Source: an archaeon (GTDB lineage Archaea > Iainarchaeota > Iainarchaeia > Iainarchaeales > VGJJ01). Taken from it: a stretch of DNA of 46,167 nucleotides. Of the stretch, positions 1-46,167 are shown piece after piece; within the stretch, counting starts at the first letter, position 1, and every line of letters begins with the position of its first letter. The notes under the pieces are model-generated. The model did no database searches, was not told the DNA's origin, and saw nothing but the letters and a program-made list of their open reading frames with translations. The translations under genes were made by a program, and so were the position numbers. Location of the stretch: contig JBBSWQ010000104.1 in the NCBI GenBank assembly GCA_038046225.1, forward strand, positions 1 through 46,167, given 5' to 3'.

Positions 1-838
1 TGGTCTCGGGCGTGGCGAGTTTCTCTTCCGAATAGGATAGGGAAATACTCCCTTGCTTAATCACCGAATAGATGTACATCCCCCACGGGTCGGCATCCAT
101 TAGTGCATACACGGGGAGCTTGTGTTCCTTGTTCAATCGTTGGACCAATCGTCGTTCGCCGCGGGCCGCTTGTCCTCTTCCCGTGATGATGATGCAGTCG
201 TTTTTCTGCCAGAACTTGTCTTCGTTGAATCGTCTCCATACGGCGTCCTTTTCGATGAATAATACGTAGGATGCGTCAATCTTCTTGATTTCCACCCGGT
301 CCTCTTCCACGTTGGATGGGACGCTCCATCCTCCGCTTCCCATTCTGGAGAGGTCGATCGTGTCTTTTCCGTCTTGCACGACCATGTTTCCGGAGATGAT
401 TCCTTTGGCCGAGGCGGCGAGATGGAGTTCTTCGCGGAGGAGGTTGAGGGATGCTTCCAAGTCTTCGATGAGGGGATCGCTTTCGGATTGGTCCTCGAAC
501 GTGTTTTCTTGGGTCCCTTCAATGGTGTGTTTTAATGCGTAGTAGAGATCACGAATGGACACCGTCGCGTTCTGGTGGATGACTTTCTTGATCTCGTTGG
601 CCACCAATGCGGTCTGCATGAATTTTCGTGTGTGGGCGATGTTGAGGAATTGCCTCTCTGATGTCTTGTCTCCCAGTTTGATGGTGCGTGATTTCTGGTC
701 GTAGAAGATGTTTCCCAGGGATCGCACGGGGAGCTCGATCGTGGGATTGTCTCCCTTGTTGATCTGTCCGACCAGTTGGTTTCCCATGGTTTCCAGTTTC
801 TTGATGACTTCCTTATCCTTTGTCTTCGTGTCGACCAT
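1..838 (-). CDS. top6A: DNA topoisomerase VI subunit A (Spo11-like), N-terminal ~279 aa; the gene runs off the window start
   Basis: Absent from the ORF track because there is no stop inside the window. My minus-strand translation from ATG 838-836 gives MVDTKTKDKEVIKKLE...VSIRDLYYALKH (catalytic Tyr context)...YVLFIEKDAVW...ITGRGQAARGERRLV...LMDADPWGMYI (Toprim). The ATG overlaps the top6B stop (TAATG). Confidence 0.85.
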   Translation of the reverse strand, partial: MVDTKTKDKEVIKKLETMGNQLVGQINKGDNPTIELPVRSLGNIFYDQKSRTIKLGDKTSERQFLNIAHTRKFMQTALVANEIKKVIHQNATVSIRDLYYALKHTIEGTQENTFEDQSESDPLIEDLEASLNLLREELHLAASAKGIISGNMVVQDGKDTIDLSRMGSGGWSVPSNVEEDRVEIKKIDASYVLFIEKDAVWRRFNEDKFWQKNDCIIITGRGQAARGERRLVQRLNKEHKLPVYALMDADPWGMYIYSVIKQGSISLSYSEEKLATPET

Positions 839-2586
839 TATTCCTCCCCTCCGTTCTCTTCATCGCCTTTTTTCGCTGCCTTTTTCCCTGTCTTGGCTTC
901 TTTTTCCTGTTTGTTTAATCGTGCGAGTTCTTTCTCTAGTTCCTCGTCGGATTCGGCTTCCAGTTCTTTCTCCTGCTGGTCGTCCAGTTTCAATCGTTTG
1001 GCTACGGTGTCCAATAGTTTGTGTTCGATGGGCTTTGGGTTCTGTTCCGTGAGCTCTCCCAGGGCGATGGCGACTTCCACGGCGTATTTCATGTAGATCC
1101 GTTTCTTTTCCTGTTTCAATCGTTCGCGTTCCTTTCCAATGATGTAGCGCGCCGTCCGTCTCCCTGCGTCCATGAGGGCGAGCCGAATCTCTTCCACAAT
1201 TTCTTCCTCGTTGGACACGGCCTGTTTTCCTGCCCCTGTGTAGGGGATGTGCACTGAGATGAGGTTGACGAAAATGGTCACGGGTGCTGTTTCCGCGTCC
1301 TTGATCCCGTATCGCTTCCAGTCCACGCTCTTGATGGCCTCGGTGATTCCGCATCCTCCCGTGTCGAATAATAGGGGTACGCGGTTGGCGAATCGCATGG
1401 CTTCCATGCGCATCTCTTCGCCTACTCTCCTTCCTGCTTTTCCTCCGTAGGCCACGGCGGCTTCCACTTGGAAGGGGTATCCTCCTTCCCGTACCGCGGG
1501 TTTTCGGGTGACCACGGATAGGAATTCGGGTTCCACAATCGATCGGAGGGATTTGTCCACTTGTTCTTCCCCGATGGGTCGGAGCATGTCCGTGCGGGGG
1601 GCGATGAATGTGACGGTTTTGAATGCCTTGATGAGTTCTTCAATTTCCTGCCATGATAATTGGTGGGGGTCCTTGTTCAGGTCGAAGGAGGTCTGTTTCT
1701 CAATCTCTTTGATCGCGTTGTCCCCCATCCGGTCCAATTCGGTCTTGAGGAATGAATTCGTCTTCCGGGAAGGGGTGGCCTTGGCCATGTTCAGGAGTTC
1801 ATCCACCGTGACCCCGCGGGGGTGGGGCTGCACTTCTTCAGGCTTGTCGGGAATCTTTTTGGCTGTCCGTTCGAATACGATGGTCTGTCCGGCCGGATCA
1901 GTAAATGTGATCTTGCAGTGGGGGTTGGCGATGGCTGTGCGTCGGAGGTATTCCAGGGGTCCTTGTTCATTGTTTACGTATTTCATTTCCTTGAATTGGG
2001 CCTTCACGATGGCTCCCCTGAATTTCTTGGTGAGGGGTTGAACATTGCTCACTTTGGGATTGTTGTACTTGGTGTCAATGCTCACGTCGCATGAGAATAC
2101 TTCGTGGGAGTTTCCCGTGACGACCTTCACTTCTTTGCCTGTGGTCATCTGGGATAGCATCGTGCATCCTGCGGCCCCTATTCCTTGCTGTCCCCTCATC
2201 TGCATGAGTCGGTGGAATTTGGTCCCTGCGAGTAATTGTCCGAATGCCTTTCCTACGGTTTCCTTCGTGAGTCCGGGTCCATTGTCGGCCGAGGTGACTT
2301 CGTAGTGCTCGTCCCCCAATTCTTTGATTTGGACGTCGATATCTGGGAGGATATCGGCATTTTCGCATGCGTCCAGGGAATTGGTCACGTATTCGTGGAT
2401 AATGGTCGTGAGTGCCTTGGTCTTTCCGCTCAATCCCAGCATTTGTTTGTTTTTTTTGAAGAATTCCGCCACGGAGTGTTCTCGGAACTCTTTCGCCATA
2501 TCGTCCGCGGTCACTCCTTCGTCCCGCGGATGGGCCGGTTTTTCCTTCTTTTCGTTGGTTTCCGTGGGTTTGGCCATCGTCTTCAC
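838..2586 (-). CDS. top6B: DNA topoisomerase VI subunit B (GHKL ATPase) with a Lys/Glu-rich C-terminal tail
   Basis: 582-aa ORF. Bergerat-fold motifs are present: EYVTNSLDAC, DNGPGL, GQQGIGAAG. It lies adjacent to and is coupled with top6A. GTG start at 2586. Confidence 0.9.
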   Translation of the reverse strand: MKTMAKPTETNEKKEKPAHPRDEGVTADDMAKEFREHSVAEFFKKNKQMLGLSGKTKALTTIIHEYVTNSLDACENADILPDIDVQIKELGDEHYEVTSADNGPGLTKETVGKAFGQLLAGTKFHRLMQMRGQQGIGAAGCTMLSQMTTGKEVKVVTGNSHEVFSCDVSIDTKYNNPKVSNVQPLTKKFRGAIVKAQFKEMKYVNNEQGPLEYLRRTAIANPHCKITFTDPAGQTIVFERTAKKIPDKPEEVQPHPRGVTVDELLNMAKATPSRKTNSFLKTELDRMGDNAIKEIEKQTSFDLNKDPHQLSWQEIEELIKAFKTVTFIAPRTDMLRPIGEEQVDKSLRSIVEPEFLSVVTRKPAVREGGYPFQVEAAVAYGGKAGRRVGEEMRMEAMRFANRVPLLFDTGGCGITEAIKSVDWKRYGIKDAETAPVTIFVNLISVHIPYTGAGKQAVSNEEEIVEEIRLALMDAGRRTARYIIGKERERLKQEKKRIYMKYAVEVAIALGELTEQNPKPIEHKLLDTVAKRLKLDDQQEKELEAESDEELEKELARLNKQEKEAKTGKKAAKKGDEENGGEE

Positions 2587-3116
2587 CTGAATTCGAACTC
2601 TTCGTCGTTGGTATGGGATTGCCGTAAGTAATTTAATACGCTGGCATGCTCGGCCCCCTTAATCAACATAAGGACGGCGTGTCGGGCTTTCTCCACATTA
2701 TCGGCTTTTCCAATGAGCCCGATGGTCTTTCCGTATACCTAAATATGCGTCTGCGTGGCGGCTTCGATCTTCTGCCGAATGGTTCCTTCCTTTCCGATGA
2801 TTCTTCCTTTCTTGCTCTGGATTTGTTTCCAGCTCTTTCCCAATTCTTCGGATAGGTTGATGAGCTCGAAATAGTATTCGTCATCCACGAGCTTCATGGC
2901 GTGTTCGGGGGAGAATCCTCTCCCTATCGCGCGGACGATATTGGCCGCTTTCAGGACGATGGCCGCGTCCTCTCCTTCTATTTCCACGTCCCCGTTCTTG
3001 CTGTCGATGCGTATCTTGGTTTGAGTCGCTTTTTCGACCGCCTTTTTGGTCCCCCCATTGGGTCCGATGGCGACCGCGACGCGATCCTTGGGTATTGCGA
3101 ATTCATCCGAAGGCAT
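2583..3116 (-). CDS. Two-KH-domain RNA-binding protein (aDim2/Pno1-like) interrupted by an in-frame TAG at 2739-2741
   Basis: The track ORF 2739-3116 ends ...IEAATQTHI*. The same frame continues VYGKTIGLIGKADNVEKARHAVLMLIKGAEHASVLNYLRQSHTNDEEFEFR, which completes the second KH domain. It stops at TGA 2583-2585, overlapping the top6B GTG start (GTGA). Conserved neighbourhood with RIO kinase and aIF1A. Confidence 0.7.
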
Positions 3117-3192
3117 GGGAGGGGATCCACCGGCAGGGGTGCATAGACACGCATTCGTAAAGAGGGTTTAAGAGGATTGGGGCGGGTCCGGC

Positions 3193-3951
3193 CTACTCTT
3201 TCCTTTCTTTGACCCTTTTTATGTCGGCATAAAATTGATCGTAGGTCAATTCCTTCATCCCGAGGCGGTGGAACACCTTGAGCATATTCTTGATGTCCCT
3301 TTCATAGAACGTTTTGGCATTGGGGTGGATGGTGGGCACGGTCTGTCCCACGTCGATGATGATGGGCATGTCATCCTTCACTAAAATGTTGTATTCCGAC
3401 AAATCTCCATGAATCAACTTGGCGTTCAGCATGGCCGCGATGGCCTTGACCACGTTTTCGTAGAATTTTTCCAGGTCCCCGATCCGGGCATCTTTGAGTC
3501 GGGGGGATGCTTCTCCTTTTTCTCCGATGAATTCCATCACGAGCACATTTTCTTTTGCCGCCAATGGCATGGGGGCGGGGACCCCGGCCTCTTTGAGCTT
3601 GCGCAGGGATGAGAATTCTTTCTGGGTCCATGCGAAGACGATTTGCCGCTTGTCGTTCTTTACTTTTTGGAATCGGGGGTCGAAGTGGAGATAATCTTCC
3701 ATTCGTTTGAAGTCCGATGTTTCGATCTTGTATATTTTTACCGCGCGATAGTGTCCATGGTTATCGGATGCGCGGAACACATGGGCCTCTTTGCCGGTGG
3801 AGATGGTGAATTCCAGGTGGTCGAAATGTCCAAGTGAGGCGAGGTTGTGGATGACGCGGATCACATTTTTGTCGAACACTTTCTCGAAGGTCTTCCTCAA
3901 ATCTTCTTCCGGAAAGAGCTTGGAGAGGTTGAATTCGTCTGGATTGCTCAT
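3193..3951 (-). CDS. rio1: RIO-type serine protein kinase
   Basis: 252 aa with kinase motifs STGKEAHVF, AVKIYK, LIHGDLSEYNILV, IIDVGQ. Ends with TAG. Conserved aIF1A-Rio-KH synteny. Confidence 0.85.
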   Translation of the reverse strand: MSNPDEFNLSKLFPEEDLRKTFEKVFDKNVIRVIHNLASLGHFDHLEFTISTGKEAHVFRASDNHGHYRAVKIYKIETSDFKRMEDYLHFDPRFQKVKNDKRQIVFAWTQKEFSSLRKLKEAGVPAPMPLAAKENVLVMEFIGEKGEASPRLKDARIGDLEKFYENVVKAIAAMLNAKLIHGDLSEYNILVKDDMPIIIDVGQTVPTIHPNAKTFYERDIKNMLKVFHRLGMKELTYDQFYADIKRVKERKE

Positions 3952-4009
3952 GGTAATCCTCGGTCGGAATTGATTATCCTACTGCCCATGCACCACCTAG
4001 CATTGACGA

Positions 4010-4282
4010 TTATTTATAGGTTCTATCCTTTTTTCTCTCGATCCCAAAAATAGTGACTTTCTTATTGGGCCAGTCAACGAGGTATTTGATTCGATGGGTT
4101 TGAATTCGGATTCTATATTCAGTATCGCTTCCGCTTAATTTTTCCACATCGAATTCTTTGGCAGGGGCAGGATACTGGCGTAGCGCCGAAATGGCCTCTG
4201 TTACTTTTTCTTTCAGTTTTGCATCGAGTTTTGAATACTCTTTTTCAGCCCGATGGCTAAACTCAACATAAAAGGATTCCAT
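4010..4282 (-). CDS. RelE/ParE-family type II toxin
   Basis: 90 aa. Pattern YRIRIQTHRIKYLVDW...VTIFGIERKKDRTY is typical of the RelE/ParE fold. A small upstream partner gene precedes it. Confidence 0.7.
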   Translation of the reverse strand: MESFYVEFSHRAEKEYSKLDAKLKEKVTEAISALRQYPAPAKEFDVEKLSGSDTEYRIRIQTHRIKYLVDWPNKKVTIFGIERKKDRTYK

Positions 4283-4289
4283 TAGAGGG

Positions 4290-4499
4290 TCACCCGTGGC
4301 GTTTTTTTACTTCTTCCCAAGAAATGACATTGCCTTCTGCAATATCCTTTCGGGCTTCCAGTATCTCTTTCAATTCTTTTTTAGTGGGTCTTACTTCTTT
4401 CACTCCCATTGCTTCTACGCGTATTTCGAGCTTATTGACCCGTTCCTGCAGCTGATGGATAGCTTGTGTTTCGCTCATGGAGGTAGTTCGCTTCTTCAT
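4290..4499 (-). CDS. Putative cognate antitoxin (small helical protein)
   Basis: 69-aa ORF lying 7 nt upstream of the RelE-like gene on the same strand. No specific family recognised. Confidence 0.45.
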   Translation of the reverse strand: MKKRTTSMSETQAIHQLQERVNKLEIRVEAMGVKEVRPTKKELKEILEARKDIAEGNVISWEEVKKRHG

Positions 4500-4661
4500 A
4501 TTCTTAATCCTACGGATGGTGTTCCGCCGACTAAATAAATCTGCTTCCCGAATTGCGTTGGGGGGTGCGTTCTTATCACTGCCCCTCCGGTTACAACCTA
4601 TTCGATGGATGTTTGGCGGATGGGTCCAGCGGTGTGTTTTCGCATTCCGTCTGGTTGGCCT

Positions 4662-4994
4662 TCAGATAGGCATTTTCTCGAGCGCACCCATGCGTCGGAG
4701 CTTCTCGGTCTGCATGGGGAGGTATCTCCACACCACGTCCGCTTTGATGGGCTGGAAGTCCCATAATCGTACGATGATGACGTCCCCTTCCCGCATCCAT
4801 ACTTTTTTCTTTAATTTTCCGGGGATGCGGCAGTGACGTTCTTTCCCATCTTCGCATTTGGCGAGGATCTGGTCTGTTCCGTGGAGTTTGACTACAATCG
4901 CGAACATTTCTCCGTGATCCCTATATGGCAATCGGAGGCGGTATCCGCCTTCGGGGGCGTCGGTGGTGGCAGGGGTAGTGGTGGGTTCGACCAT
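4662..4994 (-). CDS. eif1a: Translation initiation factor aIF1A
   Basis: 110 aa with an S1-like OB fold: MFAIVVKLHGTDQILAKCEDGKERHCRIPGKLKKKVWMREGDVIIV. Confidence 0.85.
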   Translation of the reverse strand: MVEPTTTPATTDAPEGGYRLRLPYRDHGEMFAIVVKLHGTDQILAKCEDGKERHCRIPGKLKKKVWMREGDVIIVRLWDFQPIKADVVWRYLPMQTEKLRRMGALEKMPI

Positions 4995-5318
4995 TCAATA
5001 TCCTCCTGTGGAATTCAGTTTATAGACTTGCGCGTGGGGAACTCCTTGGATTCGGATGATGTTTTTTTCTCCCAGAATCCCTTTTCTCATTGCGGTATTC
5101 ACGCATTTTTCGCCGACCAAATTGATGTTTCCGGCCTCCAACAATTGGACCCCAAGCTCGTCTTCCGTGATTTCTTCTCCGGAGTAGAATGTCTTGCTCA
5201 CGATAAAGGTTATTTTTCCTTCCTTCAATGTCTTCCCAATCAGCTCGGCATCCGCCGCAGCGAGGACTTCTCCCAAATCATTGGTATGGTGCTTGAATAC
5301 GATGGTCTTATCGTTCAA
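4995..5318 (-). CDS. DUF424-family archaeal protein
   Basis: 107 aa; AADAELIGKTLKEG...FYSGEE...NLVGEKCV...GVPHAQVY resembles DUF424/COG2412. Abuts the aIF1A start. Confidence 0.5.
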   Translation of the reverse strand: MNDKTIVFKHHTNDLGEVLAAADAELIGKTLKEGKITFIVSKTFYSGEEITEDELGVQLLEAGNINLVGEKCVNTAMRKGILGEKNIIRIQGVPHAQVYKLNSTGGY

Positions 5319-5324
5319 TGTTTC

Positions 5325-5738
5325 TCATCCTCGGATGGGCGAAATCGCTCCGCAGGCTTCGCACTTCAATTGTCTCACGCTGTTGTGTTCGATGTAATGC
5401 GTGTCGGGTTTTCCGCACTCCTTGCATAACACGTATTCGTCCAAAAATCGTTTGAACCAGTCATTGATTTGTTTTTCGGAGAATTTTCCCCCCATCATCA
5501 ATCGGTCCCCTTCCGGTTTGGCGGGGGATGCGCTTTCTTTCGTGAGGAATTTGAGGAGATCCTTGGGGTCTTCTCGGCGCATAATTTTGGTGAGCTGCGT
5601 GAAATTCTTGATGAATGTCTTCGGTCCCTGCGTGAAACTCTCTACGCGCGGGAATTCGAATCGTTCCTTGTCGAGGCTTCGCTGGGGGATGCGGGTATAG
5701 GCCCGGTCCAGCATTTCTTCGTAGGTGGGGATCGTCAT
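5325..5738 (-). CDS. eif2b: Translation initiation factor aIF2 beta subunit
   Basis: 137 aa with a C-terminal zinc ribbon: YVLCKECGKPDT...LKCEACGA. Confidence 0.85.
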   Translation of the reverse strand: MTIPTYEEMLDRAYTRIPQRSLDKERFEFPRVESFTQGPKTFIKNFTQLTKIMRREDPKDLLKFLTKESASPAKPEGDRLMMGGKFSEKQINDWFKRFLDEYVLCKECGKPDTHYIEHNSVRQLKCEACGAISPIRG

Positions 5739-5806
5739 ATCCTATTTTCCCCGGGAAAGTGTTTATAAAAGACCGTCCGGGGGAGATGGGGAAAATGGGT
5801 CGTTCC

Positions 5807-6310
5807 TTAGATGTATTCTCTTTCTACCTTGAGTTGGTCCGCGGGAATAAATTCGGGTTCGCCTTTCTCAGTGGGCTTTGCGGCGGTGGGTGACAGGGAT
5901 GAATGGGGATTCCCCCGCGTGGCTGCTCGTTCGTGGAAGGGTGGGAGGGTATCAATAACCGGTTGTTCTTTTTGCAGGGTTTCCCAGGTATTCCTGCTTT
6001 GTTCCTCGCAGTACGCGTATTCCCCTTCCTCAATAATCTTGGTCCATTTCGCCGCCAGCGATACATTTCCATCGGGTTGGGCGGTGATGATACCGTAGGC
6101 GCGGACCCGTTGTCCTATTTCATAGCGTTCCACGTATTGCTCTACGTACGCCCACCATACTCCTTTCGCATCTTCTCCCTTCAATATGGTCTCGTTGGGC
6201 TTGATCTTGACCTCAACCAGTTTTCCGTGCACAAAAACGGCCCGTTCGAGGAATGGGGTGCCCGGATAGAGGGCGGGGGCATACACGAATAGGACGGGTG
6301 ATTCAGTCAT
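5807..6310 (-). CDS. Hypothetical protein
   Basis: 167-aa ORF in an operon-like minus-strand array. No motif recognised. Confidence 0.4.
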   Translation of the reverse strand: MTESPVLFVYAPALYPGTPFLERAVFVHGKLVEVKIKPNETILKGEDAKGVWWAYVEQYVERYEIGQRVRAYGIITAQPDGNVSLAAKWTKIIEEGEYAYCEEQSRNTWETLQKEQPVIDTLPPFHERAATRGNPHSSLSPTAAKPTEKGEPEFIPADQLKVEREYI

Positions 6311-6340
6311 GCGAGAATGATGAGTGGGTCGCGTCTTCTT

Positions 6341-7207
6341 TTATTGGAATACTCCGGAGACCGATATGATACCATACGTGAGGACCATGAGGGCCACTTG
6401 CAGGGGAAGGGCAGGCAGGGCTTTTCCCACGTGCTTACTCCCATAATCCAGGGTGAAGGCCAGTCCCGCGAATGCGGCGAGCAGGATGATAATCGATGGG
6501 ACAACCGCTGGAATCCCCGATAATCCTCTCGTGATTGAGTCGTTGAGCACCGATACTCCGAACACGAGGGGCATGACCAGGTCCCCGGTTCCCAATTCGA
6601 ATTGGTGTTTGGGCGTGGGCATGGCGAACGTGAAGGAGAGATTCTTCTTCGCCACCGCCTTGGCCATGGTGACCATGTGTTTGGTCTTGTACACCGCGAT
6701 GTAATCGTAGACGGCTAATAAGATGAGGAAGATGATCACGGGCAATACGCCAATGCTCGCCCCGAGGAGAGAACCCACTCCCACGGTGGCGATAATGGAG
6801 GAGATGTTCCTCCAGATGAGGTATTGGGGCAGGATGATCCGAATCATGATGAGTCCTACTGCGAGGATGATGGCGATGGCCTGCACCATGTCCTTTTCCA
6901 CGATGGGGAGGTATGCGATGAGTCCCCAGAACGTGATGAAGGCCGTCGTGACCAATGCCATGGCCTCAATTCCCTTCAGCACCCAATACAGTATTTTGTC
7001 GGGGAAGAATTTGATGGCGATGAGGATGAAGGCCGTTCCCACGAGCATGTATCCAATGAGCCCGAGCGAATTGATGGGGTCCTCCGGGTCGTCATTGATG
7101 ATGGTGGTCTGCAGGTCTTCCTGGATGAGGTGGTATCCCACCAGCAGTCCCAATCCGTTCACGATGAGGAAGAACATTCCCAGCTGGAGTATCAATTCCC
7201 GGTCCAT
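6341..7207 (-). CDS. Presenilin/signal-peptide-peptidase-like intramembrane aspartyl protease (A22 family)
   Basis: 288-aa polytopic membrane protein with YD (LAVYDYIAV), GxGD (LGTGDLVMP) and PAL (KALPALP) motifs in canonical order. Confidence 0.75.
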   Translation of the reverse strand: MDRELILQLGMFFLIVNGLGLLVGYHLIQEDLQTTIINDDPEDPINSLGLIGYMLVGTAFILIAIKFFPDKILYWVLKGIEAMALVTTAFITFWGLIAYLPIVEKDMVQAIAIILAVGLIMIRIILPQYLIWRNISSIIATVGVGSLLGASIGVLPVIIFLILLAVYDYIAVYKTKHMVTMAKAVAKKNLSFTFAMPTPKHQFELGTGDLVMPLVFGVSVLNDSITRGLSGIPAVVPSIIILLAAFAGLAFTLDYGSKHVGKALPALPLQVALMVLTYGIISVSGVFQ

Positions 7208-7248
7208 GGAGAGGTAAAGGGGCCCAATCCTTTTAATGAAAGGGGGTT

Positions 7249-10200
7249 TCAGGCGCTCTTGAGGAACCCGTGCGTGGGTTCGTATATTTCCCCGGCTTTT
7301 TTGAGTTTGGTGATGAGGTCCCTCACTTTCTCTTCCTCAATTCCCCTGGATAGGGCTTCGGCGACTACATCCTGGATGGGTACCTTGTCCATCTCCTTGC
7401 TCTTGGATTTGATTATTTCCGTGATAGTTCGCATGTGGTCGCGCGAGGATTGCGTCTGTCCGCTTGTGATGATGTCGATATCGATGCGTCCCGTCTCGGG
7501 GTCCTTGACCACGTCCTCCAATGAGCTTTTCACCAATCGTATGGCGCGTTCTGCATCTTCCGTCGTCACTTCGTCGCTCAACCGGACGCGAGCCGATGCC
7601 TCGGCCAGGCGAACGAGTCCTTCCAATTGCCTCGCGGTGGCTGAATAACTTCCGGCTTGCCTTCCCTGGTCGCGCAACCCCACATAGAATTCTTGGAGCT
7701 GGGCCACTGCCTCGTGAGAGAGGATGGGGAATACTCGCTGGCGGGCGTAGGAGATGTATTTCCGCAATAGTTCCGCATCGATGGCGGGGGCGATCTTGTC
7801 CTGGATGGATTGTATCTCCTGCGTGTTGATCTGCTTGTTCCCGCGATTCATTTGGAGCAATTGTTCTCCCGCTCGGTGCGTGGCGAGGATGTGGGCGGCG
7901 ATGGTTTCGTCCTTTTTCCGGTCCAGCGTGTCCCGGATCATGAAGAATAAATCGAATCGCGAGATGAGGGAGGCGGGGAGGTCGATTTGTTCGAAGAATG
8001 GCTTGTAGTTGTCGAACCGTGATAGTTTGGGGTTTGCGGCCGCCAATACGGAGGTGTCGGTCTTGAACCGGGTCACCATTCCCGCTTTCGCCACGCTCAC
8101 CTGTCCCTGTTCCATGGCCTCGTGCATCGCGGATCGGTCCTCGGGTTCCATCTTGTCGAATTCGTCCACCATGACCATTCCTCCGGACGCTAACACGAGT
8201 GCGCCGGCCTTGAGGGTCCATCCTCCTTCTCCGAAGTCGTCTTTCACTGCGCTAGCCGTGTTGTGGACGTAGAATCCATTGGCGATGAAGTTGTGGCTTC
8301 CCGAAACGGTCATATCATACACGTAGGGGTAGTTGGGAGCGAATTCTTCTTTTCGTTTGATTTGATCCCACAGGATGTTGGCGTTGCTTAGCTTTTGGAG
8401 AAAACTATCCTCTTCATTTTTCATGAGCTCTTTCAATTTTGTGCAGGAGATGCGCGTCTTTCCTTTCTTGTATTTGACATCGGCTTTCGTTTCCTGCAAT
8501 GCCTCTGTTATTTCGGGGACGAAATCGATATTAGTCCTTTCTTCATGAATGCTTTGGATGATGGCGTCCAGCGTCTTCTGTTTTCGTTCGAGTCCGAATC
8601 CTATTTTTTCCCTGAATAGTTGGAGGTTTCTTTTTCCATAGATTTCGATGCAGTACTGGTCGTTTCGGCTGATGACGGTTATTTTTCTTCCGATGGCGAT
8701 GTTTCCTGCTCGCTTCCTGAATCGTTTTTTGGCGATTATTCCGAATTTGAGGAGAGATAGGTGGATCGTCTTGGCAAGGGATGGGCTGATTGAACTGATG
8801 CTGACATTCTTTCCGCCTGTTTTTGAATCATCCGCGCATCCATCTGTATCGAATAACCCTTGCAAAAGGTTTCGCAGAATCGGATTGGGCATCTCGGTGG
8901 CCATGTGCGATAATGTATTTTCTTTTTTCTCCGGCCGCATTCCATAGGCGTGAAGAATTTTTCCTAGAATGCGTGAACTCATTCGAAGGGAGGGGACTCT
9001 TTCTTCGCTTTTTTCCCTTTCGGGGATTATCCCGAACGTGTCACGCAATATTTGAGTGCATCGTTCGAGTATCTGCGGGTCGTTTCCACAGAGGCGGATG
9101 GTGGTTCGATCATCGCTATCTTCCATGCATCCGTCTCCCATGATGGCCCCAACCAGATACGCGACATCCGGATCATCCAGGTAGGGGGGGATGCGATTGG
9201 TGATGCCATGCCGGATGAACAGAGTCGTTATCCGTTGGGCGATTTGATCATCCGAATATCCGGCCTCGCGTGCCAATCCCACTACTTTTTGCAGTTCCCA
9301 TCCATGATAAAATTTAGGATTCTGGATGGCATAAATAGTGTCTCGGCTCTTTCCTACCTTTTGGGCAATAGCTTGTTTGCTGCCATACTTTGGGACGAGT
9401 TTCTCAATCATTTCCTTCATCCATCCCGCCAATGGGTCCCCAATTTTGATGTGGGGATCGTTCAATAGTGCGGTGAATGTGGGGATATTTTTCCGTTTCC
9501 CTTCGGGCAAAAACCGCGGAACGGCAACGTAGTCTCCATGTTGCAGCTCGCTGGCTTCAATCCACTCGGTTTTGCTGTTTTTGAGTCGGATGAGTGAAGT
9601 AGCGGGGGTCAGGTCCAGCTCCCTTCCGGTTCGCGTGATTAATTTTACCATCGTAGGGGGGGCGTTTATCCTCCATATTTTTTCAATCGGTTGGATCGCA
9701 AAATCCAACTGTCCGGTGAGTGCATCTGTCTTTCCATTGAATTCATTGCTGAATGCTCCCGGCAACTCTTCCCGTTTCGCGTCATTATCGAATTTTGCTT
9801 CAACAAACTCCTGGATGGTCTTGAATCCATCATCATTCAGGATCAATGAATCGGGTGCCACGCACAATCCGGCACTCGAGCTCCCCTTACCACTCACATA
9901 CACGCTCTTTGGCGCAATCTTGTCGGTGGCGTGCAGGAGCATAGAGTTGTGGGAGTATATTCCATTGGAAATGAAGTTGTGCGTGCCCTCGATCTCCATA
10001 TCATACACGTATTCCTCGACCGGGATTTCCTCTACCTTTTTCACTTGGTCCCAGAAAATATCCGAGATGGCCATTTTCATGAGGTTGGTGATGTCGTGCC
10101 GGAGTTGGACGTCCTCGTATCCATTTTCGTTATAGCGGTTCATGAATCCTGCCGCGATGAGATAGAGATTCCCTCGCGTGGGATTCCTATCTCCGCGTTC

Positions 10201-12435
10201 GTAGTGTTGGTAGGTCGTTCGAGGCATCTCCATTTGGAATTGGGAAAGGCCAAGAGTCTCTCGTATTCGTCTGATCTCCTCGCTCGTGCCTGGAACCACG
10301 TCTATATTCGTGTTGGGCTTGAATCCGAATAGTTGTTCGCACGCCTCTTTTTTTCGTTGGGTGATGAATCCTATTTCGTGGGCGAATTTTCGGGCAAAAT
10401 CACCTGAAATGGTCATGCGCCAATAGTCTCGTTTGATTCGTCTCCCATTCGTGGCCATTTTTCGTGTTTTTTGAGTGGTGGAGACGATTCCGAAACGCAA
10501 TAGGAGGTGGGATAATTCAATCAGGAGGCGTTCGCTCGCGGATGAGACCTCGATGGTGGATTGTTTTTTCCCATTGGAACGGACGGCCTGGACGTGCCCT
10601 TCCCCTTCGATGAATGCTTGGATGAATCCCTTGATGGTCACGAGGTCGCTCTTTTGGATGATGGCTGGAATCGTCCTCTGGCGGGAGTAGTTCAACAGTT
10701 CCGGGGTGTTGGTTTGGAGGAATCGGTAGAGCTCCACGCTGGGCAGGTCGCACGTGGCGGTTATTCCTTTCATCCGTTCTGAAAAGTGCAATCCAAAAAG
10801 ATCGTCCGATACTTTTCGGAACAATTCGATATTTTCATGGTCCGAGTTGGTGAATATCAGTCCGGTCGAGTTATCATGCGCGCGTGCATTTCCTTCTCCA
10901 AGGAGCAATCCGATGAATTGGCCGAATTGGAAGGAGGTCTTCTCCGGAAAACGGATATGCACCGCATTCGTCTTTCCTCTCCCGACCGGGTGCAGGGGCT
11001 GGGGGGTGCCGTGCACCGTGATGGATCGGGGGGTTGCGATAAAATCCCCTGCTTTCAATGATTCGGCCGGTGTGGCATCGGCTTTGGCCCGGTGGGCTTT
11101 GAATAATGGGTGCGTGTGCGTGCACTTGATTGTTTTCCCTGTTTGGGTCGTGACCCGGACCATTTTTTCGGGGACTCGTTTAGAGGCGGCTACGGCCTTT
11201 CCTACAATTTGTTTGATATCCCCATTCAGGATGGGCATTGGGGTCACCTGCTGCATGACGGCCATCATTCCGTCGGATAATTTTTCGGAGTTCTGGGAGA
11301 GGTGCTTCTCCACTAGGATGGAAATGGGGGACAATTCTCCACTGCAGAGGGGAACCAAGGCATCGCCTGAGACGCATTTTCCTGTTCCCGGGTCCCCCAC
11401 CAGGAGCACGTGGATGTTTCCCCGGATCCGTGTGTCGTCGGGGAGGTTTTTCCGCACGCCTCCGAACAATTGGAGGGAGATGGATTCCTTGGCGAGTTCG
11501 TGTCCGTGGATGGAGGGGGCGATGGATTGGATCAGGTATTCGTAGATGCGTGGGTTATTGGATAATTCCTTGATCTTCGTCTCGTCCTCTTCGTTGATGG
11601 AAACGTCCTCGAATTCCTTTTCGGTCTCTTCGAGGTGGATGGCTTCTAGGTATCGTCCGTATACGTTCTTCTTGTCCTTGTTGGGGGGGTATAGCCGGAG
11701 GACTCCCGTGATCATGGTCCGGTTTCCCGGATATACTTTGTTCACGAAATCGTCTTCGATGTACACGTCCAGGTTGACGGCCTGTTCGCTCCCTTTGAGG
11801 CTCTCTAAGGGTTCCTGTATCTGTATTTTTTGGTAGTCCGTGAATGCACTCCCCTCTGGGAGCAATTCGAAGTCCTTGTGCTTGCACGAGCATAGCGCGG
11901 GTTTTCGCTGCTGATGTCCTTCTTGGAGTATCTGGTATGTGTTCCCGCACCGCTTGCACCGCCAATTGGCGTTCTTGAGTTTGGGCATGACCTCCGTGAC
12001 TTGTCGAATGACTCCTTCCACGGAGATTAATCGTCCTAATTGGGCGGCGGAGATGTCCCGTACGAGCGGAGTGCGGTCCTTGGGTAGGCTCCGGAATCGC
12101 ACGTTGGGGGTGAATTGGTCCAGTTGCAATACGGATACTTCTATTTTCTGCACCGCGAGCTTGGCGGCCTCCATCAATAGGTCGGGGTGCTCCAAAAGTT
12201 CGTTGGCCAATTCGTAGTCGAACTCGTCCAAGTCGTTGAAATCCACGATTAATGAGCGTTGCTGCGGGTATTCATGGGCGAGTTTTTCGATCTGCTTTTT
12301 GTATTCCAGCGTGGAGAAGAATTCTTCGAATTTGGGGATGAAGGGATTGGCCTCTCCCTTGAGGACGGTGGAGGCAATCTCCATCTCTTCCGGTTTTTCG
12401 AACCGGGACTCATGATACTGGTTATCCCCATCCAT
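7249..12435 (-). CDS. mcm: MCM replicative helicase precursor containing two inteins (716-aa extein)
   Basis: 1728 aa. Contains a zinc motif CKRCGN...CSCKH. Walker A GDPGTGK|S is split by intein 1. SAGL|TA is split by intein 2. Walker B is VMVDEFDKM, followed by an arginine finger region and a C-terminal wHTH. Confidence 0.95.
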   Translation of the reverse strand: MDGDNQYHESRFEKPEEMEIASTVLKGEANPFIPKFEEFFSTLEYKKQIEKLAHEYPQQRSLIVDFNDLDEFDYELANELLEHPDLLMEAAKLAVQKIEVSVLQLDQFTPNVRFRSLPKDRTPLVRDISAAQLGRLISVEGVIRQVTEVMPKLKNANWRCKRCGNTYQILQEGHQQRKPALCSCKHKDFELLPEGSAFTDYQKIQIQEPLESLKGSEQAVNLDVYIEDDFVNKVYPGNRTMITGVLRLYPPNKDKKNVYGRYLEAIHLEETEKEFEDVSINEEDETKIKELSNNPRIYEYLIQSIAPSIHGHELAKESISLQLFGGVRKNLPDDTRIRGNIHVLLVGDPGTGKCVSGDALVPLCSGELSPISILVEKHLSQNSEKLSDGMMAVMQQVTPMPILNGDIKQIVGKAVAASKRVPEKMVRVTTQTGKTIKCTHTHPLFKAHRAKADATPAESLKAGDFIATPRSITVHGTPQPLHPVGRGKTNAVHIRFPEKTSFQFGQFIGLLLGEGNARAHDNSTGLIFTNSDHENIELFRKVSDDLFGLHFSERMKGITATCDLPSVELYRFLQTNTPELLNYSRQRTIPAIIQKSDLVTIKGFIQAFIEGEGHVQAVRSNGKKQSTIEVSSASERLLIELSHLLLRFGIVSTTQKTRKMATNGRRIKRDYWRMTISGDFARKFAHEIGFITQRKKEACEQLFGFKPNTNIDVVPGTSEEIRRIRETLGLSQFQMEMPRTTYQHYERGDRNPTRGNLYLIAAGFMNRYNENGYEDVQLRHDITNLMKMAISDIFWDQVKKVEEIPVEEYVYDMEIEGTHNFISNGIYSHNSMLLHATDKIAPKSVYVSGKGSSSAGLCVAPDSLILNDDGFKTIQEFVEAKFDNDAKREELPGAFSNEFNGKTDALTGQLDFAIQPIEKIWRINAPPTMVKLITRTGRELDLTPATSLIRLKNSKTEWIEASELQHGDYVAVPRFLPEGKRKNIPTFTALLNDPHIKIGDPLAGWMKEMIEKLVPKYGSKQAIAQKVGKSRDTIYAIQNPKFYHGWELQKVVGLAREAGYSDDQIAQRITTLFIRHGITNRIPPYLDDPDVAYLVGAIMGDGCMEDSDDRTTIRLCGNDPQILERCTQILRDTFGIIPEREKSEERVPSLRMSSRILGKILHAYGMRPEKKENTLSHMATEMPNPILRNLLQGLFDTDGCADDSKTGGKNVSISSISPSLAKTIHLSLLKFGIIAKKRFRKRAGNIAIGRKITVISRNDQYCIEIYGKRNLQLFREKIGFGLERKQKTLDAIIQSIHEERTNIDFVPEITEALQETKADVKYKKGKTRISCTKLKELMKNEEDSFLQKLSNANILWDQIKRKEEFAPNYPYVYDMTVSGSHNFIANGFYVHNTASAVKDDFGEGGWTLKAGALVLASGGMVMVDEFDKMEPEDRSAMHEAMEQGQVSVAKAGMVTRFKTDTSVLAAANPKLSRFDNYKPFFEQIDLPASLISRFDLFFMIRDTLDRKKDETIAAHILATHRAGEQLLQMNRGNKQINTQEIQSIQDKIAPAIDAELLRKYISYARQRVFPILSHEAVAQLQEFYVGLRDQGRQAGSYSATARQLEGLVRLAEASARVRLSDEVTTEDAERAIRLVKSSLEDVVKDPETGRIDIDIITSGQTQSSRDHMRTITEIIKSKSKEMDKVPIQDVVAEALSRGIEEEKVRDLITKLKKAGEIYEPTHGFLKSA
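8260..9864 (-). mobile_element. MCM intein 2 (535 aa, LAGLIDADG homing endonuclease) inserted at ...SAGL|TASA...
   Basis: Cys1 (TGC at 9864-9862). Block A CVAPDSLIL. LAGLIDADG motifs are YLVGAIMGDGC and LLQGLFDTDGC. Block F/G is VYDMTVSGSHNFIANGFYVHN, followed by +1 Thr. Confidence 0.8.
9946..11376 (-). mobile_element. MCM intein 1 (477 aa, LAGLIDADG homing endonuclease plus HTH) inserted in Walker A between GK and S
   Basis: Cys1 (TGC at 11376-11374). Block A CVSGDALV, block B CTHTH. LAGLIDADG motifs are FIGLLLGEGN and FIQAFIEGEGH. Block F/G is VYDMEIEGTHNFISNGIYSHN, followed by +1 Ser (9943-9945). Confidence 0.85.
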
Positions 12436-12460
12436 ACTAGTATGGCTCCGCCTCTTGTGG

Positions 12461-12468
12461 TATAAAGC
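12461..12468 (-). promoter_or_regulatory. TATA box for mcm (leaderless-type spacing)
   Basis: The minus strand reads GCGCTTTATACCAC, about 26 nt upstream of the mcm ATG at 12435. Confidence 0.45.
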
Positions 12469-12670
12469 GCTTATGGCGGCTCATCGCCAACGGATTGGGA
12501 ATACTCTATTGCTATGTTATTTTTTGGGAGATACCTCCCAACGCTTCCCTCCTACTTAATGGGCAGGGGTTGGTTTTCCGAACGTGGGGAGCCCATTAGC
12601 TCTTTGGGTTCCGAACCAAAGAAATCGAGAAATAGGAAACGGGAAGATTGTGGCTGACCACTATCCCGAT

Positions 12671-13294
12671 TCAGGCTTGCAATCCCTCGATGGCTTTCTG
12701 GTTGTGGGCGCGCATTCGCTGGATGGCATCCCGCACCATCCCAATCACTTTCTGGTTGTGCGCTATCTGTTCGTTCGATAGGGGTTTTCCTTTCTGTGCC
12801 ACGCGTAGTCTTTCATTTTTCAATACCCTGGCGAGCATCGCATAATCATTTGCATGGGCGTTGTACCATTTTTTGTAGAGTGTTATTCCTGCTGCGGTGG
12901 CAACTGTAGCGCCCGCTACCGCTCCGCGCGCCATCATCCTGTTCAGTTCATGCTCTTCACTCGAAGAGAGATTGCTGGCGTGGTTCAAGTGCATCACATC
13001 AAATACGCCTATTCCAGTTAATGCTCCAGAAATAGTACCAAATGCAATAAGAGGATCAAATCTCCATCTTCGAGATGGGTGGCTAACATTCCCATTAATC
13101 CATCGTCCTGCGTATTTTTGTATAAGATGTTCCATTTTTTCCAATCGCTTGTCCGTTTTGAGGTGCATTCCCAGCATGGCTTTTCTTCCGAGAACCCTCC
13201 TTGGTAGAGATGGTCGTACTCCACGGAATGGAGTATTCTCTTTGCCCGCGTGTCTTCGTATTCCCTGTCTGATTTTTCCTCGTATCGTTCCCAT
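12671..13294 (-). CDS. Hypothetical protein with two hydrophobic segments
   Basis: 207-aa ORF 18 nt downstream of the AbiEi-like gene. Hydrophobic stretches are PLIAFGTISGALTGIGVF and GAVAGATVATAAGITLY. The true start is uncertain. Confidence 0.35.
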   Translation of the reverse strand: MGTIRGKIRQGIRRHAGKENTPFRGVRPSLPRRVLGRKAMLGMHLKTDKRLEKMEHLIQKYAGRWINGNVSHPSRRWRFDPLIAFGTISGALTGIGVFDVMHLNHASNLSSSEEHELNRMMARGAVAGATVATAAGITLYKKWYNAHANDYAMLARVLKNERLRVAQKGKPLSNEQIAHNQKVIGMVRDAIQRMRAHNQKAIEGLQA

Positions 13295-13312
13295 GGAGTT
13301 CGCAGGGGGGGA

Positions 13313-13930
13313 CTATTTATTCTTTTCCTTGTTGTGCGGGGTTTCCGTCGCGGTTTTCATAATGTTCGCCACTTTTTTTCGTACCCCTGCGGGGGCTTTT
13401 TTCAATAGTTTTTGGAGTTTTTCCCTATCGATTTGTTTCAACAGGTTTTCGCGTGCCTCGGCGGGTATTTTTTCCCTGAAATAGATGAAATCGATGAGTG
13501 TTTTTTCAATGGTGGAGACGGGTATCCAATAGTTGTAATGCGCAATGGTCTCAAATCCATAAAAGAGCTTTCGTGAAACGTGCCTCAGGACGAAATTCGT
13601 CCCCATTATTTCACGTGTGCCCCTGCGCGTGTTTTGGGTGGTGAGTATGACGGGATTTGTGGCCTGCGTCCAGAGTCGGTGATGGGTCAGGGCATAGTGT
13701 AATCCGTAATAGAAAGGTTGGAACGCAAACCCTGCCACGATGGGGTCATCCTGCGCAGAGTAGTATCCCTTTCCCGCGGATTGTATTTTTTGTTTTTGGA
13801 TGAGCGAATGCAGGAGCAATTTCACATAGTTGGGAGAACGTTTTTGGGGTTTGAGCCATAATCGGACATCCCGTGTCGTGAATAGCGGCCACTTCTTGAA
13901 ATGTTCTACGACATCCTGCGTGGTGGTCAT
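13313..13930 (-). CDS. AbiEi-like (COG5340-type) wHTH protein, putative type IV antitoxin/transcriptional regulator
   Basis: 205 aa. N-terminal wHTH-like region (FTTRDVRLWLK...LLHSLIQKQKIQSAGKGYY). C-terminal region has YYGLHYALTHHRLWTQ...VSTIEKTLIDF, typical of AbiEi. Confidence 0.6.
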   Translation of the reverse strand: MTTTQDVVEHFKKWPLFTTRDVRLWLKPQKRSPNYVKLLLHSLIQKQKIQSAGKGYYSAQDDPIVAGFAFQPFYYGLHYALTHHRLWTQATNPVILTTQNTRRGTREIMGTNFVLRHVSRKLFYGFETIAHYNYWIPVSTIEKTLIDFIYFREKIPAEARENLLKQIDREKLQKLLKKAPAGVRKKVANIMKTATETPHNKEKNK

Positions 13931-14574
13931 GGGCCTAAAATTATTTTTAGGGCGTATACCATCTGGTCAAAGGTGGGAATTGCTCCCTGCAGGATGAGAT
14001 TCTTGAGATTTCCTTCGTCCACAGGCGTTGGGAGCGTGGATAATTGTTCGGACAATTCTTTTTTTTCACTCGTTGAGAGTGTGGCGATGGCGCTCAAGTG
14101 GTATACGTCATAGATGTCCCGAATGAGCTTTCGGTTCTGGAATGCGGAGAGTTTTTCATGGAGTAATTCTTCCGGCGAGGGAGTGAGTATGGTCAACCAT
14201 GTCCCGTCGCTTTTTTCATAGGTCGATGCCACCGGGTTTTTGTATGGGCGGAGGGCGGTTTCAAACGAGACAAGCGTCCGTTCCCTCTGGACAGCGGCAT
14301 AGATAGCATTGGTCGTTTTCCTGAACTTGGTGAGCATCGCTCCCTCCCTTCCAAGTGCCTGGGCGAATTCCTCTTGGAAACTGGTTTTGGGCGAGAGATA
14401 GAAATCCACGTCCTCCGAAAAGCGGTTTCCGCCGAAGCATCGCCAGATGGCGGTTCCGCCGTGCATGACGGCGGTGGGTTCGAGGTCATAGACGATTTTG
14501 ACTAAAACGTCTTGGAGCCCGGCCATGTCTCGGTGGAGTTGGCGTTTCAGGCGCTTATTCAGGGGGATGTCCAT
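13927..14574 (-). CDS. AbiEii/AbiGii-family nucleotidyltransferase toxin (DUF1814)
   Basis: 215 aa with the hallmark MHGGTAIWRCFGGNRFSEDVDFY. ATGA overlap with the downstream AbiEi-like gene. Confidence 0.7.
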   Translation of the reverse strand: MDIPLNKRLKRQLHRDMAGLQDVLVKIVYDLEPTAVMHGGTAIWRCFGGNRFSEDVDFYLSPKTSFQEEFAQALGREGAMLTKFRKTTNAIYAAVQRERTLVSFETALRPYKNPVASTYEKSDGTWLTILTPSPEELLHEKLSAFQNRKLIRDIYDVYHLSAIATLSTSEKKELSEQLSTLPTPVDEGNLKNLILQGAIPTFDQMVYALKIILGP

Positions 14575-14591
14575 ACTATACTAAACCTACC

Positions 14592-14605
14592 AAAATTATA
14601 TAAAA
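14592..14605 (-). promoter_or_regulatory. TATA box for the AbiEii-like gene
   Basis: The minus strand reads TTTTATATAATTTT, about 25-30 nt upstream of ATG 14574. Confidence 0.45.
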
Positions 14606-14720
14606 GACTAACTTTGGTCGATTCATGAAATCAGGCATTGGTCCTATTTCAACACATCCTGTGCGTCAGACGCCATTTTTTTGGTCGGAGCGACTTTGAT
14701 GGCGATTCTCCCTCCAAAGC

Positions 14721-14730
14721 ATTATATATT
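14721..14730 (+). promoter_or_regulatory. TATA box for the PIN-like gene
   Basis: ATTATATATT lies about 25 nt upstream of ATG 14752. Confidence 0.4.
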
Positions 14731-14751
14731 GTATTGTGCACATTGTTGTAC

Positions 14752-15258
14752 ATGATTCTTTTGATTGAGGATTCGATGGTATTAATCCATTTGGCGAAAC
14801 TTTCCTTACTTGAGTTGAGTTGTGCTCATTTTGGAAATGTGGTGATTTCTGAAATGGTTCTGGACGAAACGGTCACGACTGGAAAAGAAAAAGGGTTTCC
14901 TGATTCTTTTTTGATTGAGGAAATGGTGCACAAAAAGAAAGTTCGCGTTGAGAAAGTTATCAATAAAGAATTGATCGAGCGCGTGAATCAGTTTAACGTT
15001 TATGGCGGAGAGGCCGAATCGGTTGCTCTGTATTGGCAGGAAAAAGCCGATTTGTTGGCATGCGACGACGATAACGTCCGATCCAAGAAGGATGTGTTAG
15101 GGCTTTCATTGATTGGGACGCCTGTCATCATTCTCCAGCTATTTCGAAATAAGTTGATTTCTGGAGAAGCAGTGATTGAGTCTGTTTCAAAACTTCGAAA
15201 AATTGGTTGGTTTCATTCTGAAGTATTGGATAGGGTTATTCGGGAGGTAAACAAATGA
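14752..15258 (+). CDS. PIN-like nuclease domain protein (DUF3368/COG2405 type), putative toxin
   Basis: Track ORF 14638-15258, trimmed by me to ATG 14752. Sequence runs ILLIEDSMVLIHLAK...GEAESVALY...ADLLACDDDNVRSKKDVLGLSLIGTPVIILQL. Confidence 0.6.
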   Translation: MILLIEDSMVLIHLAKLSLLELSCAHFGNVVISEMVLDETVTTGKEKGFPDSFLIEEMVHKKKVRVEKVINKELIERVNQFNVYGGEAESVALYWQEKADLLACDDDNVRSKKDVLGLSLIGTPVIILQLFRNKLISGEAVIESVSKLRKIGWFHSEVLDRVIREVNK

Positions 15259-15572
15259 GCGAAAGTCAAGCCATTGGTATCCGGGTAGAGAATGAGATGC
15301 TGAATAAAATTGATGATGTGGGCAAGGTCGAGAAAATGGATCGTTCGACTGCTATACGTATGCTGTTGGAAGTGGGGTACGCGTCCTATCTGCAACGTAA
15401 AGCCGCCGAGTGGTATAAGTCAGGTAAAGTAACTATGAGCAAAGCCGCCATGGATGCACATGTATCCATTTGGGAGATGGAACAGTATTTGGTTCGTCAT
15501 GGGTACAAGTCATCCTATTCTGTCGATGATTTGCGACACGAGATGAGGCTGTTTTCAAAAACAAAAAAATGA
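15255..15572 (+). CDS. RHH (CopG-like) plus UPF0175-like domain protein, putative antitoxin
   Basis: 105 aa. N-terminal IGIRVENEMLNKID...DRSTAIRMLLEVG has an RHH pattern. C-terminal YKSGKVTMSKAAMDAHVSIWEMEQYLVRHG has a UPF0175 pattern. ATGA overlap with the PIN gene. Confidence 0.55.
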   Translation: MSESQAIGIRVENEMLNKIDDVGKVEKMDRSTAIRMLLEVGYASYLQRKAAEWYKSGKVTMSKAAMDAHVSIWEMEQYLVRHGYKSSYSVDDLRHEMRLFSKTKK

Positions 15573-15726
15573 GGAAATGTCGGGATAAGGGTGGGGATGC
15601 AATTCCCTCGGCCCTATTCTGGGCAATCCATTTTCCTTGTGGGATTAATCATTTTTTTGCTCGCGTTTGGTGGAAACCGTTCGTGCACGGCTCATCGTTA
15701 AAAGCCCCTCCCTGTCCTTTCATTCC

Positions 15727-17259
15727 ATGTCCAAGGGTTTCTTCATTTCGTGCGCGATCGATTATCCCAATGCCAATCTCCATATGGGCCACCTGTATGA
15801 GAAGACCATCGCGGATGTGATTGCGCGCGTCCACCGGCTGAATGGGGAAAAAGTCCTTTTTACGGTGGGGAGTGATGAGCACGGGGAGAAAGTGGAGAAG
15901 GCCGCCCACGATGCGGGGTATTCTCCCCAGCAGTATGTGGACAATATGGCCATGCTCTTCCGTCGATTGTTCGACCAGTCATTGATATCCTATGATCGTT
16001 TCATCCGAACGACCGAAAAATCCCACGTCACGGCCGCCCAGGTGTTCTTTCAGTCCCTCTTCGATGCGGGGGATATCTATCCCGACCTGTATGAGGGTTG
16101 GTATTGCGTCTCCGATGAGACGTTTTGGACCGAGAAGGATTTGGTGGAGAAGAACGGGGCTAAACTATGTCCAAACCCTCATTGCGGAAAACCCGTTGAG
16201 CGTGTGAAGGAGGAATCGTATTTCTTCAAGTGGAGTAATTTTCAAAAGCCATTAGAAGAGTGGTATGATCACGTCCCTGCCAACGTGTTTCCTGAATTTA
16301 GGAAGAAGGAGATGGAGCAGTTCATGAAGGATGGGCTTCATGATATCTCGTTTTCTAGAAAATCCCTCCAGTGGGGGATTCAGGTCCCATTCAATTCGGA
16401 GCATACCATTTATGTGTGGGGGGATGCGCTGGTAAACTATTTGACGGTGTGCGGCTACCCTGAGAAGTATGCTGATTTCTGGCCCGCGGATATTCATGTG
16501 GTGGGTCACGATATCAATCGCTTCCACTCCCTGCTGTGGCCCGCCATGCTCATGAGTGCCAAGATTCCATTGCCCAAACAGGTCCTCGTTCACGGCTTCG
16601 TGAATGATGAGCGCGGAGAGAAAATGTCCAAGTCGAAGGGGAATGTGGTGGATCCTCTCCTCATTCTGGAGAAGTTTGGCATCGAGCCCATCCGGTATTA
16701 CCTATTGCGCGAGGCTCCCCTTGGGAACGATTTGGCCTTTTCGGAAAAGAACCTCATCGAGCGGAATAATTCCGAGTTGGCTGACGGATTGGGGAACCTG
16801 GTCTATCGTGTTTTATCCATGCTTGAGAAATACTGCAACGGGGTCATTCCAGACATCCAACCGGATGGGCAAATTCTTGGACAGGCTTCTCTTTCCGCCC
16901 AAGAATCCTATCGTTCCTACCTCTCCCATGACATTCAGGGAGCATTGGTCCATGCGTGGAAGATCGTATCGTTGGGAAACAAATCTATCGCGGATTCGGA
17001 GCCCTGGAAAAAGATGAAGGATGGGAAGCGGGACGAAGTGGAGGTGTTATTGGTGACGGAAGTGGAATTGCTGCGGCAGTTATCCATTCTTATTCAGCCG
17101 GTCCTTCCTACCACGAGCGATTCCATCTGCGCCCAATTCGGCTTTTCCACTCCTACCTTCTCCCAATTGTCCACGACCCCTCCCTCAAGTCCTCGTGCGG
17201 TGAAGAAGGGAAGCGTATTGTTTGTGAAGCGCGAACTTCCGGCAGTAGAAACGAAATAA
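15727..17259 (+). CDS. metG: Methionyl-tRNA synthetase
   Basis: HIGH-type motif (ANLHMGH) and KMSKS present; zinc knuckle CPNPHCGKP. Start trimmed from TTG 15667 to ATG 15727 (MSKGFFIS). Confidence 0.9.
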   Translation: MSKGFFISCAIDYPNANLHMGHLYEKTIADVIARVHRLNGEKVLFTVGSDEHGEKVEKAAHDAGYSPQQYVDNMAMLFRRLFDQSLISYDRFIRTTEKSHVTAAQVFFQSLFDAGDIYPDLYEGWYCVSDETFWTEKDLVEKNGAKLCPNPHCGKPVERVKEESYFFKWSNFQKPLEEWYDHVPANVFPEFRKKEMEQFMKDGLHDISFSRKSLQWGIQVPFNSEHTIYVWGDALVNYLTVCGYPEKYADFWPADIHVVGHDINRFHSLLWPAMLMSAKIPLPKQVLVHGFVNDERGEKMSKSKGNVVDPLLILEKFGIEPIRYYLLREAPLGNDLAFSEKNLIERNNSELADGLGNLVYRVLSMLEKYCNGVIPDIQPDGQILGQASLSAQESYRSYLSHDIQGALVHAWKIVSLGNKSIADSEPWKKMKDGKRDEVEVLLVTEVELLRQLSILIQPVLPTTSDSICAQFGFSTPTFSQLSTTPPSSPRAVKKGSVLFVKRELPAVETK

Positions 17260-17269
17260 TCGTTCTCGC

Positions 17270-18922
17270 TTATTCGTCTGTTTCTTTCCGCGCGCTCGCG
17301 AAGAGCCATCCCAGGACGACCAGGGCCATGACCACGCTCATCCAGGGAGGGGCATCGGGTACATTGATGGTGCCTTGGGGTTCCAACACCGTGAATGTTT
17401 TGAATGCGGAATTATTTCCGGTCACGGTCTCATCGTCCTCGTCGATGGGAATCGTGGTGTCGTCGAAGGGGGTGACGCTGGCATACAATGTGTAGGTCTG
17501 TCCGGGAACAAACGCGCCAGGGTCGCCCGAGTCGAATTCGATGGTGACAGTTTCGGTCCACTCGGCAGTGGTTCCGCTGGCGGGGGTGGGGAACGTAATA
17601 GGATACGTGGCGGGGTCGAATCCAGATATTTCATTTCCCTGTCCGTCTCGGATGATGACATTCAATACTCCTGTGGGGGTCAAATCATATCGTTTATTCT
17701 GCACGGTGATGAGGGCATTGAATTGTTTTCCCTCGATTGGGGGGTTGGGGCTGTAATCGATATTTTTGAGGATGAAGATGTCTCCTCCGGCTCCGTTCGT
17801 TGTAGGCCCGGGTCCGCCGGCATCATCTATAGTGAAGTCAAATTGTTGATAATTGTTGAATGAATCTGCCAATGCCTCATCTTGATTTACTCCGAGTGTA
17901 TGATTAAATTGGGCGGGCAATGCGAATGCCTGGAATCGGTATTGGTGTCCATCAATCAATCCTAGGGCTGTAGCATCAATCGGGTAGGAATACACTCCTA
18001 TTCCGGGCACTGTTTGGGATTCAAGTTTTTGGGCAAAAGGGGTGAGAATGTCTCCGTTATCCACCGGATAGGGCCAGGCGGAATAGGGGGATGTTGAATT
18101 TCCATAGTGAACCCCTACTCGGTTGAGGAATATGATTGGACTGGCAGGTGGGTCTTCGTATAATTCTTGGGCATACAGGAATGCATCTGTGGCCCCGGAA
18201 CAATCTGTGTTCGCGAGATCGCATAGGGATGCGACTAGGAGGGTTCTCGTATCTGTGTATGCGGGGTCTCCGGACAATTTTTGAGTGGTTAGAACGGCCG
18301 TCATCGTGGAAGTGGTCGTGATGGTGCTATTCAGACCCGATAAACTCAGGTCGATGATATCCGGATAAGATGGTGATCCGCTTGCGCTGAATGCCCCGCA
18401 GATTGAATATGCGTATTCCTTGGTGGGCGTTCCGGAGTAGGGCGATTCTGCATGGGCGTTGGTTGTAGAGGATAATCGAACAATCTCGGTATAATTGAGC
18501 GCTCCATCATATGCGTCGCACGTGTTCTGCGGGAATCCGGCTCCCGCGATTTGAAAGCTAATGCTTCCGGTTACACTAGAAAGAGAAAGAGCCTGGCTAT
18601 ATGCGGTTTGCCCAGGAACTTCGGCATGCGCATTGGTTTGACTGGACAATCGGATGAATGTGTTTGTCGATCCGTTCGATACCGTTAATGCCGTTCCTCC
18701 CGATTCCCTGCACCGGATTGCGAGAGGGTAATTGGTGGCACCGAGGGAGGATGGGAATTCGGCATGGGCATTATCGGATGCGGATAGACGTAATATTTCA
18801 ATCCCGCCGAATGTGGGACTGGCAATCGTGTCAGAGCACTCAAGGATTCCCCATGCATTCCCTCCGAGGAAAACGATGCTGCTGATGAGGAGGATTATGA
18901 CTGCGGAATGATCCCTTTTCAT
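17270..18922 (-). CDS. Secreted, C-terminally anchored surface protein with internal repeats
   Basis: 550 aa. N-terminal signal-like segment AVIILLISSIVFLGGNAWG. C-terminal TM plus charged tail (WMSVVMALVVLGWLFASARKETDE). CARDB-like stretch near the C terminus. Confidence 0.6.
   Translation of the reverse strand: MKRDHSAVIILLISSIVFLGGNAWGILECSDTIASPTFGGIEILRLSASDNAHAEFPSSLGATNYPLAIRCRESGGTALTVSNGSTNTFIRLSSQTNAHAEVPGQTAYSQALSLSSVTGSISFQIAGAGFPQNTCDAYDGALNYTEIVRLSSTTNAHAESPYSGTPTKEYAYSICGAFSASGSPSYPDIIDLSLSGLNSTITTTSTMTAVLTTQKLSGDPAYTDTRTLLVASLCDLANTDCSGATDAFLYAQELYEDPPASPIIFLNRVGVHYGNSTSPYSAWPYPVDNGDILTPFAQKLESQTVPGIGVYSYPIDATALGLIDGHQYRFQAFALPAQFNHTLGVNQDEALADSFNNYQQFDFTIDDAGGPGPTTNGAGGDIFILKNIDYSPNPPIEGKQFNALITVQNKRYDLTPTGVLNVIIRDGQGNEISGFDPATYPITFPTPASGTTAEWTETVTIEFDSGDPGAFVPGQTYTLYASVTPFDDTTIPIDEDDETVTGNNSAFKTFTVLEPQGTINVPDAPPWMSVVMALVVLGWLFASARKETDE
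18437..18802 (-). repeat. Three copies of a protein-level motif [IV]xRLS[AS]xxNAHAExP within the surface protein
   Basis: EILRLSASDNAHAEFP, FIRLSSQTNAHAEVP, IVRLSSTTNAHAESP at aa 41-56, 88-103 and 146-161, spaced about 50-58 aa apart. Confidence 0.7.
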
Positions 18923-18994
18923 AGGGGACTAAATCGCCCGCGCTTTATATCCTTTTCTTGGATTCCGCTAATGGGGATGGGCCTCGTTATACTG

Positions 18995-19396
18995 TCACGC
19001 GGTTCCGGTTCTTTTCCGGAGTATTTTGAAGTATTGGTCGAAGCGGAGGTATTCCACTTCGTCCCCGGACGTCAAATCCTTGATGTCGGCGGGCTTGGGA
19101 ACATTAAATGTCTCGTACGTGGCCACGTCCATGAGTTGGACTTGTCCGCCCATCACGGCGACCACTTGGGCGTTGGCCCGGTCTACCACGGGGACTTCCG
19201 CGTCGGCGTGCACGGGGGCCATGAGGTTTCTTTTCTGGTTATCGAATACTCCGCTCGCCGTGATTCGGGCCTTGGCGGCACCATGCTTCCCGGGTTTGGA
19301 TTTTTCCATGGATTTGATTTGGCAGACGAATCCGTCAATCATGACGTATCCGCCCTCTTTTAGGTGTCCGACGTTCGAGAACTTGATTTCGCTCAT
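18995..19396 (-). CDS. eif5a: Translation initiation factor 5A (aIF5A)
   Basis: 133 aa with the hypusination loop SKPGKHGAAKA. GAGG lies about 9 nt upstream of the ATG. Confidence 0.9.
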   Translation of the reverse strand: MSEIKFSNVGHLKEGGYVMIDGFVCQIKSMEKSKPGKHGAAKARITASGVFDNQKRNLMAPVHADAEVPVVDRANAQVVAVMGGQVQLMDVATYETFNVPKPADIKDLTSGDEVEYLRFDQYFKILRKRTGTA

Positions 19397-19530
19397 GGTT
19401 TTTCCTCAATGATTGCGATAATGCGGGTGCGGATTGTTTTTAAGCAATAGGGGTGCGCGTCTCCTCGTATGCGGGCCCCTACCCTTAATAATCCTCGATT
19501 CGTAGTGCCTCTCGTCATGGTGTTCTGTTC

Positions 19531-20031
19531 ATGAATCTCCCTCTGGGCGTTTCCCGCTTCCTGGCGAAGAATGTGAAGTCCTTTGATCCCAAGCGAGAGC
19601 TCGAGGAGTTGTCCACGGCTTCATTCTCCGGCTACCTGATCGAATCCTCCTTTGGGGGGTTGGGCGTCGAGGAATCCGCTCTCTTATTCCGCAATGGTCA
19701 GGCCATTGGGGCCGTGTACGAGTATTATGGCGCCCACCACACCCTTTCGGGGGATGGGGCCCTCCCTCATGTCATGAATGCGTTTCTCTCCGCGGAGGGT
19801 GTTTTGGACGGAATAGACCTCTCGGCCCAGCAGGTGGATCTGGTCGTGGCCTTCAATGCCAGTCTCAAGCTCTCCACTCCCATTTCGAAAGGAATGTTTA
19901 AGTCGCTCGTGAAGGATCGTTTTGATGCCTCCTTGGGCCAGTCTATTGCCATTGCTCGGAACCCGGCCCAGCCGGCGTCCAAGGAATCGTTGTTCAAGAA
20001 GTTCGGTCTCGCGGGGATCGAGAACCATTGA
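19531..20031 (+). CDS. Hypothetical protein (first gene of the MinD-containing cluster)
   Basis: 166-aa ORF co-directional with the next three genes. No firm family assignment. Confidence 0.5.
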   Translation: MNLPLGVSRFLAKNVKSFDPKRELEELSTASFSGYLIESSFGGLGVEESALLFRNGQAIGAVYEYYGAHHTLSGDGALPHVMNAFLSAEGVLDGIDLSAQQVDLVVAFNASLKLSTPISKGMFKSLVKDRFDASLGQSIAIARNPAQPASKESLFKKFGLAGIENH

Positions 20032-20059
20032 ATAGGATGCTGATGTGGGTGAAAAATCT

Positions 20060-20524
20060 ATGGTGATAAAACAAGTGCGCTCGCTCGTTCGCGGGATCAC
20101 GCGCAAAGTGTTGGATGTCGAGGATCACGGTCCCCCGCAGGATCAGATGCATCTCTTGAATCATTTCCTTTCCCGCCACAAGTTCGAATTGAACACGACC
20201 TCCATTCAGGATTTGATACAATCCATGAAAAAGAAGCACCTCGTGGATTCCATCTGCATCTGCTCCCCGAATGGAAGTATCGTGATTTCCACGGATGGGA
20301 ATGATTTCTCCGAGGCCATCATTGGTTCGGCAATGTTCAATTACATCCGGACCGAGCTTCCTGAATCCGAGACCATTCTCATCAAGGATAAGGAGAATTG
20401 GTTCATGGTCTTCCCGCACAATGGGAAGATATACATCGTCCGGGCCGCCTCGGACATGGCCCGGGTGGAATTGCAGGCATTGGCGAAAGAGATTGAATCC
20501 TTCCTCAAGGCGCATGGGGAGTAG
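20060..20524 (+). CDS. Possible Roadblock/LC7 (MglB-like) domain protein
   Basis: Track ORF 20045-20524 (GTG), trimmed to ATG 20060. ICSPNGSIVISTDG...AIIGSAMFNYI...WFMVFPHNGKIYIV is consistent with the Roadblock fold. This is a weak, pattern-only call. Confidence 0.4.
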   Translation: MVIKQVRSLVRGITRKVLDVEDHGPPQDQMHLLNHFLSRHKFELNTTSIQDLIQSMKKKHLVDSICICSPNGSIVISTDGNDFSEAIIGSAMFNYIRTELPESETILIKDKENWFMVFPHNGKIYIVRAASDMARVELQALAKEIESFLKAHGE

Positions 20525-20525
20525 G

Positions 20526-21125
20526 ATGCGCGTGTCCTCCCATCCTGCCTATTTTTCTCTTCCTGGACTAATTCAAAAAATAGATGAACCGTTTCGTTCG
20601 TCGTGCATGCGCATCCTGACTGAAAATGCGGTGTTGTTCTCCAACACCCCTGCGGCGATTCACAATCATCAAACCTGGAATGGGGGATACCTGGATCATT
20701 TGCAGGAAATAATGAATCTGGCGATTGTTTTGTACGATTCCCTTGCCTCGCTTCGTCCTCTTCCCTTTTCGCTTTCGGATGCCTTGATGGTTCTTTTTCT
20801 CCATGACATTGAGAAGCCATGGAAGTATGAACTGGATTCGAAGGGCGCCCTTCAAATCAAAGAGTCCATGCGTGGTCACGCGGCTCAAGAGGCTTTTTGG
20901 CGAAAGATGCTTCCCGAGTATGGGGTTGTTTTTACTCCTGAACAGGAGAATGCCATGGTGTACGTGGAAGGGGAAAATGCGCAATATGCCCCGGGTCGTC
21001 GAACGCAGGGTCCCTTGGCCGCCTTTTGCCATTTGTGTGATACGACGAGTGCGCGGATATGGTTTGAGTATCCCCTCGCGAAGCAGGACCCCTGGATTGG
21101 GGCGGATCGGAATAACCCCGAATAG
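20526..21125 (+). CDS. HD-domain phosphohydrolase-like protein
   Basis: ATG at 20526 lies 1 nt after the previous TAG stop. H...GGYLDHL...LFLHDIEKP...CHLCD gives an HD-like metal-ligand pattern. Confidence 0.55.
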   Translation: MRVSSHPAYFSLPGLIQKIDEPFRSSCMRILTENAVLFSNTPAAIHNHQTWNGGYLDHLQEIMNLAIVLYDSLASLRPLPFSLSDALMVLFLHDIEKPWKYELDSKGALQIKESMRGHAAQEAFWRKMLPEYGVVFTPEQENAMVYVEGENAQYAPGRRTQGPLAAFCHLCDTTSARIWFEYPLAKQDPWIGADRNNPE

Positions 21126-21205
21126 CTCACAGGCCTCCCACGCGTTGATTTAAATGCCTAAACCCCTTCTATGGGTATTATTCCGTCCATTCGGGAGTGA
21201 AAAAC

Positions 21206-23437
21206 ATGGGTCGAAGTATCACGATTGTTTCCGGGAAGGGGGGAGTAGGCAAGTCGCTCGCCTTCGACGAGTACATCAGTCTTCCCAACGGAAGCATTGT
21301 TCAAATTGGCCCTTATATCGATGAACTCATTTCCAGAAGCCCCCAATCGGTGAAGAAAGTCATTTACCAACTGACCGATGGTTCCGAGGAAACGTTTGAA
21401 GTAATCGAACCGGCTGCCGGTTTTGAGTTGGACTCATTCTTGTTCTCGCAGCAAAATCAACAATTGGTGCACGTTCAAAAGAAACCCGTCTCGTTGATGC
21501 GCAAACCGGCGCCCAACGAGCTCCTAAAAATTAGTTGCTCTTCGGGAGATATTTCAGTAACCCCGGAGCACGCGTTTATTGTCATGCGCGAAGGTCAATT
21601 GCAGAAAGTCCGCGCGGACGAACTCGTTGCAAAGAAAGACTACGTGCTCTTATATAAGAATTTCAAAAATATCGAAAAAGAAGAAAATGTTCCAACTCCT
21701 GTCGCTTCTTGGTTGGGGTATGTTATTGGCGACGGCCACATGAGCGATTATCGTGTGGGAGTGTATAATTCTCCCGGAAAATTGCTTCCTCTTATTCGTA
21801 AATCATTCATGGACGTGTTTGGAGAATACCATGAAGTGGTCTCGCGCGGATTGCATGGAATTCATATCTATAAACAGGGAAAGATAAAAGCCATTTTTGA
21901 AAAATACGGGGTGAAGCAAGCTCTGTCCGGTGAAAAGGAAATCCCGACGTCATTATTTGACTCCAATAATGTTTCTCTTTCCGCATTCCTTCGAGCTCTT
22001 TTCGATTGTGATGGAACGGTGAACATTGAACGAAAGGAGGTGGAATATGATTCGAAATCAAAAAAGCTTGTATTCCAGGTCGCCTCTCTTCTCCGAACCC
22101 GTTTTGGGATTTCCTCTCAAATACATCTTACCTATAAAAGAGCCACGAATAGTAAAATGAAAGAGAAAGCCCCCTATTGGAGATTATACATTACGGGGGA
22201 AAGCGCCCGAAAGTTTGGCCAACTTATTGGATTTAATCACGTTGAAAAGGCGCGACGCTTGTATGCCAATTTTTCGAATAATAGAAAAATGAACACAAAC
22301 ATTGAAGTTTTTCCTGTCGGAAAGATTCTCAAAAAGATTCGCCAGGATTCAAATTTGACCGCTCTCCAAATTGCCAAAAAATTAGGCTGTACCAAACAAA
22401 TGGTGTATGAATACGAATGGGAGTATTATGGTCTATCTCGAGAAACAGTGCAAAAATATCTGAATCTATATTCTCAAATGAATGTTTCTCATCCCCAGCT
22501 TTCTTGGTTGCGGCAAATGCTAGAAGGGACCATTGAATTCCGTCGCGTGGATGAAACAAAGAAGATTTCCTATGATTGGCCCCATGTGTATGATTTCCAA
22601 GTGGCTGAAAACGGGGGACATTTCGTCCATTCTACTGGAATCATTATTTCAAATACATCCATCACGGCCAACCTGGGTATCGCCATGGCCCAGCGCGGGG
22701 TATCCGTGTGTTTAGTGGATGCGGACATCGCCATGGCGAATCTCTCCTTGTTATTGGGCATGCAGTCTTCTCCCATCACCCTTCACGATGTGCTGTTAGG
22801 CGAGGCGGGTGTGCAGGATGCCATTTATGATGGTCCCAATGGGCTGAAGCTCATTCCTTCCGGTTTGAGCTTGGAAAATTATCGCAGGGTGGATGCCGAC
22901 CGATTGGCTTCCGTCATCAAAGCTATCCAGCACAAGTTCGATTTTGTCTTATTGGATGGTCCGGCCGGGATTGAAAAGTCCGTGCTGGCCTCCATCGCGG
23001 CCACGGAGGAATGCCTGCTCATCGCCACGCCCGATTCTCCTTCCATTGCGGATGTGTTGAAAACAAAAATCGTGGCGCAGCGTTTGGGAAGCAAGCCTCT
23101 GGGCGTGGTATTGAACATGGTGCATTTTGAGAAGGGGGAGATTTCCAAGGAAGAAGTTTCTCGCATGATGGAACTTCCCGTGTATGCCGCGGTCCCCTAT
23201 GATGACGAGATGCGCCACTCCTTCCAGCGGGATAAGGCATTGCCCGTCATGCTTCGTAACTCTCAGGCCAAGTCCTCGATTGAGATTCAACGCCTCGCGG
23301 CCCGCTTGGCGGGGCTTCCCGTGCAAGCGGAGGAGAAGCACCCTCGCGGTCTTTTCGCGGGAATCATGGGTTTCTTCGCCCGACTATTCGGCGGGGGCCA
23401 TTCCAAGGGAGCGGGTGTGGAAGAGGTTCGGATATAG
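21206..23437 (+). CDS. minD: MinD/ParA-class deviant Walker A ATPase precursor containing an intein; C-terminal amphipathic membrane-targeting helix
   Basis: The extein reads MGRSITIVSGKGGVGK|TSITANLGIAMAQRGVSVCLVDADIAMANLS...LLDGPAGIE...GLFAGIMGFFARLFGG. Likely ATG at 21206, with GGGAGTG 8 nt upstream; the track uses GTG 21197. Confidence 0.85.
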   Translation: MGRSITIVSGKGGVGKSLAFDEYISLPNGSIVQIGPYIDELISRSPQSVKKVIYQLTDGSEETFEVIEPAAGFELDSFLFSQQNQQLVHVQKKPVSLMRKPAPNELLKISCSSGDISVTPEHAFIVMREGQLQKVRADELVAKKDYVLLYKNFKNIEKEENVPTPVASWLGYVIGDGHMSDYRVGVYNSPGKLLPLIRKSFMDVFGEYHEVVSRGLHGIHIYKQGKIKAIFEKYGVKQALSGEKEIPTSLFDSNNVSLSAFLRALFDCDGTVNIERKEVEYDSKSKKLVFQVASLLRTRFGISSQIHLTYKRATNSKMKEKAPYWRLYITGESARKFGQLIGFNHVEKARRLYANFSNNRKMNTNIEVFPVGKILKKIRQDSNLTALQIAKKLGCTKQMVYEYEWEYYGLSRETVQKYLNLYSQMNVSHPQLSWLRQMLEGTIEFRRVDETKKISYDWPHVYDFQVAENGGHFVHSTGIIISNTSITANLGIAMAQRGVSVCLVDADIAMANLSLLLGMQSSPITLHDVLLGEAGVQDAIYDGPNGLKLIPSGLSLENYRRVDADRLASVIKAIQHKFDFVLLDGPAGIEKSVLASIAATEECLLIATPDSPSIADVLKTKIVAQRLGSKPLGVVLNMVHFEKGEISKEEVSRMMELPVYAAVPYDDEMRHSFQRDKALPVMLRNSQAKSSIEIQRLAARLAGLPVQAEEKHPRGLFAGIMGFFARLFGGGHSKGAGVEEVRI
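21254..22654 (+). mobile_element. MinD intein (467 aa, LAGLIDADG endonuclease plus HTH) inserted in Walker A between GK and T
   Basis: Ser1 (TCG at 21254-21256). Block A SLAFDEYISLPNG, block B VTPEH. LAGLIDADG motifs are WLGYVIGDGH and FLRALFDCDGT. Block F/G is VYDFQVAENGGHFVHSTGIIISN, followed by +1 Thr (22655-22657). Sampled lines look AT-richer than the flanks. Confidence 0.8.
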
Positions 23438-23442
23438 TATCA

Positions 23443-23466
23443 TTTTTTTTGGGGTATTCCAAAAAA
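23443..23466 (+). terminator. T8 run with TTTTTTGG/CCAAAAAA hairpin after minD
   Basis: catTTTTTTTTggggtattCCAAAAAAggag lies immediately after the minD TAG and before the Sm gene Shine-Dalgarno (AAGGAG). Confidence 0.4.
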
Positions 23467-23479
23467 GGAGCAACAACCT

Positions 23480-23716
23480 ATGAATAACGCCACGATCCAA
23501 GCATCCCGTCCCTTCGACTGGTTGAGTGAGAGCCTCAACAAGAATGTCCTGGTCGAACTCAAAGGCAGCATGTCCGTGCGGGGCACCCTGAAAGCATTTG
23601 ATGTGCATATGAATGTCGTCCTCGAGGATGCGGAATCGCTCGAGAATGGGAATCCCAAGACCAAATACGGGAAAGTCCTGTTGCGCGGGGATAATATTCT
23701 GCTGATTTCACCGTAG
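23480..23716 (+). CDS. Sm-like (LSm/SmAP) RNA-binding protein
   Basis: 78 aa with Sm1/Sm2 motifs: VLVELKGSMSVRGTLKAFDVHMNVVLEDAE...VLLRGDNILLISP. Confidence 0.85.
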   Translation: MNNATIQASRPFDWLSESLNKNVLVELKGSMSVRGTLKAFDVHMNVVLEDAESLENGNPKTKYGKVLLRGDNILLISP

Positions 23717-23734
23717 TTTCTTTTTTTCTGAAAG

Positions 23735-23806
23735 TGGACGCTGGGGGATTTGAACCCCCAACCTCTTCCATGCCATGGAAGCGCGCTACCGTTGCGCCAA
23801 GCGCCC
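23735..23806 (-). tRNA. tRNA-Ala (anticodon GGC), no encoded CCA
   Basis: Hand-folded. Acceptor GGGCGCT/AGCGTCC includes the G3:U70 alanine identity pair. D stem GCGC/GCGC. Anticodon stem CTTCC/GGAAG with loop AT-GGC-AT. T arm GGGGG-TTCAAAT-CCCCC. Discriminator A. Confidence 0.85.
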
Positions 23807-23965
23807 GACCTTTTTCCCTTGCGGGTAACCAAGCAAAAGCTCGCGCTTTTGCTGGCCACGTAAAGCCAACCGGCTTTACATGGAAGCTCGACCAAAAAGG
23901 CGTGTAAGGGCACCTGCGGTGCCCAGACTGCTTTTGGGTTGACTACTAGGAAGTGCGGTTCAGAA
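23807..23965 (-). ncRNA. Hairpin-dense leader or candidate small RNA between a TATA box and tRNA-Ala (unassigned)
   Basis: Four perfect stem-loops: 23816-23825, 23832-23853, 23860-23879 and 23908-23924. Read on the minus strand, two have GNRA loops (GCAA, GCGA). No TATA-like element lies closer to the tRNA. Confidence 0.3.
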
Positions 23966-23978
23966 TCTTTATAAAACG
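23966..23978. promoter_or_regulatory. Near-palindromic TATA element (CTTTATAAAACGG) usable on either strand
   Basis: TTTATAAAA on plus, TTTTATAAAG on minus. It sits in a 360-bp intergenic gap between the divergent tRNA-Ala (minus) and ORF 24166 (plus). Confidence 0.4.
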
Positions 23979-24165
23979 GCTTTTTGTCGAGGGGCTGTTC
24001 GTCAACAAGGGAGTGGAGGAATCGTCCCTTTACGGTCTTCCTAAAGTTTTAGGTGAAGCTTTCCTGAAATAGTCCATATAACCATCCCCGGGGCAGGGGT
24101 GTATCGGTATCACCCATTATGGGCGATCGGCCGATAGGTCGTTTCTGCTCGGGAGGTGGGATTCC

Positions 24166-24930
24166 ATGAATACTACTCAAGGTCTATTATCCGTCCTCGC
24201 GGTCGGATTCGCGGCCCTCCTTTTTGGAGGATTTGTGGCGGCATCCGATATTGGATTGCGTCTCGAATCCCCTACTGTTTCGGGGATTTTAGGGGCGGAA
24301 GGGAAAGGGTCTCCTTCCCTGAAGATCCTTTCGTCCAGCGATACTATCGTCGCGCTCGATGCGCGCGGAGTGGCGAGAACGCGCATTTCCAATCTCGTCG
24401 AGATTCAGGATGTCACGCGGGCACGCATGGGGGAATTAGATGAATCCCAGCGCATCCGTTTTCGTTCCTCAATCGCGGACGTGCGTTTGGCTATTGCAGA
24501 ATACAAGAAAGACATGTCCCGGGATGATTTCAAGGGTTTCTCCGTGAAGCGCCTATTGGGTGCCAGCGGTCTCTCGGATGAAGAGAAGCGGGACCTGTAT
24601 GTGACCTACCTTGCTGTCAAGTCCTCCACGGATGCCCATCGGTATAGTTTCACCCTCTCGGCCCCTGCGGATGATTTTGTGGCGGTGGGGAAGTTTTCGG
24701 CCAGCGGAACCGGGGATGACATGGGCGGGACCCTCGTGGGTTTTTCGAGTATTTCCCAGAAACGCTTCTTCGGCATCTGGGGCCATGGCTTCATTGTTGG
24801 GGTCTCGGATGGAAGGGTCTTTTGGGGATCCTATTGGGTGGATTCCTCCAATGATGGGGGATCGGCTCGATTTGAATTGCATAATTTTGGGAGTGAAGAC
24901 GTGATCACAGGGGATTATTTCATCTATTGA
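24166..24930 (+). CDS. Hypothetical secreted or membrane-anchored protein
   Basis: 254 aa. N-terminal hydrophobic segment LLSVLAVGFAALLFGGFVAA. Strong Shine-Dalgarno GGGAGGTGG about 8 nt upstream. Confidence 0.5.
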   Translation: MNTTQGLLSVLAVGFAALLFGGFVAASDIGLRLESPTVSGILGAEGKGSPSLKILSSSDTIVALDARGVARTRISNLVEIQDVTRARMGELDESQRIRFRSSIADVRLAIAEYKKDMSRDDFKGFSVKRLLGASGLSDEEKRDLYVTYLAVKSSTDAHRYSFTLSAPADDFVAVGKFSASGTGDDMGGTLVGFSSISQKRFFGIWGHGFIVGVSDGRVFWGSYWVDSSNDGGSARFELHNFGSEDVITGDYFIY

Positions 24931-25024
24931 TCGCGCTTCCCATCCTTCCTGGGGTGGAATAGGGGGGAAATTTCCCTCCTCGGATTCCCCCTTTTTTCTT
25001 CCCAGAATTTTTTTCTCTTTTTCC

Positions 25025-26533
25025 TTATTTCTTTTTGGTGAACAATCCGAATCCGTTCTTGTTTTCCTTGGCGGGGGCGGCGTGGGGGATGGTCGGAGGC
25101 GCTGGGGGGGCGGGTCGTGCTTGTTCCATTTGTACCTTCCATTGGGTGATGAGTTCGGACAATTGGGTCACGACGATATCCACTTGTTTGGTGCGTGATT
25201 CGAGGAGGCTCATTTTCTGATCGGCCTTTCCTTCGAAATCCGAGAGTTTTTCCTTGAAGCTCTTTACTTGGTCTTCTCGTTCCATGTTGGCTTTTTTGAT
25301 GGTCTCAATCAGCTGTTTGGTATACGCATCCACATTCTGGAGCTTGGTCTCGGCCTCCACAATCTTCTGTCCCAATTCCCTCTGCGAGGAGGCCATATTC
25401 GCCGATTGCTCTTCGACCTTCTTGAAGAAGTCCTTCTCTTTGCTCGCGGCGATGGTTTCCATCTTGGTGTTCACAATCTTGTCCACGTCCAGCATTTTTC
25501 GGTCGAATTCCTGATCGATGTCAGTGGATTTCTTGGCGAGCATTCCTTCCAGTTCCCCTTTCGTCTTCTTCATCTCTGCATTCATGCGCATGAATTCCTG
25601 CATGGTGGATTGGATGTCCTGCGATGCGAGGTCGGCTCCTAGTTTTTTGAGTTGGACGATCTCGTCGCGTATTTCCTGTCGGAGGTCCTTGACTTTTCCC
25701 TCGAGTATGGCGTTCGCCTGCGTCTCCATCTGGTCGGATAATCCTTGCGTAATCTTCTGTTCGATCTCTAATGTCTTCGTGGCGCGTTGTTCTACTTCCC
25801 CCACGCGTTCGTCGGTCTTGTTCACGAGCTCGTTGACTTTTTCTTCAAGCTTTTCAAGTTTTTGGGACGCGTCATCCATGATCATGCGTCTCGTCTCGTC
25901 GAGCTGGGTGGTTTTTCCATTGATATCTTCCATGAGCTCGGTCACGGCCATCTTTTGTCCTTTGATGCGCTGGAGGTCTTCCTGCGTGGCCGTGTTGAGT
26001 CGGCGTATCTCTTCTATTTTCTGGTTGAGTATCTCATCCATGTCCTTCACTTTGGCGTCCATCTGGGCGTCCATCTTGAACCGGAATAGTTCGCGTTGGG
26101 CATCGAATAGGGCTTCGAGTTTTTTTTGCATGACCTGATAGTGCTCACTCACCTTCGTCTCGAGCACGTCATCGATCTCTTTCTTGAGTTTCTCCATCTG
26201 GGCGAGCTTGCTGTCCACCGTCTGGAGGATTCCTTTTTCCCATAGCTTGGCGATGGACGTGTCGGGGGTGGGAGGATTTGGATTTGTTGCCGGGATTGGT
26301 TGGGGGGGGTTTGGTACCGTGATAGTCTGTGTCCGGGCAGGTCGGGCGGTGGGAGCATCCATTCCCGGTAATTCAGACGGATGTATTTCCTTGCTCGTGG
26401 CCTGCCGCACCCATCGTTCTGCCTGCGTGCGGGGGATGTTCATTCCTTCGAGTTCATTCAATAGTTCTTCGTCATCCAATCCCATCTCTCTCAATTTTCG
26501 AATGTTGGCGAGGATGGCGTCCTGGTTGGGCAT
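25025..26533 (-). CDS. Long coiled-coil protein (small N-terminal helical domain, Pro-rich linker, ~380-aa coiled coil, Pro-rich C-terminal tail)
   Basis: 502 aa with K/E/Q/L-rich heptad-like composition throughout. C terminus ...RPAPPAPPTIPHAAPAKENKNGFGLFTKKK. Confidence 0.6.
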   Translation of the reverse strand: MPNQDAILANIRKLREMGLDDEELLNELEGMNIPRTQAERWVRQATSKEIHPSELPGMDAPTARPARTQTITVPNPPQPIPATNPNPPTPDTSIAKLWEKGILQTVDSKLAQMEKLKKEIDDVLETKVSEHYQVMQKKLEALFDAQRELFRFKMDAQMDAKVKDMDEILNQKIEEIRRLNTATQEDLQRIKGQKMAVTELMEDINGKTTQLDETRRMIMDDASQKLEKLEEKVNELVNKTDERVGEVEQRATKTLEIEQKITQGLSDQMETQANAILEGKVKDLRQEIRDEIVQLKKLGADLASQDIQSTMQEFMRMNAEMKKTKGELEGMLAKKSTDIDQEFDRKMLDVDKIVNTKMETIAASKEKDFFKKVEEQSANMASSQRELGQKIVEAETKLQNVDAYTKQLIETIKKANMEREDQVKSFKEKLSDFEGKADQKMSLLESRTKQVDIVVTQLSELITQWKVQMEQARPAPPAPPTIPHAAPAKENKNGFGLFTKKK

Positions 26534-26599
26534 ATAGTGAACGGGGGGACCTGGAATAAAAGAGCGATGTGTTTTTCTGGGGGGAATGGATGGGGTTGC

Positions 26600-26902
26600 T
26601 TAATCCTTGGGTTCATTTTCCGCTAAAAATGCTCTCCATACAGCGAGTTTTCTTTTCACACCCGTCAGGGCGTTATTCATACTTTTTAGGCTGCTTTTCC
26701 TAATTGGTTGGCCTTCCCTTTCGAGCCGAGTGTAGTTTTGGATTAGATCGATTAATTCTTTTTCTCTCTGCTCCAATCCCTGAATGATTTGTTTAGCCTT
26801 TTTCCTGTTCGTTTCCAATTGGACGGCTATTCTCTTCTTCCGTCGTCGTATCTCGTACTCTTTCCGTGTTCGTTGGGGTCCCCTTCTTTTTCGTCCACTC
26901 AT
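26600..26902 (-). CDS. Small highly basic helical protein (hypothetical)
   Basis: 100 aa; MSGRKRRGPQRTRKEYEIRRRKKR... followed by a coiled-coil-like segment. Confidence 0.4.
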   Translation of the reverse strand: MSGRKRRGPQRTRKEYEIRRRKKRIAVQLETNRKKAKQIIQGLEQREKELIDLIQNYTRLEREGQPIRKSSLKSMNNALTGVKRKLAVWRAFLAENEPKD

Positions 26903-26930
26903 GGTTTGCCCTTCCTATTCTATATTTTTT

Positions 26931-27290
26931 TCACCCATCGAATTCGAATCCACGATCGTTCAGGTATCGGTTGATGTTGGTTAGTTTCGCATATAGCATT
27001 TTCCAATGGCTCGTGAGGCGTTCCTTCTCCTCCATCCCTTCTGGGGTAGTGGGGTTTCCAATCCTTCCTAGTTTTCGGGTGATAGGTTCTAATTCGGTTA
27101 GAATTGTTCCTCTTTCCCTAATCCTTTCCCTTATTGCCTTATTCCGTTCCCTTGCTGTCTTACTAAACGCCTCGGACCGTTTTCGGTCGGCGCCGCCCCA
27201 CTTTCCTCTCTTGCCCGGTCGTTGTCCCATTTCCGACCCATGTTCTTCTCGCTTAATATTTTTTTCCTCTGGGAAAGCACTTTTTCCCAT
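26931..27290 (-). CDS. Small basic protein (hypothetical)
   Basis: Track ORF 26931-27428 runs into tRNA-Val, so I trimmed it to ATG 27290 (MGKSAFPEE...); ATG 27230 is also possible. The basic N-terminal region resembles the neighbouring 100-aa protein in style. Confidence 0.35.
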   Translation of the reverse strand: MGKSAFPEEKNIKREEHGSEMGQRPGKRGKWGGADRKRSEAFSKTARERNKAIRERIRERGTILTELEPITRKLGRIGNPTTPEGMEEKERLTSHWKMLYAKLTNINRYLNDRGFEFDG

Positions 27291-27294
27291 TTCC

Positions 27295-27309
27295 AAGTAG
27301 CCCCGGGCA
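27295..27309. repeat. Direct-repeat copy of the tRNA-Val 3' end (AAGTAGCCCCGGGCA), 95 bp from the copy inside the tRNA (27390-27404)
   Basis: Exact 15-nt match read off the sequence. The next ~8 nt are similar with an indel (AAGGGTCG vs GAGTCG). Confidence 0.7.
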
Positions 27310-27392
27310 AAGGGTCGCGCCGTTTTCGTCCGGCGGTGTCGATGGACTACTTTGGCATGGTCTTCGACCATGCAGTAGGCCTGATTGAAAAG

Positions 27393-27464
27393 TAGCCCCG
27401 GGCAGAGTCGAACTGCCCCCTCCACCATGTCAAGGTGGCATCCTAGCCGATAGACAACGGGGCC
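27393..27464 (-). tRNA. tRNA-Val (anticodon GAC), no encoded CCA
   Basis: Hand-folded. Acceptor GGCCCCG/CGGGGCT (G1:U72). D arm GTCT-ATCGGCTA-GGAT. Anticodon stem CCACC/GGTGG with loop TT-GAC-AT. T arm GGCAG-TTCGACT-CTGCC. Discriminator A. Confidence 0.8.
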
Positions 27465-27621
27465 GGTATGTTTCTATTTTATGATATTTCATTTATCTGG
27501 GCATCGTTCCCGATGCCCTTATTTCGGTCCCGCCGATCGGAAGCGGCGATACGACAACGGGGCCGGCTTTGATTATGGGGAACGGAATGCATTTAATCGT
27601 AGGCTTTGCGAGTGGTTTGGT

Positions 27622-28641
27622 CTATCGTCCGTTACCATTCAGGATGGGCAGTCCCTTCATTGTATCCTTTTTTCCCATGGCGTTGATTTGCAGGGGGGTC
27701 ATTCCGGGGGCGGTGGGTGCGGCGCGTATCCTTTCTTCGTACACGCACGCTTGGCAGGTGGATTGTGAGCTCAGGTCTCCGCATCGGTGGCATAGTTGAA
27801 GGTTCCCTTCCTCCCCTATTCCTTCCAGGAGGGGCTTCATTTTGAGGTAGGATCGAATAATGGAGAACCGGGTCCCGGGTTTCTTCATTTCCATCTCATC
27901 CATCATGCGCCGGTAGATGTTTCGATCCGCGCCGTGCGAGAATGGACAGCACGCGTCGGAGTAGTGGGGGTATCCCTTGACTTGGGCGAATAATTCCACT
28001 TCTTCTTCGGGGGAATTGTATAAGGGTTTGACGCGCGGGACCCATTCCTTGAGTTTGCGTGTCTCCACTTTCGGCCCCATGCGTGCGAATTTTTCCATCC
28101 GGTCGTTGAAGAAGTTCATGCACAGGCTCTGCGTCTCATCATCCAGGTTGTGTCCCGTGACCAGTTTGTCGGCGCCCATTTCTCGTGCGGCGGCGTTGAG
28201 GTATTTTCTCCGGAACACGCCGCAGAACGTGCAGGAGTTCTCTTTCCATTTGTTTTCGTGGGTTTTTTGCACGATCTCCTGCATGGTGCTCCCTATTTCC
28301 TCTTTGAGTTTGACTATTTTGTATTCGATGCCCAATTGTTCGTAGTTCTTCACGGCTTCCGTAATGGCGAGGTTGCGGTATCCATCAATTCCTTCATCAA
28401 TCGATATTCCCACAATGGTGTTCCGGGGCATGATTTTCCGCACGAGGTTCAGGGCGACCACCGAGTCCTTTCCCCCGGATACGGCCACGGCAATCGTGTC
28501 AGTATCATCAAATAATCGGTGCGTGCGCGTGAATCCCCGGACGCGGTGCTCGAAATGGTACTCGAAATGCTCCTGACACAGGGAATGGGGTCCATACGTC
28601 AATCGGATGATGGATTCCTTTCCGCATCGCTCACAATTCAT
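27622..28641 (-). CDS. Ncs6/TtuA-family tRNA 2-thiolation PP-loop ATPase
   Basis: 339 aa. N-terminal CxxC...C zinc finger, PP-loop AVSGGKDS, GHNLDDE, and C-terminal CHRCG...CQAC. Confidence 0.8.
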   Translation of the reverse strand: MNCERCGKESIIRLTYGPHSLCQEHFEYHFEHRVRGFTRTHRLFDDTDTIAVAVSGGKDSVVALNLVRKIMPRNTIVGISIDEGIDGYRNLAITEAVKNYEQLGIEYKIVKLKEEIGSTMQEIVQKTHENKWKENSCTFCGVFRRKYLNAAAREMGADKLVTGHNLDDETQSLCMNFFNDRMEKFARMGPKVETRKLKEWVPRVKPLYNSPEEEVELFAQVKGYPHYSDACCPFSHGADRNIYRRMMDEMEMKKPGTRFSIIRSYLKMKPLLEGIGEEGNLQLCHRCGDLSSQSTCQACVYEERIRAAPTAPGMTPLQINAMGKKDTMKGLPILNGNGR

Positions 28642-28736
28642 GAATGACCTTTCCCTTCATGCGCCTTAAAAACCAGTTCCGCTTGCCGTGGGGACGGAGG
28701 AGTGGAATTAATATACCCCTTCTTCTCCTTCCCTGC

Positions 28737-29564
28737 ATGATGTCTCCTATCTCATCCAACCCAAAAATAGATTCTCGGGGAAGCGCTTCCCTTTCCTCCA
28801 TTCCTTCCGCGGGGTGGATTGCATTGCTCGTGGTGGGAATTGCGCTCATTGTATTATTCTCCACTTCCACTCCGGCCCCCGTTCCTGTTTCGAATCCCGT
28901 CGTTCCGCTTCCCCCTGCCAGCGCGGTTCCCACTCCCCCGGCGGACGCGGCTCCTATCCTTCCTTCCGATTTGTATGTGTTGAGCCTCTCTCCCGGTTCT
29001 CCCTTGGCCGGGAATGATGTCACGCTCACGGGGATGGTGAAGTCCGGGTATGAGAATGTGCCGGGTGTCTTTCCGTTTGAATTGGGTGCGCGACAGTTTG
29101 GTAATTGGCAGACCGTTTCCTGCGATGCGTCTCCGTGTACATTAGTGATTTCGAGCGTCTCCACCGGGACCCTCGAATACCGTGCCATTCGTTTCGTGGA
29201 AGAGGGGGGTTCCCTCATTGAGTTTTTGGACGGTCAGTATTCCGTCGATGTTGCTTCCACCGGGACCACGGGCGACACGCTCGGTCCTAAAGTGGTCGTA
29301 TTTTTTGATCCCGCCAAGCCCAAGGCGGGAGGGGATGTGGAGGTCACTTCGTCCGTGGAGGATATTTCTTCCCTCGACAAGGTCGAGATTTACGTGAATG
29401 GGACCCTCGAGAAAACGTGTCCGCAGAAAGTCAAGATTGCCCACTGCAAGGTCATCCTGGAGGATTTGGACGCAGGCACGTATACGTATTACTCCAAGGC
29501 CTGGGACTCGTTTGGAAACCTTACTACTTCTCCCGAATCCTCCTTTGTGGTAGAAGTCGAGTGA
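28737..29564 (+). CDS. Membrane-anchored extracellular protein with Pro-rich stalk and Ig/CARDB-like domains
   Basis: Trimmed to ATG 28737, with TTAATATA about 25 nt upstream. TM segment WIALLVVGIALIVLF, then a PAPVPVSNPVVPLPP linker. Confidence 0.5.
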   Translation: MMSPISSNPKIDSRGSASLSSIPSAGWIALLVVGIALIVLFSTSTPAPVPVSNPVVPLPPASAVPTPPADAAPILPSDLYVLSLSPGSPLAGNDVTLTGMVKSGYENVPGVFPFELGARQFGNWQTVSCDASPCTLVISSVSTGTLEYRAIRFVEEGGSLIEFLDGQYSVDVASTGTTGDTLGPKVVVFFDPAKPKAGGDVEVTSSVEDISSLDKVEIYVNGTLEKTCPQKVKIAHCKVILEDLDAGTYTYYSKAWDSFGNLTTSPESSFVVEVE

Positions 29565-29616
29565 ATGCGGGGGCATTCCTTTCCCCCCTATTCTCTTCAA
29601 TTCCGCTGGAAAAGGT

Positions 29617-29628
29617 CATTTTAAAAGC
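29617..29628 (+). promoter_or_regulatory. TATA box heading the exosome superoperon (L15e)
   Basis: CATTTTAAAAGC lies about 27 nt upstream of ATG 29650. Confidence 0.5.
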
Positions 29629-29649
29629 GTTTCTCGGGCCCTTTCCATT

Positions 29650-30267
29650 ATGACATTTGCCAAGCGGATCCAGGAAACCATCCAAAAGGAATGGTCTCGC
29701 GCCCCCGCCGTGGAGGGGGGAATCGATTACGGTCTCCAATTCCGTTCTCGTATGATGGATTATCGTTCGGTTTCAGAGGCCGTGATTAAGGTCGAGAAGC
29801 CCTTCAACGTGTCCCGTGCCCGCGCATTGGGATACAAGGCCAAGCCGGGCATTGCCGTTGCGCGTGTGCGTATTCGGAGGGGCGGTGGATTGTTTTTGCG
29901 TGCGCGCCGGGCCCGTAAGCCCAAGCGGATGGGTATCCATTCCATGACGCGGAAGAAGGGTATCCAGGTCATGGCCGAAGAACGGGCCCAGCGGAAGTTC
30001 CCCAACATGGAAGTATTGAACTCCTACAAGGTGGGCGTGGACGGAAAGAATCATTATTTTGAAGTCATCCTCGTGGATCCCCGGAGTCCTTCTATTCTGG
30101 CGGACAAGGACATGAAGTGGATCGCCGAACCCCAGCATGGGGGACGGGTTTTCCGCGGAAAAACCTCTGCCGGGCGAAAGAGCCGCGGTTTAGGGAACCC
30201 GGCCGGTGCTCGCGGAACCGAAAAGATTCGCCCCACCGCTAAATCCAATCGCAGCCGGGCGAAGTAA
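29650..30267 (+). CDS. rpl15e: 50S ribosomal protein L15e (eL15)
   Basis: 205 aa; ...ALGYKAKPGIAVARVRIRRGG...KRMGIHSMTRKKG... is a typical eL15 signature. Confidence 0.9.
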   Translation: MTFAKRIQETIQKEWSRAPAVEGGIDYGLQFRSRMMDYRSVSEAVIKVEKPFNVSRARALGYKAKPGIAVARVRIRRGGGLFLRARRARKPKRMGIHSMTRKKGIQVMAEERAQRKFPNMEVLNSYKVGVDGKNHYFEVILVDPRSPSILADKDMKWIAEPQHGGRVFRGKTSAGRKSRGLGNPAGARGTEKIRPTAKSNRSRAK

Positions 30268-30332
30268 TTCGCCACCTCATTTCTTTTTTTCTCTCTGCAT
30301 AGAATAATATAGCGGAAAACCGTTTTCAGGGA

Positions 30333-31160
30333 ATGCCTCGCAAAAGTCGTGCTCGTCCGAAGAAAGCCCCTCCCCGCGAGCCGAAGTCGGTGGTTCCGCC
30401 CAATGAAGGGTGGAGAATCACTTCAGATTTTGAACGTGAGGCGATGCTGTGGTATGCCCGGTCAGGTGTGGCAGGCAGACAAGTATTCGTTCAGGCTTTT
30501 TGGGAGAGGGCCAAACCCTTTTTCCGTGATCGTGCACATTTCGAACAGTGGGTTCAAATCAACCTCAGAAGCAGATCACCGGATGAGTTGAGAGCATTGC
30601 GCTCGGCAAGTTCGCAAGCGGCACCTTCCTCTTCAGAGCCGCCATCTGTAAAACCATCGACCAAGGCGGGTTCCAGAAAAGGCCAGGAGCAAGGTCCCAA
30701 AGAGTCTGAAAAAGGTTCCCGCCCAACCCCTGCGAGAGTCGCTTCTTCTTTAGCGAGATGGACAAGGGCAGATCCCTATCAACTTTTGGCAAATTCATTC
30801 AGTCCCGCCGAAAGGGATAGCCTGCGTGTGCTGGGTTCAAACAATCTTTCCGCGGTAGAATTGTCTATTCTTACTGATTTTCTTCGTGGAAAAGGAATGC
30901 TCGCTATTACCCAACGGGTAGGCCTAATGTTTCCGAAACTCTCAATAAATGTTCAAACAACAGAGAATGGGGTGGTGAATATTCTGCAAACTCTCATTCG
31001 AACTGCGGAGATTTATAGCCAGCCCGGGATGGCCGAACTAGTTGGAACCCCGCACAATCCCGCGACAAAAAAATATATCACTAGAAAACCATTGGGCATT
31101 TTCTTTTTCGGACAGGATGTACGGGGACCGAACTCCAATCCCGGCAAGCCCAAGCATTGA
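30333..31160 (+). CDS. Hypothetical protein (basic N terminus, Ser/Pro/Lys-rich linker, possible C-terminal HTH)
   Basis: 275 aa with its own TATA (AATAATATAG, 30303-30312) after a T-run. LSAVELSILTDFLRGKGMLAITQRVGL loosely resembles a LuxR/sigma-r4-like HTH. Confidence 0.45.
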   Translation: MPRKSRARPKKAPPREPKSVVPPNEGWRITSDFEREAMLWYARSGVAGRQVFVQAFWERAKPFFRDRAHFEQWVQINLRSRSPDELRALRSASSQAAPSSSEPPSVKPSTKAGSRKGQEQGPKESEKGSRPTPARVASSLARWTRADPYQLLANSFSPAERDSLRVLGSNNLSAVELSILTDFLRGKGMLAITQRVGLMFPKLSINVQTTENGVVNILQTLIRTAEIYSQPGMAELVGTPHNPATKKYITRKPLGIFFFGQDVRGPNSNPGKPKH

Positions 31161-31237
31161 TTTCTTTCCGTTCTATCTTTAGGGTCGGGGCTTCTCCCAC
31201 CGTCACTTCCTTATAGGGGTTCCTGGTTTGGATTGGT

Positions 31238-31765
31238 ATGGATTTCATTTATCCTTCCGCGGTGTCCGGGAGGGAGTCGCCGTCGTTCATCCTGCATGAT
31301 TCCTTGGCCCAGTTTTCCACCACTTCCTTTCCCACCCACACGCGGGGGGTCTTTCTTCCTTCCTTGGATCGGGCCGAGGTCCAGCGGTGTGTCTCTCAAA
31401 AGGTTCCGTGCATGGTTTCTTTGCATTCCTTGTCGAATGCGTCCGAATCCTTGAAGGTCTCCGGTCTGCGTTTCGTTCATCTCGATTTGAATGGTCCTCC
31501 TTTGATTGATTATGCGTGGATGTCCGGTGCCCATGATGCAGGATTAGAAGTCGTGTTCTCTCTCCCTGATTTGCGGGAGTCGTTTCATCGGAAGCACGTG
31601 AATGGTTTTCAGGAGTATCGGAAGATCTCCCGATTATTGTCCAAGACACGCATCCCCTTGCACGTGGCGAGTTTTGCGCGGGTCGCGGAGGAGGTTCTTT
31701 CTCTTCCGGAGCAGCGTGCGTGGTATTCCTATTTGGGGTATGGTCCCGCGGGGGATTTCGTATGA
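31238..31765 (+). CDS. rnp3: RNase P protein component 3 (Rpp30-like)
   Basis: 175 aa. Position in the superoperon plus a weak pattern match: AHDAGLEVVFSLPDL...RIPLHVASFARVAEEV..P.Q. ATGA overlap with the Pop5 gene. Confidence 0.55.
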   Translation: MDFIYPSAVSGRESPSFILHDSLAQFSTTSFPTHTRGVFLPSLDRAEVQRCVSQKVPCMVSLHSLSNASESLKVSGLRFVHLDLNGPPLIDYAWMSGAHDAGLEVVFSLPDLRESFHRKHVNGFQEYRKISRLLSKTRIPLHVASFARVAEEVLSLPEQRAWYSYLGYGPAGDFV

Positions 31766-32124
31766 AGAATGTCAAGAAGCATGTTTCCACGCTCCCTCTT
31801 TCTCTGCGCGGGAAAAAGAGGTATGTTCTTTTTCGCATCGCTCCTGGTGAGAAATTGGACAAGTCGTCGGTGGAAAAGGGATTGTTTCATCATTTCCTTC
31901 TTTCCTTTGGGGTATTGGGCCTCCCCCTCCTTCGGTACCGGTTCATTTCCTATAATGCTTCGAATGGTCGGGGTGTTTTTCGCGTGGCCCATATCAAGGC
32001 TGCCGAATCCATAGTTTCTCTTTCATTGGTGGATTCCCTCCATTCGCTGCCAGTATCCATCCGTTCCCTCCGCGTCTCGGGTTCCCTCAAGTCCCTTCGT
32101 CCCTTATTTCTCCAAAAACAATGA
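31762..32124 (+). CDS. rnp2: RNase P protein component 2 (Pop5-like)
   Basis: Trimmed to ATG 31762. LPLSLRGKKRYVLFRI... matches the Pop5 N-terminal signature. Synteny supports the call. Confidence 0.65.
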   Translation: MKNVKKHVSTLPLSLRGKKRYVLFRIAPGEKLDKSSVEKGLFHHFLLSFGVLGLPLLRYRFISYNASNGRGVFRVAHIKAAESIVSLSLVDSLHSLPVSIRSLRVSGSLKSLRPLFLQKQ

Positions 32125-32232
32125 GGGGGTCCCCGGACGCTTATTTATAAAGTATTCCCGCCTCTTACTCGTGCGGATTTGCAACGATTATCGCGGTTTT
32201 CCGTTACCAGTGTTTGGGGAGTGTGATACCTA

Positions 32233-32979
32233 ATGTATCCCGGTTCGGCCAAGAGTGCAGCATACGATCGATCAGCCACCATGTTTAGCCCGGATGGGCG
32301 CTTATACCAAGTGGAGTATGCCTCCAAGATCGTCCAGCAGGGCACCACGGGTGCGGCCTGTATTTACAGGAATGGGGTTGTTTTTGGGGCGGATAAGAAT
32401 ATTACGAGTAAGCTCATGCTCCCCGATTCGGTGGAGAAATTGTTCAAAGTGGATGATCATATCGGCGCGGTCTCTGCCGGTTTGGTAGGGGATGCTCGCC
32501 GCCTCATTCAGGGGGCGCGGGCCAAGGCGCAGGAAAATATCATGTATTACGATGAGCCCATTCACGTGGAGACGTTGGCCAAAGATATTTCGGGCAACAT
32601 GCAGGTCGTGACCCAGTATGGGGGCATGCGTCCCTTTGGTGTTTCTTTCATTTTGGGTGGCGTGGATGAGACGGGTCCCCGTCTCTTTGAGACCGAGCCC
32701 TCCGGGGCATTAGCCGAGTATGTGGCGGTGGCCGTGGGTCAGGGCCGGAAGGAGGCCATGGAGCATTTCGAGAAGAATTTCCAGTCCAATTTTTCCCGTG
32801 AGCAGGCCGTCAAGTTGGTGTTTGGGGCCTTGGAGCAAGGTCTTCCCAAGAATCAGCGTCTGAGTTTGGATCGGGTGGATTTTGGGTATGTGGATAAGGA
32901 CAAGCCCTTTGCTCGAATGGATAAGAATGAGTTGAAAGCCGTGGTATCGGGAAAGGCCTCGGCGAGCGATTCTAAGTAG
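32233..32979 (+). CDS. psmA: Proteasome subunit alpha
   Basis: 248 aa with AYDRSATMFSPDGRLYQVEYA. Confidence 0.92.
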   Translation: MYPGSAKSAAYDRSATMFSPDGRLYQVEYASKIVQQGTTGAACIYRNGVVFGADKNITSKLMLPDSVEKLFKVDDHIGAVSAGLVGDARRLIQGARAKAQENIMYYDEPIHVETLAKDISGNMQVVTQYGGMRPFGVSFILGGVDETGPRLFETEPSGALAEYVAVAVGQGRKEAMEHFEKNFQSNFSREQAVKLVFGALEQGLPKNQRLSLDRVDFGYVDKDKPFARMDKNELKAVVSGKASASDSK

Positions 32980-33074
32980 GGTAGAGTGGATCGTCCATGA
33001 TGGACGCGGGGGAGTTTTTCCCCTCATGAGTGCGCGGGGAGGATGATTTCCCCGCGGGAAGGGTTGTGAAGGAT

Positions 33075-33779
33075 ATGGTAAAATTGGAAGATGCGGTAGT
33101 GGCCCGTTATTCGAAGGATGGGTTGTCATTTGAGATTCTCGTGGATCCCGATTTGGCATTGAAGATGAAGCGGGGCCATTCCGTGAGCCTGGATGATTTG
33201 GTGGCCACCGACACCATCTATTCGGATGCCAAGAAGGGAGATGAGTCCCCGGAGTCGGATATTCAGCGCGTCTTCGGCACCCTGGACATTCGGGAGATCG
33301 CCCCCATTATTGTGAAGGAGGGAGAGGTCCACCTCACCACCGCACAACGAAAGGAGCTGCGGGAGGAGAAGCGCAAGGCCATCATCGATTTCATTTCCCG
33401 CAATGCCATGAACCCCCAGACCGGGACCCCCCACCCCCCCGTGCGGATCGAAAATGCCCTTTCCGAGCTCAAGGTCCAATTCGACGAGTTCAGGGACGTG
33501 GCCTCCCAGGTGAATGATATTCTGCCCAAGCTCAGGCGATTATTGCCCATTTCCATGGAAAAGGTCCAGGTTGCGGTGCGAGTACCCCCTTCTTTCGCCT
33601 CTCCGGCTTTAAACGTGTTGCATGGATATGACATGAAGAAGCAGGAGTGGCAGGGCGATGGGTCCCTGATCGCGGTCATTGAGATCCCGGGTGGGATGCA
33701 GCAGGAATTGTTCGACCGCCTGAACCGCCTATCCCACGGCCAGATCACGACCAAACGGTTGGATACGCCGATGGTGTGA
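33075..33779 (+). CDS. sdo1: SBDS-family ribosome maturation protein
   Basis: Trimmed to ATG 33075. VVARYSKDGLSFEILVDPDLALKMK... Position in the superoperon supports the call. Confidence 0.85.
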   Translation: MVKLEDAVVARYSKDGLSFEILVDPDLALKMKRGHSVSLDDLVATDTIYSDAKKGDESPESDIQRVFGTLDIREIAPIIVKEGEVHLTTAQRKELREEKRKAIIDFISRNAMNPQTGTPHPPVRIENALSELKVQFDEFRDVASQVNDILPKLRRLLPISMEKVQVAVRVPPSFASPALNVLHGYDMKKQEWQGDGSLIAVIEIPGGMQQELFDRLNRLSHGQITTKRLDTPMV

Positions 33780-33827
33780 TGGACAGCGGGAAGTTTAATG
33801 CTTTACCAAAAGGAGTGAGAAAAACAC

Positions 33828-34991
33828 ATGACGAAAGAGATCGTGGTGCCGGGCGAATTGCTGAGCACCGAAAACAAACAGTTGGGCTCGCATACGTTTG
33901 CAGTCGGAGAAAGTATTTTCGCGGATTGTTTAGGTATCCGCAATGAGTCGGATGACCGGTTGTCCGTTGTTCCCTTGCGTGGGAAATATGTTCCGTTGGC
34001 GGATGATGTTATCATTGGCGTCGTCAAGAATGAGAAGTTCGCCGGATACGATGTGGAAATTAATTCCTTCTACGCTTCCTTCGTGAACAAGCAGGATCTT
34101 CGAACCCCCTTGAAGGTGGGTTCCATCATCTCCGCGAAGATTGTGAAGGTGAATGAGTTGAATGAAGCGGACATCGGTATGGTTCGCCCCCTCACGGATG
34201 GGGATATTGTTTCCGTGACCGCGGTCAAGGTTCCTCGGGTTATTGGGAAGAATGCTTCCATGCTCAATGCCATCCGCAATGGCACAGGCTCCAGCGTCAT
34301 GGTGGGGCGCAACGGCCTCGTCTGGGTCAGCGGGGGAAACACCCGCTTGGCCATGGATGCCATCCAACGGATTGAGGAGTTCTCGCACGTGGAGAACTTG
34401 ACGCATGATATTCAATCCTTCCTCGCCGCCAAGAGCGGGCAAGGCATGCCGGACACGCAGGGTCCGGGGAATGAAGAAGCATTTGGGTCGGATGACCAAG
34501 GATTCAGCGGCGGTCGCGGTGGATTTGGCGGCCGTGGTCGCGGGGGATTTAGTGGGGGTCGCGGTGGATTTGGCGGCAACCGGGATCGTGGGGATTTCCG
34601 TCCCCGTCCCAGTATGGGGGGTTCTCGCGACCGTGGGTTCGGTTCCGGTTCAGGTTCCGGATATAGTGGAAACAGGGAACGTAGTTTCGGTGGAAACCGA
34701 GATCGGGGTCCCCCTTCGGGTGGGGATCGCTCCCCGGGTGGTTTTCGTCCCCGCTTCAACGATCGGCGATTAAGTGGGGGAAATAGGGAGATGGATAATT
34801 TTCGTCCCAATCGGAGCTTTGGGGCCCAATACGAGAGCCCTTCCTCCGAGGGATATGCCCCTTCTCCCCCGCGAATGGGTCCCCGGGATCGAGGGATGGG
34901 GGATCGCGGGAATGATCGGGGTTTCGACCGCCGGAAGCGTTTTCCCCCGCGGGAGAATGTGCGAGGGGATGAGGATCCCTCCTTCGAGTAA
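33828..34991 (+). CDS. rrp4: Exosome cap subunit Rrp4 (N-terminal, S1 and KH domains) with a ~184-aa RGG/RDRG-rich C-terminal extension
   Basis: 387 aa. The core ends around aa 203; the tail contains GFSGGRGGFGGRGRGGFSGGRGGFGGNRDRG... Shine-Dalgarno AAGGAGTGA lies upstream. Confidence 0.85.
   Translation: MTKEIVVPGELLSTENKQLGSHTFAVGESIFADCLGIRNESDDRLSVVPLRGKYVPLADDVIIGVVKNEKFAGYDVEINSFYASFVNKQDLRTPLKVGSIISAKIVKVNELNEADIGMVRPLTDGDIVSVTAVKVPRVIGKNASMLNAIRNGTGSSVMVGRNGLVWVSGGNTRLAMDAIQRIEEFSHVENLTHDIQSFLAAKSGQGMPDTQGPGNEEAFGSDDQGFSGGRGGFGGRGRGGFSGGRGGFGGNRDRGDFRPRPSMGGSRDRGFGSGSGSGYSGNRERSFGGNRDRGPPSGGDRSPGGFRPRFNDRRLSGGNREMDNFRPNRSFGAQYESPSSEGYAPSPPRMGPRDRGMGDRGNDRGFDRRKRFPPRENVRGDEDPSFE
34500..34787 (+). 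repeat. Low-complexity RGG/GGF-coding repeats inside rrp4
   Basis: The nucleotide unit ggtcgcggtggatttggcggc occurs twice (34511-34531 and 34557-34577). Further degenerate RG/RDRG units follow. Confidence 0.7.
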
Positions 34992-35074
34992 GCCGAATGG
35001 GCGCTGCGCGATGGCAAATTAATCGCTTGATAAAAAAAAACAAAAATGGAAACACGAACTGGGTGAATGAAAAC

Positions 35075-36042
35075 ATGGCTAAAGAAAAAGATACCAAAAT
35101 GGAAACCAAGACCAAGAAGTCGTCCAAGGGCGACGAGAAACTTTATTGGGTCGATGCCAAAGGAAAGCGGGTCGACGGGCGGGGAGTGACGGATTTGCGT
35201 CCCATCAAATACAGGCCGGCATCCTTCCCAATGCGGATGGTTCCTGCTACCTCGAGTGGGGCCAGAATAAAGTGCTGGTCTCCGTGAACGGTCCTCGGGA
35301 AGTATTGCCCAAGCACCAGGCGAATCCGTATCGGGCCATCGTCCGGTACACCTACCGGATGGCCGCTTTTTCCGTGACGGAGCGCAAGAATCCCCGTCCG
35401 GGCAGGAGAGAGATGGAGATATCCAAGGTCTCCGGGGAGGCATTGGAGCGCGCTATCTTCCTCGAACGATTTCCCAATACCGCTATTGATGTTTTCGTGG
35501 AAGTCTTAGACTCAAATGCGGGAACACGCATCGCATGCCTCACGGCCGCCGCGGTGGCGGTGGCGGATGCGGGCATTCCCATGCGGGATTTAGTGACCGG
35601 AATCACGGTGGGTCGTTCCGACGGACACCACCTCGTGGATTTGAACAAGCACGAGGAGGATGCCGATGATGCCGTGGATATGGCCGTGGCCTTCCTTCCC
35701 AATTCCAAGGAAGTGGTGCTCCTCCAGATGGATGGGGAAATATCCTCGGAGGATTACTCCAAGCTCATGCAGGCCGCCATGGAAAACATTGAGAAGGTCT
35801 ACGCGCTCCAGACGAAGGCCCTCAAGGATTCCGTGGAGCAGAAACGACCGGATGTCGTGGAGGGAATGGAGCAATACTTGAACACCCCTCCTGCGGATCA
35901 TTCCAGTGATGCCCATCCCAAGGGGGAGCCCGTCTCCCTCAAGGAGAAGGATCCCTTTTCCTTTGGGGAATCGGATTACTCGGAAGCCGAGGAAGAGAAC
36001 ACCGATGCCGAACACGAAGCGTTCGACGCGGGAAAGGAATAG
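35075..36042 (+). CDS. rrp41: Exosome catalytic-ring subunit Rrp41 (RNase PH-like); the reading frame is broken by a -1 shift at 35207-35211
   Basis: Frame A (35075-35209) gives MAKEKDTK...LYWVDAKGKRVDGRGVTDLRPIK. Frame A-1 (from 35209) gives IQAGILPNADGSCYLEWGQNKVLVSVNGPRE... Joined, they read the canonical ...DGR..DLRPIKIQAGIL.NADGS.YLEWG... GGTGA lies 9 nt upstream of the ATG. Confidence 0.8.
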
Positions 36043-36054
36043 GGGGAATGGATC

Positions 36055-36849
36055 ATGACACAATTGGATATACTCACAGAGTTGCAGCGCAACAAGGTTT
36101 TAGAGTCCCTTGGAAAAGGGAAGCGGGTGTCCGGCCGGGCATTTGATGAATACCGTAAGATTGAGGTATTGACGAATGTCAGCGAGAACGCCAATGGGAG
36201 CGCGCGAATTCGATTAGGAAAGACGGATGTCATCGCGGGGACCAAATTTGGAATTGGGGAACCGTATCCCGATACTCCCGATGAAGGAAGTATTTCCGTT
36301 GGGGCCGAGATGACCCCGCTTGCTTCCCCATTGAATGAAGTGGGCCCCCCCTCCCCCACGGAAGTGGAGCTTTCCCGCGTCGTGGATCGGTGCATCCGCG
36401 AGAGTCACTGCGTGGATGTTTCTTCCCTCTGCCTCGTGCCGGGAGAAAAGGTCCTCTCCCTCTTCATCGACATTTACGCGTTGAATGATGATGGAAATCT
36501 CCTGGACGCTTCCTCCATGGCCTCCTTGGTGGCATTGAACCAGACGCGCCTCCCCAAAGTGGAGGATGGGAAAATAATGTATGGGGAATACGATGGAAAG
36601 ATGCTCGCATTGGCGAACCAGCCCCTGCTCATCACCACCATCAAGGCCTCCAACACCCTCCTCTCGGATGTGGATCTCGGGGAAGAAAAAGCACAGTTCG
36701 CCCGCTTTTCATTCGGGAGCACCGAGAAGGGAATCATCACGGCCTTCCAGAAAGCCGGGTCGGGTTCCTTTTCAGCCAAAGAATTGGAGCAATCCATCGA
36801 GACCGGACTCAAGAATGCCAAGTCCCTGCGCAAGACCCTCAAAGTCTAA
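36055..36849 (+). CDS. rrp42: Exosome ring subunit Rrp42
   Basis: 264 aa; ...RVSGRAFDEYRKIEV...ANGSARIRLGKTDVIAG...DTPDEGSISV...LNDDGNLLDA... Confidence 0.85.
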   Translation: MTQLDILTELQRNKVLESLGKGKRVSGRAFDEYRKIEVLTNVSENANGSARIRLGKTDVIAGTKFGIGEPYPDTPDEGSISVGAEMTPLASPLNEVGPPSPTEVELSRVVDRCIRESHCVDVSSLCLVPGEKVLSLFIDIYALNDDGNLLDASSMASLVALNQTRLPKVEDGKIMYGEYDGKMLALANQPLLITTIKASNTLLSDVDLGEEKAQFARFSFGSTEKGIITAFQKAGSGSFSAKELEQSIETGLKNAKSLRKTLKV

Positions 36850-36890
36850 TGCGTCAAAGGGCAGGGGGGCTATTTCCTCCTCCCTTTCAT

Positions 36891-36951
36891 GAGGGGGAAC
36901 GATCCCCCCTCAATGGGCAGGAACCCCTCAGGGGGAATTTTCTTCCTTTTT
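36891..36951 (+). terminator. Two GC hairpins followed by a T-rich tract after rrp42
   Basis: GAGGGGGaacgatCCCCCCTC (36891-36911), then CCCCtcaGGGG followed by AATTTTCTTCCTTTTTCCC. Confidence 0.4.
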
Positions 36952-37054
36952 CCCATCCTTCTTTTCTCGAGGAGAATCCGCTTCCCCATCGGCGAGGTTT
37001 ATAAGGATTTGTCGGGGGTCTTTGAGTATACCCTGGTAGTAGGGGATCGTTTTT

Positions 37055-37528
37055 ATGGCTCAATCCAAGAAAACCAAGACCCGGCACACGGCCCGCTTCG
37101 GTGCTCGATACGGGGTGTCCGTCAAGAAAAGATACGAGACGTTTGAGGCCAAGCAGCGCGTGAAGCATACGTGTCCCAAGTGCGGCTTTCCCAAAGTCCA
37201 GCGCATCTCCACGGGAATATTCAAGTGCGCCAAGTGCCAATTGACCTATGCGGGCGGGGCCTTCTATCCCCAGACCCTCACGGGGGGAATCATCTCCAAG
37301 ATGGTGGCCCAGCGCGCATTCAACACCCAATTATTGGAACAATTGGAAACCACTCCTCCCGCAGAAACGGAAGAGACTCCTGTCCCTGAGCTCTCCGATG
37401 AAGAACGCATTGAACGATTGACGCAGGAAAAGCCCGCTAAAAGGGGACGGAAGCGCACCGCCGCTCCTCCGGCGGAAACGGCTTCCGAGGATGCTCCATC
37501 CGATGATTCGGTGGGCGAGAGCGCGTGA
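37055..37528 (+). CDS. rpl37ae: 50S ribosomal protein L37Ae (eL43) with a ~68-aa C-terminal extension
   Basis: RFGARYG...CPKCG...FKCAKC zinc ribbon in the first ~90 aa, followed by a charged Pro/Glu/Lys-rich tail. Confidence 0.85.
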   Translation: MAQSKKTKTRHTARFGARYGVSVKKRYETFEAKQRVKHTCPKCGFPKVQRISTGIFKCAKCQLTYAGGAFYPQTLTGGIISKMVAQRAFNTQLLEQLETTPPAETEETPVPELSDEERIERLTQEKPAKRGRKRTAAPPAETASEDAPSDDSVGESA

Positions 37529-37543
37529 GGGGGATGATGGTCG

Positions 37544-37675
37544 ATGTATAAATGCAACAAGTGCCTTCAGGAATTCGATGCCCTTCCCATCGGGTTGATT
37601 CGCTGTCCCAATTGCGGAAACAAGATTTTCTACAAGACCCGCGCCCCCGTCGAGAAGCGAATTCTCGCGCGGTGA
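37544..37675 (+). CDS. rpoP: DNA-directed RNA polymerase subunit P (Rpo12/RpoP)
   Basis: Below the ORF-track size cutoff. My translation is MYKCNKCLQEFDALPIGLIRCPNCGNKIFYKTRAPVEKRILAR, a CxxC...CxxC zinc ribbon at the expected superoperon position after L37Ae. Confidence 0.75.
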   Translation: MYKCNKCLQEFDALPIGLIRCPNCGNKIFYKTRAPVEKRILAR

Positions 37676-37691
37676 AGGGGGATTCGAGTAT

Positions 37692-37931
37692 ATGGTCTCG
37701 AAAACCTATTCTATTCTTTTTCGTTCCGTCCGTGATGCGCATGCGGCGCAGGACGCTTTGTCCCTGGAGACGGGTCAATCGTATGAAAAACGGGCCCGTA
37801 CCCGTGTTCGGGTTAAAAACAATCGCCTGGTATTCACTACAGTAGGGAAGGACCCCGCGTCCCTCCGCGCCTCCGTGTCCGGGTATTCCCGTCTCGCGGA
37901 GTATTTGAAGAATATTGAAAAGGGAGCATGA
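37692..37931 (+). CDS. pcc1: Possible KEOPS subunit Pcc1
   Basis: 79 aa. DPASLRASVSGYSRLAEYL resembles the Pcc1 C-terminal helix. Pcc1 commonly precedes prefoldin-beta in archaea. Confidence 0.5.
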   Translation: MVSKTYSILFRSVRDAHAAQDALSLETGQSYEKRARTRVRVKNNRLVFTTVGKDPASLRASVSGYSRLAEYLKNIEKGA

Positions 37932-37938
37932 TTCCGCT

Positions 37939-38310
37939 ATGGCTGATATCCGAGAAAAGATAATGGAATTCGAGAAGCAGCGGCAGCTGCTCATGAGCAT
38001 GACCCACCAAAAGCAGCAATTGGAGGCCAGCGTCAACGGCCTGGGAAAGTCCCTTGAAGAATTGGACAAGACGACGGAAGAGAAAGTCTACAAGGCCGCC
38101 GGTGCCATCCTGGTATTGCGCGATGCCAAAGAAGTGAGGAAGGAATTGGAGGAATTGAAAGAGAACCAATCCCTCCGCATGAAGACCCTGGACAAGCAGG
38201 AGAAGAGTCTCGTGGACAAGCTCAATGCATTGCGTGTCGAAATTGAATCCTCCGCAGCCCCCCAGACCGTGAATCCGGGGAATACGGTTATATCCCCCAA
38301 GAAGAATTGA
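37939..38310 (+). CDS. pfdB: Prefoldin beta subunit
   Basis: Trimmed to ATG 37939. Coiled coil, beta-hairpin (VYKAAGAILV), coiled-coil layout. Confidence 0.75.
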   Translation: MADIREKIMEFEKQRQLLMSMTHQKQQLEASVNGLGKSLEELDKTTEEKVYKAAGAILVLRDAKEVRKELEELKENQSLRMKTLDKQEKSLVDKLNALRVEIESSAAPQTVNPGNTVISPKKN

Positions 38311-38316
38311 AGGGGC

Positions 38317-39339
38317 ATGGAATCCCCTCTCCCCCTATTGGGGCGTTTCCGTTCTCTCATTGCGGGAAAGAAGGTCCTCTTCCTCTCGCACGTGCGACCG
38401 GACATGGACACGCTTTCTTCCGCCATGGCCCTGGCGCATTTTTTTTCCCCTGAATCCACTCCTGTTTTTGGGGTTGTCGAGCCCTTGTCTGATTTTCAGC
38501 GCGAACAAGTGCGTTTCTTTCCCATCCAACCCCGCGTCATCGATTCATTGAAGGGATTTGATGCCATTGTTTGCGTGGACTTTCGTTCTCCCGGGCAGGC
38601 GGGGCCGTTGGCCAATTCCCTGAAGTCATTTGGGGGAACAATCATCCTCGTGGATCACCATCATCCCTCCCCGGATGAGTTCTCTCGGGTGGATTTGCCC
38701 TTCATCACCCCTCAATCCGTCTCCACCACCCAGCTCGTGGCGCAGATGGGGGAGGCCATGGGGGGAACTTTTACTCCTCCCGTGTCCACGGCGCTTGCGA
38801 TGGGGATGATCACGGATTCCGCGCGCTTCATGGTGGCCAATTCCCATTCTTTCCGCGTGTTCGATTTCCTCCTCACGAAGAGCGGGAGGTCCTATGATGA
38901 GATCCTCGCGCGTGCGGTTCCCGTTTCCTCCATCCATGAGCGGGTGGGGGTCTTTCACTCCATGAAGGATGCCCGCCTAATCTCCGCGGGAGATTTTCTC
39001 TTCGCCTCCATCGCCTCCCCCTCCCCCACGGGTCAGATTGCGAGCGCGCTCATTCAGATGGGGGCGGATGTCGGGATGTGCTTCTCCCACTCTCCTACTG
39101 GGATTTACGCCTCCCTCCGCGTCTCGGGAAGGGCGCACGCCGAATTGGGGTATGATGCCATGCACATCATCCTTCCCCTCGCCCATCAGCATGGGGGCAC
39201 AGGCGGGGGCCATGCGCGCGCGGCCCAGATCAATCTCCCTCCTTATTTTTCGGAGCAGATGCTCGTGGATCGTTTTGCGCGGGAACTATTCATGCGGGTC
39301 AAGAAGAACCATCCCCGCGCCACGATGAAGATTCACTGA
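38317..39339 (+). CDS. DHH/DHHA1-family phosphoesterase (NrnA-like)
   Basis: 340 aa with motifs HVRPDMDT, CVDF, LVDHHH, ITDSARF and GGGHARAA. Confidence 0.75.
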   Translation: MESPLPLLGRFRSLIAGKKVLFLSHVRPDMDTLSSAMALAHFFSPESTPVFGVVEPLSDFQREQVRFFPIQPRVIDSLKGFDAIVCVDFRSPGQAGPLANSLKSFGGTIILVDHHHPSPDEFSRVDLPFITPQSVSTTQLVAQMGEAMGGTFTPPVSTALAMGMITDSARFMVANSHSFRVFDFLLTKSGRSYDEILARAVPVSSIHERVGVFHSMKDARLISAGDFLFASIASPSPTGQIASALIQMGADVGMCFSHSPTGIYASLRVSGRAHAELGYDAMHIILPLAHQHGGTGGGHARAAQINLPPYFSEQMLVDRFARELFMRVKKNHPRATMKIH

Positions 39340-39366
39340 TTTTTTTTGTTGGTGGAAAACCATCCA

Positions 39367-39609
39367 ATGAAATTTAGAGTTAAACGTCCATTTTGGAATT
39401 CTTCCAATATCCTTTTGATGGCTTCACCGCATTCCTTTGGTGTGGACGAACAAGAAGTGTTGAGCGTGATTGGAAATCGTCGTTGGAGCACGATCTTGGA
39501 ATTCATGCGCGGTCAGACAGTTGGGCTGAACAAAGATGGTTCCACGAACGATTATGATCAGGATGTTTGGAATTTTGCACAAAAGCCCAACGATTGTTTT
39601 TTTGATTAA
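39367..39609 (+). CDS. Hypothetical small protein
   Basis: Track ORF (TTG 39346), trimmed to ATG 39367. No family recognised. Begins an AT-richer stretch. Confidence 0.3.
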   Translation: MKFRVKRPFWNSSNILLMASPHSFGVDEQEVLSVIGNRRWSTILEFMRGQTVGLNKDGSTNDYDQDVWNFAQKPNDCFFD

Positions 39610-39692
39610 TCGTTTTATCTTCCGCAGGACTCATCATTTTATTAGTGGATAACCGTATTGTTGCGTGGGTGAAACGGAAAAAAGGGCTTGTC

Positions 39693-40907
39693 CTACTTTT
39701 CGTACATCCATTTCCATGCCGGTTCGATGTATATTGTTTTGCCTTGGGTTTCGATGACGTCCTCTTGGTGGTGCGTGATGATGAGGCCGTTTTTGAGTTG
39801 GAGGGCCTCCAGGGCCTCGGTTAATCCATTGATTTCGCGTTCTTTGTTTTCTTCCGTGAGTTCCCAGCACACTTGAATGGCCTTCAGTGTCTTTTCTTTT
39901 TCTTTTATGACAAAATCGCATTCGTGCTTTTGTTTGAAGTAGTAGATATCCTTGTTTTTTCGTCGCAGGTGGAGGAACACGGCGTTTTCCAGCATTCTTC
40001 CCTTGTCCAATGAAAAGGAGCCGGAGTTGGCGTTGGATAACCCGTTGTCAATTGAATACACTTTTTTGGGGTTCACAACTTGTTTTTTGAGCGAATACTC
40101 GAATTTTGGAATCGTGAAAAGGAGATAACTGTCTTCAAGGTAGGAAATGAACGAAATGACGCTATTGGTTGATCCCAGCTTGAACATTTTCTTCAGGCTG
40201 GTGTATGAAAACTCTTTTCCTACATTGGTTAAAAGAAAGATGGCCATATCCCGAATGGTTTTGGCCGTACGAAGTTTGTGGCGGACCACAATGTCCCGAG
40301 CAATCAGGTCGCTTAGCAGTTCTTGCAGTGCTTCGCTTTTGTTTGTTTTTAAAAATTCTGGGAAACCTCCTTTCTGGAGATATTCATCAAACGATTGAAT
40401 CGCGAGTTTCTCTTTCATGAATACTAAAAATTCGGAATAGGAGAATGGGAATAGTTCAAACCGCAGATGCCTTCCCGTCAAACGGGTTCCTAATTCTTTG
40501 CTCAATAGCGACGCATTGGACCCGGTTATGATTACGTGTTTTTTTTGTTCTAATAGGTAGCGTACGCCGAGCTCCCATTTGTCAATGTTTTGAATCTCAT
40601 CAAAAAAGTAGTGATTCTGACGGCCGTATTCTTCAGTAAAAATATCATCCAACTTCAGAAAATCACTCGATTCAAATCCGGTTCCACGAGGGTCTTCAAA
40701 ATTAAAGTAATAATACTGCTTGGCCTCTTTCATCAACTGCCGCAAAAGCGTGCTTTTACCGCAGCGGCGTATGCCCGATAAGACTAATGCAAACGGCAAA
40801 TCAATATCGATTTTTTCCCGCAGTTCGCGCTCAATCCCTGTATCGGCAGCGGCATTGCTCGTCCGCTGAATTTGAACAATAGCACGAAGCGTCTCCTTGA
40901 GAATCAT
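39693..40907 (-). CDS. AAA-family ATPase with DUF4143 C-terminal domain (COG1373 type)
   Basis: Walker A SGIRRCGKST, Walker B YFFFDEIQ. The C-terminal KVYSIDNGL...ENAVFLHL... region is typical of DUF4143. Trimmed to ATG 40907. Confidence 0.75.
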   Translation of the reverse strand: MILKETLRAIVQIQRTSNAAADTGIERELREKIDIDLPFALVLSGIRRCGKSTLLRQLMKEAKQYYYFNFEDPRGTGFESSDFLKLDDIFTEEYGRQNHYFFDEIQNIDKWELGVRYLLEQKKHVIITGSNASLLSKELGTRLTGRHLRFELFPFSYSEFLVFMKEKLAIQSFDEYLQKGGFPEFLKTNKSEALQELLSDLIARDIVVRHKLRTAKTIRDMAIFLLTNVGKEFSYTSLKKMFKLGSTNSVISFISYLEDSYLLFTIPKFEYSLKKQVVNPKKVYSIDNGLSNANSGSFSLDKGRMLENAVFLHLRRKNKDIYYFKQKHECDFVIKEKEKTLKAIQVCWELTEENKEREINGLTEALEALQLKNGLIITHHQEDVIETQGKTIYIEPAWKWMYEK

Positions 40908-40930
40908 ACTACTATCTACTTCCAACCCCC

Positions 40931-40940
40931 TATATAATAG
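40931..40940 (-). promoter_or_regulatory. TATA box for the AAA/DUF4143 gene
   Basis: The minus strand reads CTATTATATAGGGGG, about 25-30 nt upstream of ATG 40907. Confidence 0.4.
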
Positions 40941-41077
40941 TGTGCATTACTAATGAACAAAAGTGTTCATTATTAATGAATAAAACAGATTATTGGTATA
41001 AATCTGTTTTGCCGTGCAAAGAGAACTGAATGGATTTTGGTTGGGCAAGTATGAAGTGAATAACTATTGGATGCAAT

Positions 41078-41805
41078 CTATAGGATATATCCCCCGGTTT
41101 CGTTCGAAGAGCAATTACTTGTGGGAAGCCATGTTCCACTCAGAGCGTTCCAGGGAATTTCAGGCGGACTTCTTGTCAGGTTCTCTTTATTTTCCAGTTC
41201 TTGTTCAGCATTTGGATGGTTAGTTTTTGGTCGGCTCGTTGATTGAAGTAGTCGCGGGCTTCTTTTCGGGAGCATGTTTCGAGGGAAACGCGCCAATTTT
41301 TTTTTCGTGATGATTTTTTGGACAGTCTTTTTGTTTTCGCATAATTCCCCGAAGTCAATCAGCATGACCTTGTTATTCAATAGTCCGAATTCGCTTCCGA
41401 CCTTGCCGGATTTATCGTGCATGCCGTAGCGCCAGAGTTGAATCATGAAGTCGATGGTCGTGTTCACGAGCCTTTTCATTTCCTTCCTATTTCCCTTATC
41501 CGCGGCCGCGTTCCACGCGTCTTCCAGGGGGTATGACTCTTTTCTGGCAAATTTTTCCGTGTTCAAGAAACTCGATGTGTCCAACCATTCGGGGTGGGAG
41601 GATTCTCTTGTTCATTATTCGCAGACCAGTTTTCCATCCTTTCTTCATTTTCCCCACTCGTTTGTCCAGCGTGTTCAATTCTCCTTTGGCCTTGAGGATT
41701 TTGGCGATTTTTTTTCCGCATTTCCTTTTCCGTTTTGGGAGTTTTGATGACGTAATCCTCAAAGAATTCCACGTTGGCCTGCCACCCTCCCTTTTTTGTG
41801 TTCAT
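41078..41805 (-). pseudogene. Atypical protein-kinase-like gene broken into four frames by three +1 shifts at homopolymers
   Basis: The Gly-loop/Lys segment KKGGWQANVEFFEDYVIKTPK is in frame 0. The catalytic-like segment YGMHDKSGKVGSEFGLLNNKVMLIDFGEL is in another frame. Frame changes coincide with A8 (41708-41715), CCCC (~41593-41596) and A9 (41298-41306). Confidence 0.5.
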
Positions 41806-41873
41806 TCACTACTATCACCACAAGCGGAGTAAAAAAACCAGTTGATAGAGGAGGTTGAGTTATCTCGCACTTA

Positions 41874-42296
41874 TCATTCCACGTATATCACGTGCTTTCC
41901 CTTCTTCACCTTGGTTCGCTTGGCTTTTTTCAATAGGTAATGGATCGTGCTCTTGGCCACGCCCGTGCGTTTTTGTATTTCGCGCATGCTCAGGAAGTCT
42001 TTTCGCAATTCCACAATAGTTCGTATCGTCTCCAGGTCCATGTGCAAAGCCCTTCCCGCTCGGTGGGCGCGGACGATGGGGATGCCTTTCTTCCGGAGCA
42101 TTTCCCTTGCATCCGGCCCCAGTCTTTTTTCCACGGAGGGGGATGCTCCCACTTCTAAAATAGAGGGGCAGTGGGCGAGGACTGTCTTGAGTTTCTTCCC
42201 CGAAATGGGTCGGACCAGATGGACCCGTTCGATGTCTCTGGGAATAGTAGATACGGGGGTATGGGCGCGGAGGGCGTAGAGCATGTTCTTTTCCAC
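41874..42296 (-). CDS. HTH-containing small protein (possibly DUF1699-like N-terminal domain plus resolvase-type HTH)
   Basis: 140 aa with C-terminal MREIQKRTGVAKSTIHYLLKKAKR. The N-terminal VHLVRPISGKKLKTVLAHCPSILEV pattern is a weak match. Confidence 0.4.
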   Translation of the reverse strand: MEKNMLYALRAHTPVSTIPRDIERVHLVRPISGKKLKTVLAHCPSILEVGASPSVEKRLGPDAREMLRKKGIPIVRAHRAGRALHMDLETIRTIVELRKDFLSMREIQKRTGVAKSTIHYLLKKAKRTKVKKGKHVIYVE

Positions 42297-42396
42297 TCTT
42301 TACGTTTCTCACCGTAAAGTATCTTTATATATGTGGCTCCGCCTCCCTCTTCGTAACCACCCTACGTGGAATTAACCGATGGGAGAAGATGTACAT

Positions 42397-43632
42397 ATGA
42401 TGAATCGAAAGCTACTGTTGATTTTTTCGCTCTTCACGCTTTTCGTGTTCATGGGCAGCATGGTCATGGCTGAATCCGGTCCGGGAAGCAATTCCGGTTC
42501 CGATGGTTCATCCCTTGATGCCGTGGAAAAGTCCTCGAACAGTGGAAAAATGGGTAAGAGTAAGATAGATTCTTTTGTGATTAAGCAATCCTTTCGTGCC
42601 CGATCCGATGATTCGGTCCGTAGTGAATTGCGCATCCGTTTCAAAAATTCGGATGTCAGCGATGACGATTTGCAGCGATTGATTATGGCGCGAATCGATG
42701 CCGCGGATTTGGAGCGATTGGACGATTCCAGTCGTGAACGCCTGCTCACCGAACTCCGTATCCGGATTAAATCGGATGAAGTGACGCGCCACCGCGAAAT
42801 AGAAGTGCGTTTCAAGGAGCGCGACTTCCGCGTGACGGCCATTCGTGAGGCCAAGGGTTTGGCCAATCCTCGATTGAGCGCTGTTGCTCGATTGAAACTG
42901 CTCGAAGCCGATCTGGATGGAGAGTCGCTCCTCCGCGTCCGCGCATTGCGCGAGCGCCTCGAGGCCGCATCCGGAACTACCACTGCAACCGCGGATGAGG
43001 TAGAAGTGGAAGAAGAAATTCGCATCCGCCACCGCGATAACGCCCAGTTGCGCGGAGAGGGTTCCCTGGCCGCCGCCGAACGAATTCTTGGAAAACTCCA
43101 GGAATTCACGGACCGTATCCAGGCCAAGCTCGCCGGATCCGATGTTCCCCGCCCGCGTGCGGAGAATGTGTTGGCGCGCTTGGATGGGTTAGAATCCGAT
43201 CTTGCGGATTCGATTGAATCCACGCGCACCGCATGGTCAGCCGTTCAAGAAGAGGATGCCACGCGCGAAGAGATCAAGTCCCTGCACCGGGAAATGGTCC
43301 AATTGCGTGTTCATGCCCGGCATGCCGTGAGTGCGATGCACGCCCTGATTCAGGCATTCAAGAATCGCCCGGAGGGGAACGACGATATCTCCTCCTCGGA
43401 TGAAGTAGTGATTGTGGAAGTCGCCACCGTCACGGATGCCGTGATCGAGGCGGAAGTGGCCGAGGTCTTATTGGAGACGGACGACAGCGGAATAGACTCC
43501 CCTTCGGATCTTGATGATTCCGATGAGGATGGTTCCATGGAGTCCGATGATTCGGGGAATGACTCTCCTTCGGATTTAGATGATTCCGATGAAGATGAGT
43601 CTGGTGATGACAATGGGGGGGATGATCAATGA
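42397..43632 (+). CDS. Secreted, highly charged/acidic protein with C-terminal tandem repeat
   Basis: Signal peptide MMNRKLLLIFSLFTLFVFMGSMVMA. A long R/E/D-rich helical region is followed by a DDSG(I/N)DSPSDLDDSDED repeat, twice. Confidence 0.55.
   Translation: MMNRKLLLIFSLFTLFVFMGSMVMAESGPGSNSGSDGSSLDAVEKSSNSGKMGKSKIDSFVIKQSFRARSDDSVRSELRIRFKNSDVSDDDLQRLIMARIDAADLERLDDSSRERLLTELRIRIKSDEVTRHREIEVRFKERDFRVTAIREAKGLANPRLSAVARLKLLEADLDGESLLRVRALRERLEAASGTTTATADEVEVEEEIRIRHRDNAQLRGEGSLAAAERILGKLQEFTDRIQAKLAGSDVPRPRAENVLARLDGLESDLADSIESTRTAWSAVQEEDATREEIKSLHREMVQLRVHARHAVSAMHALIQAFKNRPEGNDDISSSDEVVIVEVATVTDAVIEAEVAEVLLETDDSGIDSPSDLDDSDEDGSMESDDSGNDSPSDLDDSDEDESGDDNGGDDQ
43480..43611 (+). repeat. 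Imperfect tandem duplication, 66-bp period, coding for DDSGxDSPSDLDDSDED
   Basis: Units start at 43480 and 43546; read directly from the sequence. Confidence 0.7.
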
Positions 43633-43889
43633 GATCCAACCTGTTTTCGGTCTTCGCGGTGCTCTCGATTGGGGTTTTGCTCCTCCTGTCGGGTTGCGTG
43701 AATCAGCAGGCCGCTCCTTCCGTGCCATCCGTTCCTTCCGAGGGGGATCTTTCCTCAGTTGATGCCGTGGATGAGTTGACGGCCGGGGACGATGTGACGG
43801 GAATCACTCCCACAGAATTGGACGAATTGCAGTCCGATTTCGATGAATTGGATTCCGAGGTCTCGGGGGTTTCCGAGACGGATATCTGA
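43629..43889 (+). CDS. Small acidic lipoprotein-like secreted protein
   Basis: 86 aa with signal plus lipobox-like LLLSGC. ATGA overlap with the preceding gene. Confidence 0.5.
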   Translation: MRSNLFSVFAVLSIGVLLLLSGCVNQQAAPSVPSVPSEGDLSSVDAVDELTAGDDVTGITPTELDELQSDFDELDSEVSGVSETDI

Positions 43890-43988
43890 ACATAGAATTC
43901 CTTGGGGGGGGGTATTTCACCCCCTTCCTTCTTTTTTTGGCATGCCAAAATAAATACCATTATATTCTCCTAATTTTTCCTCTCACTC

Positions 43989-44342
43989 ATGGCCTCCGCT
44001 CGTCTCATTGACTACTATTCGGGCATGCCAAAAGAGACGGTCTCGGTGGCCGTTGAATCTCCCCACACGGAGTGGGAATCGAAGCTATTGCACGTGGTCC
44101 ACTCCCACTGGCCCACGTCCTCATTGGAGATTGCCGAATTCCTGGGTCATTCCGTTCATACCCGAGAGGAGAAACGCCTCCTCTCCTCGCGCATCGTGTA
44201 TCACATCAAAAAGCTCGTCCGGCAGCAGCGGCTCATGTCCAAGCGCTTTGGGAATGCGTTAGTGGTGTGGCCCTATGAGGTGGAAACCCTGCGCGTCATG
44301 CACGAGATGATGAAACCGGTAAAGAAAGAAGGAATGGAGTGA
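43989..44342 (+). CDS. Putative winged-helix DNA-binding protein
   Basis: 117 aa. WPTSSLEIAEFLGHS...IVYHIKKLVRQQRLMSKRFGNALVVW has a wHTH-like pattern. Confidence 0.4.
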   Translation: MASARLIDYYSGMPKETVSVAVESPHTEWESKLLHVVHSHWPTSSLEIAEFLGHSVHTREEKRLLSSRIVYHIKKLVRQQRLMSKRFGNALVVWPYEVETLRVMHEMMKPVKKEGME

Positions 44343-44345
44343 TGG

Positions 44346-44921
44346 GTGTCGTTTATGGTCCTGAACAATTTTTTCGACAAGTTCATCTTCACGTCTCAAC
44401 TGAAGTTCAAGGACTACAATTTTTTCGTGCTGGACATCCCTTTCGTCATCGTTCCCGTGGACATGCTCCAGGGCTTCTCAGCCATGGATGTGCCGGAAGT
44501 GAATAAGGCCGTGTATTATGCCTTCAAATCCTCCACTCAATCCCTGCTCATTCCCAAGTTCAAGGCCGGGGCCACCAAGCCCAAGTTTCTCGAGCTCTCG
44601 CAAGCATTCTTCGCCGCCTCCGGGTGGGGGCTGATGCACAACGTGGAAGTGGATGAGGTTAATCACCGGGCCATCGTGACACTGTCCTATTCCCCTATCG
44701 CCCGTTCCCTCCAGGGAAAGGTCCATCACCCTGTCGACCATTACACGCGCGCGGTCATCGCGGCGGTCTTTTCCGAATACTTCGAGACGCCCGTGGAGGC
44801 GGTGGAGAGCGAGTGTTTGGCCTTGCATCCCGGGGATTGCAGTTTCGTCATCAAGCCCCTGAATGAGTTCGATTTCACCAAAGAAGAGACGCAGCGTCAG
44901 CTGTCCTTGGATGCTCCATGA
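44346..44921 (+). CDS. V4R-domain (4-vinyl reductase-like) small-molecule-binding protein
   Basis: 191 aa. ...GWGLMHNVEVD...ESECLALHPGDCSFVIKP is the typical V4R C-terminal Cys pattern. Confidence 0.55.
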   Translation: MSFMVLNNFFDKFIFTSQLKFKDYNFFVLDIPFVIVPVDMLQGFSAMDVPEVNKAVYYAFKSSTQSLLIPKFKAGATKPKFLELSQAFFAASGWGLMHNVEVDEVNHRAIVTLSYSPIARSLQGKVHHPVDHYTRAVIAAVFSEYFETPVEAVESECLALHPGDCSFVIKPLNEFDFTKEETQRQLSLDAP

Positions 44922-44933
44922 TTATTCTCTATT

Positions 44934-46010
44934 TCACACTTTCCGGTTGATGAGATAGTGCGCGAACGCCTCGAGGATTTCTTTTGCACGCGAGGGGGGG
45001 AGTGTCGTGTCGACCGTCTTCCATGATCCTTCCACCAGTTCCTTGGCTTTGGCCCGGGCATATTCGATGCTCCCATTCTTCGTGATGATGCCGATGGCCT
45101 CGCGGATGATGGTCTCATCCGTGGGGTGGGAATTCAGAATCTCGAGGAGGCGTTTCGTGTCTGCCTCGTTTCCGTTTTTGAGGGTGTGCAATACCATGAT
45201 GGTTCGTTTTCCTTCATGGATGTCTTCTCCCACTCCTTTTCCTTTGGAGAATTCTTCCCCCACGAGGTTGAGAATATCGTCTTGAATCTGGAAGGCCACT
45301 CCGATGGTTTCAGCGAATCGTCCGAGGGCATCCACTTGTTCCTCGGTTCCCTTCCCTAACACTCCTCCCATTCGTGCGGAGAGGCGGGCCAATGTCCCGG
45401 TCTTGTAGGCGCACATCTGCAGGTATTCGGCTTCCGATATGGCGTATTTTTTTCCCTTGTGCCACCAGATGTCCAACCCCTGCCCGGCGTGGCATCGCAA
45501 TAATTCAAAGGTGATTAATTCGCTCAGCTTGTTCTTGACCTCTGGACTCAGGGAGGCATCCCTCCATATCATGGCGAAGGGGAAAAAATACATGGCGCTG
45601 GAGAGGTTGACGGCCACGTCCACGCCGTATATCTTGTGCACGCACGGTTTTCCGCGTCGGAGATCTGAACTGTCTTCCACATCATCCGCGACCAATGTCC
45701 CATTGTGGATGATTTCCGGGAGGGCGGTGTAATGGTAATATTTTTGGACATCTCCTCCAACCGCCTCCAAGCTCAGCAGGAAGAGGGCGGGTCTCCATCG
45801 CTTTCCCCCGCGGTCCAATAGGTCCCACATGGGGTCGACGACTCCCTTCTGGATGGATTCCACATCGTACCCATAAGAGGGTTTCCCGAACGTCTTTTCG
45901 AGCCATTGCTGGTCAATGGTATGGGGGATGAGGCTCTCGATAGTGGCATTGATCTTTTTGGATTCCTCTCCCAAATAGGCTTCAATATCAATGGTCGGTT
46001 GGTCCGTCAT
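44934..46010 (-). CDS. idsA: Polyprenyl (geranylgeranyl) diphosphate synthase
   Basis: 358 aa. First Asp-rich motif LVADDVEDSSDLRRGKP, second FQIQDDILNL. Confidence 0.88.
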   Translation of the reverse strand: MTDQPTIDIEAYLGEESKKINATIESLIPHTIDQQWLEKTFGKPSYGYDVESIQKGVVDPMWDLLDRGGKRWRPALFLLSLEAVGGDVQKYYHYTALPEIIHNGTLVADDVEDSSDLRRGKPCVHKIYGVDVAVNLSSAMYFFPFAMIWRDASLSPEVKNKLSELITFELLRCHAGQGLDIWWHKGKKYAISEAEYLQMCAYKTGTLARLSARMGGVLGKGTEEQVDALGRFAETIGVAFQIQDDILNLVGEEFSKGKGVGEDIHEGKRTIMVLHTLKNGNEADTKRLLEILNSHPTDETIIREAIGIITKNGSIEYARAKAKELVEGSWKTVDTTLPPSRAKEILEAFAHYLINRKV

Positions 46011-46167
46011 ACGTCGTTTCTCTCCCTCAAATGACTCCCAATGGGGTTCGAGCCAAATATAAACATAGCGAAACCCTCTTCGTCAATCGTCAATTCGTGT
46101 CTCTTTTTTTGAATAGGGGTCATTTTTCCCGCTCATTACGGGGCCTCATTCCCCTCCTCCCATTCCC

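Follow-up and report, generated by a model that had tools for sequence, protein, structure and literature searches.

The archaeal Dim2 (aDim2p) gene in the window, by which we mean the whole 46,167-nt stretch of archaeal DNA analyzed here, carries an in-frame TAG that is probably a consensus error in a low-coverage metagenome-assembled genome (MAG). The change is a private transversion at a conserved residue, it lies close to a second private change, and similar lesions occur elsewhere in the same MAG. It is because these lesions are private, clustered or placed at contig ends, because they are transversions at sites under selection, and because they create all three stop codons, that we favor a consensus error of short-read assembly at low coverage. 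The coordinates of the features discussed are collected in Table 1.

Table 1. Features of the Dim2-top6B region of the window (contig C104) and internal nonsense codons found in the MAG.
Feature	Position	Strand	Description
aDim2p / arCOG04150 gene	2583..3116	-	177-codon frame including the internal TAG; terminal TGA 2585..2583
In-frame TAG, codon 126	2739..2741	-	near-invariant Ser in relatives (ISVYGKT); private base T at plus-strand 2740
Codon 120	2757..2759	-	GCC (Ala) in the window; GAC (Asp, at least 90% of the family) in sister assemblies
AGGTGA (last Arg codon and TGA of Dim2)	2583..2588	-	kept in 13/13 genus-level loci examined
top6B (topoisomerase VI subunit B)	838..2577	-	conserved ATG 2577..2575 (MAKPTE...), 579 aa
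Dim2 nonsense codon (TAG)	C104:2739		TCG>TAG
Ribosomal protein uL13 nonsense codon (TAA)	C71:1473 (1473-1475)		TAC>TAA; two further private changes within 16 nt
M42 peptidase nonsense codon (TGA)	C85:17245 (17245-17247)		GGA>TGA; 121 nt from contig end
Cyclophilin nonsense codon (TAA)	C128:8475 (8475-8477)		GAA>TAA; 57 nt from contig end

On the minus strand, the Dim2 frame opens with an ATG at 3116..3114 and runs through 125 sense codons, ending ...IEAATQTHI, to the TAG; the part beyond the stop consists of 51 sense codons (VYGKTIGLIGKADNVEKARHAVLMLIKGAEHASVLNYLRQSHTNDEEFEFR) followed by the terminal TGA. The codon-usage log-odds amount to 0.34 upstream and 0.30 downstream of the TAG, against a genome median of 0.22 for real genes and approximately 0 for shadow frames, and the stretch 3' of the TAG is clearly coding sequence, not a chance open frame. 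Moreover, the Pfam models KH_KRR1_2nd and KH_PNO1_2nd exceed their cut-offs (27 bits) solely when the TAG is read through, with scores of 43.6 and 33.1 bits, respectively, while KH_1 then matches two stretches; the 125-aa stub fails both of the second-KH models. In the second KH domain, the GxxG loop (GKEG, residues 108-111) precedes the TAG. Judging from the standard KH topology and the alignment with PH1566, the stop would leave the type-I KH fold without its beta2-beta'-alpha' portion. The idea that the downstream piece is a gene of its own or is made by re-initiation was rejected, the piece corresponding to beta2-beta'-alpha' of the same KH domain; for re-initiation downstream of the TAG, the first codon that could serve is a GTG, 15 codons in. 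The preliminary description of this DNA had reported the in-frame TAG at 2741..2739 with the frame running on to the TGA at 2585..2583, and had assigned the extension to the same gene instead of a separate one; both statements are borne out, the latter by the coding signal and the second-KH Pfam models. It had also argued that the extension supplies what a KH domain needs, including the GxxG region, and here the first part stands (the extension is needed for the fold), whereas the GxxG loop is not in the extension.

By its profile and structure matches, the gene encodes the universal archaeal two-KH protein aDim2p (arCOG04150/TIGR03665), an rRNA-processing protein whose eukaryotic counterparts are Pno1/Dim2 and Krr1. 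The read-through product clearly exceeds the TIGR03665 cut-off of 114.2 bits. For P0126, the intact protein of the sister assemblies, the match amounts to 187.8 bits and spans positions 2-167 of the 173 in the profile; the 125-aa stub reaches 130.5 bits, but it covers only positions 2-122 of 173. The best solved-structure match is PH1566 from Pyrococcus horikoshii (PDB 2e3u/3aev; residues 6-167, E = 2.9e-38), and the read-through product also matches APE0754 from Aeropyrum pernix (PDB 1tua) and, more weakly, eukaryotic Pno1 and Krr1. Similarly to the window gene, PH1566 and APE0754 possess two type-I KH domains, and PH1566 too has Ser at the position of the TAG (SVSVYGKTV). The 3aev structure concerns binding to the 16S rRNA 3' end and aIF2-alpha, activities to which the window gene is linked by its sequence similarity to PH1566 only. 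The closest database homologues, labeled Diapherotrites archaeon or "ribosomal RNA assembly protein," show 88-90% identity and are exactly 177 aa long. In an alignment of 37 sequences, the TAG column is Ser in at least 90% of them, within the motif I-S-V-Y-G-K-T; the residue at this site, which the preliminary description had left to an ortholog alignment, is hence a near-invariant serine. Compared with the aDim2p family, the window record differs by the TAG and Asp120Ala alone, and P0126 is an ordinary member.

The Dim2 gene is placed between the RIO kinase gene and top6B/top6A, the same as in relatives. A sister annotation gives a top6B of 579 aa that starts at the same ATG, 6 nt after the Dim2 stop, and in relatives 5 to 10 nt separate the TGA from the top6B ATG, with five nt in the window. 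Since this spacing varies, the GTG at 2586 is not a conserved top6B start, and the suggestion that top6B begins with this GTG and is translationally coupled to Dim2 through a GTGA overlap was not confirmed; the conserved start is the ATG at 2577. Given its match to the anti-Shine-Dalgarno sequence and its distance from the ATG, AGGTGA is likely a Shine-Dalgarno-like element for top6B, embedded in the end of Dim2. Several other features of the window were recorded along the way. According to Pfam tags on sister loci, the MCM gene (approximately 7249-12435, minus strand; 1728 aa) contains two intein/LAGLIDADG insertions, and a ParA/MinD-like ATPase gene (21197-23437, plus strand; 743-746 aa) contains one. 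The gap between the eIF1A and RIO kinase genes (3950-4500) holds a small ParE-toxin-like pair, where a 90%-identical relative (L001, 2562-2921) instead has an oppositely oriented cupin gene; the gap is a small variable island in an otherwise syntenic block.

A six-frame search of 40 relatives revealed an internal stop in Dim2 in none of the 38 that bear the gene; only the window's genome has one, and the relatives from the same genus read TCC, TCG, TCT or TCA, all Ser, at codon 126. At 90% clustering, the window's 125-aa stub is grouped with the 177-aa P0126, which differs from the read-through product at two residues. The DNA encoding P0126 was recovered from the NCBI assembly GCA_964359765.1, from ENA ERZ1292627 (Hain_H51_01um_R2, cov 5.9) and from the Logan assembly of SRR32696705. 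The window is 99.92% identical to the former two over 13,116 nt without gaps, and differs from the latter at 2 of 929 nt, namely 2740 and 2758. These three near-identical assemblies (99.8-99.9%) all read TCG at the position where the plus-strand change G>T at 2740 converts Ser126 into a stop (TCG>TAG), and all read GAC at the position where the plus-strand change T>G at 2758, 18 nt from the former, replaces Asp120 by Ala (GAC>GCC). GCA_964359765.1 and ERZ1292627 may share reads, so that the independent witnesses are perhaps two, not three; SRR32696705 comes from a different run series. On record, the exact 125-aa stub is found on one contig, the window's own, and the intact allele on four, so the same lesion in independent assemblies or samples, which would mark a true pseudogene, was not seen. 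A scan of JGI metagenome contigs matched neither Dim2 allele and is uninformative.

We compared approximately 43 kb of the window with the sister contigs and classified 50 differences among the assemblies. About 40 of these differences between near-identical assemblies are synonymous third-position changes, mostly transitions, and the synonymous variation is ordinary microdiversity under purifying selection. Short, nearly purely synonymous tracts were noted at 25511-25580, 26123-26156 and 43224-43302, some of them common to two assemblies, and they are suggestive of natural haplotypes or of recombination. The Dim2 pair (2740 and 2758) stands apart from this background: each is a transversion in the second codon position and hits a residue that at least 90% of the family shares. 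In addition, a private 1-nt deletion in an A-run (plus-strand position 35207) breaks the Rrp41 gene (region approximately 34412-35443), while two sister assemblies (L059 and L060) keep the extra A and encode an intact 348-aa RNase PH gene. Two further sites in the window deserve a separate mention. Four private transversions are found within 54 nt at 6318-6371 (G>T at 6318, 6345 and 6353; C>A at 6371), spanning the 3'-terminal part of the signal-peptide-peptidase gene and the bases right after it, a cluster which resembles the Dim2 pair. The kinase-like gene at 41078-41805 is identical in the sister contig L059, hence its disruption is shared and not private to the MAG.

For a genome-wide view, ORFs from G013, the nearest relative at species level, of which 702 kb were used, served as tblastn queries against the window's genome (G000), with shadow ORFs removed by a codon-usage log-odds filter; approximately 146,000 aligned residues were covered. 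This search revealed four credible internal nonsense codons in the window's genome, in the genes for Dim2, uL13, M42 peptidase and cyclophilin, together with an additional, benign early TAA in the tail of uS14. The uL13, M42 peptidase and cyclophilin genes are each intact in near-identical assemblies, the stop being private to the window's MAG, and each of the four private nonsense changes, Dim2 included, is G:C>T:A. The reverse search, with ORFs of the window's genome against the relative, gave no credible internal stop. Frameshifts, with N-gaps excluded, numbered three in the window's genome and two in the relative; given these similar counts, the MAG is not unusually indel-prone, and its excess is in substitutions. 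The k-mer coverage tags of the sister contigs are 5.1-5.9, values that apply to those contigs and not to the window's own MAG.

The favored course of events is that a single-base miscall, G>T on the plus strand at 2740, would have turned the TCG of Ser126 into TAG, and that a second miscall, T>G at 2758 (Asp120>Ala), would most likely derive from the same poor read segment. In the organism itself, codon 126 would then be read as Ser with no special decoding, and the protein would end at the TGA just before top6B. The C>A/G>T change belongs to a class of library-preparation artifacts that arise from oxidative damage and that were reported from deep data, where their allele fraction is low (Costello et al., 2013; PMC3616734). 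The four nonsense changes of the MAG, all G:C>T:A, are like such artifacts and like the consensus errors that occur at low coverage and at contig ends; two of the four sites indeed lie at contig ends, and the other two lie in short clusters of private changes. For an oxidation artifact to reach the consensus, the local depth must be very low, and it should be pointed out, as a counterpoint to an error, that 2.7 kb of sequence separate position 2740 from the contig end.

The competing explanation that comes closest is that the TAG is a real allele, either a nonsense mutation of very recent origin or a deleterious variant at low frequency, so that this copy of Dim2 would be a fresh pseudogene, perhaps in a lineage that may have a G:C>T:A mutator spectrum. 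We regard this as possible but rather unlikely. The 51 codons beyond the TAG are the same as in the sister sequence and retain the full coding signal, as expected soon after a mutation, and the four nonsense changes are all of a single type, which impaired repair of 8-oxoG would yield too; a real lineage with such a mutator spectrum would give the same pattern of base changes. Against this, the TAG allele is confined to a single contig, and another non-conservative private change lies 18 nt from it. With approximately 20 private differences per 43 kb, the chance of another one within +/-18 nt is, by our own arithmetic, about 2% per site, yet a close second private change is present at both mid-contig nonsense sites, Dim2 and uL13. 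Moreover, the zone within 125 nt of contig ends makes up approximately 3.4% of the genome, yet it contains two of the four nonsense sites, which fits an assembly error and not mutation. Given the known roles of these proteins, the joint loss of Dim2, uL13 and Rrp41 in one genome would be biologically implausible, and a cell without all three would presumably not be viable. On these grounds, we infer that the cause is a read or assembly error rather than a living minor allele.

The preliminary description had also raised programmed read-through, and more broadly the TAG might be decoded, whether a near-cognate or suppressor tRNA lets ribosomes pass it in a programmed or leaky manner or pyrrolysine-type recoding takes place, so that full-length Dim2 would be made at a lowered level as a form of regulation. 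The frame does run into sequence required by the KH fold, and conserved in-frame stops with signs of purifying selection are known in prokaryotic genes, where read-through has been put forward to explain them (Belinky et al., 2021; PMC7918605). The Dim2 case resembles that class in having an in-frame stop whose downstream part is seemingly under purifying selection; what defines the class, however, is that the stop is conserved among related genomes, and the Dim2 TAG is absent from 99.9% identical assemblies. Since the stop is not conserved (in none of the 38 relatives and none of the three near-identical assemblies), we place Dim2 outside this class and do not uphold programmed read-through; any decoding of the TAG appears very improbable. 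The same sequence downstream of codon 126 follows a sense codon in the sister assemblies, and its RNA folding is unremarkable: for 111 nt from nine bases before the TAG, the minimum free energy is -27.2 kcal/mol versus a shuffle mean of -27.6 kcal/mol (z = 0.10). The other interrupted genes of the MAG use TAA and TGA, so there is nothing specific to TAG, and of the further in-frame TAGs in conserved genes whose search had been proposed earlier, none was among the credible cases. Two genes with eRF1 domains (aRF1/Pelota type) are present. With the pyrrolysine (TAG) recoding of methanogens, the Dim2 case shares the codon only: TAG is a common terminator in this genome, and the site aligns to Ser. 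The decoding machinery that had been proposed for a search was likewise not detected in this 87.8% complete genome, as ARAGORN, with or without its intron search, reported no tRNA with a CUA anticodon (29 tRNAs, more with introns), and the matches to PylS (32.6 bits; cut-off 178) and PylD (16.3 bits; cut-off 150) were sub-threshold hits to other enzymes. Genome-wide reassignment of TAG was considered as well and rejected, as TAG ends 162 of 807 long ORFs (20%) and closes the RIO kinase gene (3193-3195), in agreement with the earlier remark that TAG is a normal terminator elsewhere; the median in-frame distance to the next stop does not differ between TAG (30.5 codons), TAA (27) and TGA (25). 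Very improbable, too, is that the TAG allele is real in a subpopulation of this DPANN archaeon and tolerated because leaky termination at TAG-G, by near-cognate decoding, would yield a certain amount of full-length Dim2, with the uL13 TAA tolerated likewise. If that were true, it would suggest that termination is unusually permissive in an archaeon with a reduced genome, and a TAG both real and decoded would add a rare case of an essential archaeal gene whose stop is read through, but the evidence speaks against this.

Among the three options offered at the outset (read-through, a recent nonsense mutation or a base-call error), it is therefore the base-call error that is favored, since the stop is absent from the 38 relatives and from the three 99.8-99.9% identical assemblies and since the MAG carries other private lesions; mutation is possible, and the evidence speaks against read-through. 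The value of the observation is as a quality flag for a MAG that carries private lesions in Dim2, uL13, Rrp41, M42 peptidase and cyclophilin, in which pseudogenes, apparent "recoding" and frameshifts should not be taken as biology without read support. For annotation, the gene should be treated as an intact aDim2p of 177 aa.

Follow-up and report, generated by a model that had tools for sequence, protein, structure and literature searches.

The window analysed here, a 46,167-nt contig of an archaeon assigned to the Iainarchaeota (JBBSWQ010000104.1), carries a minD gene whose coding sequence is split by an intein inserted in frame (Table 1). The open reading frame, as delimited mechanically, is uninterrupted and opens with a GTG. 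The true start of minD is probably the ATG three codons further on; the protein read from it begins MGRSIT, orthologs all begin with MGRS or MAR, and the sequence GGGAGTG sits just 5' of it. With this start, the N-extein comprises 16 amino acids, and the intein occupies residues 17-483 of the real protein, i.e., residues 20-486 in the numbering of the mechanical frame, which is used below for the precursor. Two small genes upstream of minD and an extra 650 bp gave no Pfam matches. Two further inteins lie in the MCM gene of the window.

Table 1. Window positions of minD, its exteins and the component parts of its intein
Feature	Position	Strand	Basis or remark
Mechanical open reading frame	21197-23437	+	746 codons, no interruption; starts at GTG 21197
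minD precursor gene	21206-23437	+	ATG 21206 probable start; stop codon 23435-23437
N-extein, MGRSITIVSGKGGVGK	21206-21253	+	aligned to L001 6020-6098
Intein, 467 aa, Ser1 to Asn467, 1401 nt	21254-22654	+	absent exactly from syntenic empty allele L001
Hint domain, N-terminal half	21254-21655	+	invariant columns; model beta-strands 26-153; profile alignments to KlbA 2jmz, PI-PkoII 2cw7 and 9hth
MRKPAP, with the NX-motif position	21494-21514		invariant
Block B, VTPEH	21557-21571		
LAGLIDADG homing endonuclease domain	21695-22276	+	Pfam PF14528 (LAGLIDADG_3) 7e-18; PDB sequence matches 7qss/7qsu and 2cw7
LAGLIDADG motif 1, WLGYVIGDGH	21710-21739		
LAGLIDADG motif 2, FLRALFDCDGT	21986-22018		
Helix-turn-helix (XRE/HTH_3-like) accessory domain	22319-22525	+	Pfam HTH_3 23.8 bits; five model helices 375-443
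C-terminal Hint strands	22532-22654	+	invariant D466, H475, S485 and N486; codon variation there
C-extein, MinD body from Thr+1 (TSITANLG...)	22655-23434	+	matched to 1hyq/1g3q/1ion by Foldseek
Predicted amphipathic helix, GLFAGIMGFFARLFGG	23348-23395		near the end of the C-extein

The limits of the insert are exact. A syntenic relative that lacks the intein (protein P0037, locus L001; 96% identical to the spliced extein) reads SGKGGVGKTSITANLG, and blastn pairs L001 6020-6098 with window positions 21174-21252 and L001 6096-7160 with 22651-23714. These junctions delimit a block of exactly 1401 nt, encoding residues 20-486, between the AAG codon for Lys and the ACA codon for Thr; at the empty site, L001 has GGGAAGGGCGGGGTTGGAAAA before the junction and ACCTCTATTACGGCCAACCTG after it. 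The coordinates at which a sequence-only reading had placed an intein in the Walker A loop of a MinD-class ATPase thus coincide with what is absent from L001. The interrupted motif is the deviant Walker A of archaeal MinD, SGKGGVGK/T (the slash marks the insertion point), and excision restores the conserved signature KGGxGK(S/T) as GKGGVGKT, the same as in intein-free orthologs. The further claim that removal of aa 20-486 joins SGKGGVGK to TSITANLG and a MinD body also holds. Against TIGR01969 (minD_arch; cutoff 201.75), the spliced product reaches 278.8 bits and covers profile positions 1-247 of 251, and the archaeal MinD structures 1hyq, 1g3q, and 1ion match the AlphaFold2 model with TM 0.83-0.88 in Foldseek. 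Both the signature Lys of the deviant Walker A and the P-loop Lys lie in the N-extein. Towards the other end of the protein, the model has a helix at residues 720-730 (GLFAGIMGFFARLF; pLDDT <50), a candidate for the amphipathic helix by which MinD would be targeted to the membrane.

Profile and fold searches give the domain order of the insert as a Hint domain, a LAGLIDADG endonuclease, and a helix-turn-helix accessory domain, after which the Hint domain resumes with its C-terminal strands. The Hint blocks A, B, F, and G and the two LAGLIDADG motifs that had been read from the sequence were all recovered, the latter with a Pfam match (Table 1). Block A (SLAFDEYISLPNG) carries Ser1, block F consists of HVYDFQV (Asp F:4) and then GGHF (His F:13), and block G is GIIISN, with Ser as the penultimate and Asn as the last residue, followed by Thr. 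The Pfam model Intein_splicing (PF14890) gives 33.3 bits, just below its gathering score of 35.8, and NCBIfam models of intein-containing proteins matched in their intein parts only. Profiles matching the helix-turn-helix domain include CylR2, lambda-repressor-like proteins, and MBF1. Structure prediction bore out the proposed Hint fold: the AlphaFold2 model (pLDDT 77) matches the solved homing endonuclease (HEN) inteins TliVMA, PI-PfuI, and PI-TkoII (Foldseek hits 7qss, 1dq3, 2cw7, 7qst, and 1ef0; E 4e-24 to 5e-10); confidence in the model is low around residues 14-18 and 480-487, where the two junctions lie.

The same MinD allele is present in approximately 22 protein clusters and 11 representative GTDB genomes, which are named under five DPANN phyla or as unclassified archaea; none is annotated as containing an intein. 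Its distribution is patchy, and the three orthologs nearest to the window protein (96, 93, and 90% extein identity) lack it. Intein and extein histories are incongruent. Compared with L002, L003, and L010, the window copy is 85-86% identical in the extein but only 61-63% in the intein, whereas L009 and L013 are 88% identical in the extein (dS 0.95) and 95% in the intein (dS 0.14); between the two MinD clades, identity is higher for the intein (40-46%) than for the extein (28-34%). The composition also differs, with GC of 0.559 in the C-extein and 0.425 in the intein (GC3 of 0.67 and 0.44, respectively). The endonuclease residues G159-D160-G161, D251, and D253 do not vary among the full-length inteins (12 of 12), and both catalytic Asp residues are present in the window copy; P0003, P0017, and P0018 have lost theirs or carry a deletion there. 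Such a mix of intact and lost active sites is what a homing cycle predicts. Homing of the MinD intein is indirectly backed by the patchy distribution, the incongruence between intein and extein, and the GC difference.

For pairs with unsaturated dS, the intein dN/dS is approximately 0.12-0.15 (0.13/0.95 for L006-L007, 0.02/0.14 for L009-L013, and 0.15/1.24 for L005-L006); because dS is saturated for most pairs that include the window, and for all of its pairs with intein-bearing relatives, selection on the window copy is judged from the family. By this measure, the whole intein is under purifying selection. The host gene is strongly constrained as well, as its C-extein retains 97% amino acid identity to the intein-free L001 extein at a dS of approximately 1.6, which implies that functional MinD must be produced.

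These observations bear on whether the intein has been domesticated as a conditional-splicing switch that gates the MinD ATPase, and hence positioning and division, by temperature, pH, redox state, or a ligand. A similar role has been suggested for the RadA intein of Pyrococcus, also located in a P-loop, and RadA provides a precedent for extein-controlled splicing at such a loop (PMC4513877). Placement in the P-loop would make MinD activity dependent on splicing, the unusual invariant Lys (NX position) and penultimate Ser could tune its rate, and purifying selection acts on the intein. However, any intein in an important gene is expected to show purifying selection on its splicing residues, and the nearest orthologs manage without the element. 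Together with the conflicting histories, the sharply different composition, and the retained endonuclease active site, the intein-free orthologs are what a selfish homing element predicts, and domestication as a switch appears improbable.

Across 19 proteins and 11 genomic loci, a set that spans 28-86% extein identity, the catalytic residues (Ser1, Thr-x-x-His, Asp F:4, His F:13, Ser-Asn, and Thr+1) show no variation or next to none. Ser1 (Ser20 of the frame) is invariant in the 19 proteins and in 10 genomic loci; in block B, T122, E124, and H125 vary hardly at all among the 19 aligned sequences and not at all among the 12 full-length inteins; and D466 and H475 of block F are invariant, as are the C-terminal Asn486 and Thr487 (+1), the codons of which vary synonymously. 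Serine codons of the TCG and AGT/AGC families are more than one mutation apart. Since Ser1 is encoded by TCG in the window and by AGT or AGC elsewhere, and since the codons of Ser G:6, Asn, and Thr+1 likewise vary without changing the amino acid, selection on the junction acts at the amino acid level.

The sequence-only reading had considered the junction residues atypical, which goes too far. Ser1 and Thr+1 belong to the standard nucleophiles of class 1 (PMC4031507), and InBase contains 58 inteins with Ser1/Ser+1 or Ser1/Thr+1, in 16 alleles (PMC10189870). The penultimate His (G:6), which is common but not obligatory, is indeed replaced, by Ser485 in every member; its loss is a known variant and does not exclude class 1 membership, because splicing without it is documented in references given by PMC4031507. 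Judged from the alignments, the unusual feature is instead a Lys where Ser1 inteins typically have His. The NX motif is Arg or Lys followed by His (PMC10189870); in MRKPAP, which aligns to IRH of 2cw7 (PI-PkoII) and KH of 9hth, the Arg is present and an invariant Lys takes the place of the His. Two assisting histidines, the penultimate one and that of the NX motif in Ser1 inteins, are therefore missing.

This double absence, the sub-threshold Intein_splicing score, and the earlier worry over the junctions could be taken to indicate a degenerate, splicing-dead intein, with minD disrupted and heading for loss or yielding cleavage products only. Against this, the frame is open over 746 codons, the nucleophiles and the block B and F residues have remained invariant across phyla despite synonymous codon turnover, intein dN/dS is low, the extein is nearly identical to that of the intein-free ortholog in spite of the high dS, and splicing is documented for inteins that lack the penultimate His (PMC4031507 and references therein). 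Loss of splicing, which had been raised as one possibility, is not supported, given the invariance of the junction and selection on the intein, and a dead element is very improbable. Least credible of all is a non-class-1 route, such as the class 2 mechanism of KlbA, in which the N-terminal amide is attacked directly. In its favour, the MinD and KlbA inteins have in common Arg-Lys at the NX position and Ser G:6, which is present in all class 2 inteins (PMC4031507); among solved Hint domains, that of Mja KlbA (2jmz, 1.3e-10) is the best match in sequence; and a Thermococcus KlbA intein, which ends in SN, aligns over the full length at 27% identity. However, class 2 is defined by Ala1 and Cys+1, and KlbA skips step 1 (PMC4031507), whereas Ser1/Thr+1 are here invariant and selected at the amino acid level, with Ser G:6 as the only trait in common with that class. 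In addition, Thr is poorly suited as a nucleophile to attack an amide directly, and the MinD-intein profile gives KlbA 157 bits, less than MCM-a (173 bits) or SRP54 (171 bits) inteins.

Among solved inteins, the best structural match is TliVMA (7qss; E 3.7e-24, TM 0.75 on the target). TliVMA and PhoVMA (7qss, 7qsu, and 7qst) are likewise inserted in a P-loop, that of the archaeal A-ATPase A subunit (VMA-b site), and they provide the best PDB sequence match for the MinD endonuclease domain. The module order is alike (Hint-N, LAGLIDADG HEN, accessory domain, Hint-C), and the accessory domain of TliVMA is HTH-like and occupies the same position (PMC8966425). However, the host differs, and sequence identity over the structural alignment is 14-19%. 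In addition, the VMA inteins begin with Cys, as can be deduced from the crystallised constructs being C1A mutants (entry titles), whereas the MinD intein has Ser1, Ser-Asn, and Thr+1. Oxyester nucleophiles like those of MinD are found in cysteine-independent class 1 inteins with Ser1/Ser+1 or Ser1/Thr+1 (PI-TkoII/PkoII, Psp Pol-1, Mja TFIIB, and PolB16). With this subgroup the MinD intein shares the block B His, the Arg before the NX position, and conserved Glu residues in the strand before it (PMC10189870), but the NX His that marks the subgroup is an invariant Lys in MinD inteins, with Ser in place of the penultimate His.

The MCM-a, DnaB-b, RFC-a, and RadA/RecA site c inteins likewise interrupt the Walker A loop of an essential NTPase or sit at its end, and inteins have been said to occur most often in P-loops (PMC4760082, PMC4513877). 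Both the MCM-a intein of the window (GDPGTGK/C...HN/S) and DPANN SRP54 inteins (GAGK/C...HN/T) lie directly after the P-loop Lys, as in MinD, and are homologous to the MinD intein (108-173 bits against its profile), although they have Cys1 and His-Asn. It has been proposed that related inteins spread between the P-loops of unrelated proteins (PMC10710043). A recent intragenomic copy of the window's P-loop MCM intein was ruled out, with identity of 29% and confined to the HEN domain. A sister relationship with the KlbA intein was also considered and dropped; by profile score, KlbA is no closer to the MinD intein than the MCM or SRP54 inteins, and thus no special kinship is indicated.

The element is therefore best regarded, with a probability of approximately 85%, as an intact class 1 intein with a LAGLIDADG endonuclease and an HTH domain, residing in the P-loop of archaeal MinD and mobile among DPANN archaea. 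Its splicing chemistry, its endonuclease activity, and the dependence of the ATPase on splicing are what we infer from this reading. The minD gene would be translated to a precursor of approximately 743 aa in which the P-loop is interrupted after its Lys and before the Mg-coordinating Thr, and which would thus be unable to act as an ATPase. Splicing would begin with an N-O acyl shift at Ser1; the ester would then be attacked by Thr+1, cyclisation of Asn467 would free the intein, and an O-N shift would yield a 276-aa MinD with GKGGVGKT. Thr B:7, His B:10, Asp F:4, and His F:13 would assist, with Lys84 at the usual place of the NX His of Ser1 inteins and Ser at that of the penultimate His. The endonuclease, aided by the HTH domain, would cleave intein-free minD at the conserved P-loop-coding sequence, and repair of the cut gene would copy the intein in, which could account for its circulation among DPANN archaea.

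An all-oxygen set of nucleophiles is intrinsically less reactive, and splicing could thus be slow or condition-dependent. It might even be speculated that MinD inteins, having an invariant Lys instead of the NX His and Ser instead of His before the terminal Asn, form a mechanistically distinct Ser1/Thr+1 class 1 lineage in which Ser1 and Asn are activated differently, and in which slow or condition-gated splicing possibly couples the MinD-dependent cell organisation of DPANN archaea to the environment; this stronger proposal is rather unlikely.

As an intein host, MinD appears to be unreported. The MinD/ParA (SIMIBI) class of positioning ATPases is missing from the top-15 intein-host tables (PMC4760082), and in the literature searched, inteins and MinD were not found in the same paper. 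The novelty suggested at the outset is nevertheless more limited, as the allele itself already exists, unannotated, in the clusters and genomes listed above. The sequence-only reading did not include the HTH domain, the Lys in place of the NX His, the evidence for horizontal mobility, or the two MCM inteins.

In kind, the element is ordinary and occupies the most common kind of intein site, and the MinD case leaves the known workings of inteins unchanged. Nonetheless, a positioning ATPase of the MinD/ParA class joins the intein hosts, and it should be noted that annotation pipelines call such precursors merely 'cell division ATPase MinD'. The occurrence of related inteins right after the Walker A Lys in DPANN MinD, SRP54, and MCM supports the picture of the P-loop as a hot spot, and the MinD intein is a clear case of intein transfer across DPANN phyla. 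The family could help in studying how Ser1 is activated, and its approximately 22 natural Ser1/Thr+1 inteins without a catalytic Cys, NX His, or penultimate His could aid the engineering of cysteine-independent inteins.

The minD gene of the window is a single reading frame whose first 19 residues end in SGKGGVGK and which resumes at residue 487 with TSITANLG. Because all orthologs begin with MGRS or MAR in the alignment and GGGAGTG stands directly 5' of ATG 21206, this ATG is probably the true start, giving an N-extein of 16 aa. The spliced 279-aa product matches NCBIfam TIGR01969 (archaeal MinD) at 278.8 bits over profile positions 1-247 of 251 (cutoff, 201.75 bits). Used as a query, it retrieves 1476 MinD relatives (E <= 1e-20). 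Among the 120 best hits, lengths are 257-293 aa almost throughout, and the top three (96, 93 and 90% identical) read SGKGGVGKTSITANLG without interruption. L001, the contig of the closest relative, is syntenic with the window (MCM, MetRS, aIF5A, two small genes, minD, LSm and onward). In blastn, its positions 6020-6098 correspond to window 21174-21252 and 6096-7160 to window 22651-23714; therefore, the window contains exactly 1401 nt more, between AAG (Lys) and ACA (Thr).

The sequence-only reading had called this insert an intein and proposed that its Hint fold be modelled. The call is borne out: the insert is absent from L001, its removal restores the archaeal MinD profile match, and AlphaFold2 with Foldseek matches it to solved HEN-inteins. 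The precursor model (input, a 19-sequence alignment; mean pLDDT, 77) places the insert closest to the HEN-associated TliVMA intein (7qss; E 3.7e-24, TM 0.75 on target), with further matches to PI-PfuI (1dq3), PI-TkoII (2cw7), PhoVMA (7qst) and PI-SceI (1ef0), and the remainder matches archaeal MinD (1hyq at 46% identity, 1g3q and 1ion; TM 0.83-0.88). The TliVMA intein, also located in a P-loop, has a helix-turn-helix-like accessory domain at exactly the same position (PMC8966425). Confidence is lowest around the two splice junctions, in residues 14-18 and 480-487, which fits a P-loop that is unformed in the precursor. Pfam finds LAGLIDADG_3 (7e-18), HTH_3 (23.8 bits) and Intein_splicing in the insert, the last at 33.3 bits, slightly below its gathering score of 35.8; public copies probably bear only the annotation 'cell division ATPase MinD' because of this narrow miss.

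Coordinates of the minD precursor, its domains in the model and other features of the window
Feature	Position	Strand	Remarks
MCM gene	7249-12435	-	1728 aa; two further HEN-inteins
Segment between MCM and MetRS	12583-15727		~3.1 kb; GC 0.46
AbiEii-type nucleotidyltransferase toxin gene	13927-14574	-	
Two small genes	19531-20524	+	166 and 159 aa
ORF	within 20295-21125		H...HD-like motif; no Pfam match
Segment directly 5' of minD	20521-21173		~650 bp
minD ORF	21197-23437	+	uninterrupted; 746 codons
Insert in minD	21254-22654	+	precursor residues 20-486
Hint beta-strands	residues 20-153		
LAGLIDADG domain	residues 167 to about 360		
Five-helix HTH bundle	residues 375-443		
Hint strands	residues 446-486		
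tRNA-Ala(GGC)	23734-23806	-	
tRNA-Val(GAC)	27392-27464	-	
Low-GC stretch	39693-42000		GC down to 0.41-0.45
AAA_14/DUF4143 ATPase gene	39693-40925	-	

A full-precursor search recovered this insert in 19 MinD proteins (35-71% identity), and an intein-only profile search returned 22 clusters, every one of them MinD, including a Pacearchaeota protein. Among genomes representing one GTDB species each, 11 were found to have the allele: two Iainarchaeum (Diapherotrites), one each from Micrarchaeota, Aenigmatarchaeota, Woesearchaeota and Nanoarchaeota, and five unclassified archaea. All copies have the junctions GKGGVGK/S...SN/T (slashes mark splice sites), and the following are invariant or nearly so: Ser1, the MRKPAP motif, Thr-x-Glu-His (block B), GDG and DxD of the two LAGLIDADG motifs, VYDFQ (Asp F:4), GGHF (His F:13), Ser-Asn and Thr+1. 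This conservation acts on amino acids, beyond DNA identity alone, since Ser1 is TCG in the window vs. AGT/AGC in all 10 other loci covering the N-junction, and synonymous codons also occur for the penultimate Ser (TCA/TCC/TCG), Asn (AAT/AAC) and Thr+1 (ACA/ACC/ACT).

The intein evolves at dN/dS ~0.12-0.15 (Nei-Gojobori; the unsaturated-dS pairs L006-L007, L005-L006 and L009-L013); for the copy in the window, selection is judged from this family value. At the protein level, the window's extein and that of the intein-free L001 allele are 97% identical despite dS ~1.6, so the minD product is under strong constraint, which would require removal of the intein. The MinD intein is almost certainly functional.

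Ser1 and Thr+1 do not deserve the label "non-canonical" that was given to the junctions, as standard class 1 nucleophiles are Cys/Ser at position 1 and Cys/Ser/Thr at +1 (PMC4031507); in InBase, 16 alleles account for 58 inteins of the Ser1/Ser+1 or Ser1/Thr+1 type (PMC10189870). Inteins that splice without the penultimate His, whose role is an assisting one, are on record (references 74 and 87 of PMC4031507). Ser1 inteins have [R/K]-His as their signature NX motif, and in the three inteins tested, splicing was lost or strongly impaired when this His was mutated (PMC10189870). In profile alignments to solved inteins, the invariant Arg-Lys of MRKPAP takes the place of Arg-His in PI-PkoII and of Lys-His in 9hth; MinD inteins therefore carry Lys at this position, a genuinely unusual trait. 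They lack both the NX and the penultimate His. The putative role of Lys84 derives from alignment to solved inteins, not from geometry.

Against the MinD-intein profile, an MCM-a intein (P0024) scores 173 bits, DPANN SRP54 inteins 133-171, a Thermococcus KlbA intein 157, an Omnitrophota P-loop intein 141 and the window's own MCM-a intein 108. As in MinD, the SRP54 (GAGK/C..HN/T), MCM-a (GDPGxxK/C..HN/[ST]) and Omnitrophota (GPNGCGK/C; in a bacterium) inteins, all related, lie directly after the Walker A Lys. The SRP54-family GTPases are about 1040 aa long and hold HEN-inteins; most of these SRP54 and Omnitrophota carriers (together P0020-P0034 and L015 3001-3336) lack intein annotation. The P-loop has been described as the commonest intein site (PMC4513877, PMC4760082), and related inteins have been proposed to move between P-loops of unrelated proteins (PMC10710043). 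Ser G:6 and Arg-Lys are common to the MinD intein and the KlbA class 2 inteins, which are its best solved Hint-domain sequence match; however, their defining Ala1 and Cys+1 are missing from it, and KlbA is not closer overall by profile score, so assignment to class 2 was rejected. A full-length KlbA-type class 2 intein of Thermococcus sp. JdFR-02 (L012 3001-4299; NTGHDG/ALLKDE...GIIVSN/C) is 27% identical over all 467 residues and has the same Ser-Asn end; Arg-Lys also occupies the NX position in Mja KlbA.

The intein is absent from the nearest MinD orthologs, a patchy presence. Compared with L002, L003 and L010, the window's extein is 85-86% identical and its intein only 61-63%; for P0002, the values are 71% and 70%. 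Between L009 and L013, the inteins are 95% identical (dS 0.14) and the exteins 88% (dS 0.95), and from one of the two deep MinD clades to the other, intein identity (40-46%) exceeds that of the host protein (28-34%). The window's intein (GC 0.425, GC3 0.44) is more AT-rich than its C-extein (GC 0.559, GC3 0.67), as in all 11 other loci. Both catalytic Asp residues of the endonuclease are intact in the window and in 12 of 12 aligned full-length inteins; decaying copies are seen in P0003 (motif 2 Asp to Gly) and in P0017 and P0018 (motif 1 lost). Together, patchiness, incongruence, composition, and intact and decaying endonucleases fit a selfish HEN-intein that passes through a homing cycle and whose target would be DNA coding for the almost invariant SGKGGVGKT.

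In the MCM gene, one intein occupies the Walker A loop (GDPGTGK/CVSGD...GIYSHN/S) and has its own HTH_3 domain, and the other lies at SSAGL/CVAPD...GFYVHN/T; counting the one in MinD, this genome has three inteins within 46 kb. The syntenic L001 MCM is intein-free (716 aa). The segment between MCM and MetRS, without counterpart in L001, also codes for three ORFs without Pfam match and looks like a small inserted island, and the low-GC stretch around the ATPase gene may be another acquired segment. The segment directly 5' of minD, in which the ORF with the H...HD-like motif lies, likewise lacks an L001 counterpart (gap there, 48 bp). The two small genes upstream of minD, for which a Pfam search gave no family, keep their order in L001 and could be MinD partners. 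Compared with L001, identity is 98.8% in the tRNA-Val region and ~75% in its flanking genes.

In the literature searched, no paper linking inteins with MinD was found, and MinD is missing from the top intein hosts tabulated in PMC4760082; the allele may still be catalogued in an intein database. The MinD intein is an apparently new host allele for a well-known element type in the best-known site type. Its specialist interest lies in the combination of all-oxygen nucleophiles with the absence of both auxiliary histidines, in the intein load of this genome and in the cross-phylum spread of the element in DPANN archaea.

Follow-up and report, generated by a model that had tools for sequence, protein, structure and literature searches.

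A conserved, disordered arginine- and glycine-rich tail on the exosome cap protein Rrp4 of one Iainarchaeota genus, found beside an acidic tail on Rrp41

In the characterised archaeal exosomes matched here (Sulfolobus, Archaeoglobus, Thermoplasma and other solved chains), the cap subunit Rrp4 is a compact protein of 229–251 amino acids, the solved chains ending approximately 9–14 residues past the aligned core. Its N-terminal domain anchors Rrp4 to Rrp41 while the KH domain sits on Rrp42 (PMC11201974), an arrangement that leaves a C-terminal Rrp4 tail free. RNA selection has so far been assigned to the folded S1 and KH domains of Rrp4 together with DnaG, the two proteins that give the Sulfolobus cap its RNA selectivity (PMC7667871, PMC4227792). 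The eukaryotic exosome is in addition stimulated by a basic disordered tail that acts via RNA binding (PMC5314766). A literature search found no paper on RG or other tails of archaeal Rrp4.

The locus described here belongs to a tiny groundwater archaeon of the Iainarchaeum group (DPANN) and lies in a window, the whole stretch of DNA that was analysed, of 46,167 nucleotides (Table 1). Genes are arranged in the order psmA-SBDS-rrp4-rrp41-rrp42, with rrp4 in the same operon position as in canonical archaea, and exosome superoperons of archaea conserve this linkage of psmA to the exosome genes. The rrp4 gene is single copy, the genome yielding just one match. Pfam, NCBIfam and PDB matches establish the identity of its core. 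Residues 4–50 match the N-terminal ECR1/Rrp4 domain (PF22625 ECR1_N_2, E = 5.5e-8), accompanied by KH_6 and KH_1 matches and a weak RRP40_S1 match, residues 3–200 align to positions 2–219 of the 221 in the NCBIfam Rrp4 model NF003181 (E = 4e-50), and the core matches residues 2–216 of the 229-residue A. fulgidus Rrp4 chain (PDB 2ba0_A, E = 4.6e-32). The same full-length N-terminal/S1/KH core, including the VPRVIGK loop, is shared with canonical archaeal Rrp4 (A. fulgidus 2BA0, S. solfataricus 2JE6/3L7Z, T. acidophilum 8XIE). The NCBIfam score of 170 bits falls under the 200-bit cut-off, which marks the protein as a divergent DPANN member; as a warning for annotation, such Rrp4 proteins are often labelled only “KH domain-containing protein”. 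All three core domains are folded in an AF2 model made with a 27-sequence alignment (pLDDT 72–89), and the core has a pI of 5.95.

Table 1. Features of the exosome locus, with positions in the window.
Feature	Position	Strand	Evidence
Upstream psmA and SBDS genes, the usual setting of the exosome superoperon	32233–33779	+	Pfam Proteasome, SBDS_N/II/C
rrp4, encoding the exosome cap subunit (387 aa) and its disordered C-terminal tail	33828–34991, stop codon included	+	ORF, Pfam, NCBIfam, PDB
Folded Rrp4 core, aa 1–203: N-terminal domain, S1, KH with VPRVIGK loop	33828–34436	+	
Conserved linker SGQGMPDTQGPGNEEAFGSDDQ, aa 203–224, joining KH domain to tail	34434–34499	+	27-orthologue alignment
RGG/FG block GFSGGRGGFGGRGRGGFSGGRGGFGG, aa 225–250, imperfect 21/33-nt repeats	34500–34577	+	
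Mixed-charge R/D/G/S/P/F segment, aa 251–365	34578–34922	+	
Recurring motifs of the mixed-charge segment: DFRPRP; GFRPRF; NFRPNRSFGAQYE	34593–34610; 34740–34757; 34797–34835	+	
Conserved C-terminal short linear motif FDRRKRFPPRENVRGDEDPSFE-COOH, aa 366–387	34923–34988	+	27-orthologue alignment
rrp41, catalytic ring subunit	35075–36042	+	Pfam RNase_PH, RNase_PH_C; TIGR02065 Rrp41, 272 bits
Rrp41 acidic C-terminal tail, 69 aa, net −14	35833–36039	+	Beyond end of Rrp41 model
rrp42, ring subunit without tail	36055–36849	+	Pfam RNase_PH

Unlike the solved archaeal chains, this protein continues past its core with 184 disordered residues that carry motifs of their own. The tail comprises Rrp4 residues 204–387 (nt 34437–34988), is in frame with the core and reads GFSGGRGGFGGRGRGGFSGGRGGFGGNRDRGDFRPRP...FDRRKRFPPRENVRGDEDPSFE, as first quoted. 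It consists of 25.5% G, 17.4% R, 10.3% S, 9.2% P, 8.7% D, 8.2% F and only 0.5% K, with F and Y together at ca. 10% (about 32 R and 18 F/Y per tail), an R:K ratio of ca. 30:1, a pI of 11.1, a net charge of about +8 and a GRAVY of −1.55. This R/G/F-rich make-up, with R far exceeding K, is typical of RNA-binding RG regions, and a composition scan of some 1045 ORF-based gene calls ranks the tail as the second most extreme R/G segment of the genome, behind uS5. Its charge pattern is that of a well-mixed polyampholyte (FCR 0.32, NCPR +0.04), with a net charge per 10 residues of only −2 to +3 along its length and blocks absent. Across species the tail measures 124–208 residues and contains ca. 14% D or E at a net charge of only +7 to +12, and is thus a weak polycation. 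In the AF2 model residues 212–384 have a pLDDT below 50, secondary structure is absent and no structured contact between tail and core is seen; comparison of the tail with solved structures gave no sequence similarity. Pfam, NCBIfam, PDB and AF2 therefore agree with the preliminary description of an Rrp4 core followed by an extension with RG/RGG content, including its disorder.

A tail of this composition might be suspected of being a non-functional low-complexity expansion, a read-through product or an assembly artefact, given the slippage-prone DNA repeats and the long spurious ORFs that this G+C-rich repeat region contains in its other frames. Such an origin is effectively refuted. The frame from core to tail is continuous in 16/16 species of the same GTDB genus (g1; “Ca. 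Iainarchaeum”-labelled MAGs), so that the same in-frame tail is found in 16 independent genomes, a closed chromosome included, and its terminal motif is invariant. dN/dS is 0.076–0.178 for the tail versus 0.011–0.056 for the core, both well below 1, indicating purifying selection on the tail. The tail is genuine, neither artefact nor recent accident, and the in-frame reading originally proposed holds.

Comparison across archaeal Rrp4 orthologues, which had been put forward as a check on novelty, places the tail as rare rather than routine. It is absent from all 23 other families in a 40-genome sample of relatives. Among the matches listed in a 215-genome survey of the phylum, open frames of more than 300 aa outside the genus occur in four genomes (G048, G049, G095 and G191), but inspection of the sequences reveals a genuine tail in just two of them, G048 and G049. 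A wider sample, consisting of the best-matching loci listed, covers 78 species loci from DPANN, Thermoplasmatota and Methanobacteriota; 12 of these have the tail type of the genus, one (genus g28) a different RG tail and one a non-RG tail. RG-rich Rrp4 tails are found independently in g28 and in Nanoarchaeia, which suggests repeated selection for the same solution.

The tail was initially likened to eukaryote-style RGG/GAR boxes that had recently expanded by slippage, a comparison that stands in part. With RGG/RG regions defined as di- or tri-RGG or di- or tri-RG with spacers of 0–4 residues, the window protein gives one di-RGG, two tri-RG and four di-RG matches, so that clustered RGG/RG repeats are present. 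Canonical RGG, however, is not conserved, with tri-RGG in 5, di-RGG in 10 and di-RG in 21 of the 27 orthologues; the elements that are kept are the composition, the FRPR-type motifs and the C-terminal motif. The eukaryotic likeness extends to composition only; comparison with eukaryotic GAR domains brought up no homology. Arginine methylation of the tail found no support; a search for PRMT_C (PF22528) gave no match in the genome, but it is uninformative, control genomes being equally without a match. At the DNA level the 21-mer GGTCGCGGTGGATTTGGCGGC occurs exactly twice (34512–34532 and 34557–34577; 0 expected from 100 shuffles) within a 33-nt repeat pair of 91% identity and a TRF array of period 21 and 3.5 copies. 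The RGG/FG block is also the most indel-rich region of the tail among orthologues and strains, with strain-level indels inside a cluster of at least 90% identity. The strict RGG boxes are the labile part of the tail, made by slippage. Expansion by slippage accordingly describes this local block, whereas recent expansion does not describe the tail as a whole, which is old, under selection and present throughout the genus down to ca. 50% core identity.

Conserved residues are distributed along the tail in the alignment of 27 tail-bearing orthologues, which share 48–84% overall identity with the window protein. G204 and P208 of the linker are invariant and G212 nearly so, while the FRPRNNFNR and (N/R)RFGxQY(D/E) blocks are conserved in the mixed-charge segment. 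The C-terminal motif is near-invariant across the genus as FDRRKRFPR..VRGDEDPxF[E/D]-COOH, with R369, D383 and F386 invariant and K370, R371, F372, G380 and P384 at least 90% conserved. When the genome was searched for RGDEDP, DEDP.F[ED] and [KR]RF.PR, the full terminal motif was found only in Rrp4. The AF2 model (27-sequence alignment, pLDDT below 50 for the whole tail) gives no hint of a docking site for this motif on the core. DnaG and a 181-aa ORF that seems unrelated each contain RFPPR, and the helicase has RFFPR; such strings are suggestive but too short to carry weight.

A C-terminus far more conserved than the remaining tail, with an invariant terminal F-[E/D], raises the question of whether the R/G region is a mere tether while the motif alone brings in a partner from outside the exosome, for example a helicase, the ribosome or the proteasome. 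The aromatic at the penultimate position loosely recalls HbYX-type C-termini, psmA is in the same operon, and an R-F-P-P-R-E-N-like string is found in the DnaG insert of the genome. Pure protein docking is nevertheless very improbable, because the R>>K, G and F composition is kept along a stretch of more than 120 residues, more than a simple tether would require. Moreover, S, T or D frequently takes the place of a hydrophobic residue at position −3, conservation of the RFP string in DnaG is loose, and linkage to psmA is common to the archaeal superoperon and hence nothing specific to the genus.

The suggestion that the tail serves a genome lacking other cap or cofactor proteins is contradicted by the presence of both Csl4 and DnaG. 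Csl4, without a Zn ribbon, is encoded at C44:11686–12222 (NCBIfam NF034126, 92 bits) and DnaG at C63:2202–3743 (NF003108, 433 bits), Csl4 being found in 17/17 genomes of the genus. A Pfam EXOSC1 (Csl4) search gave no match in the genome; Csl4 was located by tblastn with queries from sister families, and the idea of a missing cap protein is therefore rejected. Weak EXOSC1 matches in congeners proved to be aIF2alpha. Arginine-rich disordered segments are present in the same genome on DnaG, a DEAD-box helicase, uS5 and aIF2alpha as well. In the genus uS5 bears an N-terminal RGG box, as eukaryotic RPS2 (uS5) likewise does.

New here is a genus-specific, conserved acidic tail on Rrp41 beside the R/G-rich tail of Rrp4. 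It aligns in every genome of the genus with an Rrp41 match (15/16) and in 0/22 sister-family genomes with such a match. Its net charge ranges from −10 to −16 across the genus, the motifs KDPFSFGESDY and DAEHEAFDAGKE-COOH are conserved, and one 10-residue stretch near the C-terminus reaches −6. As assembled, the rrp41 of the window contains a 1-nt frame break near 35204–35209, one base being missing after ATCAA compared with three congeners, which leaves the state of the exosome in this MAG uncertain. Summed over three copies each, the Rrp4 tails amount to +21 to +36 per complex versus −30 to −48 for the Rrp41 tails, while across 11 species the two tails show no meaningful correlation of charge or length. 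Genus g28 combines an RG tail on Rrp4 with an Rrp41 that lacks the acidic tail, so that RG tails as a class do not require the pairing.

Tail charges that roughly cancel per complex, the strict co-occurrence of both tails in the genus, and a strongly acidic Rrp41 tail end with conserved aromatic-acidic motifs could be explained if the Rrp41 tail were an RNA mimic, occupying the basic Rrp4 tail or the RNA path of the cap until a good substrate displaces it. In that case the two tails together would determine which substrates are selected, instead of merely raising affinity. The acidic C-terminal tip of bacterial Hfq acts in such an autoregulatory way. The absence of charge or length covariation across the 11 species speaks against this explanation, which we regard as decidedly unlikely.

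The same pair of tails could also act between complexes. Three basic Rrp4 and three acidic Rrp41 tails might serve as complementary stickers between complexes and with RNA, in which case the genus would have rebuilt its exosome as a self-associating, charge-complementary machine that condenses in an RNA-dependent manner into phase-separated decay bodies, with DnaG, the DEAD-box helicase and perhaps proteins of the ribosome or of translation recruited as clients through R-rich disordered segments of their own. This would be an archaeal counterpart of the BR-bodies of RNase E, which require positive and negative charge blocks in the disordered tail of the decay nuclease (10.1101/272286), and, if true, the first exosome-based condensate in archaea, with its sticker charges split between two subunits. 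The gain of oppositely charged tails together in one genus, the high sticker content in R and F/Y and the R-rich disordered segments on the four further proteins are all in line with it. However, the charges of the Rrp4 tail are well mixed and do not form the alternating blocks of the RNase E type, the net charges are modest, the cells are very small (inferred from DPANN genomes of ca. 0.9–1 Mb), and in g28 the RG tail lacks an acidic counterpart. Condensation is on these grounds unlikely.

The tail is a genuine, selected disordered appendage of Rrp4, and on a narrow balance of probability it acts as a multivalent arm that recruits RNA and docks a partner with its end. Selection on the tail across the genus, together with the acidic Rrp41 tail, makes it probably a built-in RNA-catching arm, which the archaeal exosomes studied so far do not have. 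We infer RNA binding by the tail from its composition alone, and likewise infer the docking of a partner and an effect on exosome activity. The tail would have arisen at the base of one Iainarchaeota genus and would project from the KH domain on the outer cap rim, giving a Rrp4(3)-Rrp41(3)-Rrp42(3) complex three flexible, arginine- and aromatic-rich arms. These arms may bind RNA non-specifically and multivalently, raising the local substrate concentration and feeding 3' ends to the S1 pore. Within them, the RGG/FG block would be an expandable spacer and binding region, lengthening and shortening by replication slippage, while the FDRRKRFPR..VRGDEDPxF[E/D] and FRPR/RFGxQY blocks would be short linear motifs making a specific contact. 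This contact is most plausibly with a further component of the exosome, candidates being DnaG and the acidic tail of Rrp41, which as a partner would neutralise or gate the basic Rrp4 arm.

Short, conserved tails on an easily reconstituted complex provide a clean system in which to ask whether RG-type disordered regions enhance exosome activity and whether tails of opposite charge gate or condense the complex. They also pose the question of why a genome-reduced DPANN lineage has put R-rich disordered segments on several proteins of its RNA machinery at once.

The best functional analogy for the proposed RNA-recruiting arm is the Rrp6 “lasso” of the eukaryotic nuclear exosome, a basic disordered RNA-binding tail that stimulates decay through the central channel (PMC5314766), although it belongs to another subunit (archaea are without Rrp6), is described only as highly basic and has no known sequence relationship to the Rrp4 tail. 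Eukaryotic RGG/GAR domains (fibrillarin, nucleolin, Gar1 and the N-terminus of uS5/RPS2) share with it RGG/RG and F, disorder and a location on RNA machinery, whereas the Rrp4 tail is rich in D/E, carries lineage-specific motifs and does not conserve RGG among orthologues. The C-terminal scaffold of RNase E, which forms BR-bodies (10.1101/272286), is likewise a disordered, arginine-containing region with positive and negative charge elements on a central RNA-decay machine, and a functional likeness is proposed between its arginine-rich segments and the Rrp4 arms; the charge blocks of RNase E, however, alternate within one chain, while here the charges are split between a basic Rrp4 and an acidic Rrp41. 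The genus shows that an archaeal exosome, too, can evolve disordered arginine-rich arms, probably for recruitment, and a matching acidic Rrp41 tail, a disordered-arm strategy otherwise known from the Rrp6 lasso in eukaryotes and, in the degradosome of bacteria, from the C-terminal domain of RNase E.

The rrp4 gene of this DPANN archaeon (Iainarchaeota/Diapherotrites) is single copy in the genome (937 kb, 128 contigs) and lies in the classical psmA-SBDS-rrp4-rrp41-rrp42 array. Judged by profile matches, the core of its product belongs to the Rrp4 family. Pfam assigns ECR1_N_2 to aa 4-50 and KH_6/KH_1 to aa 127-183, together with a weak RRP40_S1 match, and the NCBIfam model NF003181 ("exosome complex RNA-binding protein Rrp4") is matched over profile positions 2-219 of 221 (E 4e-50) with 170 bits, below its 200-bit cut-off. 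Archaeal Rrp4 from A. fulgidus (2ba0_A) matches aa 3-202 with an E of 4.6e-32. Given an alignment of 27 sequences, AlphaFold2 predicts a folded core (pLDDT 72-89) and leaves aa 212-384 below a pLDDT of 50 without secondary structure, in line with the disorder proposed for the tail in the preliminary description; the tail sequence found no match in the PDB.

The tail sequence quoted in that description is an exact match to residues 204-387 of the ORF translation. Rich in glycine (25.5%) and arginine (17.4%), followed by serine (10.3%), proline (9.2%), aspartate (8.7%) and phenylalanine (8.2%), it contains only 0.5% lysine and has a pI of 11.1, versus 5.95 for the core, with a net charge of about +8. 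Alignment of 27 tail-bearing orthologues resolved four parts (see table), with R369, D383 and F386 invariant in the C-terminal motif. Under strict definitions the window protein holds one di-RGG and two tri-RG motifs, while a di-RGG occurs in just 10 of the 27 orthologues and 6 lack even a di-RG. The conserved features of the tail are its short motifs and its make-up, with G at 10-31%, R at 12-22%, F at 6-11% and K at most 3%. Rrp4 tails of the genus have a net charge of +7 to +12 and an R:K ratio of about 30:1.

Coordinates and features of Rrp4 and other RNA-machinery proteins (G000, window genome; C, its contigs; L, retrieved loci; unprefixed positions refer to the window)
Feature	Position	Strand	Description
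rrp4 ORF	33828-34991	+	387 aa
Rrp4 core	aa 1-203	+	complete Rrp4 by Pfam, NCBIfam and PDB matches
Rrp4 tail	34437-34988 (aa 204-387)	+	in-frame extension after core
Tail part 1			conserved linker FLAAKTGxGMPDTxGPSNE(D/E)AF
Tail part 2			G/R/F block, indel-rich, holds RGG boxes
Tail part 3			mixed-charge R/D/G/S/P/F region; recurring FRPRNNFNR and (N/R)RFGxQY(D/E) blocks
Tail part 4			near-invariant C-terminus FDRRKRFPR(D/E)x(1-8)(R)VRGDEDPxF(E/D)-COOH
Csl4	L056:1501-2037 = G000:C44:11686-12222		NF034126, profile positions 1-145 of 180 only
DnaG	L023:1501-3042 = G000:C63:2202-3743		NF003108, 433 bits
uS5	G000:C64:1493-2431	+	N-terminal RGG box, about 50 aa (GGRGRGGGGGRGGFGGRGGSGGRGDSRGGRGGF)
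aIF2alpha	G000:C74:3978-4886	-	N-terminal R/P/S/F-rich disordered extension
DEAD-box helicase	G000:C106:5928-7625	-	basic G/R/K/S-rich C-terminal tail, about 110 aa, with GGKRFFPRK and GNRRFG

The 21-mer reported to occur twice is present at 34512-34532 and 34557-34577 (0 copies expected by chance), within a pair of 33-nt repeats of 91% identity. Small indels in RG and GNRDRGFGG repeats also separate the tails inside one cluster of at least 90% identity and, in agreement with the DNA repeats, suggest that slippage keeps remodelling the RG block. The proposal of recent slippage holds for this block, whereas the entire tail dates back as far as the genus itself, within which core identity falls to about 50%.

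Long in-frame Rrp4 was found in 16/16 species of the window genome's own GTDB genus ('Ca. Iainarchaeum'-labelled MAGs, here g1) in a search of 40 relatives, with some copies cut by contig ends; the order's 23 other families all lack it, their frames spanning 206-275 aa. Codon-level dN/dS between congeners ranged from 0.076 to 0.178 for the tail and from 0.011 to 0.056 for the core, the least-saturated pair (dS 0.2) giving 0.076 and 0.011, respectively. The tail is therefore faster-evolving than the core, yet these ratios clearly indicate purifying selection in the rrp4 frame. Taken together with the conserved motifs and the presence in every g1 species, this essentially excludes that the tail is junk or an artefact.

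Across a phylum survey of 215 genomes (79 genera), frames above 300 aa were confined, among the best matches listed, to g1 and four other genomes. Two of these (G095, G191) owe their length to upstream read-through and carry no real tail. The other two (G048 and G049, 'Ca. Diapherotrites archaeon CG08_land_8_20_14_0_20_34_12'), from the genus g28, have a tail differing from the g1 type and of independent origin, at about 110-130 aa with GPRRDFG/GGFRGGPRR repeats and the end ...RPREEF-COOH (loci L050, L051, L103). A sample reaching beyond the phylum comprised 78 loci, each representing a species of DPANN, Thermoplasmatota or Methanobacteriota; long tails were seen in 12 g1 loci, the g28 representative and one Woesearchaeota (CG07_land_8_20_14_0_80_44_23, L125), the last R/E/Q-rich rather than RG. 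A Nanoarchaeia cluster (P0105/P0121) bears an independent, short RGG tail of about 60 aa. Unrelated low-complexity tails with FEPR and NESFGR repeats were noted on DPANN Rrp4 in P0089 and P0092, respectively. Rrp4 tails have arisen several times in DPANN and are recurrent there, while far from routine across the archaea sampled.

A second tail is found on the neighbouring ring subunit. Rrp41 of g1 ends in 58-92 aa of net charge -10 to -16, with the conserved motifs KDP[FML][SA]F..DY and (D/E)EH.A(F/Y)D.GKE-COOH, aligning in 15/16 g1 genomes, that is, every one with an Rrp41 match. None of the 22 sister-family genomes in which Rrp41 was matched has this tail, the protein ending there with the RNase PH fold. 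Charge-complementary condensation, by analogy with RNase E BR-bodies (10.1101/272286), is a minor possibility raised by these opposite charges. The charge magnitudes of the two tails showed no covariation across congeners. In g28 the Rrp4 RG tail is present and Rrp41 lacks the acidic tail (L054, L055), so the pairing is not obligatory. Autoinhibition via the acidic Rrp41 tail may be considered an unlikely alternative, somewhat slighter than condensation. In the window, rrp41 lacks one base within 35195-35225, after ATCAA at about 35204-35209, relative to three congeners, placing its N-terminal 45 codons (from ATG 35075) in a different frame from the RNase PH body; the break may reflect an assembly error, a pseudogene or recoding. 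Downstream of rrp42 in G049 (L055, minus strand, frame start at reverse-strand 1997), a zinc-ribbon ORF, candidate ribosomal protein L37Ae, extends at its C-terminus into a long tail that is acidic and repetitive (...GDESAEETGDESAEETGDESAEEVGDDSDV).

The idea that the tail makes up for absent cap or cofactor proteins was not supported, as Csl4 and DnaG were both found. Csl4 is present in 17/17 g1 genomes, including that of the window, having lost its Zn-ribbon cysteines (0-1 Cys), whereas that of three sister families retains CxxC...CxxC; an ORF identified by eye as rpoL-like follows its gene. DnaG of every congener read (10 of 15 with a match) contains, between the Toprim and C-terminal domains, a disordered insert of about 100 aa rich in R, G, D, M and P. 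In the window genome it includes RSRFPPRENS, resembling the Rrp4 terminal RKRFPPRENV, and the RFP string recurs loosely among congeners. The uS5 box, like that of eukaryotic RPS2, aligns in 15/15 congeners with a match, and neither the sister genus nor any of the 23 other families in the order has it. The aIF2alpha extension was seen in the window genome and three congeners read (L018, L019, L020; for example FRPRPQGSFRPRPQGSF in G002), with frames of 303-356 aa in g1 versus 255-265 aa in sister families. These segments, along with that of the helicase, indicate that g1 has placed R-rich disordered segments on several RNA-machinery proteins. A 693-aa ORF (G000:C103:2483-4561, minus strand) has a striking G/P/F-rich segment, GGFPSGPGPQGYNSGPQGPPGFGPGGFPGGPGFGPGGPGFGGPGGP. 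A PRMT profile search gave no match in the window genome, nor in the control genomes.

Solved archaeal exosomes show Rrp4 anchored to Rrp41 by its N-terminal domain, with the KH domain lying on Rrp42 (PMC11201974), a geometry from which a C-terminal extension should project freely from the cap. Three flexible arginine/aromatic-rich arms per complex would then trap RNA in a non-specific manner, concentrating it locally at the S1 pore, while the conserved terminal motif would contact a specific protein, most plausibly inside the complex, either the co-gained acidic Rrp41 tail or DnaG, whose C-terminal domain mediates exosome binding in Sulfolobus (PMC4227792). RNA-capturing arms joined to a partner-docking motif represent the best supported reading, to which we give slightly better than even credence. 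That the tail is purely a docking tether is very unlikely.

No paper on tails of archaeal Rrp4 was found in the literature. The preliminary description termed the tail eukaryote-style; its composition does resemble eukaryotic GAR/RGG regions, but the likeness stops there, and the most distinctive, testable features are the pair of basic cap and acidic ring tails and the conserved terminal motif. The proposed action of the RNA-capturing arms would be analogous to that of the Rrp6 lasso, a basic RNA-binding element that stimulates the eukaryotic exosome (PMC5314766).
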